This document shows positions 1-64,000 of a stretch of 64,000 nt of DNA, one piece after another (positions within the stretch are counted from its first letter, which is position 1; the number at the start of each line of letters is the position of its first letter). The DNA comes from Infirmifilum sp. GTDB lineage: Archaea; Thermoproteota; Thermoprotei; Thermofilales; Thermofilaceae. The position numbers and the translations under genes are program-made. The notes below the pieces were generated by a model. It searched no databases and had not been told where the DNA came from. It saw only the letters and a program-made list of their open reading frames with translations. The stretch is taken from NCBI GenBank assembly GCA_041287245.1, contig JBEULP010000071.1, positions 1-64,000 of the forward strand, read 5' to 3'.

Positions 1-1301
1 GAGATGACTTTCTCTTCAAGCTTTGACAGCCACTCGTTATCCTCTGCTTCAATCGTAACGCGTATAACAGGCTCGGTGTTCGAAGCTCTTACAAGAACCC
101 ATCCCTTATCCGTGTCTACGCGTACACCATCTAGAGTTGTAACCCGATCGTATTCTTTGAGATACCTAGCCTTTAACAGATCCACGACTGCAAACTTCTT
201 TTCGTCAGGAACATCGAGTTTTATCTTCTTTGAAGGCGGCATTGGTACTCTGAGAGACGAAAGCGGTGAATCGAGTTTTTCAAGAGTCTCAAGCATGAAG
301 AGAAGTGAGACAATACCGTCGTCCAGGTTTATGCCCTTATAGGCCACGAAATGACCGCTACTTTCCACGCCTAGCTCGACACCCGCCCTCATAGCGTCAA
401 GGATCATAAAGATCCGCCCGACAGGTACTCGGACGACTTTTCCTCCCCGCTTAGCCACTTCCTTGTCAACTATACTTGAGCACTCTACGTTTGCGGCAAC
501 GTCGACCCTTCCAAGGGCGCGAATCATCACTACCGCTGCTTGTTCGGGGGTCAACGGCTCGCCTTTCTCGTCGAAAAATATAACCCGGTCTCCGTCTCCG
601 TCAAATGAGACGCCAACATCCGCTTTGAAAGCTTTAATCACGGGCAACATGTACCCCGTGTTTTCAGGGGTTGGTTCTGATCCGCGCGCTGGAAACCTAG
701 GATCAACGTCGCAATTAACAGTGTAAACCTCGTAGCCCAGGTCTCTCAGAAGTTCAGGGACGACCATCGCAGTTGACCCGTTTCCACAGTCTACTACAAC
801 TCTAAGTCCACCACTATGCTTTCCAATACCGTGGAGAAACTCGGAGTATTCTGGTAGGAGCTCGCGGACTATAATCTCCCCGTATGTCTCAATACCCGAC
901 CATGAAACTCCTTTCTCCGCTATTTCTCTTATTTTCTCAATGTCTCCAAGACAAATGGGATTGCCGCCGGGGCGGAAAAGCTTAATCCCATTCCACTGAG
1001 GAGGAAGGTGCGACGCAGTAACATATGCAACGTGGAGAGCAAGGTGTTTAGACGCATAGATAGCCATTCCTATGGGGCCAAAGCCAGCATCTAAGACTTT
1101 CGAGCCTGCTCCCGCAAGCCCACCGGCAAGCGCGCGAGACAGTATTGGGGAGCTAAACCTAGTGTCGTGGCAGAGGCAGTATTCACCTTTCTCAAAATTT
1201 GACAAGGCTCCTCCTATCAGAGCGGCGATTTCCGGGGTGAGATCCTTCCCGTAAACCCCTCTTATATCATAGGCCCGGAATATATTAGCAGGTAATGCCA
1301 C
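1..1301 (-). CDS. Phosphomannomutase/phosphoglucomutase (3' end runs off window)
   Basis: Not in the ORF track. Manual translation from GTG at 1301 gives MALPANIFRAYDIRG, with TASH (catalytic Ser loop), FDGDGDR (metal loop) and RASNTEP motifs. Confidence 0.93.
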   Translation of the reverse strand, partial: MALPANIFRAYDIRGVYGKDLTPEIAALIGGALSNFEKGEYCLCHDTRFSSPILSRALAGGLAGAGSKVLDAGFGPIGMAIYASKHLALHVAYVTASHLPPQWNGIKLFRPGGNPICLGDIEKIREIAEKGVSWSGIETYGEIIVRELLPEYSEFLHGIGKHSGGLRVVVDCGNGSTAMVVPELLRDLGYEVYTVNCDVDPRFPARGSEPTPENTGYMLPVIKAFKADVGVSFDGDGDRVIFFDEKGEPLTPEQAAVVMIRALGRVDVAANVECSSIVDKEVAKRGGKVVRVPVGRIFMILDAMRAGVELGVESSGHFVAYKGINLDDGIVSLLFMLETLEKLDSPLSSLRVPMPPSKKIKLDVPDEKKFAVVDLLKARYLKEYDRVTTLDGVRVDTDKGWVLVRASNTEPVIRVTIEAEDNEWLSKLEEKVI

Positions 1302-1405
1302 ATCCCTTCTATAGGCCTCCAACCTTAAAATTGTTATCTATCGCGCGAACAACGGAGTAGCAAAATACCTATATACTCTTCCGGATTATAAGAGAAAGAG
1401 TGCCT

Positions 1406-1804
1406 ATGAAGTACCGCCTAATGGATCTCCTAGCTTGCCCTTACGATAAACACTTCCCTCTAGAACTCTACGTTATCGAGACCGTGAAGTATGAGGGTAG
1501 GACGTTTACCTTCAAAAGTAAGCCTGCATGCGAGCTTTACTGCGCTTATAAAAATACGAATGTGGGCGATCTCGGGGGGCACGACCCCGGCTGTGACGAG
1601 TGCATAAAGTATGAGGTCAAGACAGGGGTGCTTTACTGCCCTGAGTGTGGCCGCTGGTGGCCAATTAAAGACGAGATACCGATAATTCTCCCAGACCATC
1701 TTCGAACAAAGGAACATGACTTGAAGTTCCTTGAGGGTGTGAAGGACAGGCTTCCTGAGAAGATAGTGAAGGAGGGAAAGCCCTGGAATTTGACAAGCCA
1801 CTAG
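1406..1804 (+). CDS. Trm112-family methyltransferase activator
   Basis: LMDLLACP...FPLEL at the N-terminus and [17 protein letters not shown] at the C-terminal Zn knuckle. ATG at 1406 preferred over GTG at 1400. Confidence 0.85.
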
Positions 1805-3519
1805 TCATGGGTGAATATATAAAGGCCTGGCTTTTCTACCCTGACGAACCCTATTCTCACGAATTGTACCCTATCCTCCGCTTTGAGCTCACTTGTGGCT
1901 GGCTCGCCGTAGCCCTTGACGCCACGCACCGTATTGCCTTCAACTTTTAAAAGACTCCCTGGGTAGTTGTTTTCCTTTGGAACCCACTGTAATATAGGTA
2001 AATCCCGCTCCTTGGCGTAACCGACATCATTGTTAAGAAACTCTAGCCTCTTTCCATCCTCAACAACCCTGAAGTTTCCCAGCCCCATAAGCCTAACCTC
2101 GGGTTTACCCGAGAGGGCTTTATCTTCAATGAGAACAACAGGTAAAGTTAGTGTTATTTTTCTACGTCCTCTCTCGGGGTATGAGGGGTGAACTATAACT
2201 TCAGCCGTTATAGGGGGGTTTAGCCCTGAGAGCTCGACTTCTCTTACAGGCTCCGGTACAAACATGTACCTGTTGGATATGGGTTCTAAGTACTTCTTGT
2301 TAATGGCATGCACCTTCTCAACACTTATCGTCGCCGTTGATGGTTTTATGCCTACCTCGAAGACGAGATCCCAAATGGTTTGTGGAAGGATTCCTCGTCT
2401 TCTCAGAGCTATGAGGGTTCCAATTCTTATGTCATTCCAACCATCGTAGAGTCCCCTTTCAATACCCCTCCTAATAACTGACTTGCTTAGGATCATTCCT
2501 TCAAGGTTGAGCCTCCCAAAATGAATGCTTACCGGTGGTTTCCAGCCCATGTGCTTGTAGATGTACTCCTGCTTTAACGTGTTAACCGCGTGTTCCTCGC
2601 CTCTAAGAATATGGGTTATTCCTAGAAGGTGATCGTCTATAGCACAAGCGAAGTTGTAGGTGGGCCAAACGATGTATTTGTCCCCTACGAGAGGATGCGG
2701 GTTTTTACTCGTGTCGAGTATTCTAAACGCTATCCAGTCTCTAACACTGGGGTTCGGGTGTGCTGGGTCAGTCTTTATCCTGAGAACTGCCTCTTCCTCT
2801 CCATACTCTCCTGAAAGCATCTTGTCCCATCGCTCCAAGTGAGTCTCAGGAGGTAGTAGAGAACAAGGGTCCGGAGTACCGGCGTCACGGTATTTCTTTA
2901 TCTCCTCCTTTGGGTGAATGCAAACGTAAGCACCGCCTAGCTCGATGAGCCTCCTTGCATGCTCATAGTACACCTCCATCCTCAAGCTTTGAATGTATTC
3001 TTCATCCCACGTAATACCAAGCCATCGTAGATCCTCTCTAATGAGCTCGTAGGCCTCAGGCATGGGTCTCTTGGTCTTAGGGTCTGTATCCTCGAAGCGA
3101 AGGATGAATCTGCCTTTGTACATAACCTTCGCGTAGTAATAATTCAGTATAGCGGGACGCGCGCTCCCAAGGTGCAGTACAAAGTCAGGATTGGGGGCAA
3201 ATCGCGTCACAACAAACCCCCCAGCTTCATCCACGTACGGCAAAGGTGGCAGGCGTTTTTCCTCCTCCTTCTTCCTCTCCTTCGCAAGAGCCTCAGGCCA
3301 TATTTCATGAAGCATTCTCTCCTGCTCCTCTAGAGAGAGACTGTTAACCCTCGCTACAACTTCATTTACAATCGCTACTATGTCCCTCGCACGCCCCTTC
3401 AGCTCTGGCAACTCAGCGAAAACCTTGCTTAAAACAGCCTTGACATCTGCTTTACCATTGAACTTCACAGCATTGGCAAGGGCATACTTCAACGCAACCT
3501 TCTCAACATCAATCTCCAT
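1801..3519 (-). CDS. gltX: Glutamate--tRNA ligase (archaeal type)
   Basis: TRFAPNP, HLGS (HIGH-like), [28 protein letters not shown]. Confidence 0.96.
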
Positions 3520-3776
3520 CTCTCAAACCCATAGATAAGGCATCCTAGCTAAAATAAACCTTTGCAATCACGATCACAACAGCCTGATAAAAGTGTAGAG
3601 TCGCTGGGAGTCAAACCTCGGGACTGTATCAATAAAATAGATCGGAAGACGCACATCAATCGCCGGGTGCGGGTCAACACAGCCTTTCTTCCACCAAGTT
3701 TAAATACACTCCTACAACCAGTACCCAAAAAATTTAAAATAGCTAGCTTATAGTATATTCTGATTTAGTGGTTTGA

Positions 3777-3879
3777 GGGCCGGTCGTCTAGTGGGAGGAT
3801 GTCCGCTTGGCATGCGGGTGGAGGGTACCCGTTTTGGGTGCCCGCCAATTCCCGGGTTCAAATCCCGGCCGGTCCACCA
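3777..3879 (+). tRNA. tRNA-Ala(GGC) with ~28-nt intron in the variable loop; CCA encoded
   Basis: Acceptor GGGCCGG/CCGGTCC, anticodon arm TCCGC-TTGGCAT-GCGGG, T arm CCGGG-TTCAAAT-CCCGG, ends ACCA. 33 nt lie between anticodon and T stems where 5 are expected. Confidence 0.92.
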
Positions 3880-3965
3880 ATTCTCCGCTGCATTACTCAA
3901 GTAGAGAAAGTAGTCTTTGTTCCTGTAATCACCGCGCGCGTGTGCTGAAATTTCCTGAAGAAAGT

Positions 3966-4820
3966 TTACAGGAGAGTGAATAGCCCTTTCGGAGTTATTT
4001 CTACTTGAGCTTGTCTCAGCCGTAGATAGCCAAAAAGTATTAGCTTCCTGGCTAAGCCTCTAGCGTCAGGTGTGAACGTCGCGGCTGCGTCTAGCAGTGC
4101 ACGGTAGCTCATAATTCCCCCGCCTGCATCTATCTCTGTTAGAAGGCTTAGAGCGGTTTCCGCCTCATCTCCAAAGGCCAGCTTTAGGAGATCCTGAGGA
4201 GGGGTGTGGGAAAGCTGATTGAATTCTTTGGGTCTTTCCGCTTTAGCCTCAGCTTTATCGACATCCAGCATACTCTGTGCTAACGCTCGGAGCTGTAGCA
4301 CCCTTGGTAGGCTTAGTCGCCGTGCGTGAGAATAGCCTAGAACCCCCTTTACTCGAATCCTGTGCCAGGCAACTGGATGAGGGGGGTCTATAAGTATTAG
4401 CCTCTGCGCCCCATAGGAGCCTAAGGCATGTATGAGAGTAAACAGGTAAGACCCTTGTAGGGACTCGGCGTATATGCACATTTCCTTGTGGGGCAACGCG
4501 GCTAAAGTGGAGACTGCTGGAGCGAAGGGGAGCAGTTGAAAATGCTGGCATTGGGACGGCGATCCTGTGTAAGCGGCTATGCCTAGAATCCCCCACCACT
4601 CCTCCGGCTCGACGGCAGCCGCTTTTAAAATATTGTGAGGCCCTGGTGCCAGTCTTAGTAGCGTTGCAAGCCTCTCGGGTCTAAGATGTGAAATGTCGTG
4701 TGCCAGTGCTTTCGATAGAAGCCATTCAGGTGCAAGGGTTGGCGGGGGGCAGGGGCCTGCAGGCGTGATCGAGGGGATATTCTGCGGACAAGGCTCTCCG
4801 TAAACGACCTCTACGTCCAT
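3966..4820 (-). CDS. Hypothetical protein with C-terminal winged-helix-like domain
   Basis: 284-aa ORF directly downstream of 4828..5232; ends with KLILFGYLRLRQAQVEITPKG, a wHTH-like wing. Confidence 0.6.
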   Translation of the reverse strand: MDVEVVYGEPCPQNIPSITPAGPCPPPTLAPEWLLSKALAHDISHLRPERLATLLRLAPGPHNILKAAAVEPEEWWGILGIAAYTGSPSQCQHFQLLPFAPAVSTLAALPHKEMCIYAESLQGSYLFTLIHALGSYGAQRLILIDPPHPVAWHRIRVKGVLGYSHARRLSLPRVLQLRALAQSMLDVDKAEAKAERPKEFNQLSHTPPQDLLKLAFGDEAETALSLLTEIDAGGGIMSYRALLDAAATFTPDARGLARKLILFGYLRLRQAQVEITPKGLFTLL

Positions 4821-4827
4821 CGGGTGT

Positions 4828-5232
4828 TCACGCAGGTCGGAAGGTTTCGGGCGGGGGTGGGGATTGCTGCGCTATTCCTGGCAGAGGGAGTAAAGGCGGG
4901 AATCCGAGCTCTTTTAATAGAAGCGTAACTTCGAAGAAGATCGCGGATGTCAGTGTTTGTAGGATTTGAGGTTCGGGAGCCCCCTTTTTGAGCTTGTCGC
5001 TAGCCTCGCCTATTTCCTTGGGTTCTCCTGTCAGCATAAATTTACCCTTGATTTTCACCGAGAAAACAGCTGGTATGCTCTCCACGCTGGCAACAAACTC
5101 GGCTGTTAGCTGGTTGTTGGTTAAGGAAATATTTAGTGGAAAGTTGATTTGCATGTTTACGTTTAATGGGGTTGGGGGAGGCTCTGCAAGCTTTTCAGCT
5201 TGAAGATATGTGAATATTATGGCTGTTTGCAC
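4828..5232 (-). CDS. Hypothetical protein, SecB-like fold candidate
   Basis: 134 aa; alternating beta-strand pattern, then helices, ending ELGFPPLLPLP as in SecB C-termini. Confidence 0.6.
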   Translation of the reverse strand: MQTAIIFTYLQAEKLAEPPPTPLNVNMQINFPLNISLTNNQLTAEFVASVESIPAVFSVKIKGKFMLTGEPKEIGEASDKLKKGAPEPQILQTLTSAIFFEVTLLLKELGFPPLLPLPGIAQQSPPPPETFRPA

Positions 5233-5267
5233 GAATACCTTTAATTATACCTTTCAACTTAAATATT

Positions 5268-7148
5268 GTGCCAAAAGCAATTATTAGCGGTAGTGCAGGT
5301 GTAAAGAGGCTTCTCCTTGGAAACGAGGCTATAGCTCGAGGCGCTTTAGAGGCAGGCATCTCTGCGGCAACTGCATACCCCGGAACGCCATCAACAGAGA
5401 TCATCGAGGCGCTCGTGGATGTGGCGGACGAGTATGGTGTTTATGTTGAGTGGAGCACTAATGAGAAGGTGGCCCTCGAGATAGGGATAGGGGCCTCTAT
5501 GATGGGTCTAAGAGCCCTTGTGGCTATGAAGCATGTCGGCTTGAATGTGGCTAGCGATCCTCTCATGAGCCTCGGTTATACGGGCGTTGTGGGGGGGCTC
5601 GTAATTGTGACAGCAGACGACCCAAACGCGCATAGCAGTCAGAACGAACAGGACAACAGGCTATATGGTGTTCACGCGAACATCCCTGTTTTCGAGCCGG
5701 CAACTGTCCAGGAGGCTAAGGATCTAACTAGGGAGCTTTACCACCTCTCCGAGAAGTTTCAACTCAGCATGTTGCTGAGGACGACGACTCGCCTATCACA
5801 TAGCAGATCCCCAGTTGTTTTTGGCGAGATAACCCGTCCCACGCGCGACGCTAGGTTTCATAGGAACCCTGAGAGGTGGGCCCTCCTACCGCCATACAAC
5901 CTCGTCAAACACAAGGAGGTTCTGGAGAAGATTGGTAAGCTGGATGAAGAGCTCTCGGGCTTTCCTTTCAACAGGGTCGAAGAGGGCGATGGAAGTTTAG
6001 CTATTGTTGTATCGGGTGTATCCTATAATTACGTTAAAGAGGCACTAGAAGAGCTCAACGTCAACCCTACTATTTATAAATTCTCGTCGGTCTACCCGCT
6101 TCCTAGGAAGCTAGCTAGCGATGTCTTATCCCATGAAAGGGTTCTGGTTGTTGAGGAATCAGAGCCTATAATGGAGTGGCAGTTAAAGATAATTGGATAT
6201 GAGGAGAGAGCCAAGGCTAAAATTCACGGAAAAGATGTCTTACCAAGAGTGGGCGAGCTTAACAAGGAGCTCGTTAAAGCTGGCATTTCAAAGATGCTAA
6301 ATATTTCATACGCGCCTCCCAAAGCAGCCTCAGGTAGCATTGAGCTTCCTCGTCGCCCACCCGTTCTCTGCCCTGGTTGTGGGCACCGCTCCACATACTA
6401 TGCCGTAAAGCTTGCTGCACAAAGATCTAGGGTAAACCCGATTTATGCAAATGATATTGGCTGTTACACCTTGGGTTTTTACCCGCCCTACCAGATGGCC
6501 GACTTCACGTGGAGCATGGGATCTGCTATTGGCATTGGTCTGGGAATAGCGCGGTTCAGTAAGGAGCCCGTAATAGCGTTCATCGGCGACTCGACGTTCT
6601 TCCATGCAGGGATACCTGGACTCATAAATGCTGTATACAACAGAACACCACTTCTCCTTGTCGTAATGGATAACGGGATAACCGCTATGACGGGGCACCA
6701 GCCACACCCTGGCTCGGGAGTTGGTCCTGAAGGTAGAGAAAGGCCGCGGCTTAAGATAGAAGATATTGTCAAGGCAGTAGGGGTAAGGTTCGTGAAGGTT
6801 GTTGACGCATACGACGTTGTAGCTGTAAGAGACTCTGTTCAAGAGGCGCTTAAGTTTATCAGAGAGACAGGAGAAGTAGCTGTAATCGTTTCTCGGAGAC
6901 CCTGCGCTCTGCTCGAGGCAAGGAATCGTAGGAGGAAGGGGGAAAGGCTTACGACCTTTACTATAATACAGGACAGGTGTATTAACTGCGGCATTTGCGT
7001 CGACAAGTTTGCCTGTCCGGCGATAATAAGAAGCAGTCCTGGCGAAAAGCCGAAGATTCTAGCAGAAATGTGTGTGGGTTGCGGCGTATGTGCGACAATA
7101 TGTCCAGCCAAGGCTATAAAGCCCGCTGAGGGGGGTGATGCTCAGTGA
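5268..7148 (+). CDS. iorA: Indolepyruvate:ferredoxin oxidoreductase alpha subunit
   Basis: LLGNEAIARG, YPGTPSTE, SQNEQD, LCPGCGHR, TPP motif GDSTF...DN, C-terminal ferredoxin Cys motifs. Confidence 0.96.
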   Translation: MPKAIISGSAGVKRLLLGNEAIARGALEAGISAATAYPGTPSTEIIEALVDVADEYGVYVEWSTNEKVALEIGIGASMMGLRALVAMKHVGLNVASDPLMSLGYTGVVGGLVIVTADDPNAHSSQNEQDNRLYGVHANIPVFEPATVQEAKDLTRELYHLSEKFQLSMLLRTTTRLSHSRSPVVFGEITRPTRDARFHRNPERWALLPPYNLVKHKEVLEKIGKLDEELSGFPFNRVEEGDGSLAIVVSGVSYNYVKEALEELNVNPTIYKFSSVYPLPRKLASDVLSHERVLVVEESEPIMEWQLKIIGYEERAKAKIHGKDVLPRVGELNKELVKAGISKMLNISYAPPKAASGSIELPRRPPVLCPGCGHRSTYYAVKLAAQRSRVNPIYANDIGCYTLGFYPPYQMADFTWSMGSAIGIGLGIARFSKEPVIAFIGDSTFFHAGIPGLINAVYNRTPLLLVVMDNGITAMTGHQPHPGSGVGPEGRERPRLKIEDIVKAVGVRFVKVVDAYDVVAVRDSVQEALKFIRETGEVAVIVSRRPCALLEARNRRRKGERLTTFTIIQDRCINCGICVDKFACPAIIRSSPGEKPKILAEMCVGCGVCATICPAKAIKPAEGGDAQ

Positions 7149-7741
7149 GGCGTAGGAGTATTGTTGTTGCAGGCGTGGGTGGCCAGGGACAGGTAACAAT
7201 TGGAAGCATACTAGGCGAGGCGTTAAGCGAGAAGGGGTATAACGTAAGCATAGGTGAGGTTCACGGGCTCTCTCAGAGAGGGGGATCAGTAGTAGTTTTC
7301 ATAAAGTATGGTGAAGGTACCGTTTCGCCCATAGTCACGCAGGGAGAGGCTGATCTTATCATTGGACTAGAGTTAATCGAGACTGTAAGGCGTCTTCCAC
7401 TGGGCCGGAAAGAAACGCTAACGGTGGTTAACGACTTCGTCCTGCCCCCACCCTCAGCGGAAAAAATACCTTCACGTGAAGAATTAATCCACTCTCTCAA
7501 AAGCAACTGTAGCGCAGCTTATCTTCTAGACGCACAGCGACTAGCTCTTAAGGCCGGTTCAGAACTAACAGTCAACATGGTAATGGTTGGGGCGGCACTA
7601 GCTACTCAACTGCTTGATTTGGAGCCAGGAGATATTAGAGAGGCTCTTGCCAGAAGGTTTAAGGGAGATGTGTTAAGGGCTAATATAGAGGCTCTCAGGC
7701 TAGGTTATGAAGAAGTTAAAAAGCAAAGGCAGGAGTCCTAG
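7145..7741 (+). CDS. iorB: Indolepyruvate:ferredoxin oxidoreductase beta subunit
   Basis: AGVGGQG and EVHGLSQRGGSV; 4-bp overlap with iorA. Confidence 0.94.
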   Translation: MRRRSIVVAGVGGQGQVTIGSILGEALSEKGYNVSIGEVHGLSQRGGSVVVFIKYGEGTVSPIVTQGEADLIIGLELIETVRRLPLGRKETLTVVNDFVLPPPSAEKIPSREELIHSLKSNCSAAYLLDAQRLALKAGSELTVNMVMVGAALATQLLDLEPGDIREALARRFKGDVLRANIEALRLGYEEVKKQRQES

Positions 7742-8848
7742 GTAAAAAGTAGGATTTTTTCTAAAAATCTCTATGCCAAGACCATAGAGGATTTTTGTCT
7801 GCATATCCATGTCTCCGTTGGTCGAAATGAATTCTTCCCCGTTTACTCTTTTAAGCACTAAGAACAACTCGTCTAGTTTTTCATCGTCCATCACATTCAG
7901 AAGCTTACGCAGAAGTAGTTGCCTCTGTATTTCCTTTCCGATCGTCATTCGAACTTTGGATTCATATAGAGGTGGCGCTTCTTGTTTTAACGCTTCAGCT
8001 AAGAAACGAGACGCCAGAGAGTGGTATACGAGTCCTCCCCCAGTCGTCGGCTTCGTTTGTCCTGCAGAGTCTCCAACTAGTAGCACATTGCCACTTATCT
8101 GTTGCCTTAGACCCCCCGTGTAAACCACTCCTCCTAAAACCTTCATCCTAGAAATAGGCTTAACCCTCCCCTTAGTTAAATAATCGAGCCGGCGCAAGAG
8201 GTATTCAAGTCTCCTGAGTGTATTACCTTTTGAGGCTACACCTATCCTACAAACGTTGTCTCCTATTGGAACCGCCCAAGCAAAAAGACCTCGAGAGAAT
8301 TTTGAACCTAGGAACACATGAACATGGTCTACATCCTCTAAGTGCGCCTTAATATCATATTGAAGAGCAGGCAGCATCCATTCCCTAGATGCTGGATTCC
8401 TAGAGAGTAGCCCTCTAATCCCTGTAGCGTCGATTATGTATCTAGGCTCCAATACAGCTTCTCCAACTTTAGCCTTTGTACCTAAGATCTCACCTTTTGT
8501 ATTTAGTAATATTTTAGCTCCATGTGAGATGACATCCTCTAGAAAATGCTCGTATAAAGGCCTATTTATAACTGCAGCAACTCTTTCCTTCTTTTCAACC
8601 GTTAGAGTTATTCCCCCCGGCGAGTATAAATGTGCTCCTCTGAAGTAGTTTAAAGCCATACGCGAGGGAGGAACCCTGAGGGCTTCCCGAATCCCTTCAA
8701 GGCTGACAAGCCCTGTGCAGTGTTCAGGCAACCCTATGGTTTTGTGCTCCTCAACCACCACAACTTCAAGATCGGTATTTTCGATAATAGCCCTAGCTGA
8801 CTGTAATCCAGCGGAGCCCGAGCCGATGATGAGAACATCTTCCTTCAT
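7700..8848 (-). CDS. Geranylgeranyl reductase-family FAD oxidoreductase
   Basis: From ATG 8848: DVLIIGSGSAG, HCTGLVS, FAWAVP, VGDSAGQTKPTTGGG. Confidence 0.85.
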   Translation of the reverse strand: MKEDVLIIGSGSAGLQSARAIIENTDLEVVVVEEHKTIGLPEHCTGLVSLEGIREALRVPPSRMALNYFRGAHLYSPGGITLTVEKKERVAAVINRPLYEHFLEDVISHGAKILLNTKGEILGTKAKVGEAVLEPRYIIDATGIRGLLSRNPASREWMLPALQYDIKAHLEDVDHVHVFLGSKFSRGLFAWAVPIGDNVCRIGVASKGNTLRRLEYLLRRLDYLTKGRVKPISRMKVLGGVVYTGGLRQQISGNVLLVGDSAGQTKPTTGGGLVYHSLASRFLAEALKQEAPPLYESKVRMTIGKEIQRQLLLRKLLNVMDDEKLDELFLVLKRVNGEEFISTNGDMDMQTKILYGLGIEIFRKNPTFYLGLLPLLFNFFIT

Positions 8849-8861
8849 CGCGTCAGCCAGG

Positions 8862-9515
8862 CTAGTAGAATTCTCGGGTGAGAAGTTTAAGATCCCGTAA
8901 AAGCTGCTTCCCAATATCGATTATCATTCTTTCCCGCCTCTCACTCTCAAGGTTAAGTCGTTTGACAAATGCCTCTCCCTCGGAATCTATCTTCGAAGCT
9001 AAAACTTTAAGCAGTTCTAGAGGCGTCTTATCGTTATAGGTCTTTTTTAGAGCCTCTAGCTCCGATATCATCTCAGCACCTTTTCTCAAAACAAAGTCAT
9101 TGGTTAGTATCCAGCTGTTGGCGAATGTCGAGAAGACCTTCCTAGCCTCGGAAACACCTTGATCCGAGAGCCTAACAGTATTCACATACCTCCCTCCTCT
9201 AAACTCTTTTCTTTCCTCCACCAACCCCTTCTCCTTTAGTGAAAGAACAGCCTTCTCGACATCGGAGGAGAGGGGAATAAAAAGGGTGGGAGATGCTTTA
9301 ACTCTGACATAAGGGTATAGGAAGAAGCACAAATGGAGTATCTCCTCGCCATAAAAAGGAGCTCTACCGTCTAGGTATAGAAGCAGGAGTACAAAGTCTT
9401 CTGTAACAGGAGTATATACTGGCACCAAGCCAAGCTGTTGAGCTAACTCTACTCGCCAATTAGAGAAATCATATCCTCCACCAGGTGTTTCTTTTAATTC
9501 CCGCGACGATATCAT
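8862..9515 (-). CDS. Hypothetical winged-helix protein (YwgA/SocA-like)
   Basis: PLSSDVEKAVLSLKEKGLV...VRLSDQG wHTH pattern. Confidence 0.55.
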   Translation of the reverse strand: MISSRELKETPGGGYDFSNWRVELAQQLGLVPVYTPVTEDFVLLLLYLDGRAPFYGEEILHLCFFLYPYVRVKASPTLFIPLSSDVEKAVLSLKEKGLVEERKEFRGGRYVNTVRLSDQGVSEARKVFSTFANSWILTNDFVLRKGAEMISELEALKKTYNDKTPLELLKVLASKIDSEGEAFVKRLNLESERRERMIIDIGKQLLRDLKLLTREFY

Positions 9516-9668
9516 CAGTAGGGCGAACCCCCATGATACTAATAAATTTACTCATGCGTTAGCTACCGTTTTTACAGGAAAGCCAGATAATAATCTCGTT
9601 CTTCTAAAAACAGATAATATAAACCAGTAATACCGTATGGAGCCCTACATCGTTTCAAGGAAGAGGGG

Positions 9669-11549
9669 TCATACCTCGATAATGTTTGGAGAGCCCCGCT
9701 TAAATTCCTTAAGTATTCTTCTAACCGCTAGCACTATCCCGGTTAACAATAATATGAGCAGGGCGAGTTCCAGGTGGGAAGTAGTTACAGTGAAACCTGG
9801 AAGTATAGCTACAACGTCCAGGGAAATTGTTTTGAAAGAATCAGACGTCAAGGTGACGTTATATTCCGTGTCGCCAACAATTATTCGGTAAGTGCCTTGG
9901 GGTAGTAGGCCTATGTCTGCGCGACCTGAGGCGTCGGTTAATGCTTCCCTTCTAATGCCTTCTCCGATAACCAAGAGGTTTATGTTCCCTAAAGGCTGGT
10001 TCAAAGCCCCCAGCAGTTGGAGCTTAAACCTGTAAACGGGTAGCGAGAACACAAAAGTGTTCTGAATGTCCGAAACCTCAACAACTCCCTCGTAAACCTT
10101 ATCTCTCGATATATAAACTGAGAAAGTATATCTTCCAGGCACCACGCCCTCAAGTATAGCTCTTCCTCCCTTCGAAGTAGTATTGTAAGCCAACCCCGCA
10201 TTTTCTAAGACTAGCGTGTAATTACTCATCGGCTCTCCAGTTCCTTCACGTATAAGTGTGAACTGAACTGTTGTTGTATTAGTCGTAATTGGAAGATATG
10301 AGTCTCCAGAAAGCTGAACTGCACCTCGAAATATAACATTATTAGCGACGTAGACAACTATTAGATAGTCTCCTGGTGGGAGTGGACACACCTGGCCTTC
10401 GCCGTTTAGTGCCTTGCCTGAGGCTATGATTCTTCCCTGTGAATACAAAGTATAATAGGCATTTGCAACTTTACCTCCCATTTTATCGTACAAAGTAAAG
10501 CTTAGCGCGTAAACGGGAGGATTTATTGTAAAACTAGGAGGAGGCGTTGAGACTATCACATCAACAAGGGATAAACCTCCTCGGAAGAAACGGAAGGTAA
10601 GTGTCGTGTTATCACCCGGGAGTACTGCGGCAGTTTCAGACGCACCGGAGACCTGAGAAGACGTTACGACACGGTAGCTAACACCTGTCAGCCCGCATAG
10701 AGATGTGGGTTGAGCAACGTTGAAGGATACGGGGTAAACGACGGGCTTGAAATATATTTCTGTAAAATTGACCTTCGAGAGTATTATTTTGGGAGGACTT
10801 CCAATTACCATGTTTTTTAACCCTTTGCTTAAGTTGAGAAAAACCGGGCTGTTAACATAAATGAGCTTTTCAGGATAAGGAGGGAATTGTATCGTATCGC
10901 CAAATTTTCTCTCAAAGCCGTAAATGTAAGAATATGATGCCTTTAGGAAGTCTCCTCGAAGAGTAACGTTTTCGAAAGGTATTATCACCTCCACAACTGT
11001 TAGCGTTTCACCCAGTATCGATACCGTGGTTTTATTAGTAGTGAAGAATGGCCTACTTAGAACGTTACCAACATTGTCACTACGCAGGAGCAATGTCACC
11101 TTTAACCCGAGAGCGGAAAAACCGGGTATTTTGGGAATCGTGACGTTAAGAGGATAAGTTGTAGAGCCACCAGGGAGTGTGAAGAGTGCCAGAATTGGGG
11201 AGTGCGGAGGCATATCCTGAAAAGTTACCTCTACTCTGTGGGAGGCACCGTCCAGCGTAACTACTGCAGAGTCCCATAATGTACCAGTGCCCATTTCCGG
11301 CTCGTATGTTATTCCATCTACACGTATAACGAGCGGTTGTTTTCCAGCTGAGGAGTCAGTTCTAATCACGAGGACTTTAGAAGACGTTGTTACCGAGAGA
11401 GTATTGCCAGTGATTAAATAGTAGCTACTCCTCCAAGAAGATCCATTGTATTCTAAGACCTCAGCATAGCTTACATATACGCTGGGGGCAGCGAGAATTA
11501 TAGGTGCTAGGAAAACGACTATGACGGAGACAAGTACTGCGGCGCGCAT
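9669..11549 (-). CDS. Membrane-anchored surface glycoprotein with carboxypeptidase-regulatory/Ig-like repeats
   Basis: Signal peptide, repeated LPPGDY/VVPGRY/LPQGTY beta-sandwich motifs, many N-x-S/T sequons, C-terminal TM helix followed by basic residues. Confidence 0.8.
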   Translation of the reverse strand: MRAAVLVSVIVVFLAPIILAAPSVYVSYAEVLEYNGSSWRSSYYLITGNTLSVTTSSKVLVIRTDSSAGKQPLVIRVDGITYEPEMGTGTLWDSAVVTLDGASHRVEVTFQDMPPHSPILALFTLPGGSTTYPLNVTIPKIPGFSALGLKVTLLLRSDNVGNVLSRPFFTTNKTTVSILGETLTVVEVIIPFENVTLRGDFLKASYSYIYGFERKFGDTIQFPPYPEKLIYVNSPVFLNLSKGLKNMVIGSPPKIILSKVNFTEIYFKPVVYPVSFNVAQPTSLCGLTGVSYRVVTSSQVSGASETAAVLPGDNTTLTFRFFRGGLSLVDVIVSTPPPSFTINPPVYALSFTLYDKMGGKVANAYYTLYSQGRIIASGKALNGEGQVCPLPPGDYLIVVYVANNVIFRGAVQLSGDSYLPITTNTTTVQFTLIREGTGEPMSNYTLVLENAGLAYNTTSKGGRAILEGVVPGRYTFSVYISRDKVYEGVVEVSDIQNTFVFSLPVYRFKLQLLGALNQPLGNINLLVIGEGIRREALTDASGRADIGLLPQGTYRIIVGDTEYNVTLTSDSFKTISLDVVAILPGFTVTTSHLELALLILLLTGIVLAVRRILKEFKRGSPNIIEV

Positions 11550-11666
11550 GTAGGCTCATCTAGCTTCATATTAATTAAGTCGATAATTTGAAAGTGTTGT
11601 TCATCTTAACCTCTAGAGTCGTACCGTAATAGGTCAAATTTATATGGTCTCCTGTATAAGAGACTT

Positions 11667-13283
11667 GTGCATTGGATCGAGAACGTTGCAAAGGAGCTGC
11701 TTGCAGAGTCGCGAGAAAAGGAAGTTGTGACTGGAAACGGTGGGTTATCTGTTTCGGGGTTACAACATGTTGGTAGACTCAGAGGCGAAATTACGATCGT
11801 AGATACTGTTCTAAGGATTCTCCGTGAGAACGATAAAGACACAAGGCATCTGCTTACACTTTACACGGTTGACGCTTGGAAAGGAAAAGAGGGACAATTA
11901 CGCCAGTTTAATAAGCCCGAGGAAGCGCGTATGTATATAGGATGGCCTCTATACAAGGTACCAGACCCTTACGGATGCCACGAAAGCTGGGTTGACCATT
12001 ACTGGGAGGATTTTGGATCGTATCTAGACAGGTTTGCCGAGAAAGTCGAGGTTGTAACGACAAAGGAGTTATATGAGAAAAATGAAAAAATGAAAAAATT
12101 CGTTTTACTCTCGGTTACCACCCTCCGCGAGAAAGTTATTAACACTCTTAATGAGTACAGAGGTGAGAAGAAACTTAGCAGTGACTCTATCCCTTTCCAG
12201 CCAATATGTGAGAAGTGTGGGCGAATAGACACTACGGAAGCTGTTGAGGTTGACCCGCAAAACTACCGTGTAAGATACCGGTGTAAACACTGCGGCCACG
12301 AGGGCTGGCAAAGCTTAACCGCTGGAAAACTAAACTGGCGGGTCGAGTGGGTTGGCGTCTGGTACTCCCTCGACGTTATGTTCGAGCCCTTTGGCAAAGA
12401 CCATGCTACCCCAGGCGGCTCAAGAGACAGCTGTAACAGGCTAGCACAAAATGTATACGGCTTTAAGCCCCCAATGGGTCTCGCATACGAGTGGGTTGGC
12501 TACCGTTCTAGAGGAAAAGACCTTGGCGATATGGGTTCCAGTGATTTCATTGGCTTCTCGCCGAGAAGCTGGGTTGAAGTGGCAGAACCTGAAGTGCTAC
12601 GCTTCATTTATCTTGCTTCCCCACCGATGAGACGTGTCGTGTTAAGCCTCGAGGAGATCCCAAGTTACTATGATAATTTCGATAAAGCCGAGAGAATATT
12701 CTACGGCATCGAAGAAGGAGATGAAGACACCGCTAAGAGCTATCGTTTATCACTCATCCGACCGCCGGCTCCTAGGGCGCCTTTCCAATTGAGGTACATC
12801 AATGCTATGATACTTGCACAAGTGTTGCCGGGTGGTGGCGAAAGTATAGATGAGGTCATCCAGAGGCTCAGGGAGACTAAGCAGTTACAGCGCGAGCTGG
12901 AAGCGTGGGAGCTTGAAAGAATAAGGACGCGTATTATTCTAGCTAAGAGGTGGCTCCAGAAATACGCCCCCGATTATTACCGGATATCAATTGTTGAGAA
13001 AATACCTGTAGAGGAGCTTAAAGGTGTGATGACGACCTCATCGGCTAGATTGTTGAAGGAGCTAGCTCTTCATCTGAAAACTCTGGAGGAGTGGAGTGAA
13101 GAGTCTATCAAAAACGCCATGATGAGTTTAAAGAAGGATCAAGAGGAAAAGAACTTCTTCCAATGTCTATATCTAGCCTTTTTTGGAAAGCCAAACGGTC
13201 CTAGGATAGCGCCTTACCTCGCTATGCTTAATAAAGACTTTGTCGTTAAACGCCTCGAGGAAGTCTCTTCACTAAAAGGGTGA
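11667..13283 (+). CDS. lysS: Lysine--tRNA ligase, class I
   Basis: MHWIE, SGLQHVG, GKLNWRVEW, FEPFGKDHA, MGSS, GPRIAP. Confidence 0.95.
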   Translation: MHWIENVAKELLAESREKEVVTGNGGLSVSGLQHVGRLRGEITIVDTVLRILRENDKDTRHLLTLYTVDAWKGKEGQLRQFNKPEEARMYIGWPLYKVPDPYGCHESWVDHYWEDFGSYLDRFAEKVEVVTTKELYEKNEKMKKFVLLSVTTLREKVINTLNEYRGEKKLSSDSIPFQPICEKCGRIDTTEAVEVDPQNYRVRYRCKHCGHEGWQSLTAGKLNWRVEWVGVWYSLDVMFEPFGKDHATPGGSRDSCNRLAQNVYGFKPPMGLAYEWVGYRSRGKDLGDMGSSDFIGFSPRSWVEVAEPEVLRFIYLASPPMRRVVLSLEEIPSYYDNFDKAERIFYGIEEGDEDTAKSYRLSLIRPPAPRAPFQLRYINAMILAQVLPGGGESIDEVIQRLRETKQLQRELEAWELERIRTRIILAKRWLQKYAPDYYRISIVEKIPVEELKGVMTTSSARLLKELALHLKTLEEWSEESIKNAMMSLKKDQEEKNFFQCLYLAFFGKPNGPRIAPYLAMLNKDFVVKRLEEVSSLKG

Positions 13284-13633
13284 TGAACGTGGCGTGGTCG
13301 GATTATATGGGTGAGACTGTAAAACCTAGCCTGCTACTTATCATAGTGACCATTATACCGCTTTTCCTGAACATTGGAATATTCATAGTTACCGATGGGT
13401 TTAACGTTAAGCCCACATACCCGCCTTTCCTATACATGTTCGGAACTCTTGTCATGGCGGTGCTAGCAGTAGTAACAGCTATCATCGGTTTCACTATGGC
13501 AAGAGACGAAGAACCCGAATGGGGCTCAAAAGTAACTTTCAAGGCTATCGAGGGGGTCAATGTTTTTTCAATATTACTCTCTATTGTATTCGCGCTACTG
13601 ATTGTCCTAATGTATTTTCTCAAGGGAGTATAG
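13280..13633 (+). CDS. Small membrane protein (3 TM)
   Basis: Three hydrophobic segments; overlaps lysS stop. True start may be a later ATG. Confidence 0.65.
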   Translation: MMNVAWSDYMGETVKPSLLLIIVTIIPLFLNIGIFIVTDGFNVKPTYPPFLYMFGTLVMAVLAVVTAIIGFTMARDEEPEWGSKVTFKAIEGVNVFSILLSIVFALLIVLMYFLKGV

Positions 13634-13753
13634 CCTTCTTCCAACAATATAGCTTTCTCGTCCGGTTTTCAGCTTATAATGCCATATAAAGAAGCGAGAA
13701 TATTCTAAGCTACCTTATGGTGGTTTCACAGGAGCCCGAATGTATGATGGCTA

Positions 13754-15229
13754 TTACTTGCCACAGATCTCTTTAAGATGTTCTATTTCCTCATCACGTC
13801 TTTTAATCTCTTCACGCAATGCTACGTTTTCCCGTTCTAGCTGCTGCAACCTGTTCTCGAGCTCTGCAAGCCTATTCAGCTTATCCTCGAGGGCTTTTTC
13901 ACGAGAGTCAAGTTCTAGTTTCCTAGCCTCAAGACGTTCACGTAACTCTACCAAAGCACTCTCCTTAGAGGCTACCATACGCTGATAGCCGACTAGCTCA
14001 CGTTCTTTCTCAAGGAGGCGTTTCTCCCATTCTATAAGGCGCTCGTTCTCCTTCATCATTTTCTCGCGGATGGGTTCCAGTTCCTCCTTTATGCGACGCT
14101 CCCGATTTGTTATCTCCTCGTTTAATTTTTTAAGGTAGGCTTCTTTTTCCGCAACCTGCCGTGATAGCTCCTCGTATCGAGTTATTAGGGTAGCTACGCG
14201 ACGTTCCTTCTCAGAAAGCTCCCTTTCTAGCCTTGCTAGTTCCTCCATTTTTTCGGAATATGTTTTCTCACGTTTCATCAGATCCTCTTCCCACGCTTTC
14301 AGCTTCTTTTCAAGTTCGCCAAGCTCTAGCCGTAGCTTTCTGAGTTCTTCGCTTTCTGTTGCAACCTTATTCGCGAAGAGTTTAAGCTCGTTTTCTCTTC
14401 TCTCCAGCTCTACATGTTTAGTATTGAGCTCGTTTTCCTTTTGCCTGAGAAACTCTATGTATTTTACGAGGTCGCCAACTTCAGGTATTCTGGAGACAGC
14501 CTTGTTTATTTGCTCAAACAGGGGAGTAAGGGCCTTCTCGCGCTCCTGGAGCAGCCTTTCCTTTTCCTCTAGTTTCGCCCGCATATCCTCTATTTCCTTT
14601 ACTTGTTTAGAAAGGCTCTCGGCCTTCGCTGCAAGCTGCGAATATTCTTCAACCAGTTTCGTATACTTCTGCGTCTCCTCCATCAGGGATTTTACAAGAG
14701 CTTCAGAGTTAGCATAGGTTGTGCTAAGCCCCTCCAATAACTTAGCCATGTTATCTAGAGAGTCTCGGAGTAGACTGTGAGTTTCGGAGATGCCTTGAAG
14801 CTCTCCAATAATCTTTTTCACTTCGCCAAGCCCGGTCAAATGAGATTTTATCTCCTCAAGTTGCCCGCCAACCCCCTCCTTAAAGCTCTCAAAAGTTGAC
14901 TGTTGCCGCTGAAGCAACTCCAGCTGCTCTACTAACCTCTTATCTAGATCTTCGAGCCTCTTATCTAGATCTTCGAGCAAAGACAGTTTCTCAAAAGTTG
15001 ACTGTTGCCGCTGAAGCAACTCTATTGTATCAGCGAGCATACCACGCAGTTCTTCAAGGGATGCTTGTAGCTGCACTTGAATACTCCTGAGGTTCGTGCG
15101 AAGGGGGTCTTGCAGTGTTTCCGGTAGAGTGCTAAGTTTACGATCGATGTTACTAAGCGCAGTCTGAAGTTCCACTAGTACTTTCTCCTTAAGCTCTTCG
15201 CTCTCTCTTGTTTTCTTCAGAAAAGACAT
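13754..15229 (-). CDS. Long coiled-coil protein (491 aa)
   Basis: E/K/L/R-rich heptad pattern along nearly the whole length; no recognisable ATPase motif. Confidence 0.85.
   Translation of the reverse strand: MSFLKKTRESEELKEKVLVELQTALSNIDRKLSTLPETLQDPLRTNLRSIQVQLQASLEELRGMLADTIELLQRQQSTFEKLSLLEDLDKRLEDLDKRLVEQLELLQRQQSTFESFKEGVGGQLEEIKSHLTGLGEVKKIIGELQGISETHSLLRDSLDNMAKLLEGLSTTYANSEALVKSLMEETQKYTKLVEEYSQLAAKAESLSKQVKEIEDMRAKLEEKERLLQEREKALTPLFEQINKAVSRIPEVGDLVKYIEFLRQKENELNTKHVELERRENELKLFANKVATESEELRKLRLELGELEKKLKAWEEDLMKREKTYSEKMEELARLERELSEKERRVATLITRYEELSRQVAEKEAYLKKLNEEITNRERRIKEELEPIREKMMKENERLIEWEKRLLEKERELVGYQRMVASKESALVELRERLEARKLELDSREKALEDKLNRLAELENRLQQLERENVALREEIKRRDEEIEHLKEICGK
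14887..15022. repeat. Intragenic direct repeats: 34-bp repeat (14887-14920, 14989-15022) flanking a 2x21-bp tandem (14936-14977)
   Basis: TCTCAAAAGTTGACTGTTGCCGCTGAAGCAACTC occurs twice; CCTCTTATCTAGATCTTCGAG occurs twice in tandem. Confidence 0.95.
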
Positions 15230-15410
15230 ACCGCATCTGAAGTATTGTATACTTACAGTTATAATTTAGTATCGCTGACTATACTGCACCTTGATTTTCG
15301 GCTTCATTTTTCTCAACGTGATTCAGACTTCACACGCAAAAGTCTAGTGCTGTCAGGGTTGCAAGAGTTAAAAAATTCTTAAAAATTCATATCTAAAAGG
15401 AGACGGCAGG

Positions 15411-16058
15411 CTAACCTTCTTGTTTTTGACCGTATGCTTCTCGGACGAGTTTCTCTAAATTTGACATTTTAAGAGAGAGCTCCTGGTTTGAAAGCCTGAG
15501 CTCATTTAATGATGCAAGAAGAGTCTCTTCAAACCTCCCTATTCTTTGTGAGAGTTCGCTTATAAGAGCCTCCGTATCACTATACTTTGATTTTAAGCTG
15601 CCGGTTTCTGCCTTGACCGCTGCTGTCGTATCCGTTAAGACAAGCTCCACCTCCTTAAGCTGAGATAGAATAGTATTAGTGTCCGCTCCTATTTCATGCA
15701 GTGCGTCAAATAAGCGCTGCGTCTCGGTCGAGAGCTTTTCTAAAAATAAATCTAATGAAACCCTTACATCTCGGGTTACATTCTGAGTTTCGCGTTTAAG
15801 CTCCTCCATAGTTTTTGTGTTCTCTTCAGATAATTTCTCCCGTTCAGCCTTGAGAGTTTGGAGATAACTCTCCATTGTCTTCTCGAGTTCTCTTATATTA
15901 TCCTGTAGCGACCCTACTCGGGAATTGAGAAAGTCAAGAGTAACTTTGAGAGCATATACACCGTTGTTAAGCCTCTGCAAAGCCGCTAGAAGAACAGCTA
16001 TGTCGCCCTCTCCAACCTCAACAATCTCAATATCATCCTCTCGATCCGAAACCGACAT
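15411..16058 (-). CDS. Coiled-coil protein
   Basis: Heptad-rich. Likely start ATG 16058 (MSVSDRED); the ORF track extends to 16115. Confidence 0.75.
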   Translation of the reverse strand: MSVSDREDDIEIVEVGEGDIAVLLAALQRLNNGVYALKVTLDFLNSRVGSLQDNIRELEKTMESYLQTLKAEREKLSEENTKTMEELKRETQNVTRDVRVSLDLFLEKLSTETQRLFDALHEIGADTNTILSQLKEVELVLTDTTAAVKAETGSLKSKYSDTEALISELSQRIGRFEETLLASLNELRLSNQELSLKMSNLEKLVREAYGQKQEG

Positions 16059-16083
16059 GAAGCCCGACGATAATAAAATTAAA

Positions 16084-16497
16084 CTAGGATAAATCACTAT
16101 TGTTGGAATGTCCACGCTTCGCTCCTTGTTGTTTCTGTACCTGTAGAGAACTAACCATTTTATCTATAGCCTCCTTATCTGTTTGGGAGAAGTCGCTCTT
16201 CGAGGCTATTCTAGCTCCTCTCTCGGTTAGCTTGTAGTACGGCTTGTAGAGGTTCAAGTAATTACCACCAGTTGAATATATGATTTTCAAGAACCCTTTC
16301 TGCACTAAATGCTCCAGCTTCTCGTCAAGGTTTTTAGAGTATGGAACCTGTCCTACAAAAGTAAAGCCCAGCTTAACTCCATATTCGTTCTGAAGCTTGT
16401 ATATAAGCTCGTGAATTCTCCGCCTGGAAACCGCTTTACCATATGTGTAGAAAAAGTAGAGTAGCTTTTTCTCTGTTTGGTCGAGTTTTACAGGCAA
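16084..16497 (-). CDS. Winged-helix protein (YwgA/SocA-like)
   Basis: SRRRIHELIY, PYSKNLDEKLEHLVQKGFL, YKLTERG. Confidence 0.7.
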   Translation of the reverse strand: MPVKLDQTEKKLLYFFYTYGKAVSRRRIHELIYKLQNEYGVKLGFTFVGQVPYSKNLDEKLEHLVQKGFLKIIYSTGGNYLNLYKPYYKLTERGARIASKSDFSQTDKEAIDKMVSSLQVQKQQGAKRGHSNNSDLS

Positions 16498-16557
16498 TAA
16501 AAACCACCATTCGAATCCTAAAAATTAAAATTTAAAAAGATTTTCTTTCTTAAAACC

Positions 16558-16843
16558 ATGAGCACACACGAGCACTTGTGAAATCTGCGGCAAGCATACC
16601 GACAAGCTATATTTGTGTAGGTTGTGCGGGAGAGAAGTCTGTCCAGCGCATTTCGACAAAGAAAAAGGTGTTTGTGTTGCATGTCATGAGACTTTGTGCG
16701 ACGTCTGCGGAAATAAACTTTCAATCGGGTATTGCGCTGTGTGTGGACGTCTAGTCTGTGAGGACTGCGCAGTAGAGGTAGGATCTGCGCTAATATGCAG
16801 AGACTGTCTGAAAAAAGGGGTAAAGTTATCACTTAATCTTTAG
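16558..16843 (+). CDS. Small multi-Cys zinc-finger protein; apparent frameshift just after the start codon
   Basis: The frame of the 16613 ORF extends upstream as TCEICGKHTDKLYLCRLC but has no start codon. ATG at 16558 is out of frame. Multiple CxxC pairs. Confidence 0.7.
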
Positions 16844-17455
16844 CTTGTATACGCCCTTCTTCTCCTCGATTATTATAAGCCCCGTATAGTCTCCATGATA
16901 TAGTTTAAATTCTACTTCTCTTGGATCCAATCCTGCTTTTTTCAACTCGCCGCGCAACCGTGAGACAATGTTATCCACAGCTTTCCTGAAAAGCTCGTTG
17001 TATGTCTTTAGCTCCTCGCTCCTGGAGAGATAGATGCTCCGGAGCTTGACACTTACATAGAACTTCATAATGTACGAGATATTTAAAATTATGAGGGTGA
17101 AGAGGAGGATAAAGTAGGATAGAATGGGCTCTAGATTTAGAAGTAAAAGAACCAGGGCTCCTACCATTCCAGCAAAGGAGCCCATAAATATAATGTCGGC
17201 GAGTGTATCAATTCTCTTGATTTTTGAGAAGTTTTCCGCCTGTGTGGGTATTAGGGATATTTTCTTAAGCACTTCGGTAACATTTTTCCATAGCTCGCCC
17301 TCCAGGTTTAGATCATATATATATCGAAGGCTGCGGCTAGTATTGAAGAGCTTGAGAGCTCTTATAGCATCAAGCTCTTCTACTAGCTCTTTCATTAGCT
17401 TAGCCCTTTTACGTGAACGCTCACGTGGAGACAAAGACACGATATAAGAAAGCAC
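16829..17455 (-). CDS. Hypothetical membrane protein (2 TM)
   Basis: 208-aa ORF with a central hydrophobic hairpin, co-oriented with the upstream udg cluster. Confidence 0.7.
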   Translation of the reverse strand: MLSYIVSLSPRERSRKRAKLMKELVEELDAIRALKLFNTSRSLRYIYDLNLEGELWKNVTEVLKKISLIPTQAENFSKIKRIDTLADIIFMGSFAGMVGALVLLLLNLEPILSYFILLFTLIILNISYIMKFYVSVKLRSIYLSRSEELKTYNELFRKAVDNIVSRLRGELKKAGLDPREVEFKLYHGDYTGLIIIEEKKGVYKLKIK

Positions 17456-17482
17456 ATTGATATTTAATCCTTTTAGTTATAG

Positions 17483-18130
17483 TTAGAGATAGGAATCCAG
17501 CGTGTGCTGTCCAACCCTCCCTTCTCCTTTTATAATTCTAGTTATCTCCCGGAAATCCGCTTCCAACACTGATCTTATCCTAGGATTATAGAGCGCTGCT
17601 GCAGGGTGCAAGGTGGGAAAAATCTTAACCTCCCCCCAGCTCGCGTTAAATCTAAACGTTTTACCTCTAACACTCATTATCGCCTCCGTTTTATAGCCGT
17701 ATAAGCCTAGAATCGTACGCGTACTGTGCCTTCCTAGCGTGACTATAACCCTTGGTTTTATGATCTCAAGCTGTTGTTGTAAGAATGGCAGACATGCTTG
17801 AATCTCGTCTTCAAGCGGATCCCTGTTCTCCGGCGGCCGACACTTCACTACATTCGTTATGAACACGCTTTCGCGTTGAATGCCATTGGTTGTTAATAGC
17901 TGTGTTAGGAGCTGACCTGCCGCGCCGACGAAGGGCCTGCCCTGCAAGTCCTCGTTTTGCCCCGGAGCCTCGCCTATAAGCACAACATGTTGACAAGGAT
18001 CCCCCTCGCCTGGGACAGTCTTTGTCCTGGTTTGATGGAGTGGGCAACGGGTGCACCTGTTGATTTCCTCGGCTATCGCGGCGAGTTTTTTCCTTATCTC
18101 GTCGCATTCACTCGACGAGGAGCTCTGCAT
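17483..18130 (-). CDS. udg: Uracil-DNA glycosylase family 4 (Fe-S)
   Basis: CTRCPL, GEAPG, GRPFVGAAG, TNVVKCRPP, HPAA. Start ATG 18130 preferred. Confidence 0.95.
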   Translation of the reverse strand: MQSSSSSECDEIRKKLAAIAEEINRCTRCPLHQTRTKTVPGEGDPCQHVVLIGEAPGQNEDLQGRPFVGAAGQLLTQLLTTNGIQRESVFITNVVKCRPPENRDPLEDEIQACLPFLQQQLEIIKPRVIVTLGRHSTRTILGLYGYKTEAIMSVRGKTFRFNASWGEVKIFPTLHPAAALYNPRIRSVLEADFREITRIIKGEGRVGQHTLDSYL

Positions 18131-18512
18131 GCTCTCTCCCCACACGGAGGATAGCCTTGTCCCCTGTCTTAAGCAGGTTAAGAGCCTCTTCACCTATCCT
18201 AGTCATCGAGGTTACCCCGCCAATTATACAGCCTATTATAACAACCTCATCAGGCTTAACAGTAACAATGCCTGCTGGCGCTACGCCACGCCTAGCCATC
18301 CGGAGTATGACGTATGAGCCGACAGTACTACCCTTAGAGTGGGGTAAAATGAGTATTTTCCCTTTAAGCCTTGTTCCTCTTAGCGCATGACCTGGTTCAA
18401 CGACCTCCGAGGTTGAAGGGTCAACACCGCCGTAGAAAGTTAAAGGTTGTGGCGATACTACGAGCTCGCCGACCACTTCACCCTCAGTGATCGGGGAACC
18501 CCTGAACCTCAC
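18108..18512 (-). CDS. Aconitase X small subunit (DUF126), probable phosphomevalonate dehydratase small subunit
   Basis: TFYGGVDP and KGSTVGS; coupled to the DUF521 gene. Confidence 0.88.
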   Translation of the reverse strand: MRFRGSPITEGEVVGELVVSPQPLTFYGGVDPSTSEVVEPGHALRGTRLKGKILILPHSKGSTVGSYVILRMARRGVAPAGIVTVKPDEVVIIGCIIGGVTSMTRIGEEALNLLKTGDKAILRVGREHAELLVE

Positions 18513-19702
18513 GCTTCACCACCGAAAGCATAATCCAGAGCTCTTTGCCTGGGCATCAGTGTAACATCATAGCCCTGTGCTTTCAGGTAGAAAGCAGCTT
18601 TTCCAGAATCTGTGACGATACTGGTCCCGGCATATCTCGACAGAGGAGAGACAACCATACAGGTATCCGCGAATACATGAACGTTCTTCTCCTTAAGCTT
18701 AGGGATAACCCCTCTGACACTCTCATAAACAGTTCTGCTGGTGTAAAGGAAAACTTTGTGTTTGGCCGCCCCCCTTTCGTTAACCAGCCTTAGAATGTCT
18801 ATTATTTCCTCTATGGAGAGGTGTGGACATCCCAAAACAACGGTGGCTTCACCACCGCCAAGGTATGCTTCGCGGACTTCACGCAGCATCCCAGCGTCCA
18901 CCTTTACAGTCTCAACCCCTACAACCTGGGGCTTTTCAGGGGAAACATTCTCGATTAGAACAAGTCCTGTACCTCCGGAGGCACCGGCGGCTGCTAGGAA
19001 AAGCTTTATCTCGCTAGTTCTCCCTGGTGTCAGCTCTAACCCCCTTACAAGCGGAACTTTTTCGCCTGAAAGAGAGCCTACGAGGAGCCCAGCCGCGGAA
19101 TATGCACTTTCCGCTTCAATTGTTCTTCCAATATCCGAAAAGTCAATCACCAGCTGGGGAATACGATTAGCTTCGAGGTGAAGACCTGCAAGAGGGGCTC
19201 TTCCAACTACTGCTTCGAAGAGTGCTAGTGGTCCTCCATCCCGGTTTGTCCTAGCACCGATAACACTGTTTGCGTAGAGCACAGCATTACTCTCAGACCA
19301 AGCCAGGTGATCCCCGTAATGGATGTCCCCGTATAGATATGGTGTACATGTAAGGGTTGGTTTAACACCTAGAGCCGATAAAGCCTCTATAATCCTCATT
19401 TGCTTCTTGTAGAAATCGCTGTCTATACCCATAAACATCCAGTTACCTGTATCAAACCCTGCAGGGTTCATCGTGGTAGGTACGCTCACCCGGGCACCTT
19501 TCCTGGCAAGCTCTTCTAAAAATTCTAACCCCTCATCTCCTATGTTCTTGTAAGAAATACCTGAAACATGAGCATTTTTAATCCTTACTAGTCTCTCAGC
19601 CCCGAGGGCCTCTGCTACGCGTACGACAGACTTCATAGCTAGTGCTAACGCCTCTCCAAATTCGCCATTAAGCATCTTCTCCTCTTCAGGATCTAAGTAC
19701 AT
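18509..19702 (-). CDS. Aconitase X large subunit (DUF521), probable phosphomevalonate dehydratase large subunit
   Basis: AHVSGISY, TCTPY, WSESNA, LGCPH, DTCMVVSP, TDSGKAAFY. Confidence 0.9.
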   Translation of the reverse strand: MYLDPEEEKMLNGEFGEALALAMKSVVRVAEALGAERLVRIKNAHVSGISYKNIGDEGLEFLEELARKGARVSVPTTMNPAGFDTGNWMFMGIDSDFYKKQMRIIEALSALGVKPTLTCTPYLYGDIHYGDHLAWSESNAVLYANSVIGARTNRDGGPLALFEAVVGRAPLAGLHLEANRIPQLVIDFSDIGRTIEAESAYSAAGLLVGSLSGEKVPLVRGLELTPGRTSEIKLFLAAAGASGGTGLVLIENVSPEKPQVVGVETVKVDAGMLREVREAYLGGGEATVVLGCPHLSIEEIIDILRLVNERGAAKHKVFLYTSRTVYESVRGVIPKLKEKNVHVFADTCMVVSPLSRYAGTSIVTDSGKAAFYLKAQGYDVTLMPRQRALDYAFGGEA

Positions 19703-19830
19703 TGTTTAGTATACCGTAATCAGAACTTATAAGTATGAGGCTGACGGGAAAGGTGAGTCACTCCTATCCAGCTCGCCCTGCTAGGTTAGCATTAAATATC
19801 GCCATAGGTATTTGGTTTAGTGGCTCTCCG

Positions 19831-22593
19831 ATGAATATTCGTAAAATACTAGTGATAGCCTTTGTCTTCCTATTTGTAAATAGTTATATTGCACAGCAAA
19901 CACCCTTCTCTTGGGCTAGCACTAGACTGAGCTTCGACGGCTTCGAGATTCTAAGCGTTGCCGTCAGCCCCTCAGGAAAATATATTGCCGTGATCTATGG
20001 CGATAAGGCATACTATACACGTACGCTTAAGGTTTATGATGCGAATCTGACATTGGTATACACGGCGCAACTTAACAGTTTTAGTGACGTAGCACTCATA
20101 TTTCTAAACGATACGGCATGTATTATTTCGGAGTATGTTTGGAACTCTCAGGTGCCATTCTCCTATATACGTTTGTTAAATATAGAGTCGGGTAGGCTTT
20201 TAACCTCTTCTAGAATCCCCGGCACCTATCTCAAGGACCTCAAGAAAGCCATAGTTGTTGGTAAAACCCTATACGTGCTCACACGCGGATACCTTTTAGG
20301 CTTTGATGCAAGTAACCTCACAAAGAGGACATACATTAAAGCTTTCATAAATCAAGGCTTACAAATCATCCCCGTCAGCGACGCACTCGTCGTGCTATCG
20401 ATAGAGACTAACTGCCACATTTGCCTTGAGATGAAGGAGAAGACTATTACTGTCCTAGACTCCCGTGGAGAGAGGTCCCTTACCCTGTGTCACGTTGTTG
20501 CACTGGTCGGACTCCCCAACGAGAGCATAGGAATTCTTTTTGACAACAACACGATTTCCAGGTATGTCCTTGTGAACGGCAACCTTGAAAGCAGGGGGAA
20601 TATCCAATCGCTCTTGGGCGGGGGTGCAGCCTCAGAGCCCCTCTACAAGCTAGTTTATTCGTTGGATATAAAAGGGGTGGATGTCAGCCTTCTCATCTAT
20701 AATGCGACCGGAAACAAGCTGAAACTTTACCACTTGCCCCTACCCTATACAAAGGGCGACCAAGTTGGTGTGAAAGTAGGCGATGACGGTTATTTTGTGG
20801 CGTGGAGTAATGACACGATTGTCATTGGAAGTCCTTCTGGATTTAACGGGACGATTAAGCTGGGAAAAAGAGTTCAAGATGTATTCTACGGAGGGGGCAG
20901 GGTTTTTGCTGTGTCTTCAGATGGGATTACTATCTTCGAGAGAAAAAACCTTGAAAATATCTTTACATTCACAGTGGATGTAGCGTCCGAAGACGGGTCA
21001 TACATTAATAATTACACCCTTATTTTAAACGGAGAGAGAAAAAACATTAATAACTCATCTATGACCCTGCTACTCCCTCAGGGAATCTACAACGTAACAA
21101 TAGATGCTCCTGGACACGTCCCCAGCTCTTTTACAGTTAACTTAACCAGTAATACGAGAAAAACCATACTACTGCAAAAGTTACGTTACCCCTTGATCGT
21201 TCATGCTTCAACAACGACTGGCGAGTCTCCCGAGATAATCGTCTATAGGACGAATATTCCAATTGTCCGCGGAGTGGGTGTTATAGAGGTAAATCTCCTT
21301 CCCGGGAATTATACCCTTGTGGTCTCTCAAGGAAACATTAGTCGAATGTTACAGGTATCCCTGTTTAACAGGACTGAAATCCATCTTCTTTTAAATACCT
21401 CATTGATTTCGCCCTCAATGAGCAATTCTTCAAGCAGCATAAAACCTTCTCAGCCTAACACCACCCAGTACGTCATAATATACGGAGAACAGACCTGTCC
21501 GGACTGCAGGCAAACAAAAGAAATCCTCCAGAACATGGTAGGCAATATCTATTTCAAGGATATCAGCAATCAGACCTATTTAAGTGAGTACAACCTCCTA
21601 TACCAGTTTTGTGGGGCTGGAAACTTGAGAGTTGTTCCTCTAACCCTAGTTTTTAGAGGCACTAACTTACAAGCAGTAGTTGCAGGCACACTACCCGTAG
21701 ATCAATGGCGTCAAATATTAAGTCTCAACGTTAACAACGGAACCCTTATCGTTACCGACACCGGAGAGCGGAGATATAGGAGAATAAATTCAACAAAGGT
21801 CTATGAGGTTGCCGTGACAGGCCTGAGGACGCCTGTTAGCACAACCGGGCACAAGGAAAACTTGGTGCCGCTCATACTGGCGCTGGCCGCAGCAGACTCT
21901 ATAAACCCATGTACATTTATGGTCTTCGCAGCCTTAATTATGGCGATAATGGGCTTTGCGGGTAGAAGGAAAGCAATTGAAGCCTCTATAGCCTTTATTG
22001 CCGCGGTCTTCGCCTCGTATATTATTCTAGGGTTGGGCCTAATTAGGTTTGCAGCCATCTTTGCGTGGCTCAAATACGTGATAGCCGCCGTTTCTCTCGT
22101 AGCCGGTCTTTACACGACCTCTACGGCGATCGTAAGTTATCAAGAAGGATGCCGCGAGGCCAAATCCTCAAGGGAAAATGCCAGCCCGACCCTTGGTAAA
22201 GCGTTGAATTACTACAGGAGAATAAAGGAAATAGTCGAGGAGAAAAGCCACACATTCCTCTCACAGGCTCAGAGGGGAAGTGTACTCGCATCTTTTCTGG
22301 GTGGAGTCCTAGTTAGTTTTACCCTTTTACCCTGTAGCGGTGGTCCATATCTAGTTGCCTCCTATATTCTTTCACAGGTTGATACATTTGAGGCGGCAAT
22401 CCTCCTTCTCCTCTACAACACAGTCTTCATATTGCCTCTTGTTCTCATAGCCACCGGCGTTATACTGGGCGGGAGGCTTCTCGTACTTGTTGACGTGGCT
22501 ACCGTACACCTTAACGCACTCCGCAGATGGACAGGGCTTCTACTCGGTCTCCTTCTCCTCGTTCTAGGTATTTACATATTGATTTACCGTTAA
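19831..22593 (+). CDS. Surface protein: beta-propeller-like head, Ig/PEGA-like repeats, glutaredoxin-like (CPDC) and CcdA/DsbD-like TM domain
   Basis: Signal peptide from ATG 19831; VAVSPSGKYIAV propeller motif; LPQGIY and LPGNY repeats; YGEQTCPDC...VVP; ADSINPCTF and LLPCSGGPY within six TM-like helices. Confidence 0.8.
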   Translation: MNIRKILVIAFVFLFVNSYIAQQTPFSWASTRLSFDGFEILSVAVSPSGKYIAVIYGDKAYYTRTLKVYDANLTLVYTAQLNSFSDVALIFLNDTACIISEYVWNSQVPFSYIRLLNIESGRLLTSSRIPGTYLKDLKKAIVVGKTLYVLTRGYLLGFDASNLTKRTYIKAFINQGLQIIPVSDALVVLSIETNCHICLEMKEKTITVLDSRGERSLTLCHVVALVGLPNESIGILFDNNTISRYVLVNGNLESRGNIQSLLGGGAASEPLYKLVYSLDIKGVDVSLLIYNATGNKLKLYHLPLPYTKGDQVGVKVGDDGYFVAWSNDTIVIGSPSGFNGTIKLGKRVQDVFYGGGRVFAVSSDGITIFERKNLENIFTFTVDVASEDGSYINNYTLILNGERKNINNSSMTLLLPQGIYNVTIDAPGHVPSSFTVNLTSNTRKTILLQKLRYPLIVHASTTTGESPEIIVYRTNIPIVRGVGVIEVNLLPGNYTLVVSQGNISRMLQVSLFNRTEIHLLLNTSLISPSMSNSSSSIKPSQPNTTQYVIIYGEQTCPDCRQTKEILQNMVGNIYFKDISNQTYLSEYNLLYQFCGAGNLRVVPLTLVFRGTNLQAVVAGTLPVDQWRQILSLNVNNGTLIVTDTGERRYRRINSTKVYEVAVTGLRTPVSTTGHKENLVPLILALAAADSINPCTFMVFAALIMAIMGFAGRRKAIEASIAFIAAVFASYIILGLGLIRFAAIFAWLKYVIAAVSLVAGLYTTSTAIVSYQEGCREAKSSRENASPTLGKALNYYRRIKEIVEEKSHTFLSQAQRGSVLASFLGGVLVSFTLLPCSGGPYLVASYILSQVDTFEAAILLLLYNTVFILPLVLIATGVILGGRLLVLVDVATVHLNALRRWTGLLLGLLLLVLGIYILIYR

Positions 22594-22762
22594 TGGCAGT
22601 CTCTTTCTTCTTTAGATCTATTCATATTTTCTCCGAAATGGGAAAAAGATCATTACACAAAGGCCAAGATTTTAACGTCTAAAATTCAAGTGTGAACCCA
22701 CCTATCTTTTAAGGCGAAAAATTTTAAGAATACGAGAGAGGATTGCGTTTAAAGCGATCTGC

Positions 22763-24061
22763 GTGAAAACAGAGGTCGAGCTAGGTTTTAAGAGGTGGCT
22801 TAGATCCTCGGAGACTCGAGCCTCGGCTACCATCGTCACTCCTTGCCGGGGGATTTGGATAATAAGAGCTAGGCTCCAAAGCGACGAGTACTTGTTTCCT
22901 GTTATGCCTTGTACATGTGACGAAAAGCACACTGTCAGGATAAATGGCGAGCCTTATTGCGAGGCAGAATATTGCAGCGGTTTTCTGAGAGAAATCCTAA
23001 GCTGTAACGCGATAACCGCAGAATCATTTATTGACCTTTCCGGATCTATATCTTACGACGGCGCCATTTCGGAAGACGCGACAAACCCGCATGTTCTTCT
23101 AACTATCAATGCACAGAAGTTTGTTCTGAAAGGTTATAGACTTCATACCTCTTGGAACCCTGAGCCTTTATTCCTCCGCTTCCTCTCAGGGTCGGGCCTT
23201 GTCCCTAAACTTGCCTTATCTTACTCGTTTAACGGAAGGCCCCTTGGAATATTGACTGAATACGTTCCGGGGGCGTTCGACCCTGGTGCTATTTTTTATA
23301 ATTCTCTTAAAGAAACGCTTAAAGGTGAAGATAACTTCCCACCTATTGAAGTCATTAATGGTATAGCTCGTACTATAGCAGAATTCCACAACTTGATGTT
23401 TACATGCCGTGAGGATTGGTGTTCCCCAGGGGTCGCATCGCGGAAGAACCTGGAAGAGTGGCGAGAAAGAACACTAACATACCTCACATTTCTTAGGAGG
23501 TTCACCTTTCCCGATAAAATAAAAATCGTCCTGGAGAGAAATACTGATTCGCTGTTTCAATACTTCAGCGGCACCAACATAATCGCTACGCACCAGGACC
23601 TTCATTTCTCTCAAATGCTTAGAAGCGGCGAGAATTTTTACATTGTCGACTTCGAGGGAGAGCCAGGTCGCCCTGAAAAATACCGGCGTACACTAGAGCC
23701 CGCAGTGCGAGATATGGCCACACTGCTACGGGGCCTAGCATACATAGCCTATTTCGGATTAGCCGAGGTGAATCACCTAGATAAAAATTCTACATACCTC
23801 TTCATTAAGGATGGGGGACCGCAGGTAAAACTAGCTCGAGAATGGACGAGTAATGTTAGCTTGAAACTGTTAGGTGAATATGCACGCCGCGTTAACAAGA
23901 GCCTACTCAGAAGCACTGGTGTGTCAAATATTCTCCAAGATATAGAGCCTTGGCTTTTCGAGAGAGCCCTCTATGAAGCTTTCTATGAGGCGCAATACCG
24001 CCCTGAGAATACTATTGTGGCACTTGCCACACTTGCACATGATATCCCACAACTTCTTTGA
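22763..24061 (+). CDS. Maltokinase-like phosphotransferase (APH fold)
   Basis: [37 protein letters not shown]. Confidence 0.8.
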
Positions 24062-24155
24062 AGCCACGTCGCCTTTCAATTTATTCTTTTCCGATACTCT
24101 CGCGCGACATGGGAAAGTTTTTATCATAAAACCTTATTTTATAAAAATGAGAAAA

Positions 24156-24929
24156 ATGAGTCTTATTGAAAAAATAAAAACCGGCATTCCGGGTTTTGAT
24201 GAGCTCCTCTTCGGAGGAATACCTAAGAGAAACATCGTCTTATTATCTGGGGGTCCGGGGACTGGGAAGACCATATTTTCGCAACAATATCTATACTACG
24301 GACTCTCCGTGGGCGAAACGGGAGTTCTTGTAGCCCTCGAAGAGCATCCTGTACAGATACGCCGCAATATGGCGTCTTTTGGCTGGGATGTACGAAGATT
24401 CGAAGAAGATGGAAAGTTTGCAATCGTTGACGCTTTCACGGGGGGTGTGGGCGAAGCTGCTAAGAGGGAAAGATATGTTGTAAAAAGCGTCGACGATGTT
24501 GGTGAATTGATAGATGTTGTGCGGCAGGCTATCAAAGACGTTAAGGCGGAGAGGGTGGTTATTGATTCTGTGTCAACCCTTTATTTGACTAAGCCGGCTA
24601 TGGCGCGAGGGGTTCTCATGCAACTAAAAAGAGTTTTATCGGGGCTTGGCGCCACATCCCTCTTCGTTTCACAAGTTAGTGTGACGGAAAGGGGATTTGG
24701 AGGCCCTGGTGTAGAACACGCTGTAGATGGAATTGTAAGGCTCGACCTTGATGAGGTTGACGGAGAACTTGTGAGGTCGCTTTTAATATGGAAGATGAGG
24801 GGGACTAAGCATGACATGAGAAGGAGGCCTTTCGAGATTACCGATAAGGGAATAGTTGTTTATAGCAACAAAGTTGTTAAATTGAAAGGAGTTGTATATA
24901 GAGTTGAAGAGGGGGGTTCGTATGAGTAG
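24156..24929 (+). CDS. Single-domain KaiC-like ATPase
   Basis: [30 protein letters not shown]. Start ATG 24156 (or 24147). Confidence 0.92.
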
Positions 24930-25362
24930 TGAGGTCCCTTTAAAGCCTATAGGAAAAGAAGACATTAGAAAACTTGAACTCTCTCTGATTTTAGCAACAC
25001 TCTTAAGGGTAGATGTTATCGAGGTAATACGAAATGCCGAAGACAAGCTGACGTGGCTTGACTCGCTGGTGGTGGCAGCGGGGGCTCTTGCCCGTGAAAG
25101 GGCCGGGTATTCGATCGTGAAGATAGCTGACGAACTTGGAAGAACCGAGAACACAATTCGAAACCATTTAACCGGGAAGACCGAGGCTGGAAGACTCGTA
25201 AAAGAGGCCTACGAGAGACTTGTACAAAGCGGTGGTAAACTTGAGCTTCCCGGTTATACCCACACTAGTGAGGTTGAGGAGCTGAAAAAACGTGTTGAAG
25301 AGCTTGAAAAGAAGATTGAGGGTGTTAAAAAGACTCTAGGAGAGCTTTTACAGCAGTTATAA
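24922..25362 (+). CDS. KaiC-associated HTH transcriptional regulator (COG1318-like)
   Basis: [27 protein letters not shown]-terminal coiled coil; overlaps the KaiC stop. Confidence 0.82.
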
Positions 25363-25370
25363 CGAGTGGT

Positions 25371-27011
25371 TTATTTTTTCGTCTGCATGCTGGTATATAC
25401 TTCTAAAAGCATTTCGGCTGATTTTTCCCATGTGAACAAGGTAGACACTCTGTCTATGGCGTTCTTCCTTATGATCTCACCGGCGTCGAGATACTCTTCA
25501 AGTAGAAGAACAAGGCGCGTATCGCCTATTCTACCAACATACTTATCGAGTCTACCTGTATTCGATGCTTCCATGAAGCCCAGCATATCACGCAGAGCAT
25601 CTGCCAGGTCATAGGGATTGTCTGGCTGAACGTGTAGCCCTGTACCCTTTATGCCGTGCTCATGGATATCTAGGACTGTCTCCTTTAAACCTCCTATTCG
25701 CGTTGCTACAACAGGACAGCCGGCTGCCATGGCCTCTATAGCCATTATGCCGAAGGGCTCCCACCGCGAGGGGGCAGCGAAAACATCGGCTGACAGGTGT
25801 GCAAGCTTATAGATTGAGGGGGCGGCGCCGAATACTACTCGAACATTATGAGGATATTCTCGCGAGAGCTCTATCAACATGTCGATATATCTTTCCCCGC
25901 CCCATACAGGAAGGACAAGGAAGAGTATACGCGTCTCTCCGAATTCTCTGAGCAGTATCTCTATTGATTCTGCTAAAGTGTCAAATCCTTTTTGTCTAGC
26001 TAGTCTGCCCGTTGTAATTATCAGGGGACCGTCGTGTAGGAAGGGCTCTATCTTTAAATTGTCTTTGAAGGGTGGCGCTACACGCTCAAGAATATATTTT
26101 TTCAGCTGGGGGTCAGGCACCTTTGGCTCATCCTCTGGAAGATTGTTCAGGGCGTTAAGCAATAGATATTTTCTTAGGGAGAGGCGGTTCAGGGATCCGC
26201 CAAAGGCTTCTCTTATTTTTAGACCGTGAAGCGCATCCACCTCTTTTAAGAGATCCGCATAGTTCCAGTCTGTACCGTTATATACGAAGGCACCTCGCTT
26301 TAAAACATCTTCACCCAAGCTTGCTCGAAGATCCTCCTGCAAATATGACCTGCTCACGGTCACCAGCCGATCGGCCTCCGCCAAGCCAAGTTTTTCTGCT
26401 ACTCCATCTACAGCTGTAAAGACTTCGCTAAGGGTAGTCCAATAACTCTTCCCATTCAGGTATATCCGGTGAACCCAATCTCTCTTCAACCCTGCCGCTT
26501 CTAATAGCTGAAAGTCTAGCTTTCGCCGAATAAGCAGATGCACATGGTATACTAAGAGAGGCTTGTCTTCATCCTTTCTCTGCTCCTTGGCTTTCAACAG
26601 CTGCAGTATTGAATGCCAGTCGTGGAAGTGCATGATGTCAGGATTATTGAGCCCGAGTTCCTCGGATAACGAGAGAAGCTGACCGAATGCTATAGAAAAG
26701 TCGACTATTTTCTCAATCAAGGTGTCTTCAGAGTATACACGGGGGTCGTCGAGTATTTTGCTGTGAATCCTTAAAAAAGTGACACCTTTATAGTTAATCT
26801 TCTCGAAAGTGTATCTCCTCTCATTTACGCCTGACTCGACGACTTCAGCTGTAGGCTCTAGCCTAGCTGTATGTGATGGCATGATTATTGTCGAAGAAAC
26901 ACCCCTTTTAACAAGAGAGAGCGAGAGATTTGTTGGTACCTCTGCGAGACCCCCAACCTTTGTAAAGGGAGCCGCCTCAAAAGTTATCATCCATACTCCA
27001 TTTAAAGCCAA
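25371..27011 (-). CDS. glgA: Glycogen/starch synthase (GT5)
   Basis: KVGGLAE, HFHDWH, GRLARQKG, PSRWEPFG. Confidence 0.92.
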   Translation of the reverse strand: MALNGVWMITFEAAPFTKVGGLAEVPTNLSLSLVKRGVSSTIIMPSHTARLEPTAEVVESGVNERRYTFEKINYKGVTFLRIHSKILDDPRVYSEDTLIEKIVDFSIAFGQLLSLSEELGLNNPDIMHFHDWHSILQLLKAKEQRKDEDKPLLVYHVHLLIRRKLDFQLLEAAGLKRDWVHRIYLNGKSYWTTLSEVFTAVDGVAEKLGLAEADRLVTVSRSYLQEDLRASLGEDVLKRGAFVYNGTDWNYADLLKEVDALHGLKIREAFGGSLNRLSLRKYLLLNALNNLPEDEPKVPDPQLKKYILERVAPPFKDNLKIEPFLHDGPLIITTGRLARQKGFDTLAESIEILLREFGETRILFLVLPVWGGERYIDMLIELSREYPHNVRVVFGAAPSIYKLAHLSADVFAAPSRWEPFGIMAIEAMAAGCPVVATRIGGLKETVLDIHEHGIKGTGLHVQPDNPYDLADALRDMLGFMEASNTGRLDKYVGRIGDTRLVLLLEEYLDAGEIIRKNAIDRVSTLFTWEKSAEMLLEVYTSMQTKK

Positions 27012-28930
27012 CGAACAACCACCTGGGTTTCAAAGAGTTCGCCTGGATTAAGAGTTAAATAATGATTAAACGCTATGCCAATTCCCTGAAGCTCGCGTTT
27101 AAGACCCTTTTCCGTTCTAGACACCGTTTCAATTGGTGCAACCCATACTTCGGCATGCTTCTGGTTCTCGATTATAACCTCGGGTCCACCCTTCGACTTT
27201 ACACGAATAGTCCTAGACCACGGACTCTCAAATCTTTCTGTAAAGCTTCTTTCGGAGAATTCATCCACTGTATACATTGGTAGGACATCCTCCTCATATG
27301 ATAATCTCGGCATGATAGACAGTTCAATAGAGACTCTAGGGTCGACGAAACGTTTCTCCATGTTCCTCCAAGTATACTTCACTTTCAACGTCTTACCCTC
27401 ATCCCAAACCTCAAACGTTTTCGTTAAATGTATTCTGGATGGCTGGGTTCGCACGCTCCAGTCACGCCCCATCGCAGACAAAACGACTTTGTTCTCACCG
27501 GCATACTCAACGAGATAGCCCTTGAGAGCCAGGTCGCTAACATCTACAAACGGCGTATTTTCAATCCAATCCTTTAGCCTTGTATCCCGCCGCCAGATAT
27601 GCTCTCTAAATGAGACCCTACGGTACCAGTCGGGGTTGTACTCTTTTACTCCTTCGAGGTATGATTCAGGATATCTTGACATTGTATTTATAAGGTTGTG
27701 CTCGAGCCCCTCCTCTTTCAAGTCAAGCTCGAACAGAGACCCGCCATCTCCGGGTTTTATATAGAAATTAGCCCTAGGAGCCTCCAATAGAATCTCGTTT
27801 TGTCCATCAAAGTCGAAGTCGCTTTCGCTTATCTTCAAGCCATCCATAAAATACAAGGCCTTGGTCTCAGCGAGCCTTTCAGCCCTTATCAGGTTTTCAT
27901 AGACTGCCTGCCTTAACACGGGTATGTAGGTGCCGCCGAAAAGTCCATGCCAATAAGCGTCGTTGCATTGTGCAAGGTAATAATTCGTCCAGGCTTCCTC
28001 CGGTGCATCAAGCCTCACAAGCTTCTCACGAACGTAGAGCATTTTTTTATGCATATTATTCGACTCACGATACTTTCTCAGAAAGTTGGGGAAATATCCG
28101 CCGCTCCACTCCACCATCTTGTCATAGCTCCACGGGCCAAGATAAGCCAGACCTGTATAGCCAAAACGGCGAAGATACTCACTGGGCGTTATAGTCTGTA
28201 CCTCACTACTCTCCCGTAGATATGTAAAGAAAATCCGAAGCCATGGTTCCGCGTTTTCCCTTGGCCACCACTCCCCGAATTTTTCAGCGTCACTCCCCCA
28301 TAAAACATACTTGTTTCCATTTGGGGTCGCGAAGCTCCTGATATACTCTAACACTTCTCCATGCGTCTTCCAGGGGAGTATATATCTAATCGTTGTATCG
28401 ATAAAGAGTACGCCTACCCGGCGACCCCCATATTCGGTAATGACGGCAGTGTGAGTATCATCCTTCCACAAGCCAGACTTGTAGCCCACCTCATCGTCTA
28501 GGATAACGTAGGAGTACCCTGTGTCTCTAATAGCTACAGGAAGGGTAGGATCCCACACTCTCTCGGCAAGCCAAAGGCCCTTAGGTGTAACCCCTAGTAG
28601 TTCCTCAACAAGCTTTCTGCCACGCTTAAGTTGTGCAAAACGATCCTCCTGAGGGAGGAGGGCTAGAACGCTCTCCGAAAATGTTCCTCCTATAACCTCA
28701 AACCGGCTATTCTGGACAATGTTTTTCAGCCTTTCAAGATAATCAGGATAGTACTCATGCCAGTAGCGGAGCAAAGGCCCGCTGAAGTGCAAGGTAAGGG
28801 GTAGCTCACGAAACTGTGAGAAGAGACTGAGAAGCATCTCGTATGAGTTTCGCTGAATACGGTCAAGGATGCTTTTCTTCTGCCCTACAGGTTGATGGAA
28901 ATGTAGGATAAAAATGAAGCTTGACTTCAC
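27002..28930 (-). CDS. GH57 4-alpha-glucanotransferase/alpha-amylase
   Basis: HFHQP, WLAERVW, DAEKFG, AQCNDAYWHGLFGG. Confidence 0.92.
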   Translation of the reverse strand: MKSSFIFILHFHQPVGQKKSILDRIQRNSYEMLLSLFSQFRELPLTLHFSGPLLRYWHEYYPDYLERLKNIVQNSRFEVIGGTFSESVLALLPQEDRFAQLKRGRKLVEELLGVTPKGLWLAERVWDPTLPVAIRDTGYSYVILDDEVGYKSGLWKDDTHTAVITEYGGRRVGVLFIDTTIRYILPWKTHGEVLEYIRSFATPNGNKYVLWGSDAEKFGEWWPRENAEPWLRIFFTYLRESSEVQTITPSEYLRRFGYTGLAYLGPWSYDKMVEWSGGYFPNFLRKYRESNNMHKKMLYVREKLVRLDAPEEAWTNYYLAQCNDAYWHGLFGGTYIPVLRQAVYENLIRAERLAETKALYFMDGLKISESDFDFDGQNEILLEAPRANFYIKPGDGGSLFELDLKEEGLEHNLINTMSRYPESYLEGVKEYNPDWYRRVSFREHIWRRDTRLKDWIENTPFVDVSDLALKGYLVEYAGENKVVLSAMGRDWSVRTQPSRIHLTKTFEVWDEGKTLKVKYTWRNMEKRFVDPRVSIELSIMPRLSYEEDVLPMYTVDEFSERSFTERFESPWSRTIRVKSKGGPEVIIENQKHAEVWVAPIETVSRTEKGLKRELQGIGIAFNHYLTLNPGELFETQVVVRWL

Positions 28931-29247
28931 ATTAACGCAAGGGTTGAAGGTTTATGATAAATATTTCCTCGAAAGCACGCGGAGAAGACCCGCTCCAGAG
29001 AAATATAACCTTGCGAAAAACCTCTTATGCTTCAGGCTTCTTGCTTTGCTCTACAGCCTTGTAGACGACTATAAGCCCTTTAAGCCTGTCCCTAACCCCC
29101 TTCCCATTAGCAGGGAGCTCCTAATGAAGACTATCCAAAGGCTCCAAGGTCAAGGTAGGCTCACTATGCCTCGAAAAATTAGAAAATCCCCAGGTAGATT
29201 TGGGCGAATAAACCACTTTGGCTAAAGATATTACAATGAGGAGGTAG

Positions 29248-29350
29248 AGCCCCGGCCGGGAGTTGAACCCGGGACCTTCGGCTTTCTCGAAGCCCCCTTT
29301 TCCTTTATGAATTACGAGGCCGACGCTCCACCAGTCTGAGCTACCGGGGC
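29248..29350 (-). tRNA. tRNA-Thr(CGT) with 29-nt canonical 37/38 intron (29284-29312); no encoded CCA
   Basis: Reverse complement folds as a cloverleaf; BHB motif CTCG/CGAG with TA^A and AA^A bulges. Confidence 0.95.
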
Positions 29351-29442
29351 TACACGTGTTAAGTATGTTTTTCGAGGTGTTTTAAACTTTACGAGCCCTT
29401 GAAAAAGGGACTGCTAAACAAAAAGGGAAGAAGTTGGGGCAG

Positions 29443-29535
29443 TGCCCCGGCCGGGATTTGAACCCGGGATCTACGGCTCGAGAGGCCGTTATCCTTTCAG
29501 CCTTGTGCAGGTTGACCGGGCTAGACGACCGGGGC
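29443..29535 (-). tRNA. tRNA-Glu(CTC) with ~17-nt D-loop intron (about 29496-29512); no encoded CCA
   Basis: Anticodon arm ACGGC-CTCTCGA-GCCGT. Removing ACCTGCACAAGGCTGAA restores the D-loop AGCCCGGTCAA. Confidence 0.92.
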
Positions 29536-29653
29536 TCCTTGGTAATGTGAACTGCATCTCTTTATTAATTTTTCCTGCGGGAACCTAGTCATTTTTATAA
29601 AGCTGGAGGGTAATGTTTACGCGTCAATATATGGCGTGTCTGGTGTCTAAGAT

Positions 29654-30925
29654 ATGTCTAAGATTAGAATGTTAGCGTTGTCCGACGTACACGGCAAAGA
29701 GGATATAGTTGATAGGTTTATCGAGTGGGTTAGAAGCGATAGTGTCTCATACGATGTTATTATAGCGGCAGGGGATATCGGAAACCCGCAGAGACCGGGG
29801 AGTATGTGTAGGATCCTTGGAAAAATCCAGAAGTTATTACAGAAACCCGTATACTACGTTAAGGGTAATTGGGACATCGAGGAGGATTGTAAAGCCCCAC
29901 AGCTTTTCAACCTGGACGCGACTGGCCCCGTCTACTTCAACGATATAGCTATTGTAGGCCATGGGAGACGCGCAGAACCTTTTAAACTTGAGAGACAGCC
30001 AAGAGTCATAGTCTTGGTAACCCATTATCCTCCGTTCAGCATTCTAGATAAGGGTAAGGTTATAGACAGTTATCATCACTCGCTACACGCAGGGGTAGTT
30101 GAGATAAACTATCTCATCGACTACTACCGGCCGCATGTACACATTTTTGGACACAGCCACAGTTTCGGCGGGTTAGAGGTTGAACATAATGGAACCATTT
30201 ACGTGAACGTTGCTAGGCTTGATCGGCTTTTAAAATCTGGAGAGCCCATTGGAAACTACGCAATAATTGATGTCTCCAGCTCAGGCGAGGTAAAGATTGA
30301 GTGGAGGTTTATAAACGGCGTCTGGAAAAAATGCTCCGGCTGCGGCAGGATTGTACACATACCTGAGAAATGGTCACTTTGTAGAAAGTGTGCTCACAAG
30401 GCAGACATAAAATTTGCAAAAGTTTCAGGAGTGCCGTACAGGGCTGTACTTATCTTCCGCGATGCGGTCACGGGCAATACGATCACCAGGAAGGAAATAC
30501 GAATCCCATTCTACACTCTGAAAGACAACGTTACTCTAGACGACTTTATAGACTTGATTGTCACCCGAGCTTTCAGGGAGTCATTTGCAGGTGATAAAAC
30601 AAGGATGCTCGAGATCCCGAAGGACAAGGTTATAGAGTTCTACGGCAACAAACGGGGTAATCCTCTGACACCTTTTAGCGAGTATCTCTTTTCCTGTGAC
30701 AATAGAATAGGAGAAGAAAGGCTATGTCTCTTAATGCGGGTTTTCTCTCAGGATAAAAGAGCCCATGTGTTTTGGAGAATAGAAGAATCCAGTCCTTCTT
30801 CCTTTATGATCGACGACGAGTTTATACTTTTCAAGGAGGGAGCAATAGTTCCCGAGTCCCATTTGATTAAACAATTATCAAGCATTGGTTTTAAGACAGT
30901 CTCCTACATGATAGAGGCGATATAA
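29654..30925 (+). CDS. Calcineurin-like metallophosphoesterase with Zn-ribbon and C-terminal extension
   Basis: SDVHG, AGDIG, KGNWD, THYPP, GHSH; then CSGC...CRKC. Confidence 0.85.
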   Translation: MSKIRMLALSDVHGKEDIVDRFIEWVRSDSVSYDVIIAAGDIGNPQRPGSMCRILGKIQKLLQKPVYYVKGNWDIEEDCKAPQLFNLDATGPVYFNDIAIVGHGRRAEPFKLERQPRVIVLVTHYPPFSILDKGKVIDSYHHSLHAGVVEINYLIDYYRPHVHIFGHSHSFGGLEVEHNGTIYVNVARLDRLLKSGEPIGNYAIIDVSSSGEVKIEWRFINGVWKKCSGCGRIVHIPEKWSLCRKCAHKADIKFAKVSGVPYRAVLIFRDAVTGNTITRKEIRIPFYTLKDNVTLDDFIDLIVTRAFRESFAGDKTRMLEIPKDKVIEFYGNKRGNPLTPFSEYLFSCDNRIGEERLCLLMRVFSQDKRAHVFWRIEESSPSSFMIDDEFILFKEGAIVPESHLIKQLSSIGFKTVSYMIEAI

Positions 30926-31615
30926 TTGCAGCTTTTCTGGCGCGAAGTATATAGAAAGGTTATTCACCTGGCGCTTACAGCTCTTCTCGTTCTTCCTTAT
31001 TTTGTTACACTTCCATCACCTTTAAATATATACAATTACTACTCCCTTGGTCTTCTGGCTGCTTCGGTGATCAACAGCTTTGTTGTGAAACGTTTTAAGC
31101 TTGAATTAGAGCTAAACACGCTTAAGGGCGAGTTACACCGCTTTGCTGATAGTCTCGGCGAAAAAGCTAGGATGCCTCTTTCGATAATAGAAGACGCTAT
31201 TGAAGAATTTCACAGCTTCATTGAAAAACAGCTTTCTTTGCTCGAGCGGGATTATGAGAAGCGAGAAGGCTATGTTGGCCTTCTCTACGGGATGATCGGT
31301 GCGACGAGTAGTCTGCTCCTAGACCCTCTTCACGCTTTTTATGGAGTTACAGCACTAGCAGTAGTAGATGTTACTGCTTCCCTCTCCAGCCTCATACTAT
31401 GGAAAAGGGGGAAAAGCCTTGGTGGAGAAATCATAGCCTTCGGAACTTACACATTATTTCTAGGGTTAATGGGGGTGCCTCTTCCGCAGGGCATGACTTC
31501 CGCATTGCTTGTAACGCTAACAGAGTACTTCTCCCCTGAGGACAATCTGACCGTTCCGGTTGTTGCAACTGTAGTGTCATCATTGTTGGGGCTGCCAGCA
31601 ATATCTCCAAGCTGA
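30926..31615 (+). CDS. Dolichol/phytol kinase (CTP-transferase) family membrane protein
   Basis: EVYRKVIH, D..ASL, KSLGG, EDNLTVP. Confidence 0.72.
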   Translation: MQLFWREVYRKVIHLALTALLVLPYFVTLPSPLNIYNYYSLGLLAASVINSFVVKRFKLELELNTLKGELHRFADSLGEKARMPLSIIEDAIEEFHSFIEKQLSLLERDYEKREGYVGLLYGMIGATSSLLLDPLHAFYGVTALAVVDVTASLSSLILWKRGKSLGGEIIAFGTYTLFLGLMGVPLPQGMTSALLVTLTEYFSPEDNLTVPVVATVVSSLLGLPAISPS

Positions 31616-31626
31616 TTCGTTGATCA

Positions 31627-34284
31627 TTAAATAAACCCGTAAAACCGCTCTTCGTCTGATTCTAGGGTTTCTTCTGAAGTCTCTTCACGACCCATGTCCT
31701 CGTTTAATGTTAGGGCTTCAGCATTATCACCACGTAAGCTATAACCGAGAGAATAAACATCGCTACTATAAAAACTGAGACTATTCTCTTCCTCCTCTCC
31801 TTTTTTCCTGGCATTTACACCACCTGGAATTAAGGCGACCATAATTAGAAGAACCCCGGTTAATATTAACGTTACTGGTATAGCATTCTCCCCTAAGACC
31901 GCAGCGAGCGGTAAGGATGTTATGTTGAAGAGTGAGGAGACCTTGTTTTTAGCTTCTTCGATCTCTTTAGCTGCCCCGACCCCCATAAAAAACAGTGTCC
32001 CGTTTTTGACGACGAGAATTGTTGGAAAACTCGTCGCATTTACCCGGTTTGATATGCCCTGCTCATCCTTCCCAAGATACCATGAGACGTTGTTTTCTAT
32101 CGAGTACCTGCGCAGTACCTCCGGGGTATCGGAGGGTGATACACTTAGAGACACAACAATAGTGTCGTTACGTTGCGAAAGCATTCGGAGGGCTGGAAGC
32201 ATGTACTTACACCCGGTGCACTGGGTGTAGAAAAGTTCGATTACGAGTATTTTACTCCGGGAAGCCTCTAGAAGATCCAGCTCACTTCCCCCCACCACGG
32301 TTATTGATCCAAGGTCGAGGTGAACGCTCATGTTCCTACTTATGAGAGTTTGATTCTTTAGATAGCGTAGCACCTCACTCAGAAAATCTTTTTTAGCATT
32401 CTGTAATCTCTGACATGAATACCTGACGGGAAATACCCTTAGACCCTCACTCCACTGTATGAGTGTCGCGTTTAACCTACAATCATAGCCTTCTGGAGTT
32501 TGAGCTATCGATATTTGATAAACGCCCGCCTGGAGAGTCCTCCGCACCGGGGACGACGAGTTGACTTCTACTGTTATCGGTTGAGACTGTTCATCAATTT
32601 TTTTGATTATTAGCCTACCCGAGGAGTTGTCTGAAGATGTTACCACAAGGTCAAAGGTGAATTTTTTTAAAGTGATGTTAAGGCTTACACCTCTGTCCAC
32701 TAGCGTTACATTACGCCTCGCTGGCTGATAGAGAGGCGCCTCGACGGTGATCGTGTAGTTTCCCCTTACAGCTTCGAGAAAGACCCTACCTTCGGATGAT
32801 GCTGAAAGCGTGTAGGACTCAGGACCCATAATAACAATCCTAGCCCCTGGAAGCGGCTTGCCATTCTCATCGTATATTGTGATGTTTAGAGGAAATCTCT
32901 TCGGGGGTTCTTTGGACATTACGACCGTTGCGTATAAAACAGGTTGGTTTAGTTGAAGAACGAGTCGGTTTTCAGAGTAGCCCGGTTTGAGTACGCGAAC
33001 AGTATAGTTACCGATGGGTAAGGTACCTGTGGCCCAACCACTGGAGTTTGTTTTTAATGTGAGGCCCTTGGAGTCTGAGGAGATCTCTACAGTGGCGTTG
33101 TGTATTGGATTGCCATCACTGGTGACGACTTTCAGGTACAAGACAGACCTAAATAAAGGGTATACTACGACAAGCCGGTTGCTCCCGTAAATGGCGGCTC
33201 GTAGAGAGGCAGAGGCTTTTACTGTGGTGGGATCGAAGGGAACAGTAGTCCAGTTAATTTGGTACTTGCCTTGGAGTACTGGCGTATTCTTGTAGTCCAC
33301 GGAGTACAGAGAGACGTCGCCAACTGTGAATAAGACCATTTGAGTGTCGGTGAATAAGCTCATGCAACGTCGAGTCGGAACTGAGTAAACGCTGGTGCAC
33401 TGCAGGCCAGTGCTGCACTTGGTTACGGTCCCGTCACTGAAAACGATGATGAAGCCGTCTTGCAAAGGCGTTATTTGCTGAATAGCTTGGAGCTTCGCCG
33501 AAGCCCTAATCTGTAGTTGAGGCAGTGTGAGGACATAAGTAGTGTGTAGCCCGTTGTCATCTACTCTTACCTGCTGGGCTAAAATAAACCCATAGCCTAG
33601 AGCCTTTACTGTTAAGCCTGTCTGTAGGGATGCAATCTTGTTAACCCCTAAGCTCGAGACGCTGTAAACCTCTATCTTATTGTCTGTTAACTGGCAGAGC
33701 TCGCAGAGCGTGTCTATTGTCTCGGCGACAAGGTAGTTCTGGTAGAAGTCCAGCGAAAATATTTTTACTAGGACATCCTGGGAATTCACGTCCCTTTCAA
33801 AGATACGGCTTCGCTTTACCAGGTCGACAACTACGAGCCTGTCTAGCTTTACGTTATTCACCGTGTATGCTATGCTTAGAGCGAGGAATCTTCCATCTGA
33901 GCTTAATGCGGCACGTGATATAGAGAGCTCGTCACTCTTCGTTGTTGCCTTGAGAGAATATAAAGTCTGGAGAGAAGACGAGTTTAAGACTAGTATAAGC
34001 CCAGACACATCTACTAGCACGAGTGTCGAGCCATTGTAGAAAAAACCCGCCACGTTTAGGGACAGCGGAGTTATCATTCGTGAATAGACGCTGCCTTCAC
34101 CAAAGTCTATTAGAGAGGCTGTCCCATTGGTGAAGGCCACGTAAACTCTGTTTCCAGCCGGAATGAAGTCTCCGATGGGCGTTTTAAAATCTAGCACAGC
34201 AACATTGTAAACTGGGGCTGAGAGAGCCAGGGGTACGGTTAACAGGAACAATGAGAAGAGAACTAGTATTTTACTCATTTTCAT
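31627..34284 (-). CDS. Surface protein: beta-propeller-like head, carboxypeptidase-regulatory repeats, TlpA/thioredoxin-like domain, TM anchor
   Basis: Signal peptide; LSSDGRFLAL; LPIGNY, VRGNY and LQAGVY repeats; ELFYTQCTGC...SFPT; TM helix and acidic tail. Confidence 0.8.
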   Translation of the reverse strand: MKMSKILVLFSLFLLTVPLALSAPVYNVAVLDFKTPIGDFIPAGNRVYVAFTNGTASLIDFGEGSVYSRMITPLSLNVAGFFYNGSTLVLVDVSGLILVLNSSSLQTLYSLKATTKSDELSISRAALSSDGRFLALSIAYTVNNVKLDRLVVVDLVKRSRIFERDVNSQDVLVKIFSLDFYQNYLVAETIDTLCELCQLTDNKIEVYSVSSLGVNKIASLQTGLTVKALGYGFILAQQVRVDDNGLHTTYVLTLPQLQIRASAKLQAIQQITPLQDGFIIVFSDGTVTKCSTGLQCTSVYSVPTRRCMSLFTDTQMVLFTVGDVSLYSVDYKNTPVLQGKYQINWTTVPFDPTTVKASASLRAAIYGSNRLVVVYPLFRSVLYLKVVTSDGNPIHNATVEISSDSKGLTLKTNSSGWATGTLPIGNYTVRVLKPGYSENRLVLQLNQPVLYATVVMSKEPPKRFPLNITIYDENGKPLPGARIVIMGPESYTLSASSEGRVFLEAVRGNYTITVEAPLYQPARRNVTLVDRGVSLNITLKKFTFDLVVTSSDNSSGRLIIKKIDEQSQPITVEVNSSSPVRRTLQAGVYQISIAQTPEGYDCRLNATLIQWSEGLRVFPVRYSCQRLQNAKKDFLSEVLRYLKNQTLISRNMSVHLDLGSITVVGGSELDLLEASRSKILVIELFYTQCTGCKYMLPALRMLSQRNDTIVVSLSVSPSDTPEVLRRYSIENNVSWYLGKDEQGISNRVNATSFPTILVVKNGTLFFMGVGAAKEIEEAKNKVSSLFNITSLPLAAVLGENAIPVTLILTGVLLIMVALIPGGVNARKKGEEEENSLSFYSSDVYSLGYSLRGDNAEALTLNEDMGREETSEETLESDEERFYGFI

Positions 34285-34724
34285 TCTGTCTCCTTTAACA
34301 GTAATTTTACAGGTATCTCATTCAGGGTCTGAACAAGAATAGTTATTCCCGTAAGCTTATCCTCAGAGGATAGAGTGGTAGTTAGTTTGTAGAGAATCTC
34401 CCGAATACGTAGGAGAGCTTCTAGAGATTCTTTTTGCGATTCGATAGTCTCTTCTAAAACATTCAACTCGTCTACAGCCCTGGCGTTAATAACAACTTTT
34501 AGTCCCATATAATCTATCTCGTTTAGAGAGGAAAGCTTCTCGCCTAGCAGATCCTCCAGAACCTTCTCAAGCGCCTTCATGCGCTCTGCTCGAACCCTTA
34601 CGCTTTCATATCTCTGCTCGAGCTGCTGTAAAGTATCCTGGATAGTCGCGATTTGCGCTTCAACGTATTTTAGTAGCTCTTCAACGCTATTAAACTGGTA
34701 TATGTTGTACGACACATGCCTCAA
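34281..34724 (-). CDS. Hypothetical coiled-coil/beta-hairpin protein
   Basis: 147 aa, helix-hairpin-helix organisation; 4-bp overlap with the downstream gene. Confidence 0.75.
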   Translation of the reverse strand: MRHVSYNIYQFNSVEELLKYVEAQIATIQDTLQQLEQRYESVRVRAERMKALEKVLEDLLGEKLSSLNEIDYMGLKVVINARAVDELNVLEETIESQKESLEALLRIREILYKLTTTLSSEDKLTGITILVQTLNEIPVKLLLKETE

Positions 34725-34773
34725 AAATAAAAGACAAATATGTATTTAAAAAAACTAACGTATAAACAAGGAC

Positions 34774-35562
34774 TTATCCACCAAACCTTCTTTGCCTCGA
34801 CTGATATGTTCTAACGGCTCGGAGAAAATCAATTTTCCTGAAGTCTGGCCAGTAAACATCGAGGAACACTAGCTCTGAATAAGCAATCTGCCACAAGAGG
34901 AAATTACTTATTCTCTCCTCACCGCTTGTGCGGATAACAAGGTCTGGATCAGGATATGGTTGGCCACCCGTGTAGAGGTATTGTTCGAACGTTTTTTCAT
35001 CGATATTCTCCACTCTAAGCCTCCCCTCCTGTACATCTCTAACCACATTCCTAATGGCTTCTAATATCTCAGACCTTCCTCCATAGGCGAGTGCCACGTT
35101 AAGGTATCGTTCACTATACCTCGAGGACCAGTTTTCCACTTCTTCTATCTTATTTTTTAGAGAGGGAGGTAGAAGATGTTTATCCCCTATGAACCGGACA
35201 CACACCTTACGTTTGTCGATCTCGCCCGAGGTTTTAAGCTTCTCAATCTTTTCTTCTAGAAGCTCCAGTATCTTTTCCACTTCTTCCTTGTTTCTGCGTT
35301 GGAGATTCTCCGTCGATAATACATACAATGTTACCGTCTTAACCCCAAGGTCATAGCACCAATCAAGAACCTCCTCCGCCTTCTCGGCACCATACCTGTG
35401 GCCCAGCCACGGTGGAATCCCCCTATTCCTAGCCCATCTCCTGTTACCGTCCAGGATGAAGGCTATATGCCTAGGTATTTTTCCCTTTTTGACTTCTCTC
35501 TCAAGCAGGTATTCATAGATTTTGTACACACCTAGTACTCTGGCTAACGATCGCCAAACCAT
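34774..35562 (-). CDS. uppS: cis-Prenyltransferase (UppS family)
   Basis: HIAFILDGNRRWA, STEN, YGGR, RTSGEERISNFLLWQ, RRFGG. Confidence 0.96.
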   Translation of the reverse strand: MVWRSLARVLGVYKIYEYLLEREVKKGKIPRHIAFILDGNRRWARNRGIPPWLGHRYGAEKAEEVLDWCYDLGVKTVTLYVLSTENLQRRNKEEVEKILELLEEKIEKLKTSGEIDKRKVCVRFIGDKHLLPPSLKNKIEEVENWSSRYSERYLNVALAYGGRSEILEAIRNVVRDVQEGRLRVENIDEKTFEQYLYTGGQPYPDPDLVIRTSGEERISNFLLWQIAYSELVFLDVYWPDFRKIDFLRAVRTYQSRQRRFGG

Positions 35563-35606
35563 AACAGACCACTACATTTTTGAGTCAGGTTAAGTAAAAT
35601 AACCTT

Positions 35607-36329
35607 ATGCAACATCTTTTCACGCGAAAACTTGAAGCTATCGAGAATCCAGTTGAAGTGATCAGGAGTATAATAGACCATACAAACCTCAAGCCCGAAG
35701 CTTCTGTCGGAGAGTTAGAAAAGACGTGTAGAGAAACAGTTGAACATGGCTTCTACGCATGTTGCATACCACCATTTTTCGTCCGAAAAGCCAAAAGTAT
35801 AACGGGTGGAAAAGCCAGGGTAGCAACAGTTATAGGCTTCCCACATGGAAACCATTCCCCTGAAGTGAAAGAGTATGAAACTAGAAAGGCGTACGAAGAC
35901 GGGGCTGACGAGGTTGACGCTGTGATCAATATATCGCTCATAAGGAGCGGTAGGATGGTAGAAGCTATAGATGAGGTTAAAAGACTTTTAGAGGTTACGC
36001 GCGAGTATGGAGGGGTTCTTAAGGTGATAATCGAGACGGGATTTCTCGAGAACAAAACTATATTCGAGGTTTCCAGAAATTTAGCCCAGATAGGTGTTCA
36101 TTTTGTTAAGACTTCTACGGGGTTTGGCCCTAGAGTCGCTACGCCAGAAGACGTGCTTATAATGCGCGAGGCTGTTAAGGGAACAGGCACCCGTGTAAAA
36201 GCCGCTGGTGGTATTAGGACCGGGCTCCAAGCACTCTATTTCTATCTTATCGGCGCTGACAGAATCGGGACAAGCAGCAGCATACAAATCATTAGTGACC
36301 TTCAATTTCTTTCGACAATTAACGTATAA
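35607..36329 (+). CDS. deoC: Deoxyribose-phosphate aldolase
   Basis: IDHTNLK, VIGFPHG, KVIIETG, VKTSTGF, KAAGGIR, RIGTS. Confidence 0.95.
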   Translation: MQHLFTRKLEAIENPVEVIRSIIDHTNLKPEASVGELEKTCRETVEHGFYACCIPPFFVRKAKSITGGKARVATVIGFPHGNHSPEVKEYETRKAYEDGADEVDAVINISLIRSGRMVEAIDEVKRLLEVTREYGGVLKVIIETGFLENKTIFEVSRNLAQIGVHFVKTSTGFGPRVATPEDVLIMREAVKGTGTRVKAAGGIRTGLQALYFYLIGADRIGTSSSIQIISDLQFLSTINV

Positions 36330-36390
36330 GAGAACAACAACTACAAAAAGCACTTATACCGCAAGTGGCTTACTCTAGACCGGTTCGAAA

Positions 36391-37437
36391 ATGAAGCCAC
36401 TGGCTTCGATCTACGGCTATGGTGTGTACATCCCCATCTACAGAATCGAGGCAAGTGAAATCTCGAGAATACATACGAAAGGCAGTGAAAAAGCGCCTAT
36501 AAAAGCCAAAAGCCTACCAGGACCAGACGAGGACTCGCTCACAATAGCTTACGAGGCGGCTAAAAATGCTCTAAAAAGATCTGGCATAGATCCTCTCCAG
36601 ATTGAGGCGCTATACATTGGGTCGGAGAGCCCTCCCTATGCCGTCAAGCCTTCGGCTACTGTAATAGCAGAAGCCCTCGGGCTTTCTAAGAAGCTGTATG
36701 GAATTGACATGGAGTTTGCGTGTAAAGCTGGTACCACGGCGGTTATTAGCGTAGCCGCGCTGGTCTCAGCCGGAGTTATAAAATACGGCTTGGGGATTGG
36801 AACAGATACAGCTCAGGGAAGACCCGGCGATGAGCTGGAATACACGGCTGCTGCTGGTGGTGCTGCTTATGTTTTAGGTCCCGTATCGAAGAACGGCGTA
36901 GCTACCATCGAACACACTTACAGTTATGTGACCGATACCCCTGATTTTTGGAGGAGGGAGGGGGAGAAGTTCCCAATGCATACCTTCAGATTCACAGGAG
37001 ACCCCGCCTACTTCCACCATATAGAGAGTGCAGCTAAAGGATTAATGGAAGAGACGGGTTTAAGGGCGAGCGACTTTAAATACGTCGTCTTTCACCAGCC
37101 GAACGTAAAGTTTCCCCAGAGAATGGCTGGAATACTCGGCTTTACGCAGGAACAATTGAAGCTGGGACTCCTATCAGGAGAGATAGGAAATACTTACGCG
37201 GCTGCCTCCCTTGTAGGCCTTGCGAATGTGCTTGACCATGCTAAGCCAGGCGAGAGGATACTTGTCGTCTCCTTTGGGAGCGGAGCGGGTTCAGATGCGC
37301 TGAGCATAGTCGTAGAGGAGGGTATTGAGAGCAAGAGGCCCTTGGCCCCCAGCGTAGAGTATTACTTGAAGAGAGCTAGGTTTGTTGATTATGCATTCTA
37401 CCTGAAGTATAGGAGGTTTATTTTGGGGGTGGAGTAG
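36391..37437 (+). CDS. Hydroxymethylglutaryl-CoA synthase (archaeal)
   Basis: EFACKAGT, DTPDFWRR, FHQPN, GNTY, SFGSGAGSD. Confidence 0.93.
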   Translation: MKPLASIYGYGVYIPIYRIEASEISRIHTKGSEKAPIKAKSLPGPDEDSLTIAYEAAKNALKRSGIDPLQIEALYIGSESPPYAVKPSATVIAEALGLSKKLYGIDMEFACKAGTTAVISVAALVSAGVIKYGLGIGTDTAQGRPGDELEYTAAAGGAAYVLGPVSKNGVATIEHTYSYVTDTPDFWRREGEKFPMHTFRFTGDPAYFHHIESAAKGLMEETGLRASDFKYVVFHQPNVKFPQRMAGILGFTQEQLKLGLLSGEIGNTYAAASLVGLANVLDHAKPGERILVVSFGSGAGSDALSIVVEEGIESKRPLAPSVEYYLKRARFVDYAFYLKYRRFILGVE

Positions 37438-38604
37438 ATGGGAAAAGTCTATATCGTTGGGGCAGGTGCAACTAAAATCGATGAACACTGGGAGGTCTCA
37501 CTGCGAGACCTTATGACCGACGCGTCGAAAAAGGCTATTGAGGATGCCGGGCTGTCAAAAAAGGATATTGAGGCAGTGTTTGTTGGAAACATGTCTTCTG
37601 GCTACTTGCAAGGGCAGGAACACCTGGGATCCCTCCTAGCTACATGGCTGGGCATTCCAGGCGTAGCGGCAAACAAGATCGAGGCGGCATGTGCCAGTGG
37701 TGGAGCCGCTGTCCACAACGCCTATCTTGCTGTAAAATCCGGAGTCTACGATTGCGTACTTGCTGTTGGTGTTGAAAAGCTGACTGACGTCCCTACAGGC
37801 GACGCTACAAGTGCCTTGATAATGGCTGAAGACCAAGAATACGTCGCCTTCGCCGGGTTCTCGTTTGTAGCTTTAAATGCGCTTGTATATAGGGCTTATA
37901 TGAGAAAGTTTGGAGCGAAACAGGAAGACATAGCGCTTTTCGCGGTCCACGACCACAAATACGCGGCTAATAATCCATTGGCCCAGTATCCTAGAAGCGT
38001 GACTCTAGACGATGTTCTAAAGTCGCCTCTAGTAGCGGATCCGATAAGATTGTTGGAGAGCGCCCCGTTGGGCGATGGAAGCGCGGCAGTTGTCTTATGT
38101 TCCGAGGAAAAGGCAAAGAAGCTCGGTAGAGACGTTATGTTGGAGCTCGCGGGGAGCGGACTGGCAACGGACATCCTTAGTCTGCACGACAGGCCTGACA
38201 TGACAACTCTTTATGGAACACTAAAGGCTAAAGAGGCTGCCTTCAGGCAGGCAGGAATCACAGTCGAAGACATAGATGTCCTGGAGGTTCACGATGCTTT
38301 CACAGTGTTAGGGGTCATCCACCTTGAAGACCTTGGTTTCGCCAGAAAGGGCGAGGGCTGGAAGTTGTTGAAAGAGGGACAGTTGGAAAAGGATGGAAAA
38401 ATACCTACAAACACAATGGGCGGCCTTAAGGCTAGAGGCCATCCCGTCGGAGCAACGGGGGTCTACCAGGTATATGACCTTGTAGTTCAGCTACGTGGAG
38501 AGGCGGGGGCTAATCAGGTTCCCGACCCTCAGGTTGGCGTAGCTCAAAATGTTGGAGGAGTTGGAGGGACTGTTGTTGTTAATGTTGTAAAGAGGGTGAG
38601 GTAA
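37438..38604 (+). CDS. Acetoacetyl-CoA thiolase (SCP-x type)
   Basis: EAACASG, EVHDAF, GGLKARGHPVGATG. Confidence 0.93.
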   Translation: MGKVYIVGAGATKIDEHWEVSLRDLMTDASKKAIEDAGLSKKDIEAVFVGNMSSGYLQGQEHLGSLLATWLGIPGVAANKIEAACASGGAAVHNAYLAVKSGVYDCVLAVGVEKLTDVPTGDATSALIMAEDQEYVAFAGFSFVALNALVYRAYMRKFGAKQEDIALFAVHDHKYAANNPLAQYPRSVTLDDVLKSPLVADPIRLLESAPLGDGSAAVVLCSEEKAKKLGRDVMLELAGSGLATDILSLHDRPDMTTLYGTLKAKEAAFRQAGITVEDIDVLEVHDAFTVLGVIHLEDLGFARKGEGWKLLKEGQLEKDGKIPTNTMGGLKARGHPVGATGVYQVYDLVVQLRGEAGANQVPDPQVGVAQNVGGVGGTVVVNVVKRVR

Positions 38605-38606
38605 GA

Positions 38607-39029
38607 ATGGCATATATGCGTAGTGTTCCCCGAGTGTGGAGGGAAAAACAGATAAAATACCGGCTTATCGGTGGGGTCTGCAAGGACTGCGGTAAAACCT
38701 TCTATCCTTACAGAAGAAACTGTCCTGTATGTGGTTCAAGCAATGTCGAGTTGAAAAAACTCCCCGAGACGGGCGTGGTTGAAACGTTCAGCGTTGTCAG
38801 AACCCCACCCACTGGGTTTGAAAATCAAGCACCATATGTGGTAGCCCTGGTTAGGCTAGATGATGGGACACTTGTTCCAGCACAGATCACCGACGTTAAC
38901 CCCGAGGAGGTTAAGGAGGGAATGCGCGTAGAAGCTGTTTTCAGAAGGTACAGAGAACAGGGAGTGAAAGGAATAATCGAGTATGGTATTAAATTCAGAC
39001 CTGTGGTTGACGTTGAGCCAAAACACTGA
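38607..39029 (+). CDS. DUF35 Zn-ribbon/OB-fold scaffold of the thiolase-HMGS complex
   Basis: CKDC...CPVC, OB-fold, YGIKFRP; third gene of the operon. Confidence 0.92.
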   Translation: MAYMRSVPRVWREKQIKYRLIGGVCKDCGKTFYPYRRNCPVCGSSNVELKKLPETGVVETFSVVRTPPTGFENQAPYVVALVRLDDGTLVPAQITDVNPEEVKEGMRVEAVFRRYREQGVKGIIEYGIKFRPVVDVEPKH

Positions 39030-39348
39030 TAAAACAACACGGGAGAAGCTAATAGAAATTTTTCTCAGTAACCCAGGTGTGGAATTCTCTCTACAGGATC
39101 TCCTTCGACTCCTATCGCTCCGAGAGAAGGATTCGAAAAGACTTCTCAATGATATAAATCACATCGCTAAGACTATCAGGAGAATGACCAATAATTCGGC
39201 ATACCTTGCTATGCGTCCCCCCAAGTGCCTGAACTGCGGCTATACCTTCTCGAATTTAGAGAGCGCCAAGAGGCCAAGCCGATGCCCCAAGTGTAAAAGC
39301 GAGCGTATAACGGAACCCACTTTCGTCTTGCTGGGGAAAGAATCCTAA
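39013..39348 (+). CDS. HTH and Zn-ribbon transcriptional regulator (COG3357-like)
   Basis: TTREKLI, DINHIAKT, PPKCLNCGY, PSRCPKCKSE. TTG start at 39013 assumed. Confidence 0.8.
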   Translation: MSQNTDKTTREKLIEIFLSNPGVEFSLQDLLRLLSLREKDSKRLLNDINHIAKTIRRMTNNSAYLAMRPPKCLNCGYTFSNLESAKRPSRCPKCKSERITEPTFVLLGKES

Positions 39349-40436
39349 CTTTCCCCCATCTTTATTAAAACGTTTGTTAAAGCTGTTAGAATAGCAGTTG
39401 AAGCTATATCTGTTGCAAGAGTCACGCCGGGCATAACGTCGACGACCATGTCTGAAAACCTTAGCACGCCGGCCGGCAAGCCTTCACGTGATCCTATCAA
39501 AACCAATACCTCCTTGTGTTTTTCAAACAATTCTTTCAACTGTGAGGCTACTTCACCTATATATCTTCCTCTCGTGGACGTGGCTATGATAGGTGTGCCT
39601 TTTTCCCGGTATTCCCGTAAAAGCTGGTATAAGTCAAATAATAATACCCTTGTTTTATGTACAGGGTGTGCGTAGCTTTTAACCTGTATCTTGTAGCGGC
39701 TATTAATTCCCTCAAGGATTCCTTTTAGAAAGTTTAAAAGTGATTCTGCATCTACAGGTAGGTAAGGTGTGAGTACAAGCTCCTTAATTTCGAAGGACTG
39801 GACCGCCCTACCTATTCTCACACCTATATTAAAAGAGGCCTGTGGCTCGGCAATATATGGAACCTGCGCGAGTACAACCTTCCTTAGGTAGCGCAAAGCT
39901 TCAGGCTTCACATCATAGTTTTTCTTCCAGAGGATACTGCCCGGCGTCACACTGATATACGCCTCCTCTTCAATTATCTCAACCCAGAATATTTTCGCCG
40001 GGTTCTCCAGGTCGACAGGGCTTCCAGTCGCCGCCTGTATGCAAGCCCCAGCTTTAACGTTTACGTCTAGAGAACTAAAGGCGTGGTGGCCCCTCCTTTC
40101 AGTTCTCACGGCAAAGGTTTCAGAGGACTTGAGCTCCTTTAGGGCGAGGGACTTTACGGCTTCACAAATCAACTCAGGGTCAGCTTTTGTTTGAATGTGG
40201 ATGGGAAGAACTCTCTCAGCCTCAACAATACGGGATGCAACCATTTGTGCCAGCTCATCCACATTTCCGCTACTACAGTAAACGAGTACAAGGCCACGAT
40301 ACCCTCTCGGTGAAGAACACGCTGGTAGATTAAGCTCCTCTTTTATCCTATTTGCGGTTATTCTCTCGAGGTCTAAGTGAGTCGTGACGATTAAACATAC
40401 TTTTTGCTCTGACACGAAGATAACATGTTTCTCCAC
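39345..40436 (-). CDS. THUMP-domain SPOUT RNA methyltransferase
   Basis: FAVRTERRG and VDLENP (THUMP); IGSREGLP...GVTLAT (SPOUT knot). Confidence 0.85.
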   Translation of the reverse strand: MEKHVIFVSEQKVCLIVTTHLDLERITANRIKEELNLPACSSPRGYRGLVLVYCSSGNVDELAQMVASRIVEAERVLPIHIQTKADPELICEAVKSLALKELKSSETFAVRTERRGHHAFSSLDVNVKAGACIQAATGSPVDLENPAKIFWVEIIEEEAYISVTPGSILWKKNYDVKPEALRYLRKVVLAQVPYIAEPQASFNIGVRIGRAVQSFEIKELVLTPYLPVDAESLLNFLKGILEGINSRYKIQVKSYAHPVHKTRVLLFDLYQLLREYREKGTPIIATSTRGRYIGEVASQLKELFEKHKEVLVLIGSREGLPAGVLRFSDMVVDVMPGVTLATDIASTAILTALTNVLIKMGES

Positions 40437-40472
40437 GTTTAAACTATATCCATGGTTAATCCTATCGATAGG

Positions 40473-41816
40473 CTACTCATCCCTTGAGACTACCGTGAAG
40501 AAGAAGCCGTCTGTACGGTGAATATGGGGAAATAGCCTATAGCAACCATCGCATGTCTCATGTATATTCTTTTCTAGCTGAGCTGGTAGACGAGGAGTCC
40601 GTGTATGATAATTTATCCTTATTGTTTCAAGAACTTCTTCCCCCTCCTCGCTGAAGATGGAGCATGTCGAGTAAAGGACGGGGGCTCCGGGCTTGACGAG
40701 TGACAAAGCATTGGATAGAAGAGAGGATTGAACGTTTTTATACCGCTCTAGGTCGCTTTTACTCAAATCCCATAGGGTGAGCCTTAAACCCGGATCCTTT
40801 GAGATAGCCCCACTGTTCGTACATGGTGCGTCAACAACAGCGCCTCCGAACGCCCTCGGGCTTGAAAACAGTCTCCCATCAGCGTTTATAACCTCGTGGT
40901 CGCAGGGGGCTCTACTCATAATTTCCCTGCAAGCCTTCGTTCTCTTCTCGGAAATGTCGATTAAAATAAGATCTTCGGGTTTTTTCCTGAAACATATTAG
41001 GGAAGCCTTCATGCAGGGGGCTGCGGCGAGGTCTATTATGACCGCCCCCGGGTTTGCGGAGAGAAAAGCTTCAACGGCGACGACGCTCGCCTTATCCTGA
41101 TACATGGCAAGACCTTCAGGTAACCTCGGGAGTGGGGCCTCTGTTAAATCTGTAATCTCGAGCAGGAAAGGGAAGTCCTTATCAGGTTTTACCTGAACCC
41201 CCTTCTCCCTGAGATACTCTGCGATCTCATTCGTCATTTCAAAATTGTTTACGCGTACCCAGACATGCCTCTGTCTCAACGACCTCAGGATCCTCCAAAC
41301 ACTTTTCTCGTCGAATCTTGATAATAACGAAGAAACAATTAGAGGAGGCACGCTTTCAAGGTGTGCGAGCCGTAGGGGGAGAGGTTGGCCCTTCACCTCC
41401 TCTAATGCCTTATCAATACTCCTTGGTGAGAGCATACTTAACAGGGAGTCGCTTAATAACCCACCTCGTATCGCCTTTATTCTACCCGTAGATATACCCA
41501 TGCGCGCCGTCAAGTAGAACGCTAAGTAAAACGCAGCCTTTCTTCTCAATGGCAGGTCTTGCCTGTTATTCCTCTTCAACATGTATATTGGCACACCAAT
41601 ATTTTCGAGGGTTCTTTTCGAGAGAAGGTAAACAACGCGTTGAGCCTCAAATCCAAGGTTAAATTCGGCCAAAGTCTCTTGAAAAGCCGAGTCAAGTGAA
41701 AGAGAATGACCTGCTATCTTCTCTATAACGCGGGTAGCTGCTCTGAAAATTATGGGAGAGAGCGACTCACCTATATTCTCGACATCCTTGGAGGAGATCA
41801 TAGCAGAACCTCGCAC
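40473..41816 (-). CDS. RsmB/NOP2-family m5C RNA methyltransferase
   Basis: QDKAS, DLAAAP, VDAPCT, YSTCS, DGFF. Confidence 0.9.
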   Translation of the reverse strand: MRGSAMISSKDVENIGESLSPIIFRAATRVIEKIAGHSLSLDSAFQETLAEFNLGFEAQRVVYLLSKRTLENIGVPIYMLKRNNRQDLPLRRKAAFYLAFYLTARMGISTGRIKAIRGGLLSDSLLSMLSPRSIDKALEEVKGQPLPLRLAHLESVPPLIVSSLLSRFDEKSVWRILRSLRQRHVWVRVNNFEMTNEIAEYLREKGVQVKPDKDFPFLLEITDLTEAPLPRLPEGLAMYQDKASVVAVEAFLSANPGAVIIDLAAAPCMKASLICFRKKPEDLILIDISEKRTKACREIMSRAPCDHEVINADGRLFSSPRAFGGAVVDAPCTNSGAISKDPGLRLTLWDLSKSDLERYKNVQSSLLSNALSLVKPGAPVLYSTCSIFSEEGEEVLETIRINYHTRTPRLPAQLEKNIHETCDGCYRLFPHIHRTDGFFFTVVSRDE

Positions 41817-41818
41817 GT

Positions 41819-42643
41819 CTAGAAAAATCTTTGAAGTAGTATTGAGAGATTAAAACTAGCATAGTATGTGATAAACACTGCTATGAAGGCTCTCTCGGTT
41901 GGTAAACGTTTATAGACCTTTATGGCTGCCGTTAAAATCCCAAGCACGATCACTTGGAGTAATCGGTAGATTACGTTAATAAGAAAGAGATCATTTAGCG
42001 GTATGAATGCCGGGATTACCAGGAGAAGTGTCGAAAACAATATTGTAGCTATGTAGTCGACGCCAACTTTTTTGGCGCCGCCTAGTAGCCGAGAGACGGT
42101 CTCCACCAGAAGTAGGAGAGTAAACGTTCCAATCATCCACAGTGATAGCCTTAACATCACGTTTGTCGGAGGGAAAAGCTGTTCGAGGCTAAACAGGATA
42201 TAGGAGCCACGGAGGGCTGTTAAAAGCGCTACTAGCACATAAAGTCCAAGGGTAAAATAGGGAATTAAAGGCTGTGAGTACATATAGGTGGCGAGGTTCT
42301 CGGGGACCAGGATAGGTAGTATATACTTTTCAACAATCTTTGCTATTCCACGTCTTTCCGCGACTAGAGTCTTAACCCGAGCCTCGTTCTCGTAAAGGAA
42401 ACGGTAAAGCCGCAACCCTTTCTCGGTTAAAACATACTTGCGTCTTTCATTCTTCGATACGAATCCAGACAGCTTATCTAGGTTGTAGTAGAGATTACCA
42501 GTACTGGTCCCCACTGCGTTTTTTAACTCGCTGAATGAAACTTCCCCATCCTCGCCTAGCTTTCTTATAATAGCCCTCATATATGGGTTTCCGATCACCA
42601 TGTAAACCTGCTCAAGCTCTGGGTCTAGCTGCGAGTCCTCCAT
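41819..42643 (-). CDS. ArsR-like wHTH fused to multi-pass membrane domain
   Basis: SFSELKNAVGTSTGNLYYNL...YVLTEKG, followed by about five TM segments. Confidence 0.78.
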   Translation of the reverse strand: MEDSQLDPELEQVYMVIGNPYMRAIIRKLGEDGEVSFSELKNAVGTSTGNLYYNLDKLSGFVSKNERRKYVLTEKGLRLYRFLYENEARVKTLVAERRGIAKIVEKYILPILVPENLATYMYSQPLIPYFTLGLYVLVALLTALRGSYILFSLEQLFPPTNVMLRLSLWMIGTFTLLLLVETVSRLLGGAKKVGVDYIATILFSTLLLVIPAFIPLNDLFLINVIYRLLQVIVLGILTAAIKVYKRLPTERAFIAVFITYYASFNLSILLQRFF

Positions 42644-42766
42644 AGACGAGCTTATATAATCAGCTTTGGTTATTAACCTTTAGCCTAACCCGCCGCGTTT
42701 TAATCCTTTTTGGAGCGCGGTAAACATAAAAATGATTTGGAGATTAGTACTCGTGAAAAAGGCAAA

Positions 42767-43516
42767 ATGTCGACGGGAACTTTAGGTATAATACCTGTTC
42801 TCGGATTAAAGATTAGAGATGAGAGAGAGGTAGATGTGCTGAATAGACGATTATCAGCAATGGAGAAGATGGGCGTATGGATCCAGCTTGAGTCGTCCTG
42901 GGAAGTATACTCTGATGTTGGTGTTGGGGAGATTACTGATGCATTCACCGAGAACGATGTGAACCTTGCCTCAATAAAATTCGAATATAAAGGGGTGTTT
43001 GACCCTGAAATATTTGAAAAGATAGCAAGCATAGCAGACGAAGCTGCGGGGCGAACCATAATTGTCTCAGGCCCACTCCAGGTTTCCTTGCCGGATATCG
43101 AGAAGATATATGAAATAGCAGCTATGTACAAGGTCAAGGTTCTCTTTGAACCTCAAACTGTCAACGGTTATAGACCAGTATATGCAATGCTGACAAGATT
43201 TATCGGCGGGGTGTTAGGGCTTTCAATGGTTCAGGAGGTATATTCTTCAACTGAACATTTTACATCCAGCATAAGCAGATATCTACAAATAACAAAAAAC
43301 CTTGTGATTTCCAATTATAAGGGAGATAAACCAGCACCTCTGCTCATACCATCCGAATACAACAACCCGAAGCTGCTACGTTTTCTCGTAAAAAACGGTT
43401 ATGAAGGGTTCCTGACGGTATTCTATGGAAAACACACCGTAGACGATCGCTGGCTATTAAGAGAGCTCCTGGGCCTGAAGGAGCAGCTATCAGCTCTAGA
43501 GGAGAAGGAGCCCTAA
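42767..43516 (+). CDS. Hypothetical protein, degenerate xylose-isomerase/AP2 TIM-barrel candidate
   Basis: alpha/beta pattern, VKVLFEP, GYEGFLTV; metal ligands not evident. Confidence 0.55.
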   Translation: MSTGTLGIIPVLGLKIRDEREVDVLNRRLSAMEKMGVWIQLESSWEVYSDVGVGEITDAFTENDVNLASIKFEYKGVFDPEIFEKIASIADEAAGRTIIVSGPLQVSLPDIEKIYEIAAMYKVKVLFEPQTVNGYRPVYAMLTRFIGGVLGLSMVQEVYSSTEHFTSSISRYLQITKNLVISNYKGDKPAPLLIPSEYNNPKLLRFLVKNGYEGFLTVFYGKHTVDDRWLLRELLGLKEQLSALEEKEP

Positions 43517-43902
43517 CCTTCAACTTCTAAGACTAACGCCCCCCTATAACCGCAGTTCTCACACACGTACAATGTTGGAGTGAGTCCTATTACGCCCACG
43601 CGCATAATCCTAATACTTCCACACACAGGACATATAAGCCTGTTTTGTCTCCACGAACTGGAAAACTCGATAGCAATAGGACTTCCTTCCACCGCTATCC
43701 TAGACTTGGAAACTCCTCTCGAGACTAGAAAAGCTACCGCATCATCAAAGTTATTGAAGCTCGTCTGCGAGAAGCAAACCTCTCCCCCTTCTAGGGCTTC
43801 CAATTGTAACACATCCGCTACGAAGCCCCGTACGGAGCAATCAAACTCGATGCATATTCCCCCTGGACATTTCACAATATTATAAAATGTCTCTACGTTC
43901 AC
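43513..43902 (-). CDS. Small protein with C-terminal Zn ribbon
   Basis: ICPVCGS...YVCENCGYRG. Confidence 0.65.
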   Translation of the reverse strand: MNVETFYNIVKCPGGICIEFDCSVRGFVADVLQLEALEGGEVCFSQTSFNNFDDAVAFLVSRGVSKSRIAVEGSPIAIEFSSSWRQNRLICPVCGSIRIMRVGVIGLTPTLYVCENCGYRGALVLEVEG

Positions 43903-43944
43903 AAGTAACTCATTTGAGGCATAAGAATATATCCTTTTTAGTGT

Positions 43945-44481
43945 ATGACCTGGAAGGATGGTTTTATGGGTTCATGGACAGCGAGGGCTATCCTTATATG
44001 TTTGACGGCTCTTCTCCTAGTTTCTTCTCTATATCTGGGATATATCCAGGAAATTCCTCTTGATGAGGCGAGAAACATATACAGTGAAAACTCTAACTAT
44101 ATCAAGGGACTCATCGTTCCTGGAGACGCTGAGTCCACTGCCCTAAACCTGTTCATAGATTTTTCACCCGTCGTGCTGGGCTGTAACACTCCTTTTCTCG
44201 GCCCAGCTGTTGCATTTTTCGTTTCGTACTATAGCGGCTATTCCTTAAAGGCCGAATACATCGTCACTGGAAAGGATGTTTTTTCAGCTTCCCTACTAGA
44301 TCCTGTCAGCATACTTCAGTTGGTGGCACTGGCTGTAGCTGGGGGTGAGGGTATGTTTCTTTCTTATGTAGTTTGGAAGAGGCAGAGAGCGGATCTTTTT
44401 GAAACCTTAGCCGTGATTTTCCTTGAGATTTCGCTGGCTGTCCTCGCAGCCACGATCCAAGCGTTTCAGGCAATGTTTTAA
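43945..44481 (+). CDS. Membrane protein (SpoIIM-like)
   Basis: Several TM helices; PFLGP and LAATIQ resemble the SpoIIM family. Confidence 0.6.
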   Translation: MTWKDGFMGSWTARAILICLTALLLVSSLYLGYIQEIPLDEARNIYSENSNYIKGLIVPGDAESTALNLFIDFSPVVLGCNTPFLGPAVAFFVSYYSGYSLKAEYIVTGKDVFSASLLDPVSILQLVALAVAGGEGMFLSYVVWKRQRADLFETLAVIFLEISLAVLAATIQAFQAMF

Positions 44482-44544
44482 AACGTGTTAATCCCCAAGC
44501 TTTAAAATATTGAGAACTTTATAATACATGGTGGGGGCCGGTTT

Positions 44545-45777
44545 ATGCTTGAAGGTTTTGGCATTAAAACTCTTGATGATGTTAACGTTACAGGTAAAAC
44601 TGTAGGTGTTCGAGTCGACTTTAACTCACCCATAGACCCTAACACGGGGAAACTCCTAGACTACACGAGAATAACAGCCCATGCTGAGACGACAATAAAG
44701 GAGCTCGTCGAGAAAAATGCCAGAATAGTTGTCATCTCACACCAAGGACGTAAGGGCGACCCCGACTTTTCTAGTCTACGCGAGCATGCAGAAGTCTTAA
44801 GCAGATATTTTCCTGGGCGTGTAAGGTTTGTTGAAGACGTTTTTGGAGATAGGGCGGTGAATTCTATAAGATCTCTCAGAGAGGGCGAAATACTTGTTTT
44901 AGAGAATGTGAGGTTCTGGGACGGGGAGACTAAATCGGCTTCTCCTGAGGAGCACGCGAAGACAGAGCTGGTCTCCCGCTTGGGGCCTCAATTCGACGTC
45001 TACGTTGTAGACGCGTTCTCGGCTGCCCACAGGCCCCACGCGTCTCTTGTGGGGTTTGCCCCTGTTGTTAAACACTATATTGCGGGCAGGTTAATGGAGA
45101 GAGAGCTCAGGGCTCTCTACAGAGTTCGCAACAATCCCGAGAGGCCGTGCATATACGTGATAGGTGGAGCTAAGGCCGAGGACACTGCGGAGATAATTGA
45201 GAGCGTCCTGGGCAACAACATCGCGGATAAGATACTAACCGGGGGTTTGGCCGCTAACCTCCTGCTTCATAGTGCAGGATACAATATCGGCGAGGAAAAC
45301 GTGAAGATATTAGAAGATAAGGGATTCCTCTCCCTTGAGACGGAGCTGAAGACTCTCCTCGGCAAATTTAGGGAGAGGATAATTCTCCCAGTGGATGTTG
45401 CCGTAGAGCAGGATGGGAAACGTTTTGATGTGGACGTCTCACAGCTCCCAGCTAGAGGACTAATAAAAGATATCGGCGTGAAGACAGCTGAATTATACTC
45501 ACACCTAATGAAAGGGGCTAAGACGATAGTTATGAACGGACCTATGGGCGTGTTTGAGGATGAAAGGTTCGCTTATGGTACGAGAAAAGTATTCGAAGCT
45601 ATGGTGTCCTCAGGGGCATTTACCCTTATTGGCGGAGGACATACTCTTGCAGCCGCCTCGAAACTTGGCTTCCAGGAGAGGATCTCTCACGTGAGCACTG
45701 GCGGGGGGGCTCTCATAGAATACTTGATCAAGGGAACTCTCCCGGTGGTTGAAGTACTAAAAAGATACTCAAGGTAG
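44545..45777 (+). CDS. pgk: Phosphoglycerate kinase
   Basis: RVDFNSP, SHQGR, LENVRF, AAHR, NGPMGVFE, STGGGA. Confidence 0.97.
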   Translation: MLEGFGIKTLDDVNVTGKTVGVRVDFNSPIDPNTGKLLDYTRITAHAETTIKELVEKNARIVVISHQGRKGDPDFSSLREHAEVLSRYFPGRVRFVEDVFGDRAVNSIRSLREGEILVLENVRFWDGETKSASPEEHAKTELVSRLGPQFDVYVVDAFSAAHRPHASLVGFAPVVKHYIAGRLMERELRALYRVRNNPERPCIYVIGGAKAEDTAEIIESVLGNNIADKILTGGLAANLLLHSAGYNIGEENVKILEDKGFLSLETELKTLLGKFRERIILPVDVAVEQDGKRFDVDVSQLPARGLIKDIGVKTAELYSHLMKGAKTIVMNGPMGVFEDERFAYGTRKVFEAMVSSGAFTLIGGGHTLAAASKLGFQERISHVSTGGGALIEYLIKGTLPVVEVLKRYSR

Positions 45778-45833
45778 CTATGCGGCTTGATTTCAAGCGC
45801 CCGTTCATACTAAAATAAATATACCCTTTTTGC

Positions 45834-46607
45834 ATGTTTAAACGTACTATGAGGTCGGATTGGAGTTTTTCTTTGGTGGAAGAGATACCCGCGCCAAGCT
45901 TCGTAGTCATCGGGCTGCCTGACGTTGGACTCGTCGGGCCGATCGCAACTTCACACCTTGTAAAGCAGTGGGGTTTGAGAAACATTGGATACATCGATTC
46001 TCCAAGTATTCCCCCCGTGATACTCTTCCACGAGTCTTCACCCCTCTTCCCCATACGTGTTTACGGTGGATACAAGGGTAACGATTTTGTTCTGGTTGTC
46101 CACTCGGACATTGCAATACCACCGCACTCTATCTCTAGCCTTGCATCATTCCTAGTCTCGAATTTCCAAGAGCGAAAGGCTAAACGGCTGTTTTTACTCG
46201 GAGGATTAGCTGTGCAAGACAGGATAAATATTGACACACCTAAAACTTATGCAGCTTCCATCGAGCCTGAAACCCTTGAATTCGCAAAAAACAAGGGTAT
46301 TGAGCCGTTGCAAGAAGGTTTTATAGGAGGAGTGTATGCGCAAATCCTTAAGGAAGGTTATAAGAACAAGTTAAGTGTGCTCGCCCTGCTTGCAGAGTGT
46401 TTTCTAAACTACCCCGATCCAGGCGCATCGGCTTCGTCACTCCAGGCATTCTCGAGACTCACAGGTAAGGATGTCGACGTGAAGCAACTCATAGAGCAAG
46501 AAGAGGAGATTAGACTAAAGCTTAGAGAGCTGATGAAAAGGACGATTGAGAATATGAAGGGTGCTGGTAAAGAGTACGAGTACACGATACCTGCTCTCTA
46601 TGTTTAG
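45834..46607 (+). CDS. PAC2-family proteasome assembly chaperone-like protein
   Basis: GLPDVGLVGPIA, YPDPGAS; C-terminal LYV resembles an HbYX motif. Confidence 0.88.
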   Translation: MFKRTMRSDWSFSLVEEIPAPSFVVIGLPDVGLVGPIATSHLVKQWGLRNIGYIDSPSIPPVILFHESSPLFPIRVYGGYKGNDFVLVVHSDIAIPPHSISSLASFLVSNFQERKAKRLFLLGGLAVQDRINIDTPKTYAASIEPETLEFAKNKGIEPLQEGFIGGVYAQILKEGYKNKLSVLALLAECFLNYPDPGASASSLQAFSRLTGKDVDVKQLIEQEEEIRLKLRELMKRTIENMKGAGKEYEYTIPALYV

Positions 46608-46619
46608 GAGGGTGAGACT

Positions 46620-47054
46620 ATGGAGGAGTGGATGAGACAGCAAATCGAGGAGATGCTTAAAGAGTTTAGAAGGATTCGGGAGGAGGTTGCTAAAATGGAG
46701 GAGGAGTTCTTAGAACCTCTTAAGATTCGACAGGAGAGAACCATTGTTCCTTTATATGAGGTAAGGCGATCCTCGGATAAAATATTTGTATGCGCAGATC
46801 TGGCTGGAGTACGTGATAAGAAAAACATAGACGTTAGAGTTGAGGGTAATACTCTCAAAATTGAGGCCTCTTTCTCAAAGCCCTTCTCGCTGGAGGGATT
46901 CATTTTCCTGAGCGGAGGTTTTCAAAAGTATAAGCTAGAGGTTCCACTGCCTGATAATGTGGATGTCGAGAACATTAAAGCGTCTTTCAGAAAGGGGATT
47001 TTAGAAGTTGAGGTTCCTTTGAAAGTAGAGAGGTTTAGAATAAAAGTAGAGTAG
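46620..47054 (+). CDS. Small heat-shock protein (Hsp20)
   Basis: ADLAGV...LPDNVD...ASFRKGILEV alpha-crystallin motif. Confidence 0.9.
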   Translation: MEEWMRQQIEEMLKEFRRIREEVAKMEEEFLEPLKIRQERTIVPLYEVRRSSDKIFVCADLAGVRDKKNIDVRVEGNTLKIEASFSKPFSLEGFIFLSGGFQKYKLEVPLPDNVDVENIKASFRKGILEVEVPLKVERFRIKVE

Positions 47055-47058
47055 TTTT

Positions 47059-47817
47059 CTATTTTATTGCTCTTAACTTGTTGATAAGCTCGTTCAAATC
47101 GTCTATCCTTGTAACTGCGAGAGGTATGTTTTCCCGCTTTGCAATTTCGAGGCCTAGCTCGTCGACTTTACGAACCCCATGCAGGACTATGAGTGCGGGT
47201 CTCAGCCCTCCCATGCCCGCCTGCATGGACTTTACAGCAACCATAGGGCTCCGTCCATAGGCTACGCGCGTAAAAATAGCAGCCCTCTGCGTGGTAGCAC
47301 CATAGAGTTTTATGTAATCGTATGAAGGCACGTCGAGTACCAGCTTAATACTGTCCACCACAGTGTAACCCAAAATAGGTGTGGATACAGCAGCTGTACC
47401 CACGATTAGATCTGCCTCTATAGCCTCGCAGAACCTGGCTATGGATAGAGGAATGCTGAACTCCCTCATGTCAATAACGGCTTCTCGCAAGAGGTCTGAG
47501 CCTAATAAAATCCGTCTCAGACCTGAGAGTATTATTCCGCCTCTCTCAATGTCTTTGAGGATCAGGCTTTTTACGAACCTCGCTACGAACCTAGAACCCG
47601 GAGACTTTCTCCTGCCGCTTTCATAGTCGCTTAAGACGGAGGCTGATACTCCCATGTGAGCGGCTATTTCCACCTGTGTTAGGCCGAACTTTTCACGCCA
47701 CTTTCTCATCTCTGCCCCCGGGTTTTCAGACATTATAATCTCTCCGGCGATCTTCGAGGCTACTTCTTTTAGGGAAGGGTCTAAAAACCATTCATCGTTG
47801 ATCCTGGGTCGTTGCAT
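47059..47817 (-). CDS. Xre HTH transcriptional regulator (COG1709-like)
   Basis: IAGEII, SDYESGRRKSPG, GYTVVDS, GRSPMVAV. Confidence 0.85.
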   Translation of the reverse strand: MQRPRINDEWFLDPSLKEVASKIAGEIIMSENPGAEMRKWREKFGLTQVEIAAHMGVSASVLSDYESGRRKSPGSRFVARFVKSLILKDIERGGIILSGLRRILLGSDLLREAVIDMREFSIPLSIARFCEAIEADLIVGTAAVSTPILGYTVVDSIKLVLDVPSYDYIKLYGATTQRAAIFTRVAYGRSPMVAVKSMQAGMGGLRPALIVLHGVRKVDELGLEIAKRENIPLAVTRIDDLNELINKLRAIK

Positions 47818-47913
47818 ACTAAAGGTTATTGCGCTCCTGTTATAAAAGTTTTAGCTATTTGTCGAAGTTTCCTGGCATAATAAAGCTCTTAAGGGTCTAA
47901 TCCTTGTTACATA

Positions 47914-47969
47914 GGCAATGAAGAAGCTCGGAAGGCCCGAGAGATGGGGAACTCGTGCAGGGCGGAGCC
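47914..47969 (+). ncRNA. C/D-box methylation guide sRNA (candidate)
   Basis: GGC/GCC terminal stem, box C ATGAAGA, 12-nt guide, D' CCGA, C' ATGGGGA, 12-nt guide, D CGGA; intergenic. Confidence 0.7.
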
Positions 47970-48044
47970 GAACATAAGATGTAAATATTGCGGATAGTTA
48001 AAAACACCTTAATAAGACCACCACTTTTATTATATAACTGATAG

Positions 48045-49073
<1,029 letters not shown>

Positions 49074-49074
49074 G

Positions 49075-49350
49075 CTAGATCTTAAAATAGTATTTTGATT
49101 CTTTCTTGCTAAAAATAGTCTTTCCATCTCTATAGGTTATCTCTACTATACGGTGAAATGGGATAAATTTAACCTGCCCTTTTATCTCAACCAATAATCC
49201 ATCTCGCGTAACTTCCCGTATTTTTTCCCCTGTAAACTCTTCTACACCTGTGCTCACTCCTCGCGAGAGAAATTTAACCTTTACAGCATTTTTATCCAAT
49301 TGTTTATCCCAGAGAACTCTCTGGAAGAAGTTCCGCATCGGGTTCTTCAA
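49075..49350 (-). CDS. DUF504/MJ1316 RNA-repair domain protein
   Basis: RVLWD...FLSRG...IPFHRIVEI. Confidence 0.8.
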   Translation of the reverse strand: MKNPMRNFFQRVLWDKQLDKNAVKVKFLSRGVSTGVEEFTGEKIREVTRDGLLVEIKGQVKFIPFHRIVEITYRDGKTIFSKKESKYYFKI

Positions 49351-50537
49351 GCGAGCACCACCTTTCTACGATACCCAACCTCGAGCAGCGCTCTCTCCTT
49401 TGCTGATAGATTCTTTTTACCCAGCCTGGCGCGGATGAACTTTTCGTCGACTGATACCTCGTATACGCGTGTAAGGGTTATTTTACCAAGCATCTCGCGT
49501 ACCTCATCCACGTCTACTTTCGTCTTAATGCTTGGGCACTGGACGGGGCAGAGCGTGCAGAATCTGCCGTCTATATAATCTAAACCTGGACATGGAGCTC
49601 TCAGACCGTCGTATAGCATTGCCGTGTAATTGTTGGCGCAGCATGCGCTGAGAAATGGTATAAGGCCTTTTTCACGAGCGATCTGGATACCCTGTTTCTT
49701 GAAATCGCTGAGCTCGAGATGAGTCTGGACGTTTTTCCGCAGAGTCCCCCTTATTCTTTCACGGATAGTTGTTGTGTTAATCCCTGTTTTCTCTAAGCGC
49801 TCAAGTATTAGGGGTGTTACCCGAAGTCCTCCGAAGACAACTCCTACTGCGCCGTGCCGCTTTGCCTCTGTTAGTATCTCGTCAAACTCGTTAGTATTAA
49901 CTCCCGGGATTATAGGGCGGAGGAATAGGATGGGGTGAAGCCCATGCCTCCTCATTAGCTTTATTGTCTTTAGCCGTTCATAGGGGGAGGGGGCATTTGG
50001 TTCGAGCTGCTTAGTGTACGTGAGAGTAACTAGTGTTACTAGGGGGCTTATTGGAAGCTTTACCGATGCAAGGGCTTTTACTTGCGTCTCGCTGAGAACA
50101 CTTTTTGTTGAAAACTGCGTTGGGTTTCCAAGGTACCTGCTGAATGAGTGGAGATACTCGAGTGTTTTTAGAAATGCGGCGTTGTCGGCGAAGGGCTCAC
50201 CCAAGCTTCCAATAGCTATTAGAGTTCCGAGCCTACCGGGTAGGAAAGCAGGGTTGGAAAGCAACGCGTAAGTCATCTCATCGCCGTTCAATCCATAGGG
50301 CAGGTAGGTTGTTGGGCTGACGCCCATGTCGGGTAAATAGCAGTAGGTACAGTTGTACTTACATCCTACGACACTGTGAACGGTGAGTCCACAGGGCCTG
50401 GGAGGCTTCCGGGTATGATAGTCCCCCTTTATCTTTAGGATGTTTTCAGGTGAAAATTTCCCTTCGAGTTGTTTCATAATAAGGGTCTTCTTGTAGAGAA
50501 GGTCTTTTAGTGAGAGCTCCAGGTCCACTATAAGCAC
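49347..50537 (-). CDS. Radical SAM protein
   Basis: GCKYNCTYCY motif; additional C-terminal Cys residues. Confidence 0.88.
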   Translation of the reverse strand: MLIVDLELSLKDLLYKKTLIMKQLEGKFSPENILKIKGDYHTRKPPRPCGLTVHSVVGCKYNCTYCYLPDMGVSPTTYLPYGLNGDEMTYALLSNPAFLPGRLGTLIAIGSLGEPFADNAAFLKTLEYLHSFSRYLGNPTQFSTKSVLSETQVKALASVKLPISPLVTLVTLTYTKQLEPNAPSPYERLKTIKLMRRHGLHPILFLRPIIPGVNTNEFDEILTEAKRHGAVGVVFGGLRVTPLILERLEKTGINTTTIRERIRGTLRKNVQTHLELSDFKKQGIQIAREKGLIPFLSACCANNYTAMLYDGLRAPCPGLDYIDGRFCTLCPVQCPSIKTKVDVDEVREMLGKITLTRVYEVSVDEKFIRARLGKKNLSAKERALLEVGYRRKVVLA

Positions 50538-50555
50538 CGGGAATTTGGCTGGGCA

Positions 50556-52376
50556 TTACCTGTAGCGCGGCCTTGTACTGAGGAAGCGAGGAAGCGTCGT
50601 GGTTATCATGGGGTATCCTTTAACGTCGCTTTTCAGCCTCTCTATGAGCTCGTTCAAAGTCATCTCTTGTTGACCCACCCCTCTGATACGTACGCTGAGT
50701 TTTCCGGTTTCGGCCTCCCTCCTACCCACAGCAACGATGTATGGTATCCATTTTACCTCGGCATCTCTAACTCTCTTGCCAATACTCTCATCGCGATCAT
50801 CAACATCCACCCTGAACCCGTGCTTCTCAAGCTCTTCCGCGATGCTCTCAGCGTATGAGAGATACTCCTTCGTGAAGGGGATGAGCCTGACCTGGATGGG
50901 GGAAAGCCAAACTGGCAGTGAAGGTGTTTCGCCGCGCTTAGCTCTCTGGGCAGCAGTGTCGAAAACGGCGAATATGTATCGCTCGATCGAGCCGATAAGC
51001 GCCGTGTGAATGATGACTGGATATCTTCGCTGCCCGTTCTCATCAACGTAGGTAATCCCGAATCTTTCTGCATTGCCAAAGTCTATCTGGAAGGTGCCAA
51101 TCTCCCTTGGGCGGCCCAGCTCGTCTATTATGTTGTACTCAACGTTCAAAAACCAATAGTATTTGCCCTCTGGGACGAAGTGGAGTAAGACAGGCTTACC
51201 CTCCGCTTCTACAAGCTTTTTGAGGTATTCCTTGTTGCTTTCAAGAAATGACCTTGTAAGATTGTAGATGCTTACGTAGTCACGGTTTAGTTTTCTTATT
51301 TCCTCATAGATTTTCCCGTGAACCCTGAAAGACACATCCTTTGCCTCTTCCAAATCCTTACAAAAGATGTGAAGGTCAGGCATCGTAAACTTTCTTAGCC
51401 TGAAGCATAGAAGTAGCTCGCCCGGTTGTTCAAGTCGGTAGCTGTCAGCTATCTCAAGCATTCCCAGGGGGAGGTCCCTGTAGCTTATATCCCAGTCTTT
51501 TATCATCGCGAACTGCTGGTGGCACGCGGCGTACCTTAACACTAGTTTCTTCTCATCCACCTCGAATTGGTAGAGCCTATCACCGTACAGCTGGGCATGC
51601 TGCAATACAGGCCTGTGTTCAAGGTTGAAGGTGTTTGTGCCTCTAACTTTATACACGGGTATACCCAGGCTACGTGCGACCTGCCATGCATACTCGGCAA
51701 CCGCCTCCACCATTATCGTCGCCTCTGGGCCGTAGCGCATGTGCCCAAGGTCGCTCATAGGCTCCCACTCGAAGCCGAACTTCTTGCAGTACTCGAGGTA
51801 TTGGGGCTCTCCACCCTCGCGCCTGCGCTTAAACACCTCCGCTTCTAGCAGGGCGATGAAATTCTCCGGCAGGTCGTCGGGGAGCTCCTCTATAGAGAGA
51901 ACCCTCCCATCCGGGTACATAACGGCGAAGTCCTCGAAGCTCCTCTTCGTGGGCTCGCTGGGTCTTATGCTTCGCGAAAGCTCAGAGAGCGGGTGACCAT
52001 AACAGTCAAGTGTGAAGCGCTTATACCATCCGAACGGCGCGCGAGAAACCTTGAACCCCCTTTGAGCTAACTGCGACTCTATAGACTTTAAAATGGGCAG
52101 TGCTTCTTCAGAGTCAGCCAGGTTCTCGGATAGATGGGCATAGGGATATACCACGACCTGGTTAGCCTTGACCCTTGAGAAAACATCTACTATTTCATTA
52201 ATGGCCCTAGCCACGACTGTTGGGTCGCTCGAGTCGCCCTTCTCAACGGTTATGAAAGCTACAAGCGCGTTCTGGGCTTTGCCAGCCTTGTGATCCCCCA
52301 GCTCTTCAGCCCCCTCGAAGGCTTTTTCACGTGCTTCGTATTCGAATTCCCGAGCATGGATAAGGAGTATCTTCAA
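50556..52376 (-). CDS. thrS: Threonine--tRNA ligase (archaeal, N-terminal editing domain)
   Basis: MKILLIH, YPYAHLS, RAPFGWYK, GHPLSELSR, LRYAAC, GSIER. Confidence 0.96.
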   Translation of the reverse strand: MKILLIHAREFEYEAREKAFEGAEELGDHKAGKAQNALVAFITVEKGDSSDPTVVARAINEIVDVFSRVKANQVVVYPYAHLSENLADSEEALPILKSIESQLAQRGFKVSRAPFGWYKRFTLDCYGHPLSELSRSIRPSEPTKRSFEDFAVMYPDGRVLSIEELPDDLPENFIALLEAEVFKRRREGGEPQYLEYCKKFGFEWEPMSDLGHMRYGPEATIMVEAVAEYAWQVARSLGIPVYKVRGTNTFNLEHRPVLQHAQLYGDRLYQFEVDEKKLVLRYAACHQQFAMIKDWDISYRDLPLGMLEIADSYRLEQPGELLLCFRLRKFTMPDLHIFCKDLEEAKDVSFRVHGKIYEEIRKLNRDYVSIYNLTRSFLESNKEYLKKLVEAEGKPVLLHFVPEGKYYWFLNVEYNIIDELGRPREIGTFQIDFGNAERFGITYVDENGQRRYPVIIHTALIGSIERYIFAVFDTAAQRAKRGETPSLPVWLSPIQVRLIPFTKEYLSYAESIAEELEKHGFRVDVDDRDESIGKRVRDAEVKWIPYIVAVGRREAETGKLSVRIRGVGQQEMTLNELIERLKSDVKGYPMITTTLPRFLSTRPRYR

Positions 52377-52429
52377 ATTCTACACCTTGTACAGAATTAT
52401 AAGGGTTTAAATTAAACATATTCCTCATG

Positions 52430-52771
52430 TTACTCTAGGTCGTTCACCCTAGCACCCAGCTTCTTCAACTTGTCTCGGAGCTTGCCGTAGACTTGCTGAT
52501 CCAGAACTTTAGCTTCCTCTTCTATTGAGAAGTCTTCTTCGGCCTTCTTCGGTTGAGTCATTTCGAGCTTCAGCTTGCATGTGCCATCGGGTAGCAAGGC
52601 GTGCTTCGCACATCCTGAATACTGGCACTTGTAACCGATGCATGCGTCACCGGTCCAGGTGCAGAAAGCCTCAAGCCCTCTCTTTGTACGCCTGTATATG
52701 AGCGCGTTCTTATAGCATGTAAAAGCCTTGAAGGGGCAGAGTGGGGAACAACTTACATCGTTTTTTTGCAT
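52430..52771 (-). CDS. Cys-rich hypothetical protein
   Basis: Eight Cys in the first ~65 aa; charged tail. Confidence 0.72.
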   Translation of the reverse strand: MQKNDVSCSPLCPFKAFTCYKNALIYRRTKRGLEAFCTWTGDACIGYKCQYSGCAKHALLPDGTCKLKLEMTQPKKAEEDFSIEEEAKVLDQQVYGKLRDKLKKLGARVNDLE

Positions 52772-52810
52772 AAAATTCCCCGCATTGCACTAAAACACTC
52801 TACACAGAGG

Positions 52811-53749
52811 TTATTGAACTTTACTCTCCGTATCTCGAAAACCAGTTAGGTTGAGGGGCTCATGCCCTTGGGATATGAGAAAATCATTTAACTCCTTGAG
52901 GGTGGGCGAGGCGTGGGCGCCTACACGGGTTGACTTTATAGCGCCGGCGGCATTTGCTGCAAGCAGGCATTTTTCTAGCGGTTGTCCGAGCTTCCAACAG
53001 ACGAGAAAGGCCGCGTTGAAAGCATCGCCCGCTCCGGTAGTGTCAGAAACATTGACGTGAAAGGCTGGTACAGCTAGCCCAAGAGGTGGAATCCTTGAAC
53101 CTTTCTCGCCCTCCTTGACGACTAGTAGCCCGTGATAATAGTTTTGGAGCGTTTCACCTCCTAGCGCCTGGTACTCGCGCTGGTTTACTAGTAGAACGTC
53201 TGTCACCTCTAAAACTTCCTTTATATAATTGATGCCTTTAGCCGCTATCGCCATACCCGGATCATAGCTTGTAGTTAATCCCCTGGTCTTAGCATGCCTG
53301 AAAGCCCAGGCAGAGTATTCAGGTTTTGTACTACTAAGGTGAAGGTGGCTCACCTCGGCGAGTACCGTTTCTAGCTGTACGATGCCTGGTGCTAGATCAA
53401 GGTTTGCGCCTCTAACCGCAACCATTGCCCTGTTGCCTTGGGAGTCAAGTAACACAAGTACACGGCCTGTAGGCTTATCCGACCTTAACACCCACTTTGT
53501 TGACGCGCCCTCACGCTCAAGAGAGTTTATTATAAATTCTCCCTGCTGGTCCCGTCCGACAACCCCTATGAAGCATACGCTAACTCCCAGCCGTGCCATA
53601 GCTACAGCCACGTTAGTAGCAGCGCCTCCAACTCGTTGGAAGAAATCCTTAGCTTCCTGTGCCTCGTCGGCCTTCGGAATCTGGTCTACTAGGTAGTACT
53701 CGTCTATGCTTGCGTTTCCAGATACTGCAAAAACAATAGATTGTCTCAC
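52811..53749 (-). CDS. PfkB/ribokinase-family carbohydrate or nucleoside kinase
   Basis: GGAATNVA, NQREY, DTTGAGDAF. Confidence 0.92.
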   Translation of the reverse strand: MRQSIVFAVSGNASIDEYYLVDQIPKADEAQEAKDFFQRVGGAATNVAVAMARLGVSVCFIGVVGRDQQGEFIINSLEREGASTKWVLRSDKPTGRVLVLLDSQGNRAMVAVRGANLDLAPGIVQLETVLAEVSHLHLSSTKPEYSAWAFRHAKTRGLTTSYDPGMAIAAKGINYIKEVLEVTDVLLVNQREYQALGGETLQNYYHGLLVVKEGEKGSRIPPLGLAVPAFHVNVSDTTGAGDAFNAAFLVCWKLGQPLEKCLLAANAAGAIKSTRVGAHASPTLKELNDFLISQGHEPLNLTGFRDTESKVQ

Positions 53750-53969
53750 ATATTTTAAAGGATTAAACGATTTTTTATTTTTGCTGGGCTAAGACAGTTA
53801 ATCCTCCTCGTAGCTCGGAAAGTTGAGAGTAAACCGATATTTATGCTCTAAGCTGCCCCCTGCCGATATCGAGTAACGCGTGCGAGTGAAGAGCGGCGCC
53901 CACACACCTCAAGGGTGCGGGGAACAAAAATATAACGAGGCTAGCAAATCTGGTAATTAGGGAGTTAGT

Positions 53970-54530
53970 TTGGGCGAAGATGCGAAAAAATTGGCGGAGA
54001 TAAAGGAATACTTAGAACGAAGACTAGACGAGCTGCGCAGGGAGCAACAGTACATAGAGGAAGTATTGAAAATGGTGAACCAGGCTTTGTCTTCGGCGAG
54101 TTTTATAAGAGCGTCAGAGCTTGTCGCTAAGCCTCAGCCGGCTGTAGAGGCGAAGCCCGCACCGGTGCAAAAGGAGAAGGGGGCTCTGCTGGAGGAGGCG
54201 CTTGTAACCGCTGCTTCGACTGGCGAGCACCTGGCTAGGGTCTTTGTATACCCTGACACCGTTGAAATCGTCTTCCTCAAGGAAATGCAGGCATCTACTC
54301 CCCCCTTCGAGTCGTTCTTTGTGCGGAAGGTTCTCGAGGGCTATAAGAGGAAAGATGAAGATCTAGTCGCAAAGGGGGAGAAGTCTCCCGATGAGGTTTT
54401 CGACTATGAGGTTGTCGATGAGAACGGGGTTTTAAAAAAGGTCGTAATAAGGAACTACGGGGATAGAAAAGCGGTAAACGAGATAAAAAGCACTTTGCGG
54501 TGGACCCTTAACAAGATGCTGTCTAGATAG
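53970..54530 (+). CDS. Hypothetical protein (N-terminal coiled coil and globular domain)
   Basis: 186-aa ORF with TTG start, upstream GGGAG and TATA-like element. Confidence 0.75.
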   Translation: MGEDAKKLAEIKEYLERRLDELRREQQYIEEVLKMVNQALSSASFIRASELVAKPQPAVEAKPAPVQKEKGALLEEALVTAASTGEHLARVFVYPDTVEIVFLKEMQASTPPFESFFVRKVLEGYKRKDEDLVAKGEKSPDEVFDYEVVDENGVLKKVVIRNYGDRKAVNEIKSTLRWTLNKMLSR

Positions 54531-54538
54531 ACACAAAC

Positions 54539-56344
54539 CTATTCTTGAACAACAGTTTTCCTCTGGGATTTATACATCTCTACCAGCTCTGCTTCTGTCG
54601 TAGCCTGCTCCGGTTTCTTGTCAAACCTGAAGCGTCCCGTAAACCTAGGGAACCTGATTGCAAGCCCCGAGTCCGGCTCGATCTTGCCTAAGGCGCACGT
54701 ATGTAGAGGACTTAACGTGATCTCAGCGCCGATCAACTCCAGTACAACAGCGGGGACAAACCAGACGTCAGCATCTAGCTTCGACACGACACGGGGGTGT
54801 CTATGCGGGATGCGATAGGGTTCTAAGAGTTTGGGAAGGTTTGCAAGATCCTCATCGGTGAAGCCAGAGCCGACCTTGCACACAGTCTTGAAGGTATCGC
54901 TTTCAGGATCATATGCCGCCATGAGTAGGGCGCCGAAGGTTCCAGCTCTCTTCCCCCTGCCGTGAAAGCCGCCGACGACGACTAGGTCGACCGTGTCGGT
55001 CATCTCCATCCTGTAGTCTCGCTTGAATTTTATCCATAGCCAGCCTCGGGCGCCCATCTGGTACACGCTTTCTGCCGAGGTTGACTTACACATTACTCCT
55101 TCGCAGCCTTCGCTTATCGCCTCCTCGAAGAATAGCATGAGATCTTTAACGTTATTGACAAGCTTCGCCTTAGAGAGCAATACATTCTCATTATCTTCAG
55201 GCCTTAGAGACTCGAGTATCTTCCTCCTCTCTGGGAGGGGCTTTTCGATAAGCTCTTCAGAGTTCAGGTATACGATGTCGAAGAGATAGACTCGGACGGG
55301 GTATTCCTCCATCGCCTTCTTCACATCATATTTTCTCCTGCGGTGCATGAGCTCTTGAAAGGGTAGCATGTCTCCAGTATCCGGGTTGTACGCAACGATT
55401 TCACCCTCGACGATAAACTCCTCCGCTTTCAGGGTTAGCATGTAGTTCACAACGTCCGGGTAGTGGCTCGTTATGTTTTCAAGCCTCCTGCTGAAGAGCC
55501 AGACCTTGTCCCCCTTTCTATGCGCCTGAACCCTCTCACCATCATACTTGTACTCAGCTAAACACTCTCCTCCCAGCTTCTCCAATATCTCAGCAGGGTC
55601 GCTGAGCCTCTCGGCGAGCATGGGGAGAATTGGAACCCCAACCTCCATCCTGATGTTTTTTATGGCTTCTATACCCTTTGTTGCAAGCACCACGGCTATA
55701 AACCCGAGGTCTGGTCTCTTCGTATACGCCCTTTCAAGGGTCTCACGCGTGGACTTCGACCCCGTGAACGCAACCGCTAAGGCGTCCAATATTGTCATGT
55801 CGGCTATTCCCAGCCTTAGCCTGCCTGCGACCGTACGTACTATGTACTTCGCCTCCTTGGGCTTAGCATCGCTCAGCAGGCCTGCGAGAGTGTTTATCTT
55901 GGTGTCCTGGCTGCCTTCACCGGTTGCAAGGGCTATCTTCATAAGAGAATTATACACCTCAGAGACGGTAAGTTCCCTCTTAACACCCTCCTCGCCAATG
56001 AAGCCCAGGAGACTGGATGACTGCTTGGGCTTAGATAGGAGTTGCTCAGCTACAATACCCGGATCACCTGTCTTTTTATATAACTCCTCTACTGTCTTCA
56101 GAGAAACCCCACTAGCCTTTGAAATGGCCCTTAGGGTAAGCTTCTCGGCGACTCCCAGTTCGACTCCCTCGTAGTCGGGCCGCAACTGCCCTTGGGTGAG
56201 GTAGATAACCTTGTCCAAGACGCTCAAGGGCGTCTTCTTAAATAGTGTGACAAGGTAGTCGGTCATAGCTAGCCTGCTGCTTGTCGCCTCTATCTTCTCG
56301 TAAAATTCGACTAGAACACTGTATGGTAGGTCGTTTTGCTCCAT
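54539..56344 (-). CDS. lig: ATP-dependent DNA ligase
   Basis: EYKYDGER, EGEIV, EGVMCK, WIKFKRDY, RFPRF. Confidence 0.97.
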   Translation of the reverse strand: MEQNDLPYSVLVEFYEKIEATSSRLAMTDYLVTLFKKTPLSVLDKVIYLTQGQLRPDYEGVELGVAEKLTLRAISKASGVSLKTVEELYKKTGDPGIVAEQLLSKPKQSSSLLGFIGEEGVKRELTVSEVYNSLMKIALATGEGSQDTKINTLAGLLSDAKPKEAKYIVRTVAGRLRLGIADMTILDALAVAFTGSKSTRETLERAYTKRPDLGFIAVVLATKGIEAIKNIRMEVGVPILPMLAERLSDPAEILEKLGGECLAEYKYDGERVQAHRKGDKVWLFSRRLENITSHYPDVVNYMLTLKAEEFIVEGEIVAYNPDTGDMLPFQELMHRRRKYDVKKAMEEYPVRVYLFDIVYLNSEELIEKPLPERRKILESLRPEDNENVLLSKAKLVNNVKDLMLFFEEAISEGCEGVMCKSTSAESVYQMGARGWLWIKFKRDYRMEMTDTVDLVVVGGFHGRGKRAGTFGALLMAAYDPESDTFKTVCKVGSGFTDEDLANLPKLLEPYRIPHRHPRVVSKLDADVWFVPAVVLELIGAEITLSPLHTCALGKIEPDSGLAIRFPRFTGRFRFDKKPEQATTEAELVEMYKSQRKTVVQE

Positions 56345-56424
56345 ACCGCTCCTATATAATCACTTCAATCTTACGTTTAAAAGTTTGGCAGTCAGCTTAT
56401 CTGAAACCGCACCAGGAGGAAGTT

Positions 56425-57258
56425 CTAGGCTTTCGGTTTTCTTCTCCCACAAGGAGGGTTCGTCGGGTCTGGAACAGTGACGTGAAGCAGCTTACACCTG
56501 TTCTTGACCTGGTCGTAGAATATGCAGGTGAAGCAGGTTCCAGCAGCAGCGGTAGGTGGTGGCTGGGGGGTTCGCTGAACCTGTTCCTGTGTTTGGGGTT
56601 GTGGAGGCGTCTTGATGGGCTGGGGCTTCTGCTCCGTAACGGGTGGCTTTACTGGGGGTTGAGGCGTCGGGTAATGTTGAGGGGGCTGGCCAGCCTTTCT
56701 CGGCGGAGGGGTTGTGGGGCCAGGTTTAGCTGGTTTTATGGGTTTTTCCTCTATTTCGACGGGTGCCAGCTCGATGGGGGGTGTTTCCTCAGGGGGTTGT
56801 TGGGAAATAGGTGGCTGCTGAGGTTTCCTCTGTACCGGCTGCAAGAGTGACTGTTGCACGACTGGCTGCTCTTCCTCTTGAATTTCAATGGGAGGGGCCT
56901 TGACGGGGGGTTCGATTGGTGTTATACGTGCTAGATCCGGGGAGAGGCCCTGTAGTAGGAGTTTTATCTCCTCCCTGCCGAGGTACCTGCCTTCAATTGT
57001 TTTTTCACCGTCGACGATAACAGCTGGCAGCGATTTGATATCATACTTTTTAAACTCTGCGACGTAGACGCCTCCAAAGAGCTCCTCTAGGCTCGCGAGC
57101 CAATCCTGGTATTTTGAGGGGTCTTTTAGGTTTAACAGCCTTATAACGAGGCGTGGGCGCTCGTTTTTAGGGATTGTGTTTAGCTCTGCTTTAAAGGTTT
57201 CAAGCATCTGTTGTGCCTCAGGGGTGCGCGGGAGGAAGATCTTAATCTCTTTGACCAC
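56425..57258 (-). CDS. Thioredoxin-like N-domain, Pro/Gln-rich linker and C-terminal Cys4 module
   Basis: YDIKSLPAVIVDG; long P/Q-rich tract; CFTCIFYD...RC...PPC. Confidence 0.75.
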   Translation of the reverse strand: MVKEIKIFLPRTPEAQQMLETFKAELNTIPKNERPRLVIRLLNLKDPSKYQDWLASLEELFGGVYVAEFKKYDIKSLPAVIVDGEKTIEGRYLGREEIKLLLQGLSPDLARITPIEPPVKAPPIEIQEEEQPVVQQSLLQPVQRKPQQPPISQQPPEETPPIELAPVEIEEKPIKPAKPGPTTPPPRKAGQPPQHYPTPQPPVKPPVTEQKPQPIKTPPQPQTQEQVQRTPQPPPTAAAGTCFTCIFYDQVKNRCKLLHVTVPDPTNPPCGRRKPKA

Positions 57259-57346
57259 CTAGCCCACCATTAGACCTGTTTTTCTCTTCGAAGAACATAA
57301 TAATTAAGTTATCTTTCCAGTTATTCATTGTGAAAAACTGGGATTT

Positions 57347-57994
57347 TCATCCTGGGATGATTTCAAGTATCCTCTCGGTAACCTCCCCCCTTGGCACAAC
57401 CTCTACGAATATTTGGGCTTGGAAGGTATAAACCCTTAGCTTACCGCTTCTCCAGAAGTCCTCGGGCAGCCCGGCTTTTAGGCAGGCATAGCTTAAAAAC
57501 TCTCCCACGTCCCATCCTTCCTCTACAGGAACCTGTGGGAGAAGAAGCCCCCTGGCCATGCCGTACTCGACGAGCAGCCCGTCCCGCCCGACCTTAACCT
57601 TGTCTAAAAGATCCCGGTAATCATCGTATACCACCTGCTCTGGTTTGGAGAGCACGCTCACCTCGATGACAACCTCGTCTAGCTCGCGGGGGGTGAGAGG
57701 TGGGAACCTTGGGTCCTCTGTAGCAGCTGCTATTGCTGATCGTATGGTAGCCTCGGCGAGCGGGAATAGCGGCTCTGGATAACCGATACAACCCCTCAGC
57801 TCACGCTTAGCCTGTCTCGTGACAGGGTTGACGGATATCTTTTCGAGGGTAACGAAGACCCCCGAGTTCTTCATAAGCCTTTCAGGGGTGTTTGGCGGGG
57901 GCTCAATGATTACAGCCCTCTCCAAGTATTCCTCAACGGCTCTCCGTGCAAGCTTGACGAGAAAAGCCCCTTCCTCAACAGACAACTTTTCCAT
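57347..57994 (-). CDS. AMMECR1-domain protein (TIGR00296-like)
   Basis: GVFVTL, LRGCIG, DPRF, LLPQV, CLKAGL. Confidence 0.93.
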   Translation of the reverse strand: MEKLSVEEGAFLVKLARRAVEEYLERAVIIEPPPNTPERLMKNSGVFVTLEKISVNPVTRQAKRELRGCIGYPEPLFPLAEATIRSAIAAATEDPRFPPLTPRELDEVVIEVSVLSKPEQVVYDDYRDLLDKVKVGRDGLLVEYGMARGLLLPQVPVEEGWDVGEFLSYACLKAGLPEDFWRSGKLRVYTFQAQIFVEVVPRGEVTERILEIIPG

Positions 57995-58478
57995 AAATTA
58001 TCCACCTCACCCTCTCAAGTTTTTTCTCGATTTCTGTTATATGCGTGCCTAGCCAATAAACTTGTCCACACCCCTTGCAGAGGTAGAATTCACGGTATGT
58101 CTCCAAGACCCTCTCAGGGACCTTACCCACAACCTCAGAAGGCTCGACCCTTATGAGTTGAGAACCGCAGATAGAGCAAAGCGCTTTCTCAGGCTTGAAG
58201 AAGGGCTCGACCTTCAGTCGCTCTAGCACCCATGCTAGAACATCATCCTCACTACCGCCTGGGACTAAAATAGAGCTGAACCCCCTCCTCCTTAGAATAA
58301 CGTGTAGCGTCTTGTCACGTGTCAGGAGGATGGAGCCGGGATTATTTTGCAGAATCCTCAGGAGCTCCTCGTCGCCCACGCCCGAGTAGTACTCAGTCTG
58401 GACGCCTAGCATCCTGAGCCATCTTGAGAGCTTTCCGAGCATTCCGTCGAGTATAATCTTACCCAACTCTCGACACAC
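57975..58478 (-). CDS. Mut7-C RNase (PIN-like, DUF82) protein
   Basis: DGMLGKLSRWLRMLG, LLTRD, CSIC...CKGCGQVYWLGTH. Confidence 0.9.
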   Translation of the reverse strand: MCRELGKIILDGMLGKLSRWLRMLGVQTEYYSGVGDEELLRILQNNPGSILLTRDKTLHVILRRRGFSSILVPGGSEDDVLAWVLERLKVEPFFKPEKALCSICGSQLIRVEPSEVVGKVPERVLETYREFYLCKGCGQVYWLGTHITEIEKKLERVRWIIYGKVVC

Positions 58479-59178
58479 CTTTGTAGTGTTCTAAGATTCT
58501 CCGGAGGGAGGAAGCGTCTGAGAGCATAATTTTTTCCTCGTCTTCCAGTAGTAGGACAGAATATTGTTTCAAACTTTCCTTAGGGGAAAGCCTACGAAGA
58601 TCCTTTAGGGTTAAGAAGGAGCCCGCCACCTTCGCGACGGGCAAGTTGTCGTCTAGACTAGCTTCTCCCCTTTTAAGGAAGGCGTGATAGGCAAGATCTG
58701 CGGCGGTGATAACGTTCTCAACGTGCCCCCTGTGGCACACCGGTAGGGCTATTGCTCTAGTTTCGAGGAAAACCCTATAGGCCCTCCGGATAGTGGAGTT
58801 GCACTTGAGGCAGGGAAGCCTGTAGAGCCTGAGCTTGTCGACAAGCGTGTGAAGACTTAGACGCCCCTCGCTTAACAAGTAGAGTACTAGAGAGCGTGGA
58901 GTGTAGGCGGTGTTGTTTTTCCTCGAGATAAGGTAGTAGCCTTCTGCGACGCGGTTTAGGGCGACTGAGAAGCCTGGGGTGGAGTTGACAAAGGAGGTCT
59001 TGGCTCGAGGCTTGCCACGTAAGGCGTAGTATGGTAGGGAGTCAAGGGGTATGTACGAGTCGCCGATCCTGACGACAAGGCTCTGGAAAGCCTTTAGACG
59101 TAGCAGCTCGAAAGCCCGCTCGATCGTGTCAGCCTCCAAGATGATCTCGCCATAACTTGTCTTCAAGGCTTGACCCAC
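58459..59178 (-). CDS. Hypothetical protein with possible Zn site
   Basis: 239 aa, overlapping both neighbours; CLKC...CHRGH. Confidence 0.65.
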   Translation of the reverse strand: MGQALKTSYGEIILEADTIERAFELLRLKAFQSLVVRIGDSYIPLDSLPYYALRGKPRAKTSFVNSTPGFSVALNRVAEGYYLISRKNNTAYTPRSLVLYLLSEGRLSLHTLVDKLRLYRLPCLKCNSTIRRAYRVFLETRAIALPVCHRGHVENVITAADLAYHAFLKRGEASLDDNLPVAKVAGSFLTLKDLRRLSPKESLKQYSVLLLEDEEKIMLSDASSLRRILEHYKGVSRVG

Positions 59179-60980
59179 CTCTCGACGTGGAAGGTTCCCT
59201 GGGGCAGGTGCCGTAAGACTTCTTCGAGCTTAACCTTCACGTTGCACTCCCTCTTCAGAGATTCTACTATTTTCCGGGCTGTCAACTCTCGGGAGAGAGG
59301 CCCAGGGGTAAGCTTCACGTAGCATCCTTTCTCAGGGGTTCTTAGCGCCGGTATAGCCTCTAAGCCGGTCTCGCCTACACCGATCAGTAGCTCTAGAGAA
59401 ACTCCCCGTATCCAGTTTCTCTTACCGTATATCATGAACGCGCCCTTACCTAGGTACTCTCCGCTCGGAGCAGCCTTCGAGACCTGGCTTGAGTGAACCC
59501 AGTATACATCTATGGCTAGCAGCCCAGCCTTCCATGCGCTGCTGTAGCAAGCGGCGAACTGGGCGGCTTCAAGGATATCCTTCTCAGGCACCTCTCGACC
59601 CCCAGTTTTTATGATCACTGCGGGGGCACCGTGTATATCTGCGTGTAGGAACAAGTCTTGTTCACCCATGTACCTTCTTACGAGAAGCTCGTTTTGCCCC
59701 GCAGATTTCCCGGCGACTACGAGAAAACCGTTGGATGTGACGAAGTGCCTGAAGTCCTTGTACCATGGCCCTCCGGCTCGCCTGATAGGCTTCACAACTA
59801 CAAGCTCAGGCTCTTGTCCCCGCGACCCCAGTTCACTCACTTTGCCCCTAAGGGATTTAGCCTTCCCATATAACTCCCCAGCATTTGCGTAAGCGGATTT
59901 TCGAGCGTCAACCTCAACCTCAACACCCTGGAGTTCGACTACTATTAGCCACCTCTCGTGCTTGAAGCCCTTAACCTCTGGGAACCTCCCGGAAATCTCG
60001 CGCTCTATGCCACCCCAGGGTGTCCCAGCGCCTCTGAGCTCACGGTATGCGTTTATTATCTCCTCAATCCTTGGGGCGTGCTCCCAAAGGAGCCTTGCAG
60101 AGGTCTCAAACTTTGAAAGCGCTTCCGAAGCCTTCTCAGCTGGACTCGGCTGTGCTGGTTTTTCTAAGGCATCTGATAGAATTAGCTTTGTCATGAATTC
60201 TGGGAAGACAGCTGTGAAGTCCACCTCCTCGGCTGGGACGCGCAGGTGCAGAGGCTTAAAGGGGTAAACAACCTTCACCCCCTCTAAGGCGACCGTGTAC
60301 CCCTTGCTCCTTTCAAGGAGAGAGTCAAGGTAAATAGACCTTGAAAGGTCAATTATCCTCAGCATACCCTCAAAATCGATAGCTCCTGAATAATCTAGGC
60401 CTAGCCTAAAGGCGGCCTCTAGGATAAGCTCGGGAGGCATGGAGGTGGCTTGGGCAAGGGCTGAGACAATGCTTTTTCGGCGAAGTTTTTGTGCTTTCTC
60501 GGCGACCTCTACGGGGGGAGTTGAAAAGTCCCCTAGCCTGGGAGGAGGCTTGTACTGTTCTCCTCTCCTAACAACACGGTCACGCATAGACTTTTGGTAC
60601 AAGGCGTTCAGAATCTTTCCGGAAGAGTCTAAGAGGATTATGTTCCCCTCCCGGACCCATTCGAGAACTACAGCACGGTTTCCAATATCAAGAGCTAAGA
60701 CTCTGTCGTCATTTACAATGCTCACAGCATGTATCCGCTTCCCCTCGACTTCGCGTAGAAGCGCACTGCGGGTTGAACCGGCCACCGCTATATTCTCGTG
60801 GGCGAGGCTGACCCCTCTCTTCGGACTGAACAGCATTGTTCCACTGGAAAGCTGGAAAAGGAACACTCCCTGTTTTTCCAGAACCTTGGCTACACGGGAC
60901 CCTTCCAGCTGGGCAAGCAAACCCCAAATCTTGTACAGGTCGAGCGTGCTCGCGCTAGACCGCAACTCGCCAACAGCCAC
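59163..60980 (-). CDS. rqcH: Ribosome quality-control factor RqcH/Rqc2 (NFACT)
   Basis: DDRVL, GNIILLD, AGKSAGQNE, HADIHGAP, SKAAPSGEYLGKGAFMIYG. Confidence 0.9.
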   Translation of the reverse strand: MAVGELRSSASTLDLYKIWGLLAQLEGSRVAKVLEKQGVFLFQLSSGTMLFSPKRGVSLAHENIAVAGSTRSALLREVEGKRIHAVSIVNDDRVLALDIGNRAVVLEWVREGNIILLDSSGKILNALYQKSMRDRVVRRGEQYKPPPRLGDFSTPPVEVAEKAQKLRRKSIVSALAQATSMPPELILEAAFRLGLDYSGAIDFEGMLRIIDLSRSIYLDSLLERSKGYTVALEGVKVVYPFKPLHLRVPAEEVDFTAVFPEFMTKLILSDALEKPAQPSPAEKASEALSKFETSARLLWEHAPRIEEIINAYRELRGAGTPWGGIEREISGRFPEVKGFKHERWLIVVELQGVEVEVDARKSAYANAGELYGKAKSLRGKVSELGSRGQEPELVVVKPIRRAGGPWYKDFRHFVTSNGFLVVAGKSAGQNELLVRRYMGEQDLFLHADIHGAPAVIIKTGGREVPEKDILEAAQFAACYSSAWKAGLLAIDVYWVHSSQVSKAAPSGEYLGKGAFMIYGKRNWIRGVSLELLIGVGETGLEAIPALRTPEKGCYVKLTPGPLSRELTARKIVESLKRECNVKVKLEEVLRHLPQGTFHVERWVKP

Positions 60981-61017
60981 ACCATGTTAACGCTCAGAAA
61001 CCTAAAAACCCTATCCC

Positions 61018-61545
61018 CTACACCTCAAATTCAAGGTCGAGTGGGTGGTAGAATTTCAAGCTCGCCCTGTTCCCCTCACGTTTTACATAAGCCCTGTGCG
61101 TAAAATATGCGGCAAAAACCTGTTCGCCGAAGCTCCTAGACCCCTCAGAGTAGTTCAAAAAGATCGAGCCCAAGCCCATGTGCGCCCTGTCCAACGCCAG
61201 GGCCAAGAGAGACGCCACAAGCCCCCACCTAGCCCTGTAGTCCAGCTCGAAGCCGTGGAAAACCCTTGGAATACTGTCCACAACTACAAGCCTTTGAGGG
61301 GCATGGGCGAAAACCGATAAGAGCGCCAGAGGATCGCCCCCGGTGTAGAACTTGACCCCACCCCACCCCTGAGCTCGGAAAAGCGTGTGGGAGTAGTCAA
61401 GATATAGTGTCTCGACGCCGAGGCTTGAGACAAGCTTGTATGCAAAGTCACGCCTGCCAGACCCCTGGGGGCCAGAAACCTCTAGGACAAAACCACTCCC
61501 CAGGACGTCGCGGATTCTACGGAGGCTCGACACCGTTTTCACCAA
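61018..61545 (-). CDS. Degenerate RecA/RadA-superfamily ATPase-like protein
   Basis: LEVSGPQGSGRR (Walker A, K replaced by R), LYLD, VVVDSI (Walker B). Confidence 0.7.
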   Translation of the reverse strand: MVKTVSSLRRIRDVLGSGFVLEVSGPQGSGRRDFAYKLVSSLGVETLYLDYSHTLFRAQGWGGVKFYTGGDPLALLSVFAHAPQRLVVVDSIPRVFHGFELDYRARWGLVASLLALALDRAHMGLGSIFLNYSEGSRSFGEQVFAAYFTHRAYVKREGNRASLKFYHPLDLEFEV

Positions 61546-62266
61546 TCCTGAAAACGCCTGAATAATGCCTCCAAGGGCTTGAGAGGACTACAGCTTCTCT
61601 AAGCTCGCCCCTCCGCCGAAGCATCACGCTTAGACAACCATAGGTGTCCAGCGCGGCGCCGCCAGCCGGGGCGAGACCATTGGTAGACACAACCTGCCTT
61701 GTAGCCGCCACCACGGCGCCAGCATTAGCCACGCGCCAAAGCGCCCGTAGAATTCTAGAATAGGCTTCGCTTCTCTCGCGCGGAACCAGGAGCTCGGAGC
61801 GCACAAGGCTTGTGAGCTCGTCTAGGACTAGGAGCCCATAGTCACCGGTTACGACTTCTCGGAAAGCCTTGTCTAGTAAGACGAGGAGGTGTTGTAGGCT
61901 ATGGGCCCTTGCATACGTGATGTTTGACAGGGCGCGGGCTGGGTCGAGGCCTCTAGCGGATGCTATCTTCACGACGCGCTCGGGGAAAAAGTCACCCGTG
62001 GTGTCTATGTATATTGCACGCGAGGCCAAGCCGCCCTGATCGGCTGGTAGCTGTACGTTAACCGATAGCTGGATGCAAAGCTGTGTTTTTCCGCTTCCGG
62101 CTTCGCCTGCTATATCATAAACACATCCCGGTTTTAGCCCTCCTGAGAAGAGAGAATCCAGAGTCGGGACATTCACACGTAATGTCGCCTTTGACACTAT
62201 ATGCTCTTGCGCCACATCAGGAGAGGGGGGGAGCTGGAGAACACCTAGAACATCTTCAACATTCAT
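61517..62266 (-). CDS. RadA paralogue lacking the N-terminal domain
   Basis: LDSLFSGG, GEAGSGKTQ, VNVQLPADQGGL, AIYIDT, LLVLD. Confidence 0.88.
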   Translation of the reverse strand: MNVEDVLGVLQLPPSPDVAQEHIVSKATLRVNVPTLDSLFSGGLKPGCVYDIAGEAGSGKTQLCIQLSVNVQLPADQGGLASRAIYIDTTGDFFPERVVKIASARGLDPARALSNITYARAHSLQHLLVLLDKAFREVVTGDYGLLVLDELTSLVRSELLVPRERSEAYSRILRALWRVANAGAVVAATRQVVSTNGLAPAGGAALDTYGCLSVMLRRRGELREAVVLSSPWRHYSGVFRIGENGVEPP

Positions 62267-62275
62267 AATGAACAG

Positions 62276-62298
62276 AAAAATGAAAAAAGGTAAAAAAA
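62276..62298 (-). terminator. Oligo(T) archaeal terminator after the S-layer-like gene
   Basis: Minus strand reads TTTTTTTACCTTTTTTCATTTTT shortly after the stop codon. Confidence 0.6.
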
Positions 62299-62319
62299 GG
62301 TATTTTTTTATTTTAGTTT

Positions 62320-64000
62320 TTACTGCTTTACTACCGTGCCTCCCTCAGCGGGAGCGATAACTTTTGCTAGTCTGCGGCGCCTGTAGAGGCTGTACTCGTG
62401 GGCAATTATGAAGATCACTAGGACGAGTAGTATGAGGAGCAGTATGAGTCCGAGGAACTCGCTGCTGCTCATCTCCCAGCCTGCTATGGTGAGGAATATG
62501 TCGAGCTTGAGCTCAGTAACGGTCTCCTTACCGCCGCTCACCGTTGCGGTCGCTGAGTCAGTCCTACCGCCCTTGCTCGCGGATACGGAGTACGAGCCCT
62601 GCGGTAGCTCAAGACTCACGACCCCGCTTGCGTCTGTGGTAAAGGTTCCGACGTTCTGGATACTTACGGTTGCGCCTTCGACGCCCTGGCCTCTAGCGCC
62701 GAGGACCTTCACTGTGAGCTTGCCTATCGTTGGAACTGTTACGCCGACGGCCGGCGCCCTGTCAACTGACGTTGTGTAGCCAACGTTGAGGCCCTTCCAC
62801 GTGTTAACGGTTATACCGACCTTGCCGGGCGGTACTTCCTTGACGGTTATACTGCCTGAGCTGTCGAGAGCGTCTGTTAAGCTCCTGCCGTCAGGTGTTG
62901 TTATCGTGACAGAGGCTCCTGCCATCGGTGTGCCGAATGGCGTTGTGAATGTGAGCTGCATGTCGTAGATGTCGAGCTTAACCTGGAAGATCTGGAGGCT
63001 TGTCTCAAACCTGCCCTTCTCGATCTTAATGCTCTGCTGTGCTATAGTGCCCACGCCCGCGAGGTCCACCTTGACCTGGTAGGCTCCGTGCGGCGCCTGT
63101 CCGTGGTCTGCGGGTGTCTCTGGGCTGTACTGGGCGCTTGGGGCAAAGTTTGCCGGCCAGCTTACAACCGTGTCTTTAGCAAGCCTGAGGATCACGCTGC
63201 CGTCAGAGGCTGGAGCTTGCTTTGTCACTGTGCCGTCAGGCCATGTCACAGTTACAGTGATCTTGTTGAGTATGCTCTGGCTCAGGGATCCGCCCTGAGC
63301 ATTGGTCAGGACGAGCTTGGCTACGTAGACGAACGTCTCCAGCGTGGTGCCGCTTCCAGGCGTGTATGTTCTCGGGGTGTCGTAGTCGGTTACAGTGTCG
63401 AAGATAGCTATCTCCTTGGGTATCTTGCCCGCAGCCCTAAGCAGGTAGCTGTCGCGCCAGTAGACAATAAGCTGGTAGGTCTGTGTGCCAGGCGGGACGT
63501 AGATTATTGTATTGCCGTTAGCGTTGGTGAAGTTGAGCGCGCTCGGGTAGGCCTTTGCAACCGGGGTCCTGAGGTAGGCTGCGACCATGGCGTTCTGCAA
63601 CGGCTTGCCCGACCAGTCGAACACTGTCACTAGTAACCCGCTCCAGCTGAGCGGGACGCACTTGCCGCCCGGCATGTTGTTGCTCAAGTTTAACAATACG
63701 GTCTTTGCCAGCGTGTCGGGGTCCATCACGTCTTGCGTCTTAAGCCCGTATGGGCTGAGGATGGGGTCGAAGTTCAGCTTCGTGGAGACCGTGTAGTAGA
63801 GCTGAGGCGTGGTTTTGCTGAGGAAGGCGACCTTGCCTGTGAACACGGGGAGACTGCCGACTGGCGTGTTAACTGTTGAGCCCTTGTCTGGGTAGAAGCT
63901 GACGGTCCCGTCTGCTCCAGTCGAGCCGGAGGCGAGGACGGCATAGGCGCCCGTGGCGCCGGTGACGGTGGCTGTTACAGGCTGGTTTGCGATAGGCACT
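62320..64000 (-). CDS. Large surface/S-layer-like protein with carboxypeptidase-regulatory repeats (5' end outside window)
   Basis: T/S/G/V-rich beta-sandwich repeats (VPPGK, LPQGSY), C-terminal TM and RRRR; GC-rich third codon positions by eye. Confidence 0.8.
   Translation of the reverse strand, partial: VPIANQPVTATVTGATGAYAVLASGSTGADGTVSFYPDKGSTVNTPVGSLPVFTGKVAFLSKTTPQLYYTVSTKLNFDPILSPYGLKTQDVMDPDTLAKTVLLNLSNNMPGGKCVPLSWSGLLVTVFDWSGKPLQNAMVAAYLRTPVAKAYPSALNFTNANGNTIIYVPPGTQTYQLIVYWRDSYLLRAAGKIPKEIAIFDTVTDYDTPRTYTPGSGTTLETFVYVAKLVLTNAQGGSLSQSILNKITVTVTWPDGTVTKQAPASDGSVILRLAKDTVVSWPANFAPSAQYSPETPADHGQAPHGAYQVKVDLAGVGTIAQQSIKIEKGRFETSLQIFQVKLDIYDMQLTFTTPFGTPMAGASVTITTPDGRSLTDALDSSGSITVKEVPPGKVGITVNTWKGLNVGYTTSVDRAPAVGVTVPTIGKLTVKVLGARGQGVEGATVSIQNVGTFTTDASGVVSLELPQGSYSVSASKGGRTDSATATVSGGKETVTELKLDIFLTIAGWEMSSSEFLGLILLLILLVLVIFIIAHEYSLYRRRRLAKVIAPAEGGTVVKQ

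Follow-up and report, generated by a model that had tools for sequence, protein, structure and literature searches.

The two proteins reported here, A and B, find their closest described likeness in DsbD and ScsB, in which one chain combines a membrane domain with two cysteines (beta), a thioredoxin fold outside the membrane (gamma) and a domain of a fold other than thioredoxin that bears a pair of cysteines (alpha). According to the available part of that work, electrons flow in DsbD-type proteins in the order beta-gamma-alpha, some split forms have the alpha domain free, and TlpA is a known downstream partner to which ScsB passes electrons (PMC3322552). In the accessible text on CcdA-eTrx-MsrAB and PilB, CcdA, an exported thioredoxin fold and a terminal cysteine module are likewise fused or clustered, in an anaerobe (PMC12288474). 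SOQ1 and NHLRC2 unite a membrane-anchored extracytoplasmic thioredoxin fold with a beta-propeller and a beta-sandwich; as described in the consulted portions, the propeller is a six-bladed NHL type packed on the thioredoxin domain, and the redox partner is a C-terminal n-DsbD-like domain (bioRxiv 10.1101/2021.03.16.435614; PMC6107167). DsbI of Epsilonproteobacteria pairs a membrane thiol-redox domain with a periplasmic beta-propeller of unknown role, at least in the available part of PMC4460558. Disulfide handling outside the membrane is poorly known in anaerobic hyperthermophilic archaea, and in cells without cytochrome c there is no obvious client for CcdA.

Genes A and B lie in a 64,000-nucleotide stretch of the archaeon Infirmifilum sp. 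(the window). A first-pass annotation had described two open reading frames here with a common architecture and with CPDC, CTGC and two PC motifs, and all of these are present as quoted. The parts of the two genes are as follows.

19831..22593, + strand: gene A, 920 aa; signal, CxxC propeller, two stalk repeats, linker, glutaredoxin-like domain, six-helix CcdA-like domain
19831..19902, + strand: predicted signal peptide of A (from sequence: basic start, hydrophobic core)
19906..20958, + strand: head of A, predicted eight-bladed beta-propeller (pLDDT 94, pTM 0.90)
20413..20424, + strand: CxxC of head A (Cys195, Cys198; motif ETNCHIC), blade 4 b-c loop, start of the only helix
20959..21402, + strand: stalk of A, two PEGA/CarboxypepD_reg-like sandwich repeats with zero Cys (stalk-stalk profile match 97.9%)
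21403..21462, + strand: Ser/Pro-rich linker of A, about 20 residues, possible hinge (from sequence)
21463..21840, + strand: glutaredoxin-like domain of A; CPDC (residues 556-559) at 21496-21507, invariant Pro603
21862..22590, + strand: six-helix CcdA-like membrane domain of A; Pro-Cys at 21907-21912 (helix 1, INPC, residues 693-694) and 22330-22335 (helix 4, LLPC, residues 834-835)
31627..34284, - strand: gene B, 885 aa; signal, CxxC propeller, three stalk repeats, TlpA-like domain, one membrane helix, acidic tail
33151..34218, - strand: head of B, predicted eight-bladed beta-propeller (pLDDT 95, pTM 0.90)
33694..33705, - strand: CxxC of head B (Cys194, Cys197; motif DTLCELC), b-c loop of blade 4
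32407..33150, - strand: stalk of B, three CarboxypepD_reg-type repeats (PF13620 above cut-off)
31930..32322, - strand: TlpA/ResA-like thioredoxin fold of B; CTGC (residues 689-692) at 32209-32220, SFPT cis-Pro-type motif
31819..31884, - strand: C-terminal membrane anchor of B (sequence; homologues)
31710..31814, - strand: conserved 34-aa single-helix microprotein ORF in the +1 frame, overlapping the B tail past the membrane helix

A longer ORF-finder start for gene A at 19735 was rejected because most homologues start near the Met at 19831. An obvious flexible linker is absent from B. The earlier count of two to three stalk repeats holds by sequence reading, with two in A and three in B, and their type is corrected from Ig-like to CarboxypepD_reg/PEGA sandwiches.

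The heads, noted earlier as beta-propeller-like with a similar motif, are both predicted with high confidence to be propellers, with eight blades by strand count and the CxxC in the same blade-4 b-c loop, at or just ahead of the only helix. A CxxC at a helix start in a loop resembles the thioredoxin active site, and a disulfide joining residues three apart contributes little stability. The pattern [DE]T-x-CxxC arose 0 and 9 times per 20,000 in shuffled heads, and under a stricter pattern the A and B heads are the only such pair among the genome's 9,254 six-frame ORFs. Head A against head B is not significant by pairwise BLAST (best E 0.075) or by shallow profiles (18%); deep profiles match at 97.6% across 316 columns, in which the two CxxC motifs line up, and by this sequence comparison the heads are homologous. 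In alignments with identities of 11-57%, no residue but the two cysteines is invariant in A-type heads (27/27), and in B heads (28/28) a single glycine joins them, an invariance that comes partly from selection since seven rows were admitted by motif and architecture alone. The CxxC is also kept in 26/26 database relatives spanning the motif, nine of them less than 50% identical to any training row. Around the CxxC of B, D165, L172, F176, D191, D201 and G223 are conserved. Cysteine pairs also recur across the heads and stalks of B, and these other pairs vary among homologues while the CxxC pair stays constant. It was found in every recovered long stalked thioredoxin-fold fusion that included its head and in none of the seven other stalk-bearing ORFs of the genome.

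No specific enzyme family could be assigned to the heads: fold searches found nothing beyond generic propellers of the WD40/BamB type, tied in score; BamB is one of many tied matches for head B (Z 23.1, rmsd 3.8, 309 aligned), and PQQ_2 matched 6/28 B heads and 1/27 A heads. The ESM Atlas returned propellers of generic type and a single unnamed cluster from Thermoproteota whose stalks are of the CarboxypepD_reg kind. SBP56/methanethiol oxidase is a seven-bladed CxxC propeller with a different motif, and we know of no link between it and CcdA; Pfam SBP56 matched 0/55 heads at E 0.01, NHL gave no match among the same 55, and the known DsbD alpha-domain families did not match. Heme c binding by the heads was rejected because CxxCH is absent (CHIC-L, CELC-Q) and the maturation system was not found in the genome.

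In the glutaredoxin-like domain, C556, C559 and P603, the last at the cis-Pro position, are invariant (26/26), and the best PDB match is the glutaredoxin 5CAX (E 7e-7), with scores below the Pfam and NCBIfam cut-offs. The TlpA domain of B exceeds the PF00085 cut-off and keeps its CxxC in 27/27 members and the Pro motif in 26/27, one being off register. The CcdA-like domain has six hydrophobic segments with basic loops past helices 1, 3 and 5 in a 26-row alignment read by hydropathy only, and is predicted from sequence to have six helices with the N-terminus and thus both ends outside. The Pro-Cys motifs of helices 1 and 4 are both invariant in 26/26 members. Pfam DsbD matched 0/26 members and SfLAP 8/26; the sole PDB match is a weak one to Thermus thermophilus CcdA 5VKV (E 0.037, second motif aligned), and the genome's canonical CcdA scores 24 bits. 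The motifs, the topology and this one structure match, and not Pfam DsbD, suggest that the domain is CcdA-like, with electron transfer as a putative function. N-glycosylation sequons number 23 in A and 21 in B, at the 99th percentile among 789 ORFs, with three inside the glutaredoxin and five inside the TlpA domain, and these sequons together with the six-helix N-out hydropathy place both thioredoxin-fold domains, by prediction, outside the membrane. The first-pass annotation had staked its proposal on homologous heads, a conserved CxxC and external thioredoxin domains, and on none of these three points did the checks turn against it.

Strong A heads occur in 30/41 Thermofilales genomes and strong B heads in 27/41. 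All 27 genomes with B also have A, bearing out the co-occurrence that the annotation had proposed to check, and three have A without B; among related genomes such co-occurrence is not independent evidence. True heads were found in none of 383 other Thermoproteota genomes, and two weak head-B matches beyond Thermofilales were discarded as PQQ-type propellers without CxxC. Three fusion types were recovered: head with glutaredoxin and CcdA-like domain (type A), head with TlpA (type B), and head with TlpA and a different CcdA-like domain (type C, two genomes). Fifteen stand-alone A heads are head-stalk-anchor genes, and in genomes with an unfused head A the Grx-CcdA is generally a separate gene with a signal peptide; thioredoxin reductase lies directly upstream of stand-alone Grx-CcdA in 4/17 loci, all of one family. 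The CcdA-like profile matched 36/41 genomes, including families f3, f5, f6 and f7, which have no strong head. The head tree is a quick tree with an unresolved backbone and so does not fix the number of fusion events.

Within the window A and B lie on opposite strands 9 kb apart, separated by a maltokinase-like gene and by genes that we take to be glycogen-type and KaiC-like. Elsewhere the spacing is 10-36 kb in genera g1 and g8 and otherwise about 67-76 kb or across separate contigs. An operon or common neighbourhood was rejected on the strands, the intervening genes and these distances. Across the flanks of 1.5-5 kb that were examined around A and B, no transporter, sulfur or metal-transport gene is a repeated neighbour. 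The genome encodes PDO, a TrxR-like gene, a second, canonical CcdA and an NrfD-type membrane anchor. Cytochrome c assembly (PF01578) was found in 1/41 Thermofilales genomes and not in this one, and MsrA was not found in this genome, so the classic CcdA clients are missing.

We consider it roughly 45% probable that A and B form a surface electron-export relay of the DsbD kind, in which the CxxC propeller replaces the alpha domain and likely repairs surface disulfides. Domains, motifs, conservation, head homology, fusions and distribution were computed for this reading, and fold and outside topology were predicted. Cytoplasmic thioredoxin reductase with PDO/thioredoxin would reduce the two membrane cysteines of the CcdA-like domain of A (beta), these would reduce the external glutaredoxin (gamma), and the glutaredoxin would reduce the propeller CxxC (alpha). 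The hinged stalk would carry the head between the membrane and targets about 8-12 nm out. On the model of DsbD alpha reducing CcmG and ScsB reducing TlpA, head A may reduce the TlpA domain of B, which would recharge head B. The likeliest end use would be the reduction or reshuffling of wrong disulfides and sulfur-modified cysteines of surface glycoproteins. The redox activity of the head CxxC, the direction, the order of steps, the hinge motion and the substrate are what we infer. A reductive relay is supported by the recurrence of fusions that join the head with thioredoxin-fold and CcdA-like modules and by thioredoxin reductase upstream in 4/17 loci, in agreement with this part of the earlier proposal; its suggestion of a sulfur or partner-cell target drew no specific evidence.

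Several observations weigh against the relay. By blade topology, under the usual convention, the CxxC faces away from the stalk, so that the stalk would have to fold back before the protein's own Grx or TlpA could reach it. Grx-CcdA in headless genomes implies other clients for that module, and the canonical second CcdA could feed B independently of A. VKOR (0/41 Thermofilales genomes) and DsbB (PF02600, 0/6 genomes), which could supply the oxidation that an isomerase normally opposes, were not found. Separate loci and the three genomes with head A only also count against the relay.

A broader and rather doubtful possibility is that A and B are the order's main surface thiol chemistry, a new swinging-stalk redox propeller enzyme that either forms cell-envelope disulfides by running CcdA inward or sends cytoplasmic electrons to polysulfide or to compounds taken from neighbouring archaea, in an order lacking DsbB, VKOR and cytochrome c maturation; if true, it could bear on the need of Thermofilaceae for the broth of other archaea.

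All the evidence for the relay would also fit heads that reduce external small molecules (polysulfide or S0, cystine, or disulfide-linked peptides or cofactors of other archaea) for nutrition or electron disposal, a reading we hold to be unlikely. In B, the conserved residues gather on the loops surrounding the CxxC, much as they would in a binding site, and in the accessible text of PMC4673724 Thermofilum pendens uses sulfur as an acceptor and Thermofilaceae require lipid fractions or broth of other Crenarchaeota. The NrfD-type anchor, however, suggests a conventional polysulfide-type reductase, no transporter or sulfur gene recurs in the flanks, and thiol relays fed by NADPH conserve no energy.

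Metal binding (Zn, Cu or Fe) at the head CxxC, alone with nearby His and Glu or shared between the two heads, is quite unlikely; in that reading the Grx/TlpA-CcdA chain would only keep the ligands reduced, as CcmG does for apocytochrome. TlpA-type domains often serve metal or heme sites, the two heads co-occur, and A heads carry His221 (19/27) and Glu203 (18/27) on neighbouring loops; however, 8/27 A heads lack the His, B has Gly-Leu in its place, and both a CxxCH and a recurrent metal-transport neighbour are lacking.

An inward chain, in which the heads oxidise new secreted proteins and electrons pass through Grx and CcdA to the cytoplasm in place of DsbA/DsbB and VKOR, is improbable. It would account for paired cysteines recurring in B heads and stalks where VKOR and DsbB were not found, and for secreted 14- and 20-Cys proteins beside Grx-CcdA in two genomes. 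Thermofilales are also proposed, in the available part of one study, to have relatives of the Cys-rich Pyrobaculum SLP among their S-layer proteins (bioRxiv 10.64898/2026.08.21.746120). Against it, characterised CcdA, DsbD and ScsB export electrons, as far as PMC3322552 was available, the TrxR neighbour in four loci indicates a reductant source, and ambient sulfur could oxidise thiols without an enzyme. That the heads serve in adhesion or as scaffolds, their CxxC forming a small structural disulfide, and are fused only for co-location with redox domains that serve other clients, is very improbable: fold matches are generic, these genomes encode many stalked surface proteins and headless Grx-CcdA exists, but just these two cysteines are invariant while other pairs come and go, and every recovered head-bearing fusion has the CxxC.

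In the openly accessible main-text literature on Thermofilum CcdA and on CcdA-propeller-thioredoxin fusions, no description of A or B was found, and papers joining CcdA, propeller, thioredoxin and CxxC concern Dsb systems and chloroplasts. Within that scope, the CxxC propeller, whose cysteine pair likely receives electrons exported through an attached CcdA-like domain, would be an undescribed end-piece of a known electron-export relay, in archaea mostly without its usual targets. It offers an order-wide candidate with testable cysteines, namely an unnamed CxxC propeller family in three thioredoxin/CcdA arrangements. Should the head prove to be the terminal module, the DsbD superfamily would gain another type of alpha domain, and the head might itself be a thermostable reductase or isomerase of disulfides. 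Infirmifilum isolates with complete genomes exist and the domains are predicted to fold confidently, which allows direct in vitro tests.

Compared with known systems, B resembles TlpA/ResA/CcmG in being exported and anchored in the membrane and in having a thioredoxin fold with both a CxxC and a cis-Pro motif, but a cytochrome c maturation partner was not found for it. Unlike A and B, DsbI is an oxidative DsbB-family protein with the CxxC in its membrane part, in the available text of PMC4460558. Relative to the consulted accounts of CcdA-eTrx-MsrAB and PilB (PMC12288474), the terminal module of A is an unnamed propeller, in a genome where MsrA was not found. In contrast to the SOQ1/NHLRC2 propeller as described in the accessible portions, that of A and B is eight-bladed, itself bears the CxxC and is separated from the thioredoxin fold by a stalk. 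DsbD and ScsB, as presented in the available part of PMC3322552, run alpha-beta-gamma, whereas A runs alpha-gamma-beta (head, stalk, Grx, membrane); its beta domain has six helices instead of eight, its gamma domain is glutaredoxin-like, and its putative alpha domain is a stalked eight-bladed CxxC propeller in place of an Ig-like or ScsB-type domain.

The window contains both open reading frames named in the first-pass annotation, with the domains and motifs described there, and a third frame overlaps the 3' end of one of them.

19831-22593, + strand, gene A, 920 aa
31627-34284, - strand, gene B, 885 aa
31710-31814, - strand, 34-codon microprotein ORF, +1 frame, overlapping the acidic tail of B

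In protein A, a signal-like start is followed by a head of 350 residues bearing the motif ETNCHIC, a pair of stalk repeats, a linker rich in Ser and Pro, a glutaredoxin-like (Grx) domain with CPDC, and a membrane domain containing INPC and LLPC. Protein B likewise opens with a signal-like segment; its head bears DTLCELC and leads into three CarboxypepD_reg-type repeats, a TlpA/ResA-like (TlpA) CTGC domain, and one membrane helix. The genes face each other across 9 kb, which rules out a single operon. Infirmifilum belongs to the Thermofilaceae, Thermofilales, and the named homologues come from Infirmifilum, where their annotations read hypothetical, thioredoxin-domain, or carboxypeptidase-regulatory-like. 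None of the seven other stalk-bearing ORFs of this genome carries a CxxC. A and B hold 23 and 21 sequons, the 99th percentile of 789 ORFs, and these run through both thioredoxin-fold domains, with almost none in the membrane part or the B tail. This spread, a prediction from sequence, is consistent with the Grx and TlpA domains lying outside the cell, as first proposed, rather than in the cytoplasm.

Two neighbors were also recorded. A 147-aa coiled-coil gene (34281-34724, - strand) lies directly upstream of B and adjoins B in 25 genomes; a family search with it returned nothing above cut-off. An Aconitase X pair (18108-19702, - strand) is divergent from gene A, and its large subunit adjoins A or A' (an unfused form of A) in 11 genomes, which is probably plain synteny.

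Pairwise BLAST between the two heads was uninformative (best E 0.075), and comparison of shallow profiles gave 18%. Heads gathered across the order's 41 genomes went into two alignments, one with 28 B-type rows and the other with 27 A-type rows; seven rows without a match to the first head profiles were let in by motif and architecture, and seven stalk-bearing ORFs with neither head match nor CxxC were left out. Comparison of the resulting deep profiles gives a 97.6% match across 316 columns, in which the two CxxC motifs align in register, so that the heads are homologous, as had been suggested. AlphaFold models of both (pLDDT 94-95, pTM 0.90) bear out the predicted propeller type, each having eight blades by strand count with an N-terminal strand closing the ring. 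The CxxC is located in blade 4, in the b-c strand loop, either at the sole helix or immediately ahead of it, and by the usual propeller convention this loop would face away from the C-terminal exit to the stalk. Structure searches with the heads returned generic WD40/BamB-type propellers only, and any one Pfam family accounts for at most 6 of the 28 B-type and 3 of the 27 A-type rows.

The two cysteines are the sole invariant residues of the A-type alignment and, together with Gly223, of the B-type alignment; the best-conserved B residues occupy the strands and loops of blades 3-5 surrounding the motif. Because the selection of rows could inflate invariance, a check was made among 1.84 billion representatives, in which 147 new proteins were examined and 32 passed a span filter. 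All 26 family members covering the motif keep the CxxC, nine of them at 22-45% identity to any training row, and conservation of the head motif is thereby upheld. The other span-filtered proteins were one fragment beginning past the motif and five weak generic propellers without CxxC; among the remaining 115 repeat proteins, T-x-CxxC occurs anywhere in three.

In the Grx domain, the best matches of which are archaeal glutaredoxins, the CxxC and Pro603 are kept in 26/26 rows, and the TlpA domain keeps its CxxC in 27/27 and a cis-Pro-type motif in 26/27. The membrane domain of A contains six hydrophobic segments; the loops following segments 1, 3, and 5 are basic, and helices 1 and 4 each carry an invariant Pro-Cys. 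The single PDB match of this domain, CcdA 5VKV, is weak (E 0.037), and Pfam DsbD matches 0/26 members (SfLAP, 8/26). The CcdA-like anatomy first noted therefore stands, without certified membership of the CcdA family.

Of the 41 genomes, 30 have a strong A-type head (E at most 4e-25) and 27 a strong B head, counts that exclude three weak matches (E 4e-7 to 5e-6) occurring as sole hits. Co-occurrence is complete in one direction: all 27 B-bearing genomes have A, three have A alone, and 11 lack both. These same genomes supplied the profiles, and related genomes are not independent. In a phylum sample of 401 genomes, the 383 outside the order gave no match to head A and two to head B, both short PQQ-type propellers without CxxC.

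Four architectures were distinguished. Type A, head-stalk-Grx-CcdA, is present in four genera of its own family. In the 15 genes of type A' the order is head-stalk-anchor, and Grx-CcdA is usually encoded apart, by a signal-peptide gene of ~400 aa. Type B is head-stalk-TlpA-anchor. Type C, seen in two genomes, is head-stalk-hairpin-TlpA-CcdA, its CcdA-like domain coming from another subfamily. In one type C genome (G002), the stand-alone Grx-CcdA gene (L019:1501-2790) is interrupted by in-frame stops, and none was found in the second, 85% complete; these two cases fit replacement of the stand-alone gene by the type C fusion. In a quick tree the B heads cluster together (support 91) and one fused A head falls among unfused ones (96), so fusion has probably been gained or lost more than once. 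Among individual loci, a B gene in a single-contig genome (L040:281-2850, G034) is broken into two frames around residues 441-456, by either sequencing error or natural frameshift; G002 has a second B-like gene (L117:1396-3873) whose C-terminus runs into a multi-helix membrane region; and stand-alone Grx-CcdA is tandemly duplicated at L029 and L030 (genomes G021 and G020).

The 34-codon ORF encodes a basic start and one hydrophobic helix, with no Pfam match, and is preceded by a G-rich ribosome-binding-like site. It recurs at 13/27 other B loci by a strict filter and 16/27 by profile; over the range in common with the control, 9/27 B loci score vs 1/708 other gene ends. Its overlap with B is nearly nil in two genomes.

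The CcdA-like type of A has matches in 36/41 genomes, including families without any head, and the heads are therefore an addition to a more widespread conduit. At 4 of 17 stand-alone Grx-CcdA loci, all in one family, the gene directly upstream encodes thioredoxin reductase. The window's genome contains PDO, an NrfD anchor, a TrxR-like gene that falls short of the family cut-off, and a second, canonical CcdA (L147:1483-2709, G000:C29). This CcdA passes the Pfam DsbD cut-off, carries an additional membrane extension, and is encoded immediately downstream of a secreted multi-sandwich protein. No MsrA was found in this genome. Cytochrome c assembly was found in 1/41 genomes, VKOR in 0/41, and DsbB in 0/6. 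Small secreted proteins with 20 Cys (L019:2818-3279, G002) and 14 Cys (L023:558-1028, G006), both without an NCBIfam match, adjoin stand-alone Grx-CcdA and are possible disulfide-rich clients.

In excerpts of PMC3322552, electrons in DsbD pass from the membrane beta domain through thioredoxin-like gamma to non-thioredoxin alpha and on to CcmG or DsbC, ScsB has an unrelated alpha and feeds TlpA, and free alpha domains are found beside CcdA. Protein A may be read as alpha-gamma-beta with the propeller in the alpha role; A' would correspond to a free alpha, and B to a TlpA client carrying its own terminal head. An outward relay with a redox-active head, all end targets together, is the reading we favor (probability about 0.65); its weakest step would be that from head A to TlpA of B, since B could be fed by the second CcdA and the stalk would have to fold back for the geometry to work. 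Protein disulfides are the tentatively preferred end target, at a little under even odds, and small sulfur compounds an unlikely one; partial texts give context on sulfur use and growth-factor dependence (PMC4673724) and on the S-layer (bioRxiv 10.64898/2026.08.21.746120). Metal binding by the head CxxC is somewhat less probable again, inward oxidative flow is doubtful to a slightly greater degree, and a structural role for the heads is very improbable.

No description of the A/B proteins was found in the literature searched, and their assignment to DsbD/ScsB, SOQ1, DsbI, or SBP56 failed on the defining features of each. As far as the available extracts describe them, SOQ1 (bioRxiv 10.1101/2021.03.16.435614; PMC8614926) and DsbI (PMC4460558) likewise set a propeller beside a thiol-redox domain, but their Cys pair lies off the propeller, whereas in A and B it lies on it. 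DsbD/ScsB and the CcdA-thioredoxin-Msr systems (the latter from excerpts of PMC12288474) share the logic of the proposed A/B relay, and the A/B heads system is a real, lineage-restricted variation on this known DsbD/ScsB-type logic.

What the first reader, a model, noticed from the sequence alone, without database searches (positions are those of the whole stretch)
61018..62266. Tandem degenerate RadA paralogues resembling a eukaryotic Rad51-paralogue heterodimer
Seen: the 249-aa gene keeps the RadA/Rad51-type insert (VQLPADQGGL) and Walker A. It lacks the N-terminal HhH domain and an obvious FxxA polymerisation motif, and has DTT where RadA has catalytic DTE. It overlaps by 29 bp a 175-aa RecA-fold gene with Walker A GSGRR. 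Known: Rad55-Rad57, RAD51C-XRCC3 and Csm2-Psy3 are heterodimers of degenerate Rad51 paralogues that act as mediators. Inference: a co-translated archaeal mediator heterodimer distinct from RadB and aRadC.
Basis: partly seen in the sequence, partly recalled or inferred. Interest (0 to 1): 0.72.

Follow-up and report, generated by a model that had tools for sequence, protein, structure and literature searches.

The report
Archaeal RadA-derived filament-cap protein pair
Two overlapping, stripped-down copies of the recombination gene radA are kept side by side across a family of hot-spring archaea and are predicted to form a dimer that likely caps RadA filaments, as the human RAD51 paralogues do; in many relatives half of the gene stays nearly identical in DNA to radA or to its neighbour, likely through repeated gene conversion.

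Summary
P1 (249 aa) is a Rad51-family core without N-terminal domain, FxxA motif or catalytic Glu. P2 has a RecA fold and probably starts at GTG 61533 (171 aa, 17-bp overlap, not 29). The genome also has a canonical radA and a second full-length paralogue, R2. The pair lies on one contig in 17 of 23 family genomes, just upstream of rqcH where that flank is assembled, and is under purifying selection. It is neither RadB nor aRadC: outgroups carry an intact radA-type gene at P1's position. A fold of P1+P2 scored 0.76 against a best control of 0.02 (mark reached by 116 of 157 solved and 2 of 215 mismatched pairs; possibly from memory of solved paralogue complexes). P1's C-half packs on P2's P-loop, leaving P1's N-half free. 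In 14 of 23 genomes, much or all of that N-half is near-identical in DNA between paralogue and radA, or between the two paralogues; this genome is not among them. Best reading: a convergent RadA→P1→P2 filament-end mediator. Binding to RadA is untested.

The parts
61517..62266 (-). P1 (gene 1): 249-aa RadA-derived paralogue, ATPase core only
61018..61533 (-). P2 (gene 2): 171-aa minimal RecA-fold paralogue (alternative TTG start at 61545 gives 175 aa)
61539..61543 (-). GGTGA Shine-Dalgarno-like motif for P2, inside the end of P1; translational coupling inferred
   Evidence: same motif and a nearby GTG in G005, G006, G007
62084..62107 (-). P1 Walker A (residues 54-61), intact
61997..62005 (-). 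P1 DTT (residues 88-90): catalytic Glu replaced
61889..62179 (-). P1 residues 30-126: the stretch that is gene-converted in relatives (RadA 129-225 equivalent); only 54% identical in DNA to radA in this genome
61568..61780 (-). P1 residues 163-233: predicted face that packs on P2
61450..61473 (-). P2 degenerate P-loop (residues 21-28, Lys to Arg), predicted to be buried against P1
59163..60980 (-). context: rqcH (ribosome rescue), conserved downstream neighbour
   Evidence: (NF041120, 426 bits)
62320..63999 (-). context: Ig-like repeat protein with a C-terminal hydrophobic stretch, conserved upstream neighbour; may start beyond the window edge

Best explanation
P1 and P2 are two RadA-derived paralogues encoded by overlapping genes; they are predicted to bind head to tail and likely act as a cap at one end of the RadA-ssDNA filament, in the order RadA, P1, P2, serving as this lineage's recombination mediator. 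Shown: descent from the RadA side of the family, position at the old radA locus, joint conservation, purifying selection, loss of N-terminal domain, FxxA and catalytic residues in this copy. Predicted: P1's C-terminal half (helix 163-174, L2 region 199-213, cap loop 228-233) packs on P2's P-loop and Walker B side. Inferred: P1's free N-terminal half (Walker A and the strand that receives a neighbour's FxxA, a role recalled from RAD51 structures) accepts the last RadA protomer. Neither protein can donate an FxxA, so the chain would stop at P2, and with the catalytic residues gone the cap would be stable rather than cycling. In relatives that N-half is kept like RadA's by recurrent gene conversion that stops before Walker B, as expected if it does RadA's job while the C-half does something else. 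In this genome's sub-clade conversion has stopped and the half has drifted.
For: Co-conservation: P2 lies directly behind a P1 ORF and ahead of rqcH in 12 of 12 loci found with P2. Both genes are on one contig in 17 of 23 family genomes; in 3 the assembly breaks inside the repeated tract, and 3 lack the pair and also rqcH. Gene ends overlap in all 9 junctions printed. Selection among G000, G005, G006, G007: P1 pN 0.12-0.31 vs pS 0.49-0.86; P2 pN 0.16-0.37 vs pS 0.41-0.81. Complex: ipSAE 0.76 (0.79, 0.76, 0.62), best of 3 controls 0.02; mark reached by 116 of 157 solved and 2 of 215 mismatched pairs, counts only roughly valid with my own alignments; runs share at least 44% of contacts; partner pLDDT at least 86. 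Polarity: 25 of 27 P1 interface residues lie beyond the converted tract; I noted the 'acceptor face' idea, before the fold. Conversion: tracts of 41-97 near-identical codons in 14 of 23 genomes, starting at RadA residue 121-159 and ending at 193-225, short of Walker B (248) in all 18 such pairs. Half-gene trees disagree accordingly. Analogy: one-directional RAD51-XRCC3-RAD51C binding (PMC10366140, passages); N-domain-less, catalytically dead terminal paralogues enforce capping (PMC7618403, passages). No RadB over the TIGR02237 cut-off in 0 of 61 sampled phylum genomes, this one included.
Against: No contact with RadA was folded or measured. The P1-P2 pass may come from memory of solved RAD51-paralogue complexes; controls were unrelated proteins, not RadA, R2 or homodimers, and the tool notes that close cousins of a true partner also pass (10 of 12 colicin pairs). 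This genome and G005, G006, G007 show no conversion (tract 51-59% identical to own radA), and their P1 N-half groups with R2, not RadA (97/88; 6 vs 3 of 13 diagnostic sites; long-branch pull possible). Only 15 of 26 residues of the predicted accepting face of P2 fall in the tract-equivalent region, so the tract is not the whole face. Gene overlaps are common in this compact genome. Five complete or near-complete genomes of families f10 and f14 were checked for Rad51-family genes and three of them at rqcH: no such pair was found, so related organisms seem to manage without it.
Confidence: 0.55

Rival explanations
1. Three-paralogue cap: the P1-P2 dimer docks on the full-length paralogue R2 (order RadA, R2, P1, P2), closer to the human XRCC3-RAD51C-RAD51D-XRCC2 chain.
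For: R2 keeps the HhH domain, Walker A and catalytic Glu, forms its own clade and lies within about 7 kb of radA in 7 genomes where both were seen on one contig. This sub-clade's P1 N-half groups with R2.
Against: Where conversion is seen, the P1 tract matches radA or P2, never R2. R2 persists in family f10 where the pair was not found. The grouping joins the two longest stems and P1 is sister to all R2, not to its own genome's.
Confidence: 0.15
2. Same dimer, opposite effect: an anti-recombinase that terminates or sequesters RadA filaments.
For: A capping geometry can block growth as well as seed it. Sulfolobus Ral1 with Ral2 negatively regulates RadA strand exchange, and Pyrococcus RadB interfered with filament formation in vitro (PMC7407445, passages). 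P1's L2 is shortened and its GGNxxAH motif changed.
Against: Structurally similar eukaryotic caps promote and stabilise filaments (PMC7618403), and Haloferax RadB is pro-recombinogenic in vivo (PMC5480776, passages).
Confidence: 0.13
3. No complex: two independently acting or slowly decaying RadA remnants that stay adjacent only because they arose by tandem duplication at the radA-rqcH locus; conversion is a neutral by-product of repeats.
For: Tandem origin alone explains adjacency: radA lies upstream of an rqcH-like ORF in 5 of 10 canonical radA loci from other classes. Both proteins evolve several times faster than RadA. Single chimeric gene-1N/gene-2C forms occur in some assemblies.
Against: pN is far below pS, frames are intact, the tract stops before Walker B in all 18 pairs, the stop-start overlap is kept, and the interface scores far above controls. 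The chimeras may be assembly collapses over the repeat.
Confidence: 0.12
4. P1 is an ordinary RadB and P2 an unrelated small ATPase.
For: Like RadB, P1 lacks the N-terminal domain; it hits TIGR02237 at E 1.5e-21.
Against: 77 bits against a cut-off of 172, and 138 bits to the RadA model. RadB-like proteins are split from RadA+P1+P2 at 99/96; the AU test rejects P1+RadB only narrowly, p 0.039. Fold Z 32.3 (rmsd 2.1, 220 aligned) to Rad51 vs 23.3 (rmsd 2.3, 206 aligned) to RadB. Intact radA-type genes hold P1's position in outgroups.
Confidence: 0.03

Closest known systems
XRCC3-RAD51C-RAD51D-XRCC2 cap and yeast Rad55-Rad57 (PMC7618403, PMC10366140; passages read)
   Same: Degenerate recombinase paralogues in a polar head-to-tail chain; terminal subunit without N-terminal domain; catalytically dead subunits; P2's best fold matches are paralogue chains of these complexes.
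   Different: Archaeal, two subunits, both without N-terminal domain in this genus; probably arose separately at the radA locus, with near-intact ancestors still visible in outgroups; partly homogenised with the recombinase gene; function untested. Orthology was not tested by tree.
RadB (PMC5480776; passages read)
   Same: N-domain-less RadA paralogue proposed to act as mediator and, by AlphaFold3 in PMC7618403, as a cap.
   Different: Single protein of a separate clade; the RadB-like rows lack the VQLP..GG insert that P1 has; scores below family cut-offs.
aRadC / Ral1-3 / SSO2452-type KaiC-like paralogues (PMC7407445; passages read)
   Same: RadA paralogues of crenarchaeal thermophiles without N-terminal domain that modulate RadA.
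   Different: KaiC-like branch; this genome has its own such genes (TIGR03877 448 bits, TIGR03881 363 bits), while P1 scores at most 21.5 bits on those models.
mtrA-1/mtrA-2 and RF1/RF2 domain-restricted gene conversion (PMC4632066, PMC4530459; abstracts read)
   Same: Long-lasting conversion of the functionally shared part of two paralogues while the rest diverges.
   Different: Here the genes are the recombinase and its own paralogues, the tract is half of one domain, and partners can be far apart on the chromosome (about 250-270 kb in G001 and G004).

Membership tests
RadA (PRK04301 / TIGR02236) | Score over family cut-off | tested here: not met
   P1 138/259 and 125/361 bits; the genome's RadA 473 and 445
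RadA (PRK04301 / TIGR02236) | N-terminal HhH domain and FxxA motif | tested here: not met
   Absent in P1 and P2; P1 residues 10-25 unstructured in the model
RadA (PRK04301 / TIGR02236) | Walker A Lys and catalytic Glu | tested here: not met
   P1 keeps Lys but has Thr for Glu; P2 has Arg for Lys
RadB | TIGR02237 / PRK09361 over cut-off | tested here: not met
   77/172 and 34.5/278 bits
RadB | Lacks N-terminal domain | tested here: met
RadB | Clade with RadB | tested here: not met
   Split at 99/96; AU p 0.039; outgroup was 7 RadB-like proteins of the same phylum (1 of the 4 RadB-like proteins scanned passes the cut-off), no euryarchaeal RadB
aRadC / KaiC-like | KaiC-type family score and clade | tested here: not met
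   PF06745 24.9 bits; TIGR03881 21.5/248; KaiC-like rows split off at 100/99
Rad55-Rad57 / RAD51-paralogue cap | Both subunits are degenerate RecA/Rad51 folds | tested here: met
Rad55-Rad57 / RAD51-paralogue cap | Polar heterodimer, one subunit packing on the other's P-loop | tested here: inconclusive
   Predicted, 0.76 vs best control 0.02 (116 of 157 solved, 2 of 215 mismatched reach the mark); may be likeness to solved complexes
Rad55-Rad57 / RAD51-paralogue cap | First subunit binds the recombinase | not tested
   The single complex job went to P1+P2; indirect support only from conversion in relatives
Rad55-Rad57 / RAD51-paralogue cap | Orthology with eukaryotic paralogues | not tested
   No eukaryotic sequences in my trees; synteny points to a separate origin
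Rad55-Rad57 / RAD51-paralogue cap | Promotes or stabilises recombinase filaments | not testable with these tools
   Needs biochemistry

The most novel reading that the evidence does not exclude
Thermofilales archaea independently built a eukaryote-style, multi-subunit Rad51-paralogue cap (RadA, P1, P2, possibly with R2 as a further subunit) from tandem radA copies. Living genomes preserve the series from intact recombinase to 171-aa dead end-cap, and recombination itself keeps the RadA-docking half of the paralogues in register with RadA by copying it again and again: a natural replay of how Rad55-Rad57 and XRCC3-RAD51C-RAD51D-XRCC2 could have arisen.
Probability: 0.4. Interest if true: 0.82.

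Novelty: new variant of a known kind. Interest (0 to 1): 0.64.

Why it matters
The archaeal RadA paralogues described in the passages I read are RadB and the KaiC-like Ral/aRadC proteins; RadA-derived paralogue heterodimers of the Rad55-Rad57 kind appear there only for eukaryotes. A small thermostable two-subunit cap would be a minimal model for the cancer-relevant RAD51 paralogues. The graded series of orthologues would make the origin of recombination mediators from a recombinase directly testable. The fixed conversion boundary marks which half of RadA is interchangeable. It also warns that trees and short-read assemblies of radA in this lineage can be chimeric or broken.

Tried and rejected
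P2 alone finds nothing in Pfam, NCBIfam or PDB sequences. Assembly artefact as the cause of the shared tracts: rejected because G001 (1 contig) and G004 (2 contigs) show 280-283-bp tracts with 9 and 6 mismatches; the 100% values from fragmented assemblies could still be polished upward. RadB and aRadC identity: rejected as above. DTT and GSGRR as family hallmarks: rejected. Correlation between loss of P1's FxxA-like linker and decay of P2's N-half: seen, but it is probably one event in one clade, so not used as evidence. Promoter/terminator scan: 4 and 8 sites against 2.3 and 4.7 expected, bacterial model, uninformative. No RNA holder listed. Rows dropped before the 14-of-23 count: ORFs cut by contig ends or Ns (gene 1 of G010, G016, G035, G036; gene 2 of G015; pieces in G012, G014, G017) and genomes with only one of the two genes fetched. 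Misses within the count: G000, G005, G006, G007, G041, G044, G047 have no long tract; G050 has 31 codons; G008 has 99 bp running to a contig end. RadB-like genes vs radA in 4 genomes of other classes: no shared tract. Literature: searches listed no paper whose title or abstract start describes this pair or radA-paralogue conversion; the library is open-access only, I read passages of seven papers and abstracts of two, and opened no supplements.

Full report
Observation. The two minus-strand ORFs are present as described. P1 (61517-62266) is a Rad51-family ATPase core: Pfam Rad51 130.5 bits, best NCBIfam hit the RadA model at 138 bits, below its cut-off of 259; best PDB sequences are RadA and RAD51 at E about 1e-33 to 1e-29. 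It lacks the HhH domain and FxxA motif and has Thr for the catalytic Glu. P2 has no family hit, but its model (pLDDT 89) is a RecA/Rad51 fold, and orthologues in sister genera still carry recognisable RadA motifs. Its start is probably the GTG at 61533, giving 171 aa and a 17-bp overlap. Sources name close P2 homologues Infirmifilum and Thermofilaceae; the order name Thermofilales is recalled.

Genome context. G000 has three Rad51-family matches: a canonical RadA (C25; 473 bits), a second full-length HhH-bearing paralogue that I call R2 (C86; 282 bits) and P1. P2 is a fourth member that the Pfam model misses. KaiC-type genes are separate.

Conservation of the pair. P2 as query matched 12 of 61 related genomes, all in the family. 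In 12 of 12 loci a P1 ORF lies directly upstream and rqcH downstream; the Ig-like gene is upstream in 9 of 12. With a profile and fetched regions, both genes are on one contig in 17 of 23 family genomes (one gene cut by a contig end in G010, G015, G016). In G012, G014 and G017 the pieces end at contig ends inside the repeated tract. G002, G013 and G020 show neither the pair nor rqcH, so the locus is probably unassembled there. Stop and start overlap in the 9 junctions printed, by 8 bp in G001, G004, G008 and G019. Among G000, G005, G006 and G007 both genes have pN well below pS, though several times higher than RadA's.

Origin. In other families of the order and in family f9 of the class the same site reads Ig-like gene, gene 1, gene 2, rqcH, sometimes with small genes between. 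There gene 1 is often an intact RadA-type gene (G027, G029, G032, G041, G044; the two scanned, G029 and G041, score 452 and 494 bits) and gene 2 a degenerate paralogue, several of them still with an N-terminal domain. In other classes an rqcH-like ORF follows canonical radA in 5 of 10 loci fetched (weak partial hits). A 57-row tree puts P1 and P2 on the RadA side, apart from RadB-like proteins (99/96) and KaiC-like ones; holding P1 with RadB is rejected narrowly (p 0.039). P1's and P2's places within the RadA side are unresolved, and both are long branches. No RadB over cut-off was found in 61 phylum genomes sampled, G000 included. I infer that the pair arose by duplication at the old radA locus, with P1 the copy left behind once radA proper moved, so the likeness to eukaryotic paralogues is probably convergent. 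No eukaryotic sequences were in the trees.

Gene conversion. In G001, G003, G004, G009 and G019 a 280-293-bp stretch of P1 is 97-100% identical to the same genome's radA. Fourfold-degenerate sites agree at 35/39, 45/45, 36/41, 48/48 and 46/51, against 8/37 to 24/36 between nearest RadA orthologues (40/42 for one very close pair), while the C-halves are 40-44% identical. In G011, G024, G027, G029, G030 and G032 the tract is shared between gene 1 and gene 2; in G018, G021 and G022 among all three genes. In all, 14 of 23 genomes with both genes aligned have a tract of 41-97 codons. In the 18 such pairs it starts at RadA residue 121-159 and ends at 193-225, before Walker B at 248. The C-half tree gathers the family's gene-1 copies, the gene-2 copies, R2 and RadA-type genes into separate groups (some weakly supported); the N-half tree puts paralogues beside their own genome's partner (FastTree, long branches). 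G001 and G004 are one- and two-contig genomes with mismatches in the tract, so collapse in assembly does not explain it. This genome and its three closest relatives have no tract (51-59%), and only they have Thr or Arg for the catalytic Glu. Published parallels are mtrA-1/mtrA-2 and RF1/RF2 (abstracts).

Complex. P1+P2, each with its own alignment, scored ipSAE 0.76 (runs 0.79, 0.76, 0.62) against a best control of 0.02. The mark was reached by 116 of 157 solved and 2 of 215 mismatched pairs, counts that hold only roughly with my alignments. Runs share at least 44% of contacts and the partner's pLDDT is at least 86. RAD51-paralogue complexes are solved, so the pass may reflect likeness, and no RecA-fold control was run. 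The geometry is filament-like and polar: P1 gives residues 163-174, 199-213 and 228-233, and P2 its P-loop (22-32), 48-55, 87-99 and 128-135. Of 27 P1 interface residues, 25 lie beyond the tract; of 26 P2 residues, 15 lie within its equivalent. P1 Asp207, next to the position of RadA's interface His (role recalled), touches P2's P-loop and Arg90. With P2's Lys-to-Arg change this suggests a contact that needs no ATP turnover (inference).

Mechanism. In RAD51C-XRCC3 the subunit whose Walker motifs hold the nucleotide is the one clasped by its neighbour's polymerisation motif, and binding runs one way, RAD51 to XRCC3 to RAD51C (PMC10366140, passages). RadB, Rad55 and XRCC2 lack the N-terminal domain and so end the filament, and RAD51D and XRCC2 lack the catalytic Glu (PMC7618403, passages). 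By the same logic P1 would accept the last RadA protomer on its N-half, donate its C-half to P2, and P2 would end the chain. Shown: descent, linkage, selection, conversion in relatives. Predicted: the P1-P2 interface and its polarity. Inferred: RadA binding, capping and a pro-recombination effect.

Against. The RadA contact is untested. In this sub-clade P1's N-half leans toward R2 (97/88; 6 vs 3 of 13 diagnostic sites), which may be long-branch pull or a switch of partner. The pair was not found in the f10 and f14 genomes checked. Capping could inhibit rather than promote, as reported for Ral1 with Ral2 (PMC7407445, passages). Single chimeric genes occur in some assemblies.

Novelty. Eight searches of the open-access library aimed at this question listed no paper whose title or abstract start describes this pair; subscription papers and supplements were not seen. 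Two recent RadA phylogenies (PMC12722695; bioRxiv 10.1101/2025.02.19.639135; passages) set aside highly divergent or motif-less sequences, and the terms Thermoprote (both) and Thermofil (the second) do not occur in their main text. Verdict: a new variant of a known kind, a RadA-derived paralogue pair that likely works like Rad55-Rad57 without being shown a member of that family. Interest 0.64.

Noticed in passing
L002:1495-2451 (G000:C86), outside the window: R2, a second full-length RadA paralogue with HhH domain and intact Walker A and catalytic Glu; forms its own clade across the order and family f10, and lies within about 7 kb of radA in several genomes. Could be a second recombinase or an XRCC3-like subunit.
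   Followed up: partly
L029 and L030 (G005): G005 has two R2 copies that share 48 of 50 codons at the C-terminal end: conversion of a different part of the gene.
   Followed up: partly
L088:1890-2828 (G025), L060:1438-2196 (G031); proteins P0015, P0020, P0021, P0023: Chimeric genes with the N-part of radA or gene 1 and the C-half of gene 2, or a single gene at the locus: crossover between the identical tracts or assembly collapse.
   Followed up: no
window 24174-24872 +: KaiC-type RecA-family gene over the TIGR03877 cut-off (448 bits), probably the genome's aRadC-type paralogue (label recalled).
   Followed up: partly
L153-L162; P0031-P0150: RadB-like proteins in Bathyarchaeia-type genomes (one passes TIGR02237 at 173 bits), although the two papers read say RadB is confined to Euryarchaeota.
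   Followed up: partly
L163, L168-L171 and window 59163-60980: radA-family genes are linked to rqcH (ribosome rescue) in several classes of the phylum; no functional reason found.
   Followed up: partly
L080-L082 (G050, G044, G041): Family f9 genomes carry two intact RadA types (a classical one elsewhere and the gene-1 type here) plus gene 2, with a small hydrophobic ORF between gene 1 and gene 2.
   Followed up: partly
window 62267-62319: A/T-rich spacer with oligo-T runs on the minus strand between the Ig-like gene and P1, similar in relatives: possible terminator and weak promoter.
   Followed up: no
window 63376-63499 and 63759-63845: Contigs of public runs split into two variants at these places in the Ig-like gene: strain variation in a likely surface protein.
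   Followed up: no
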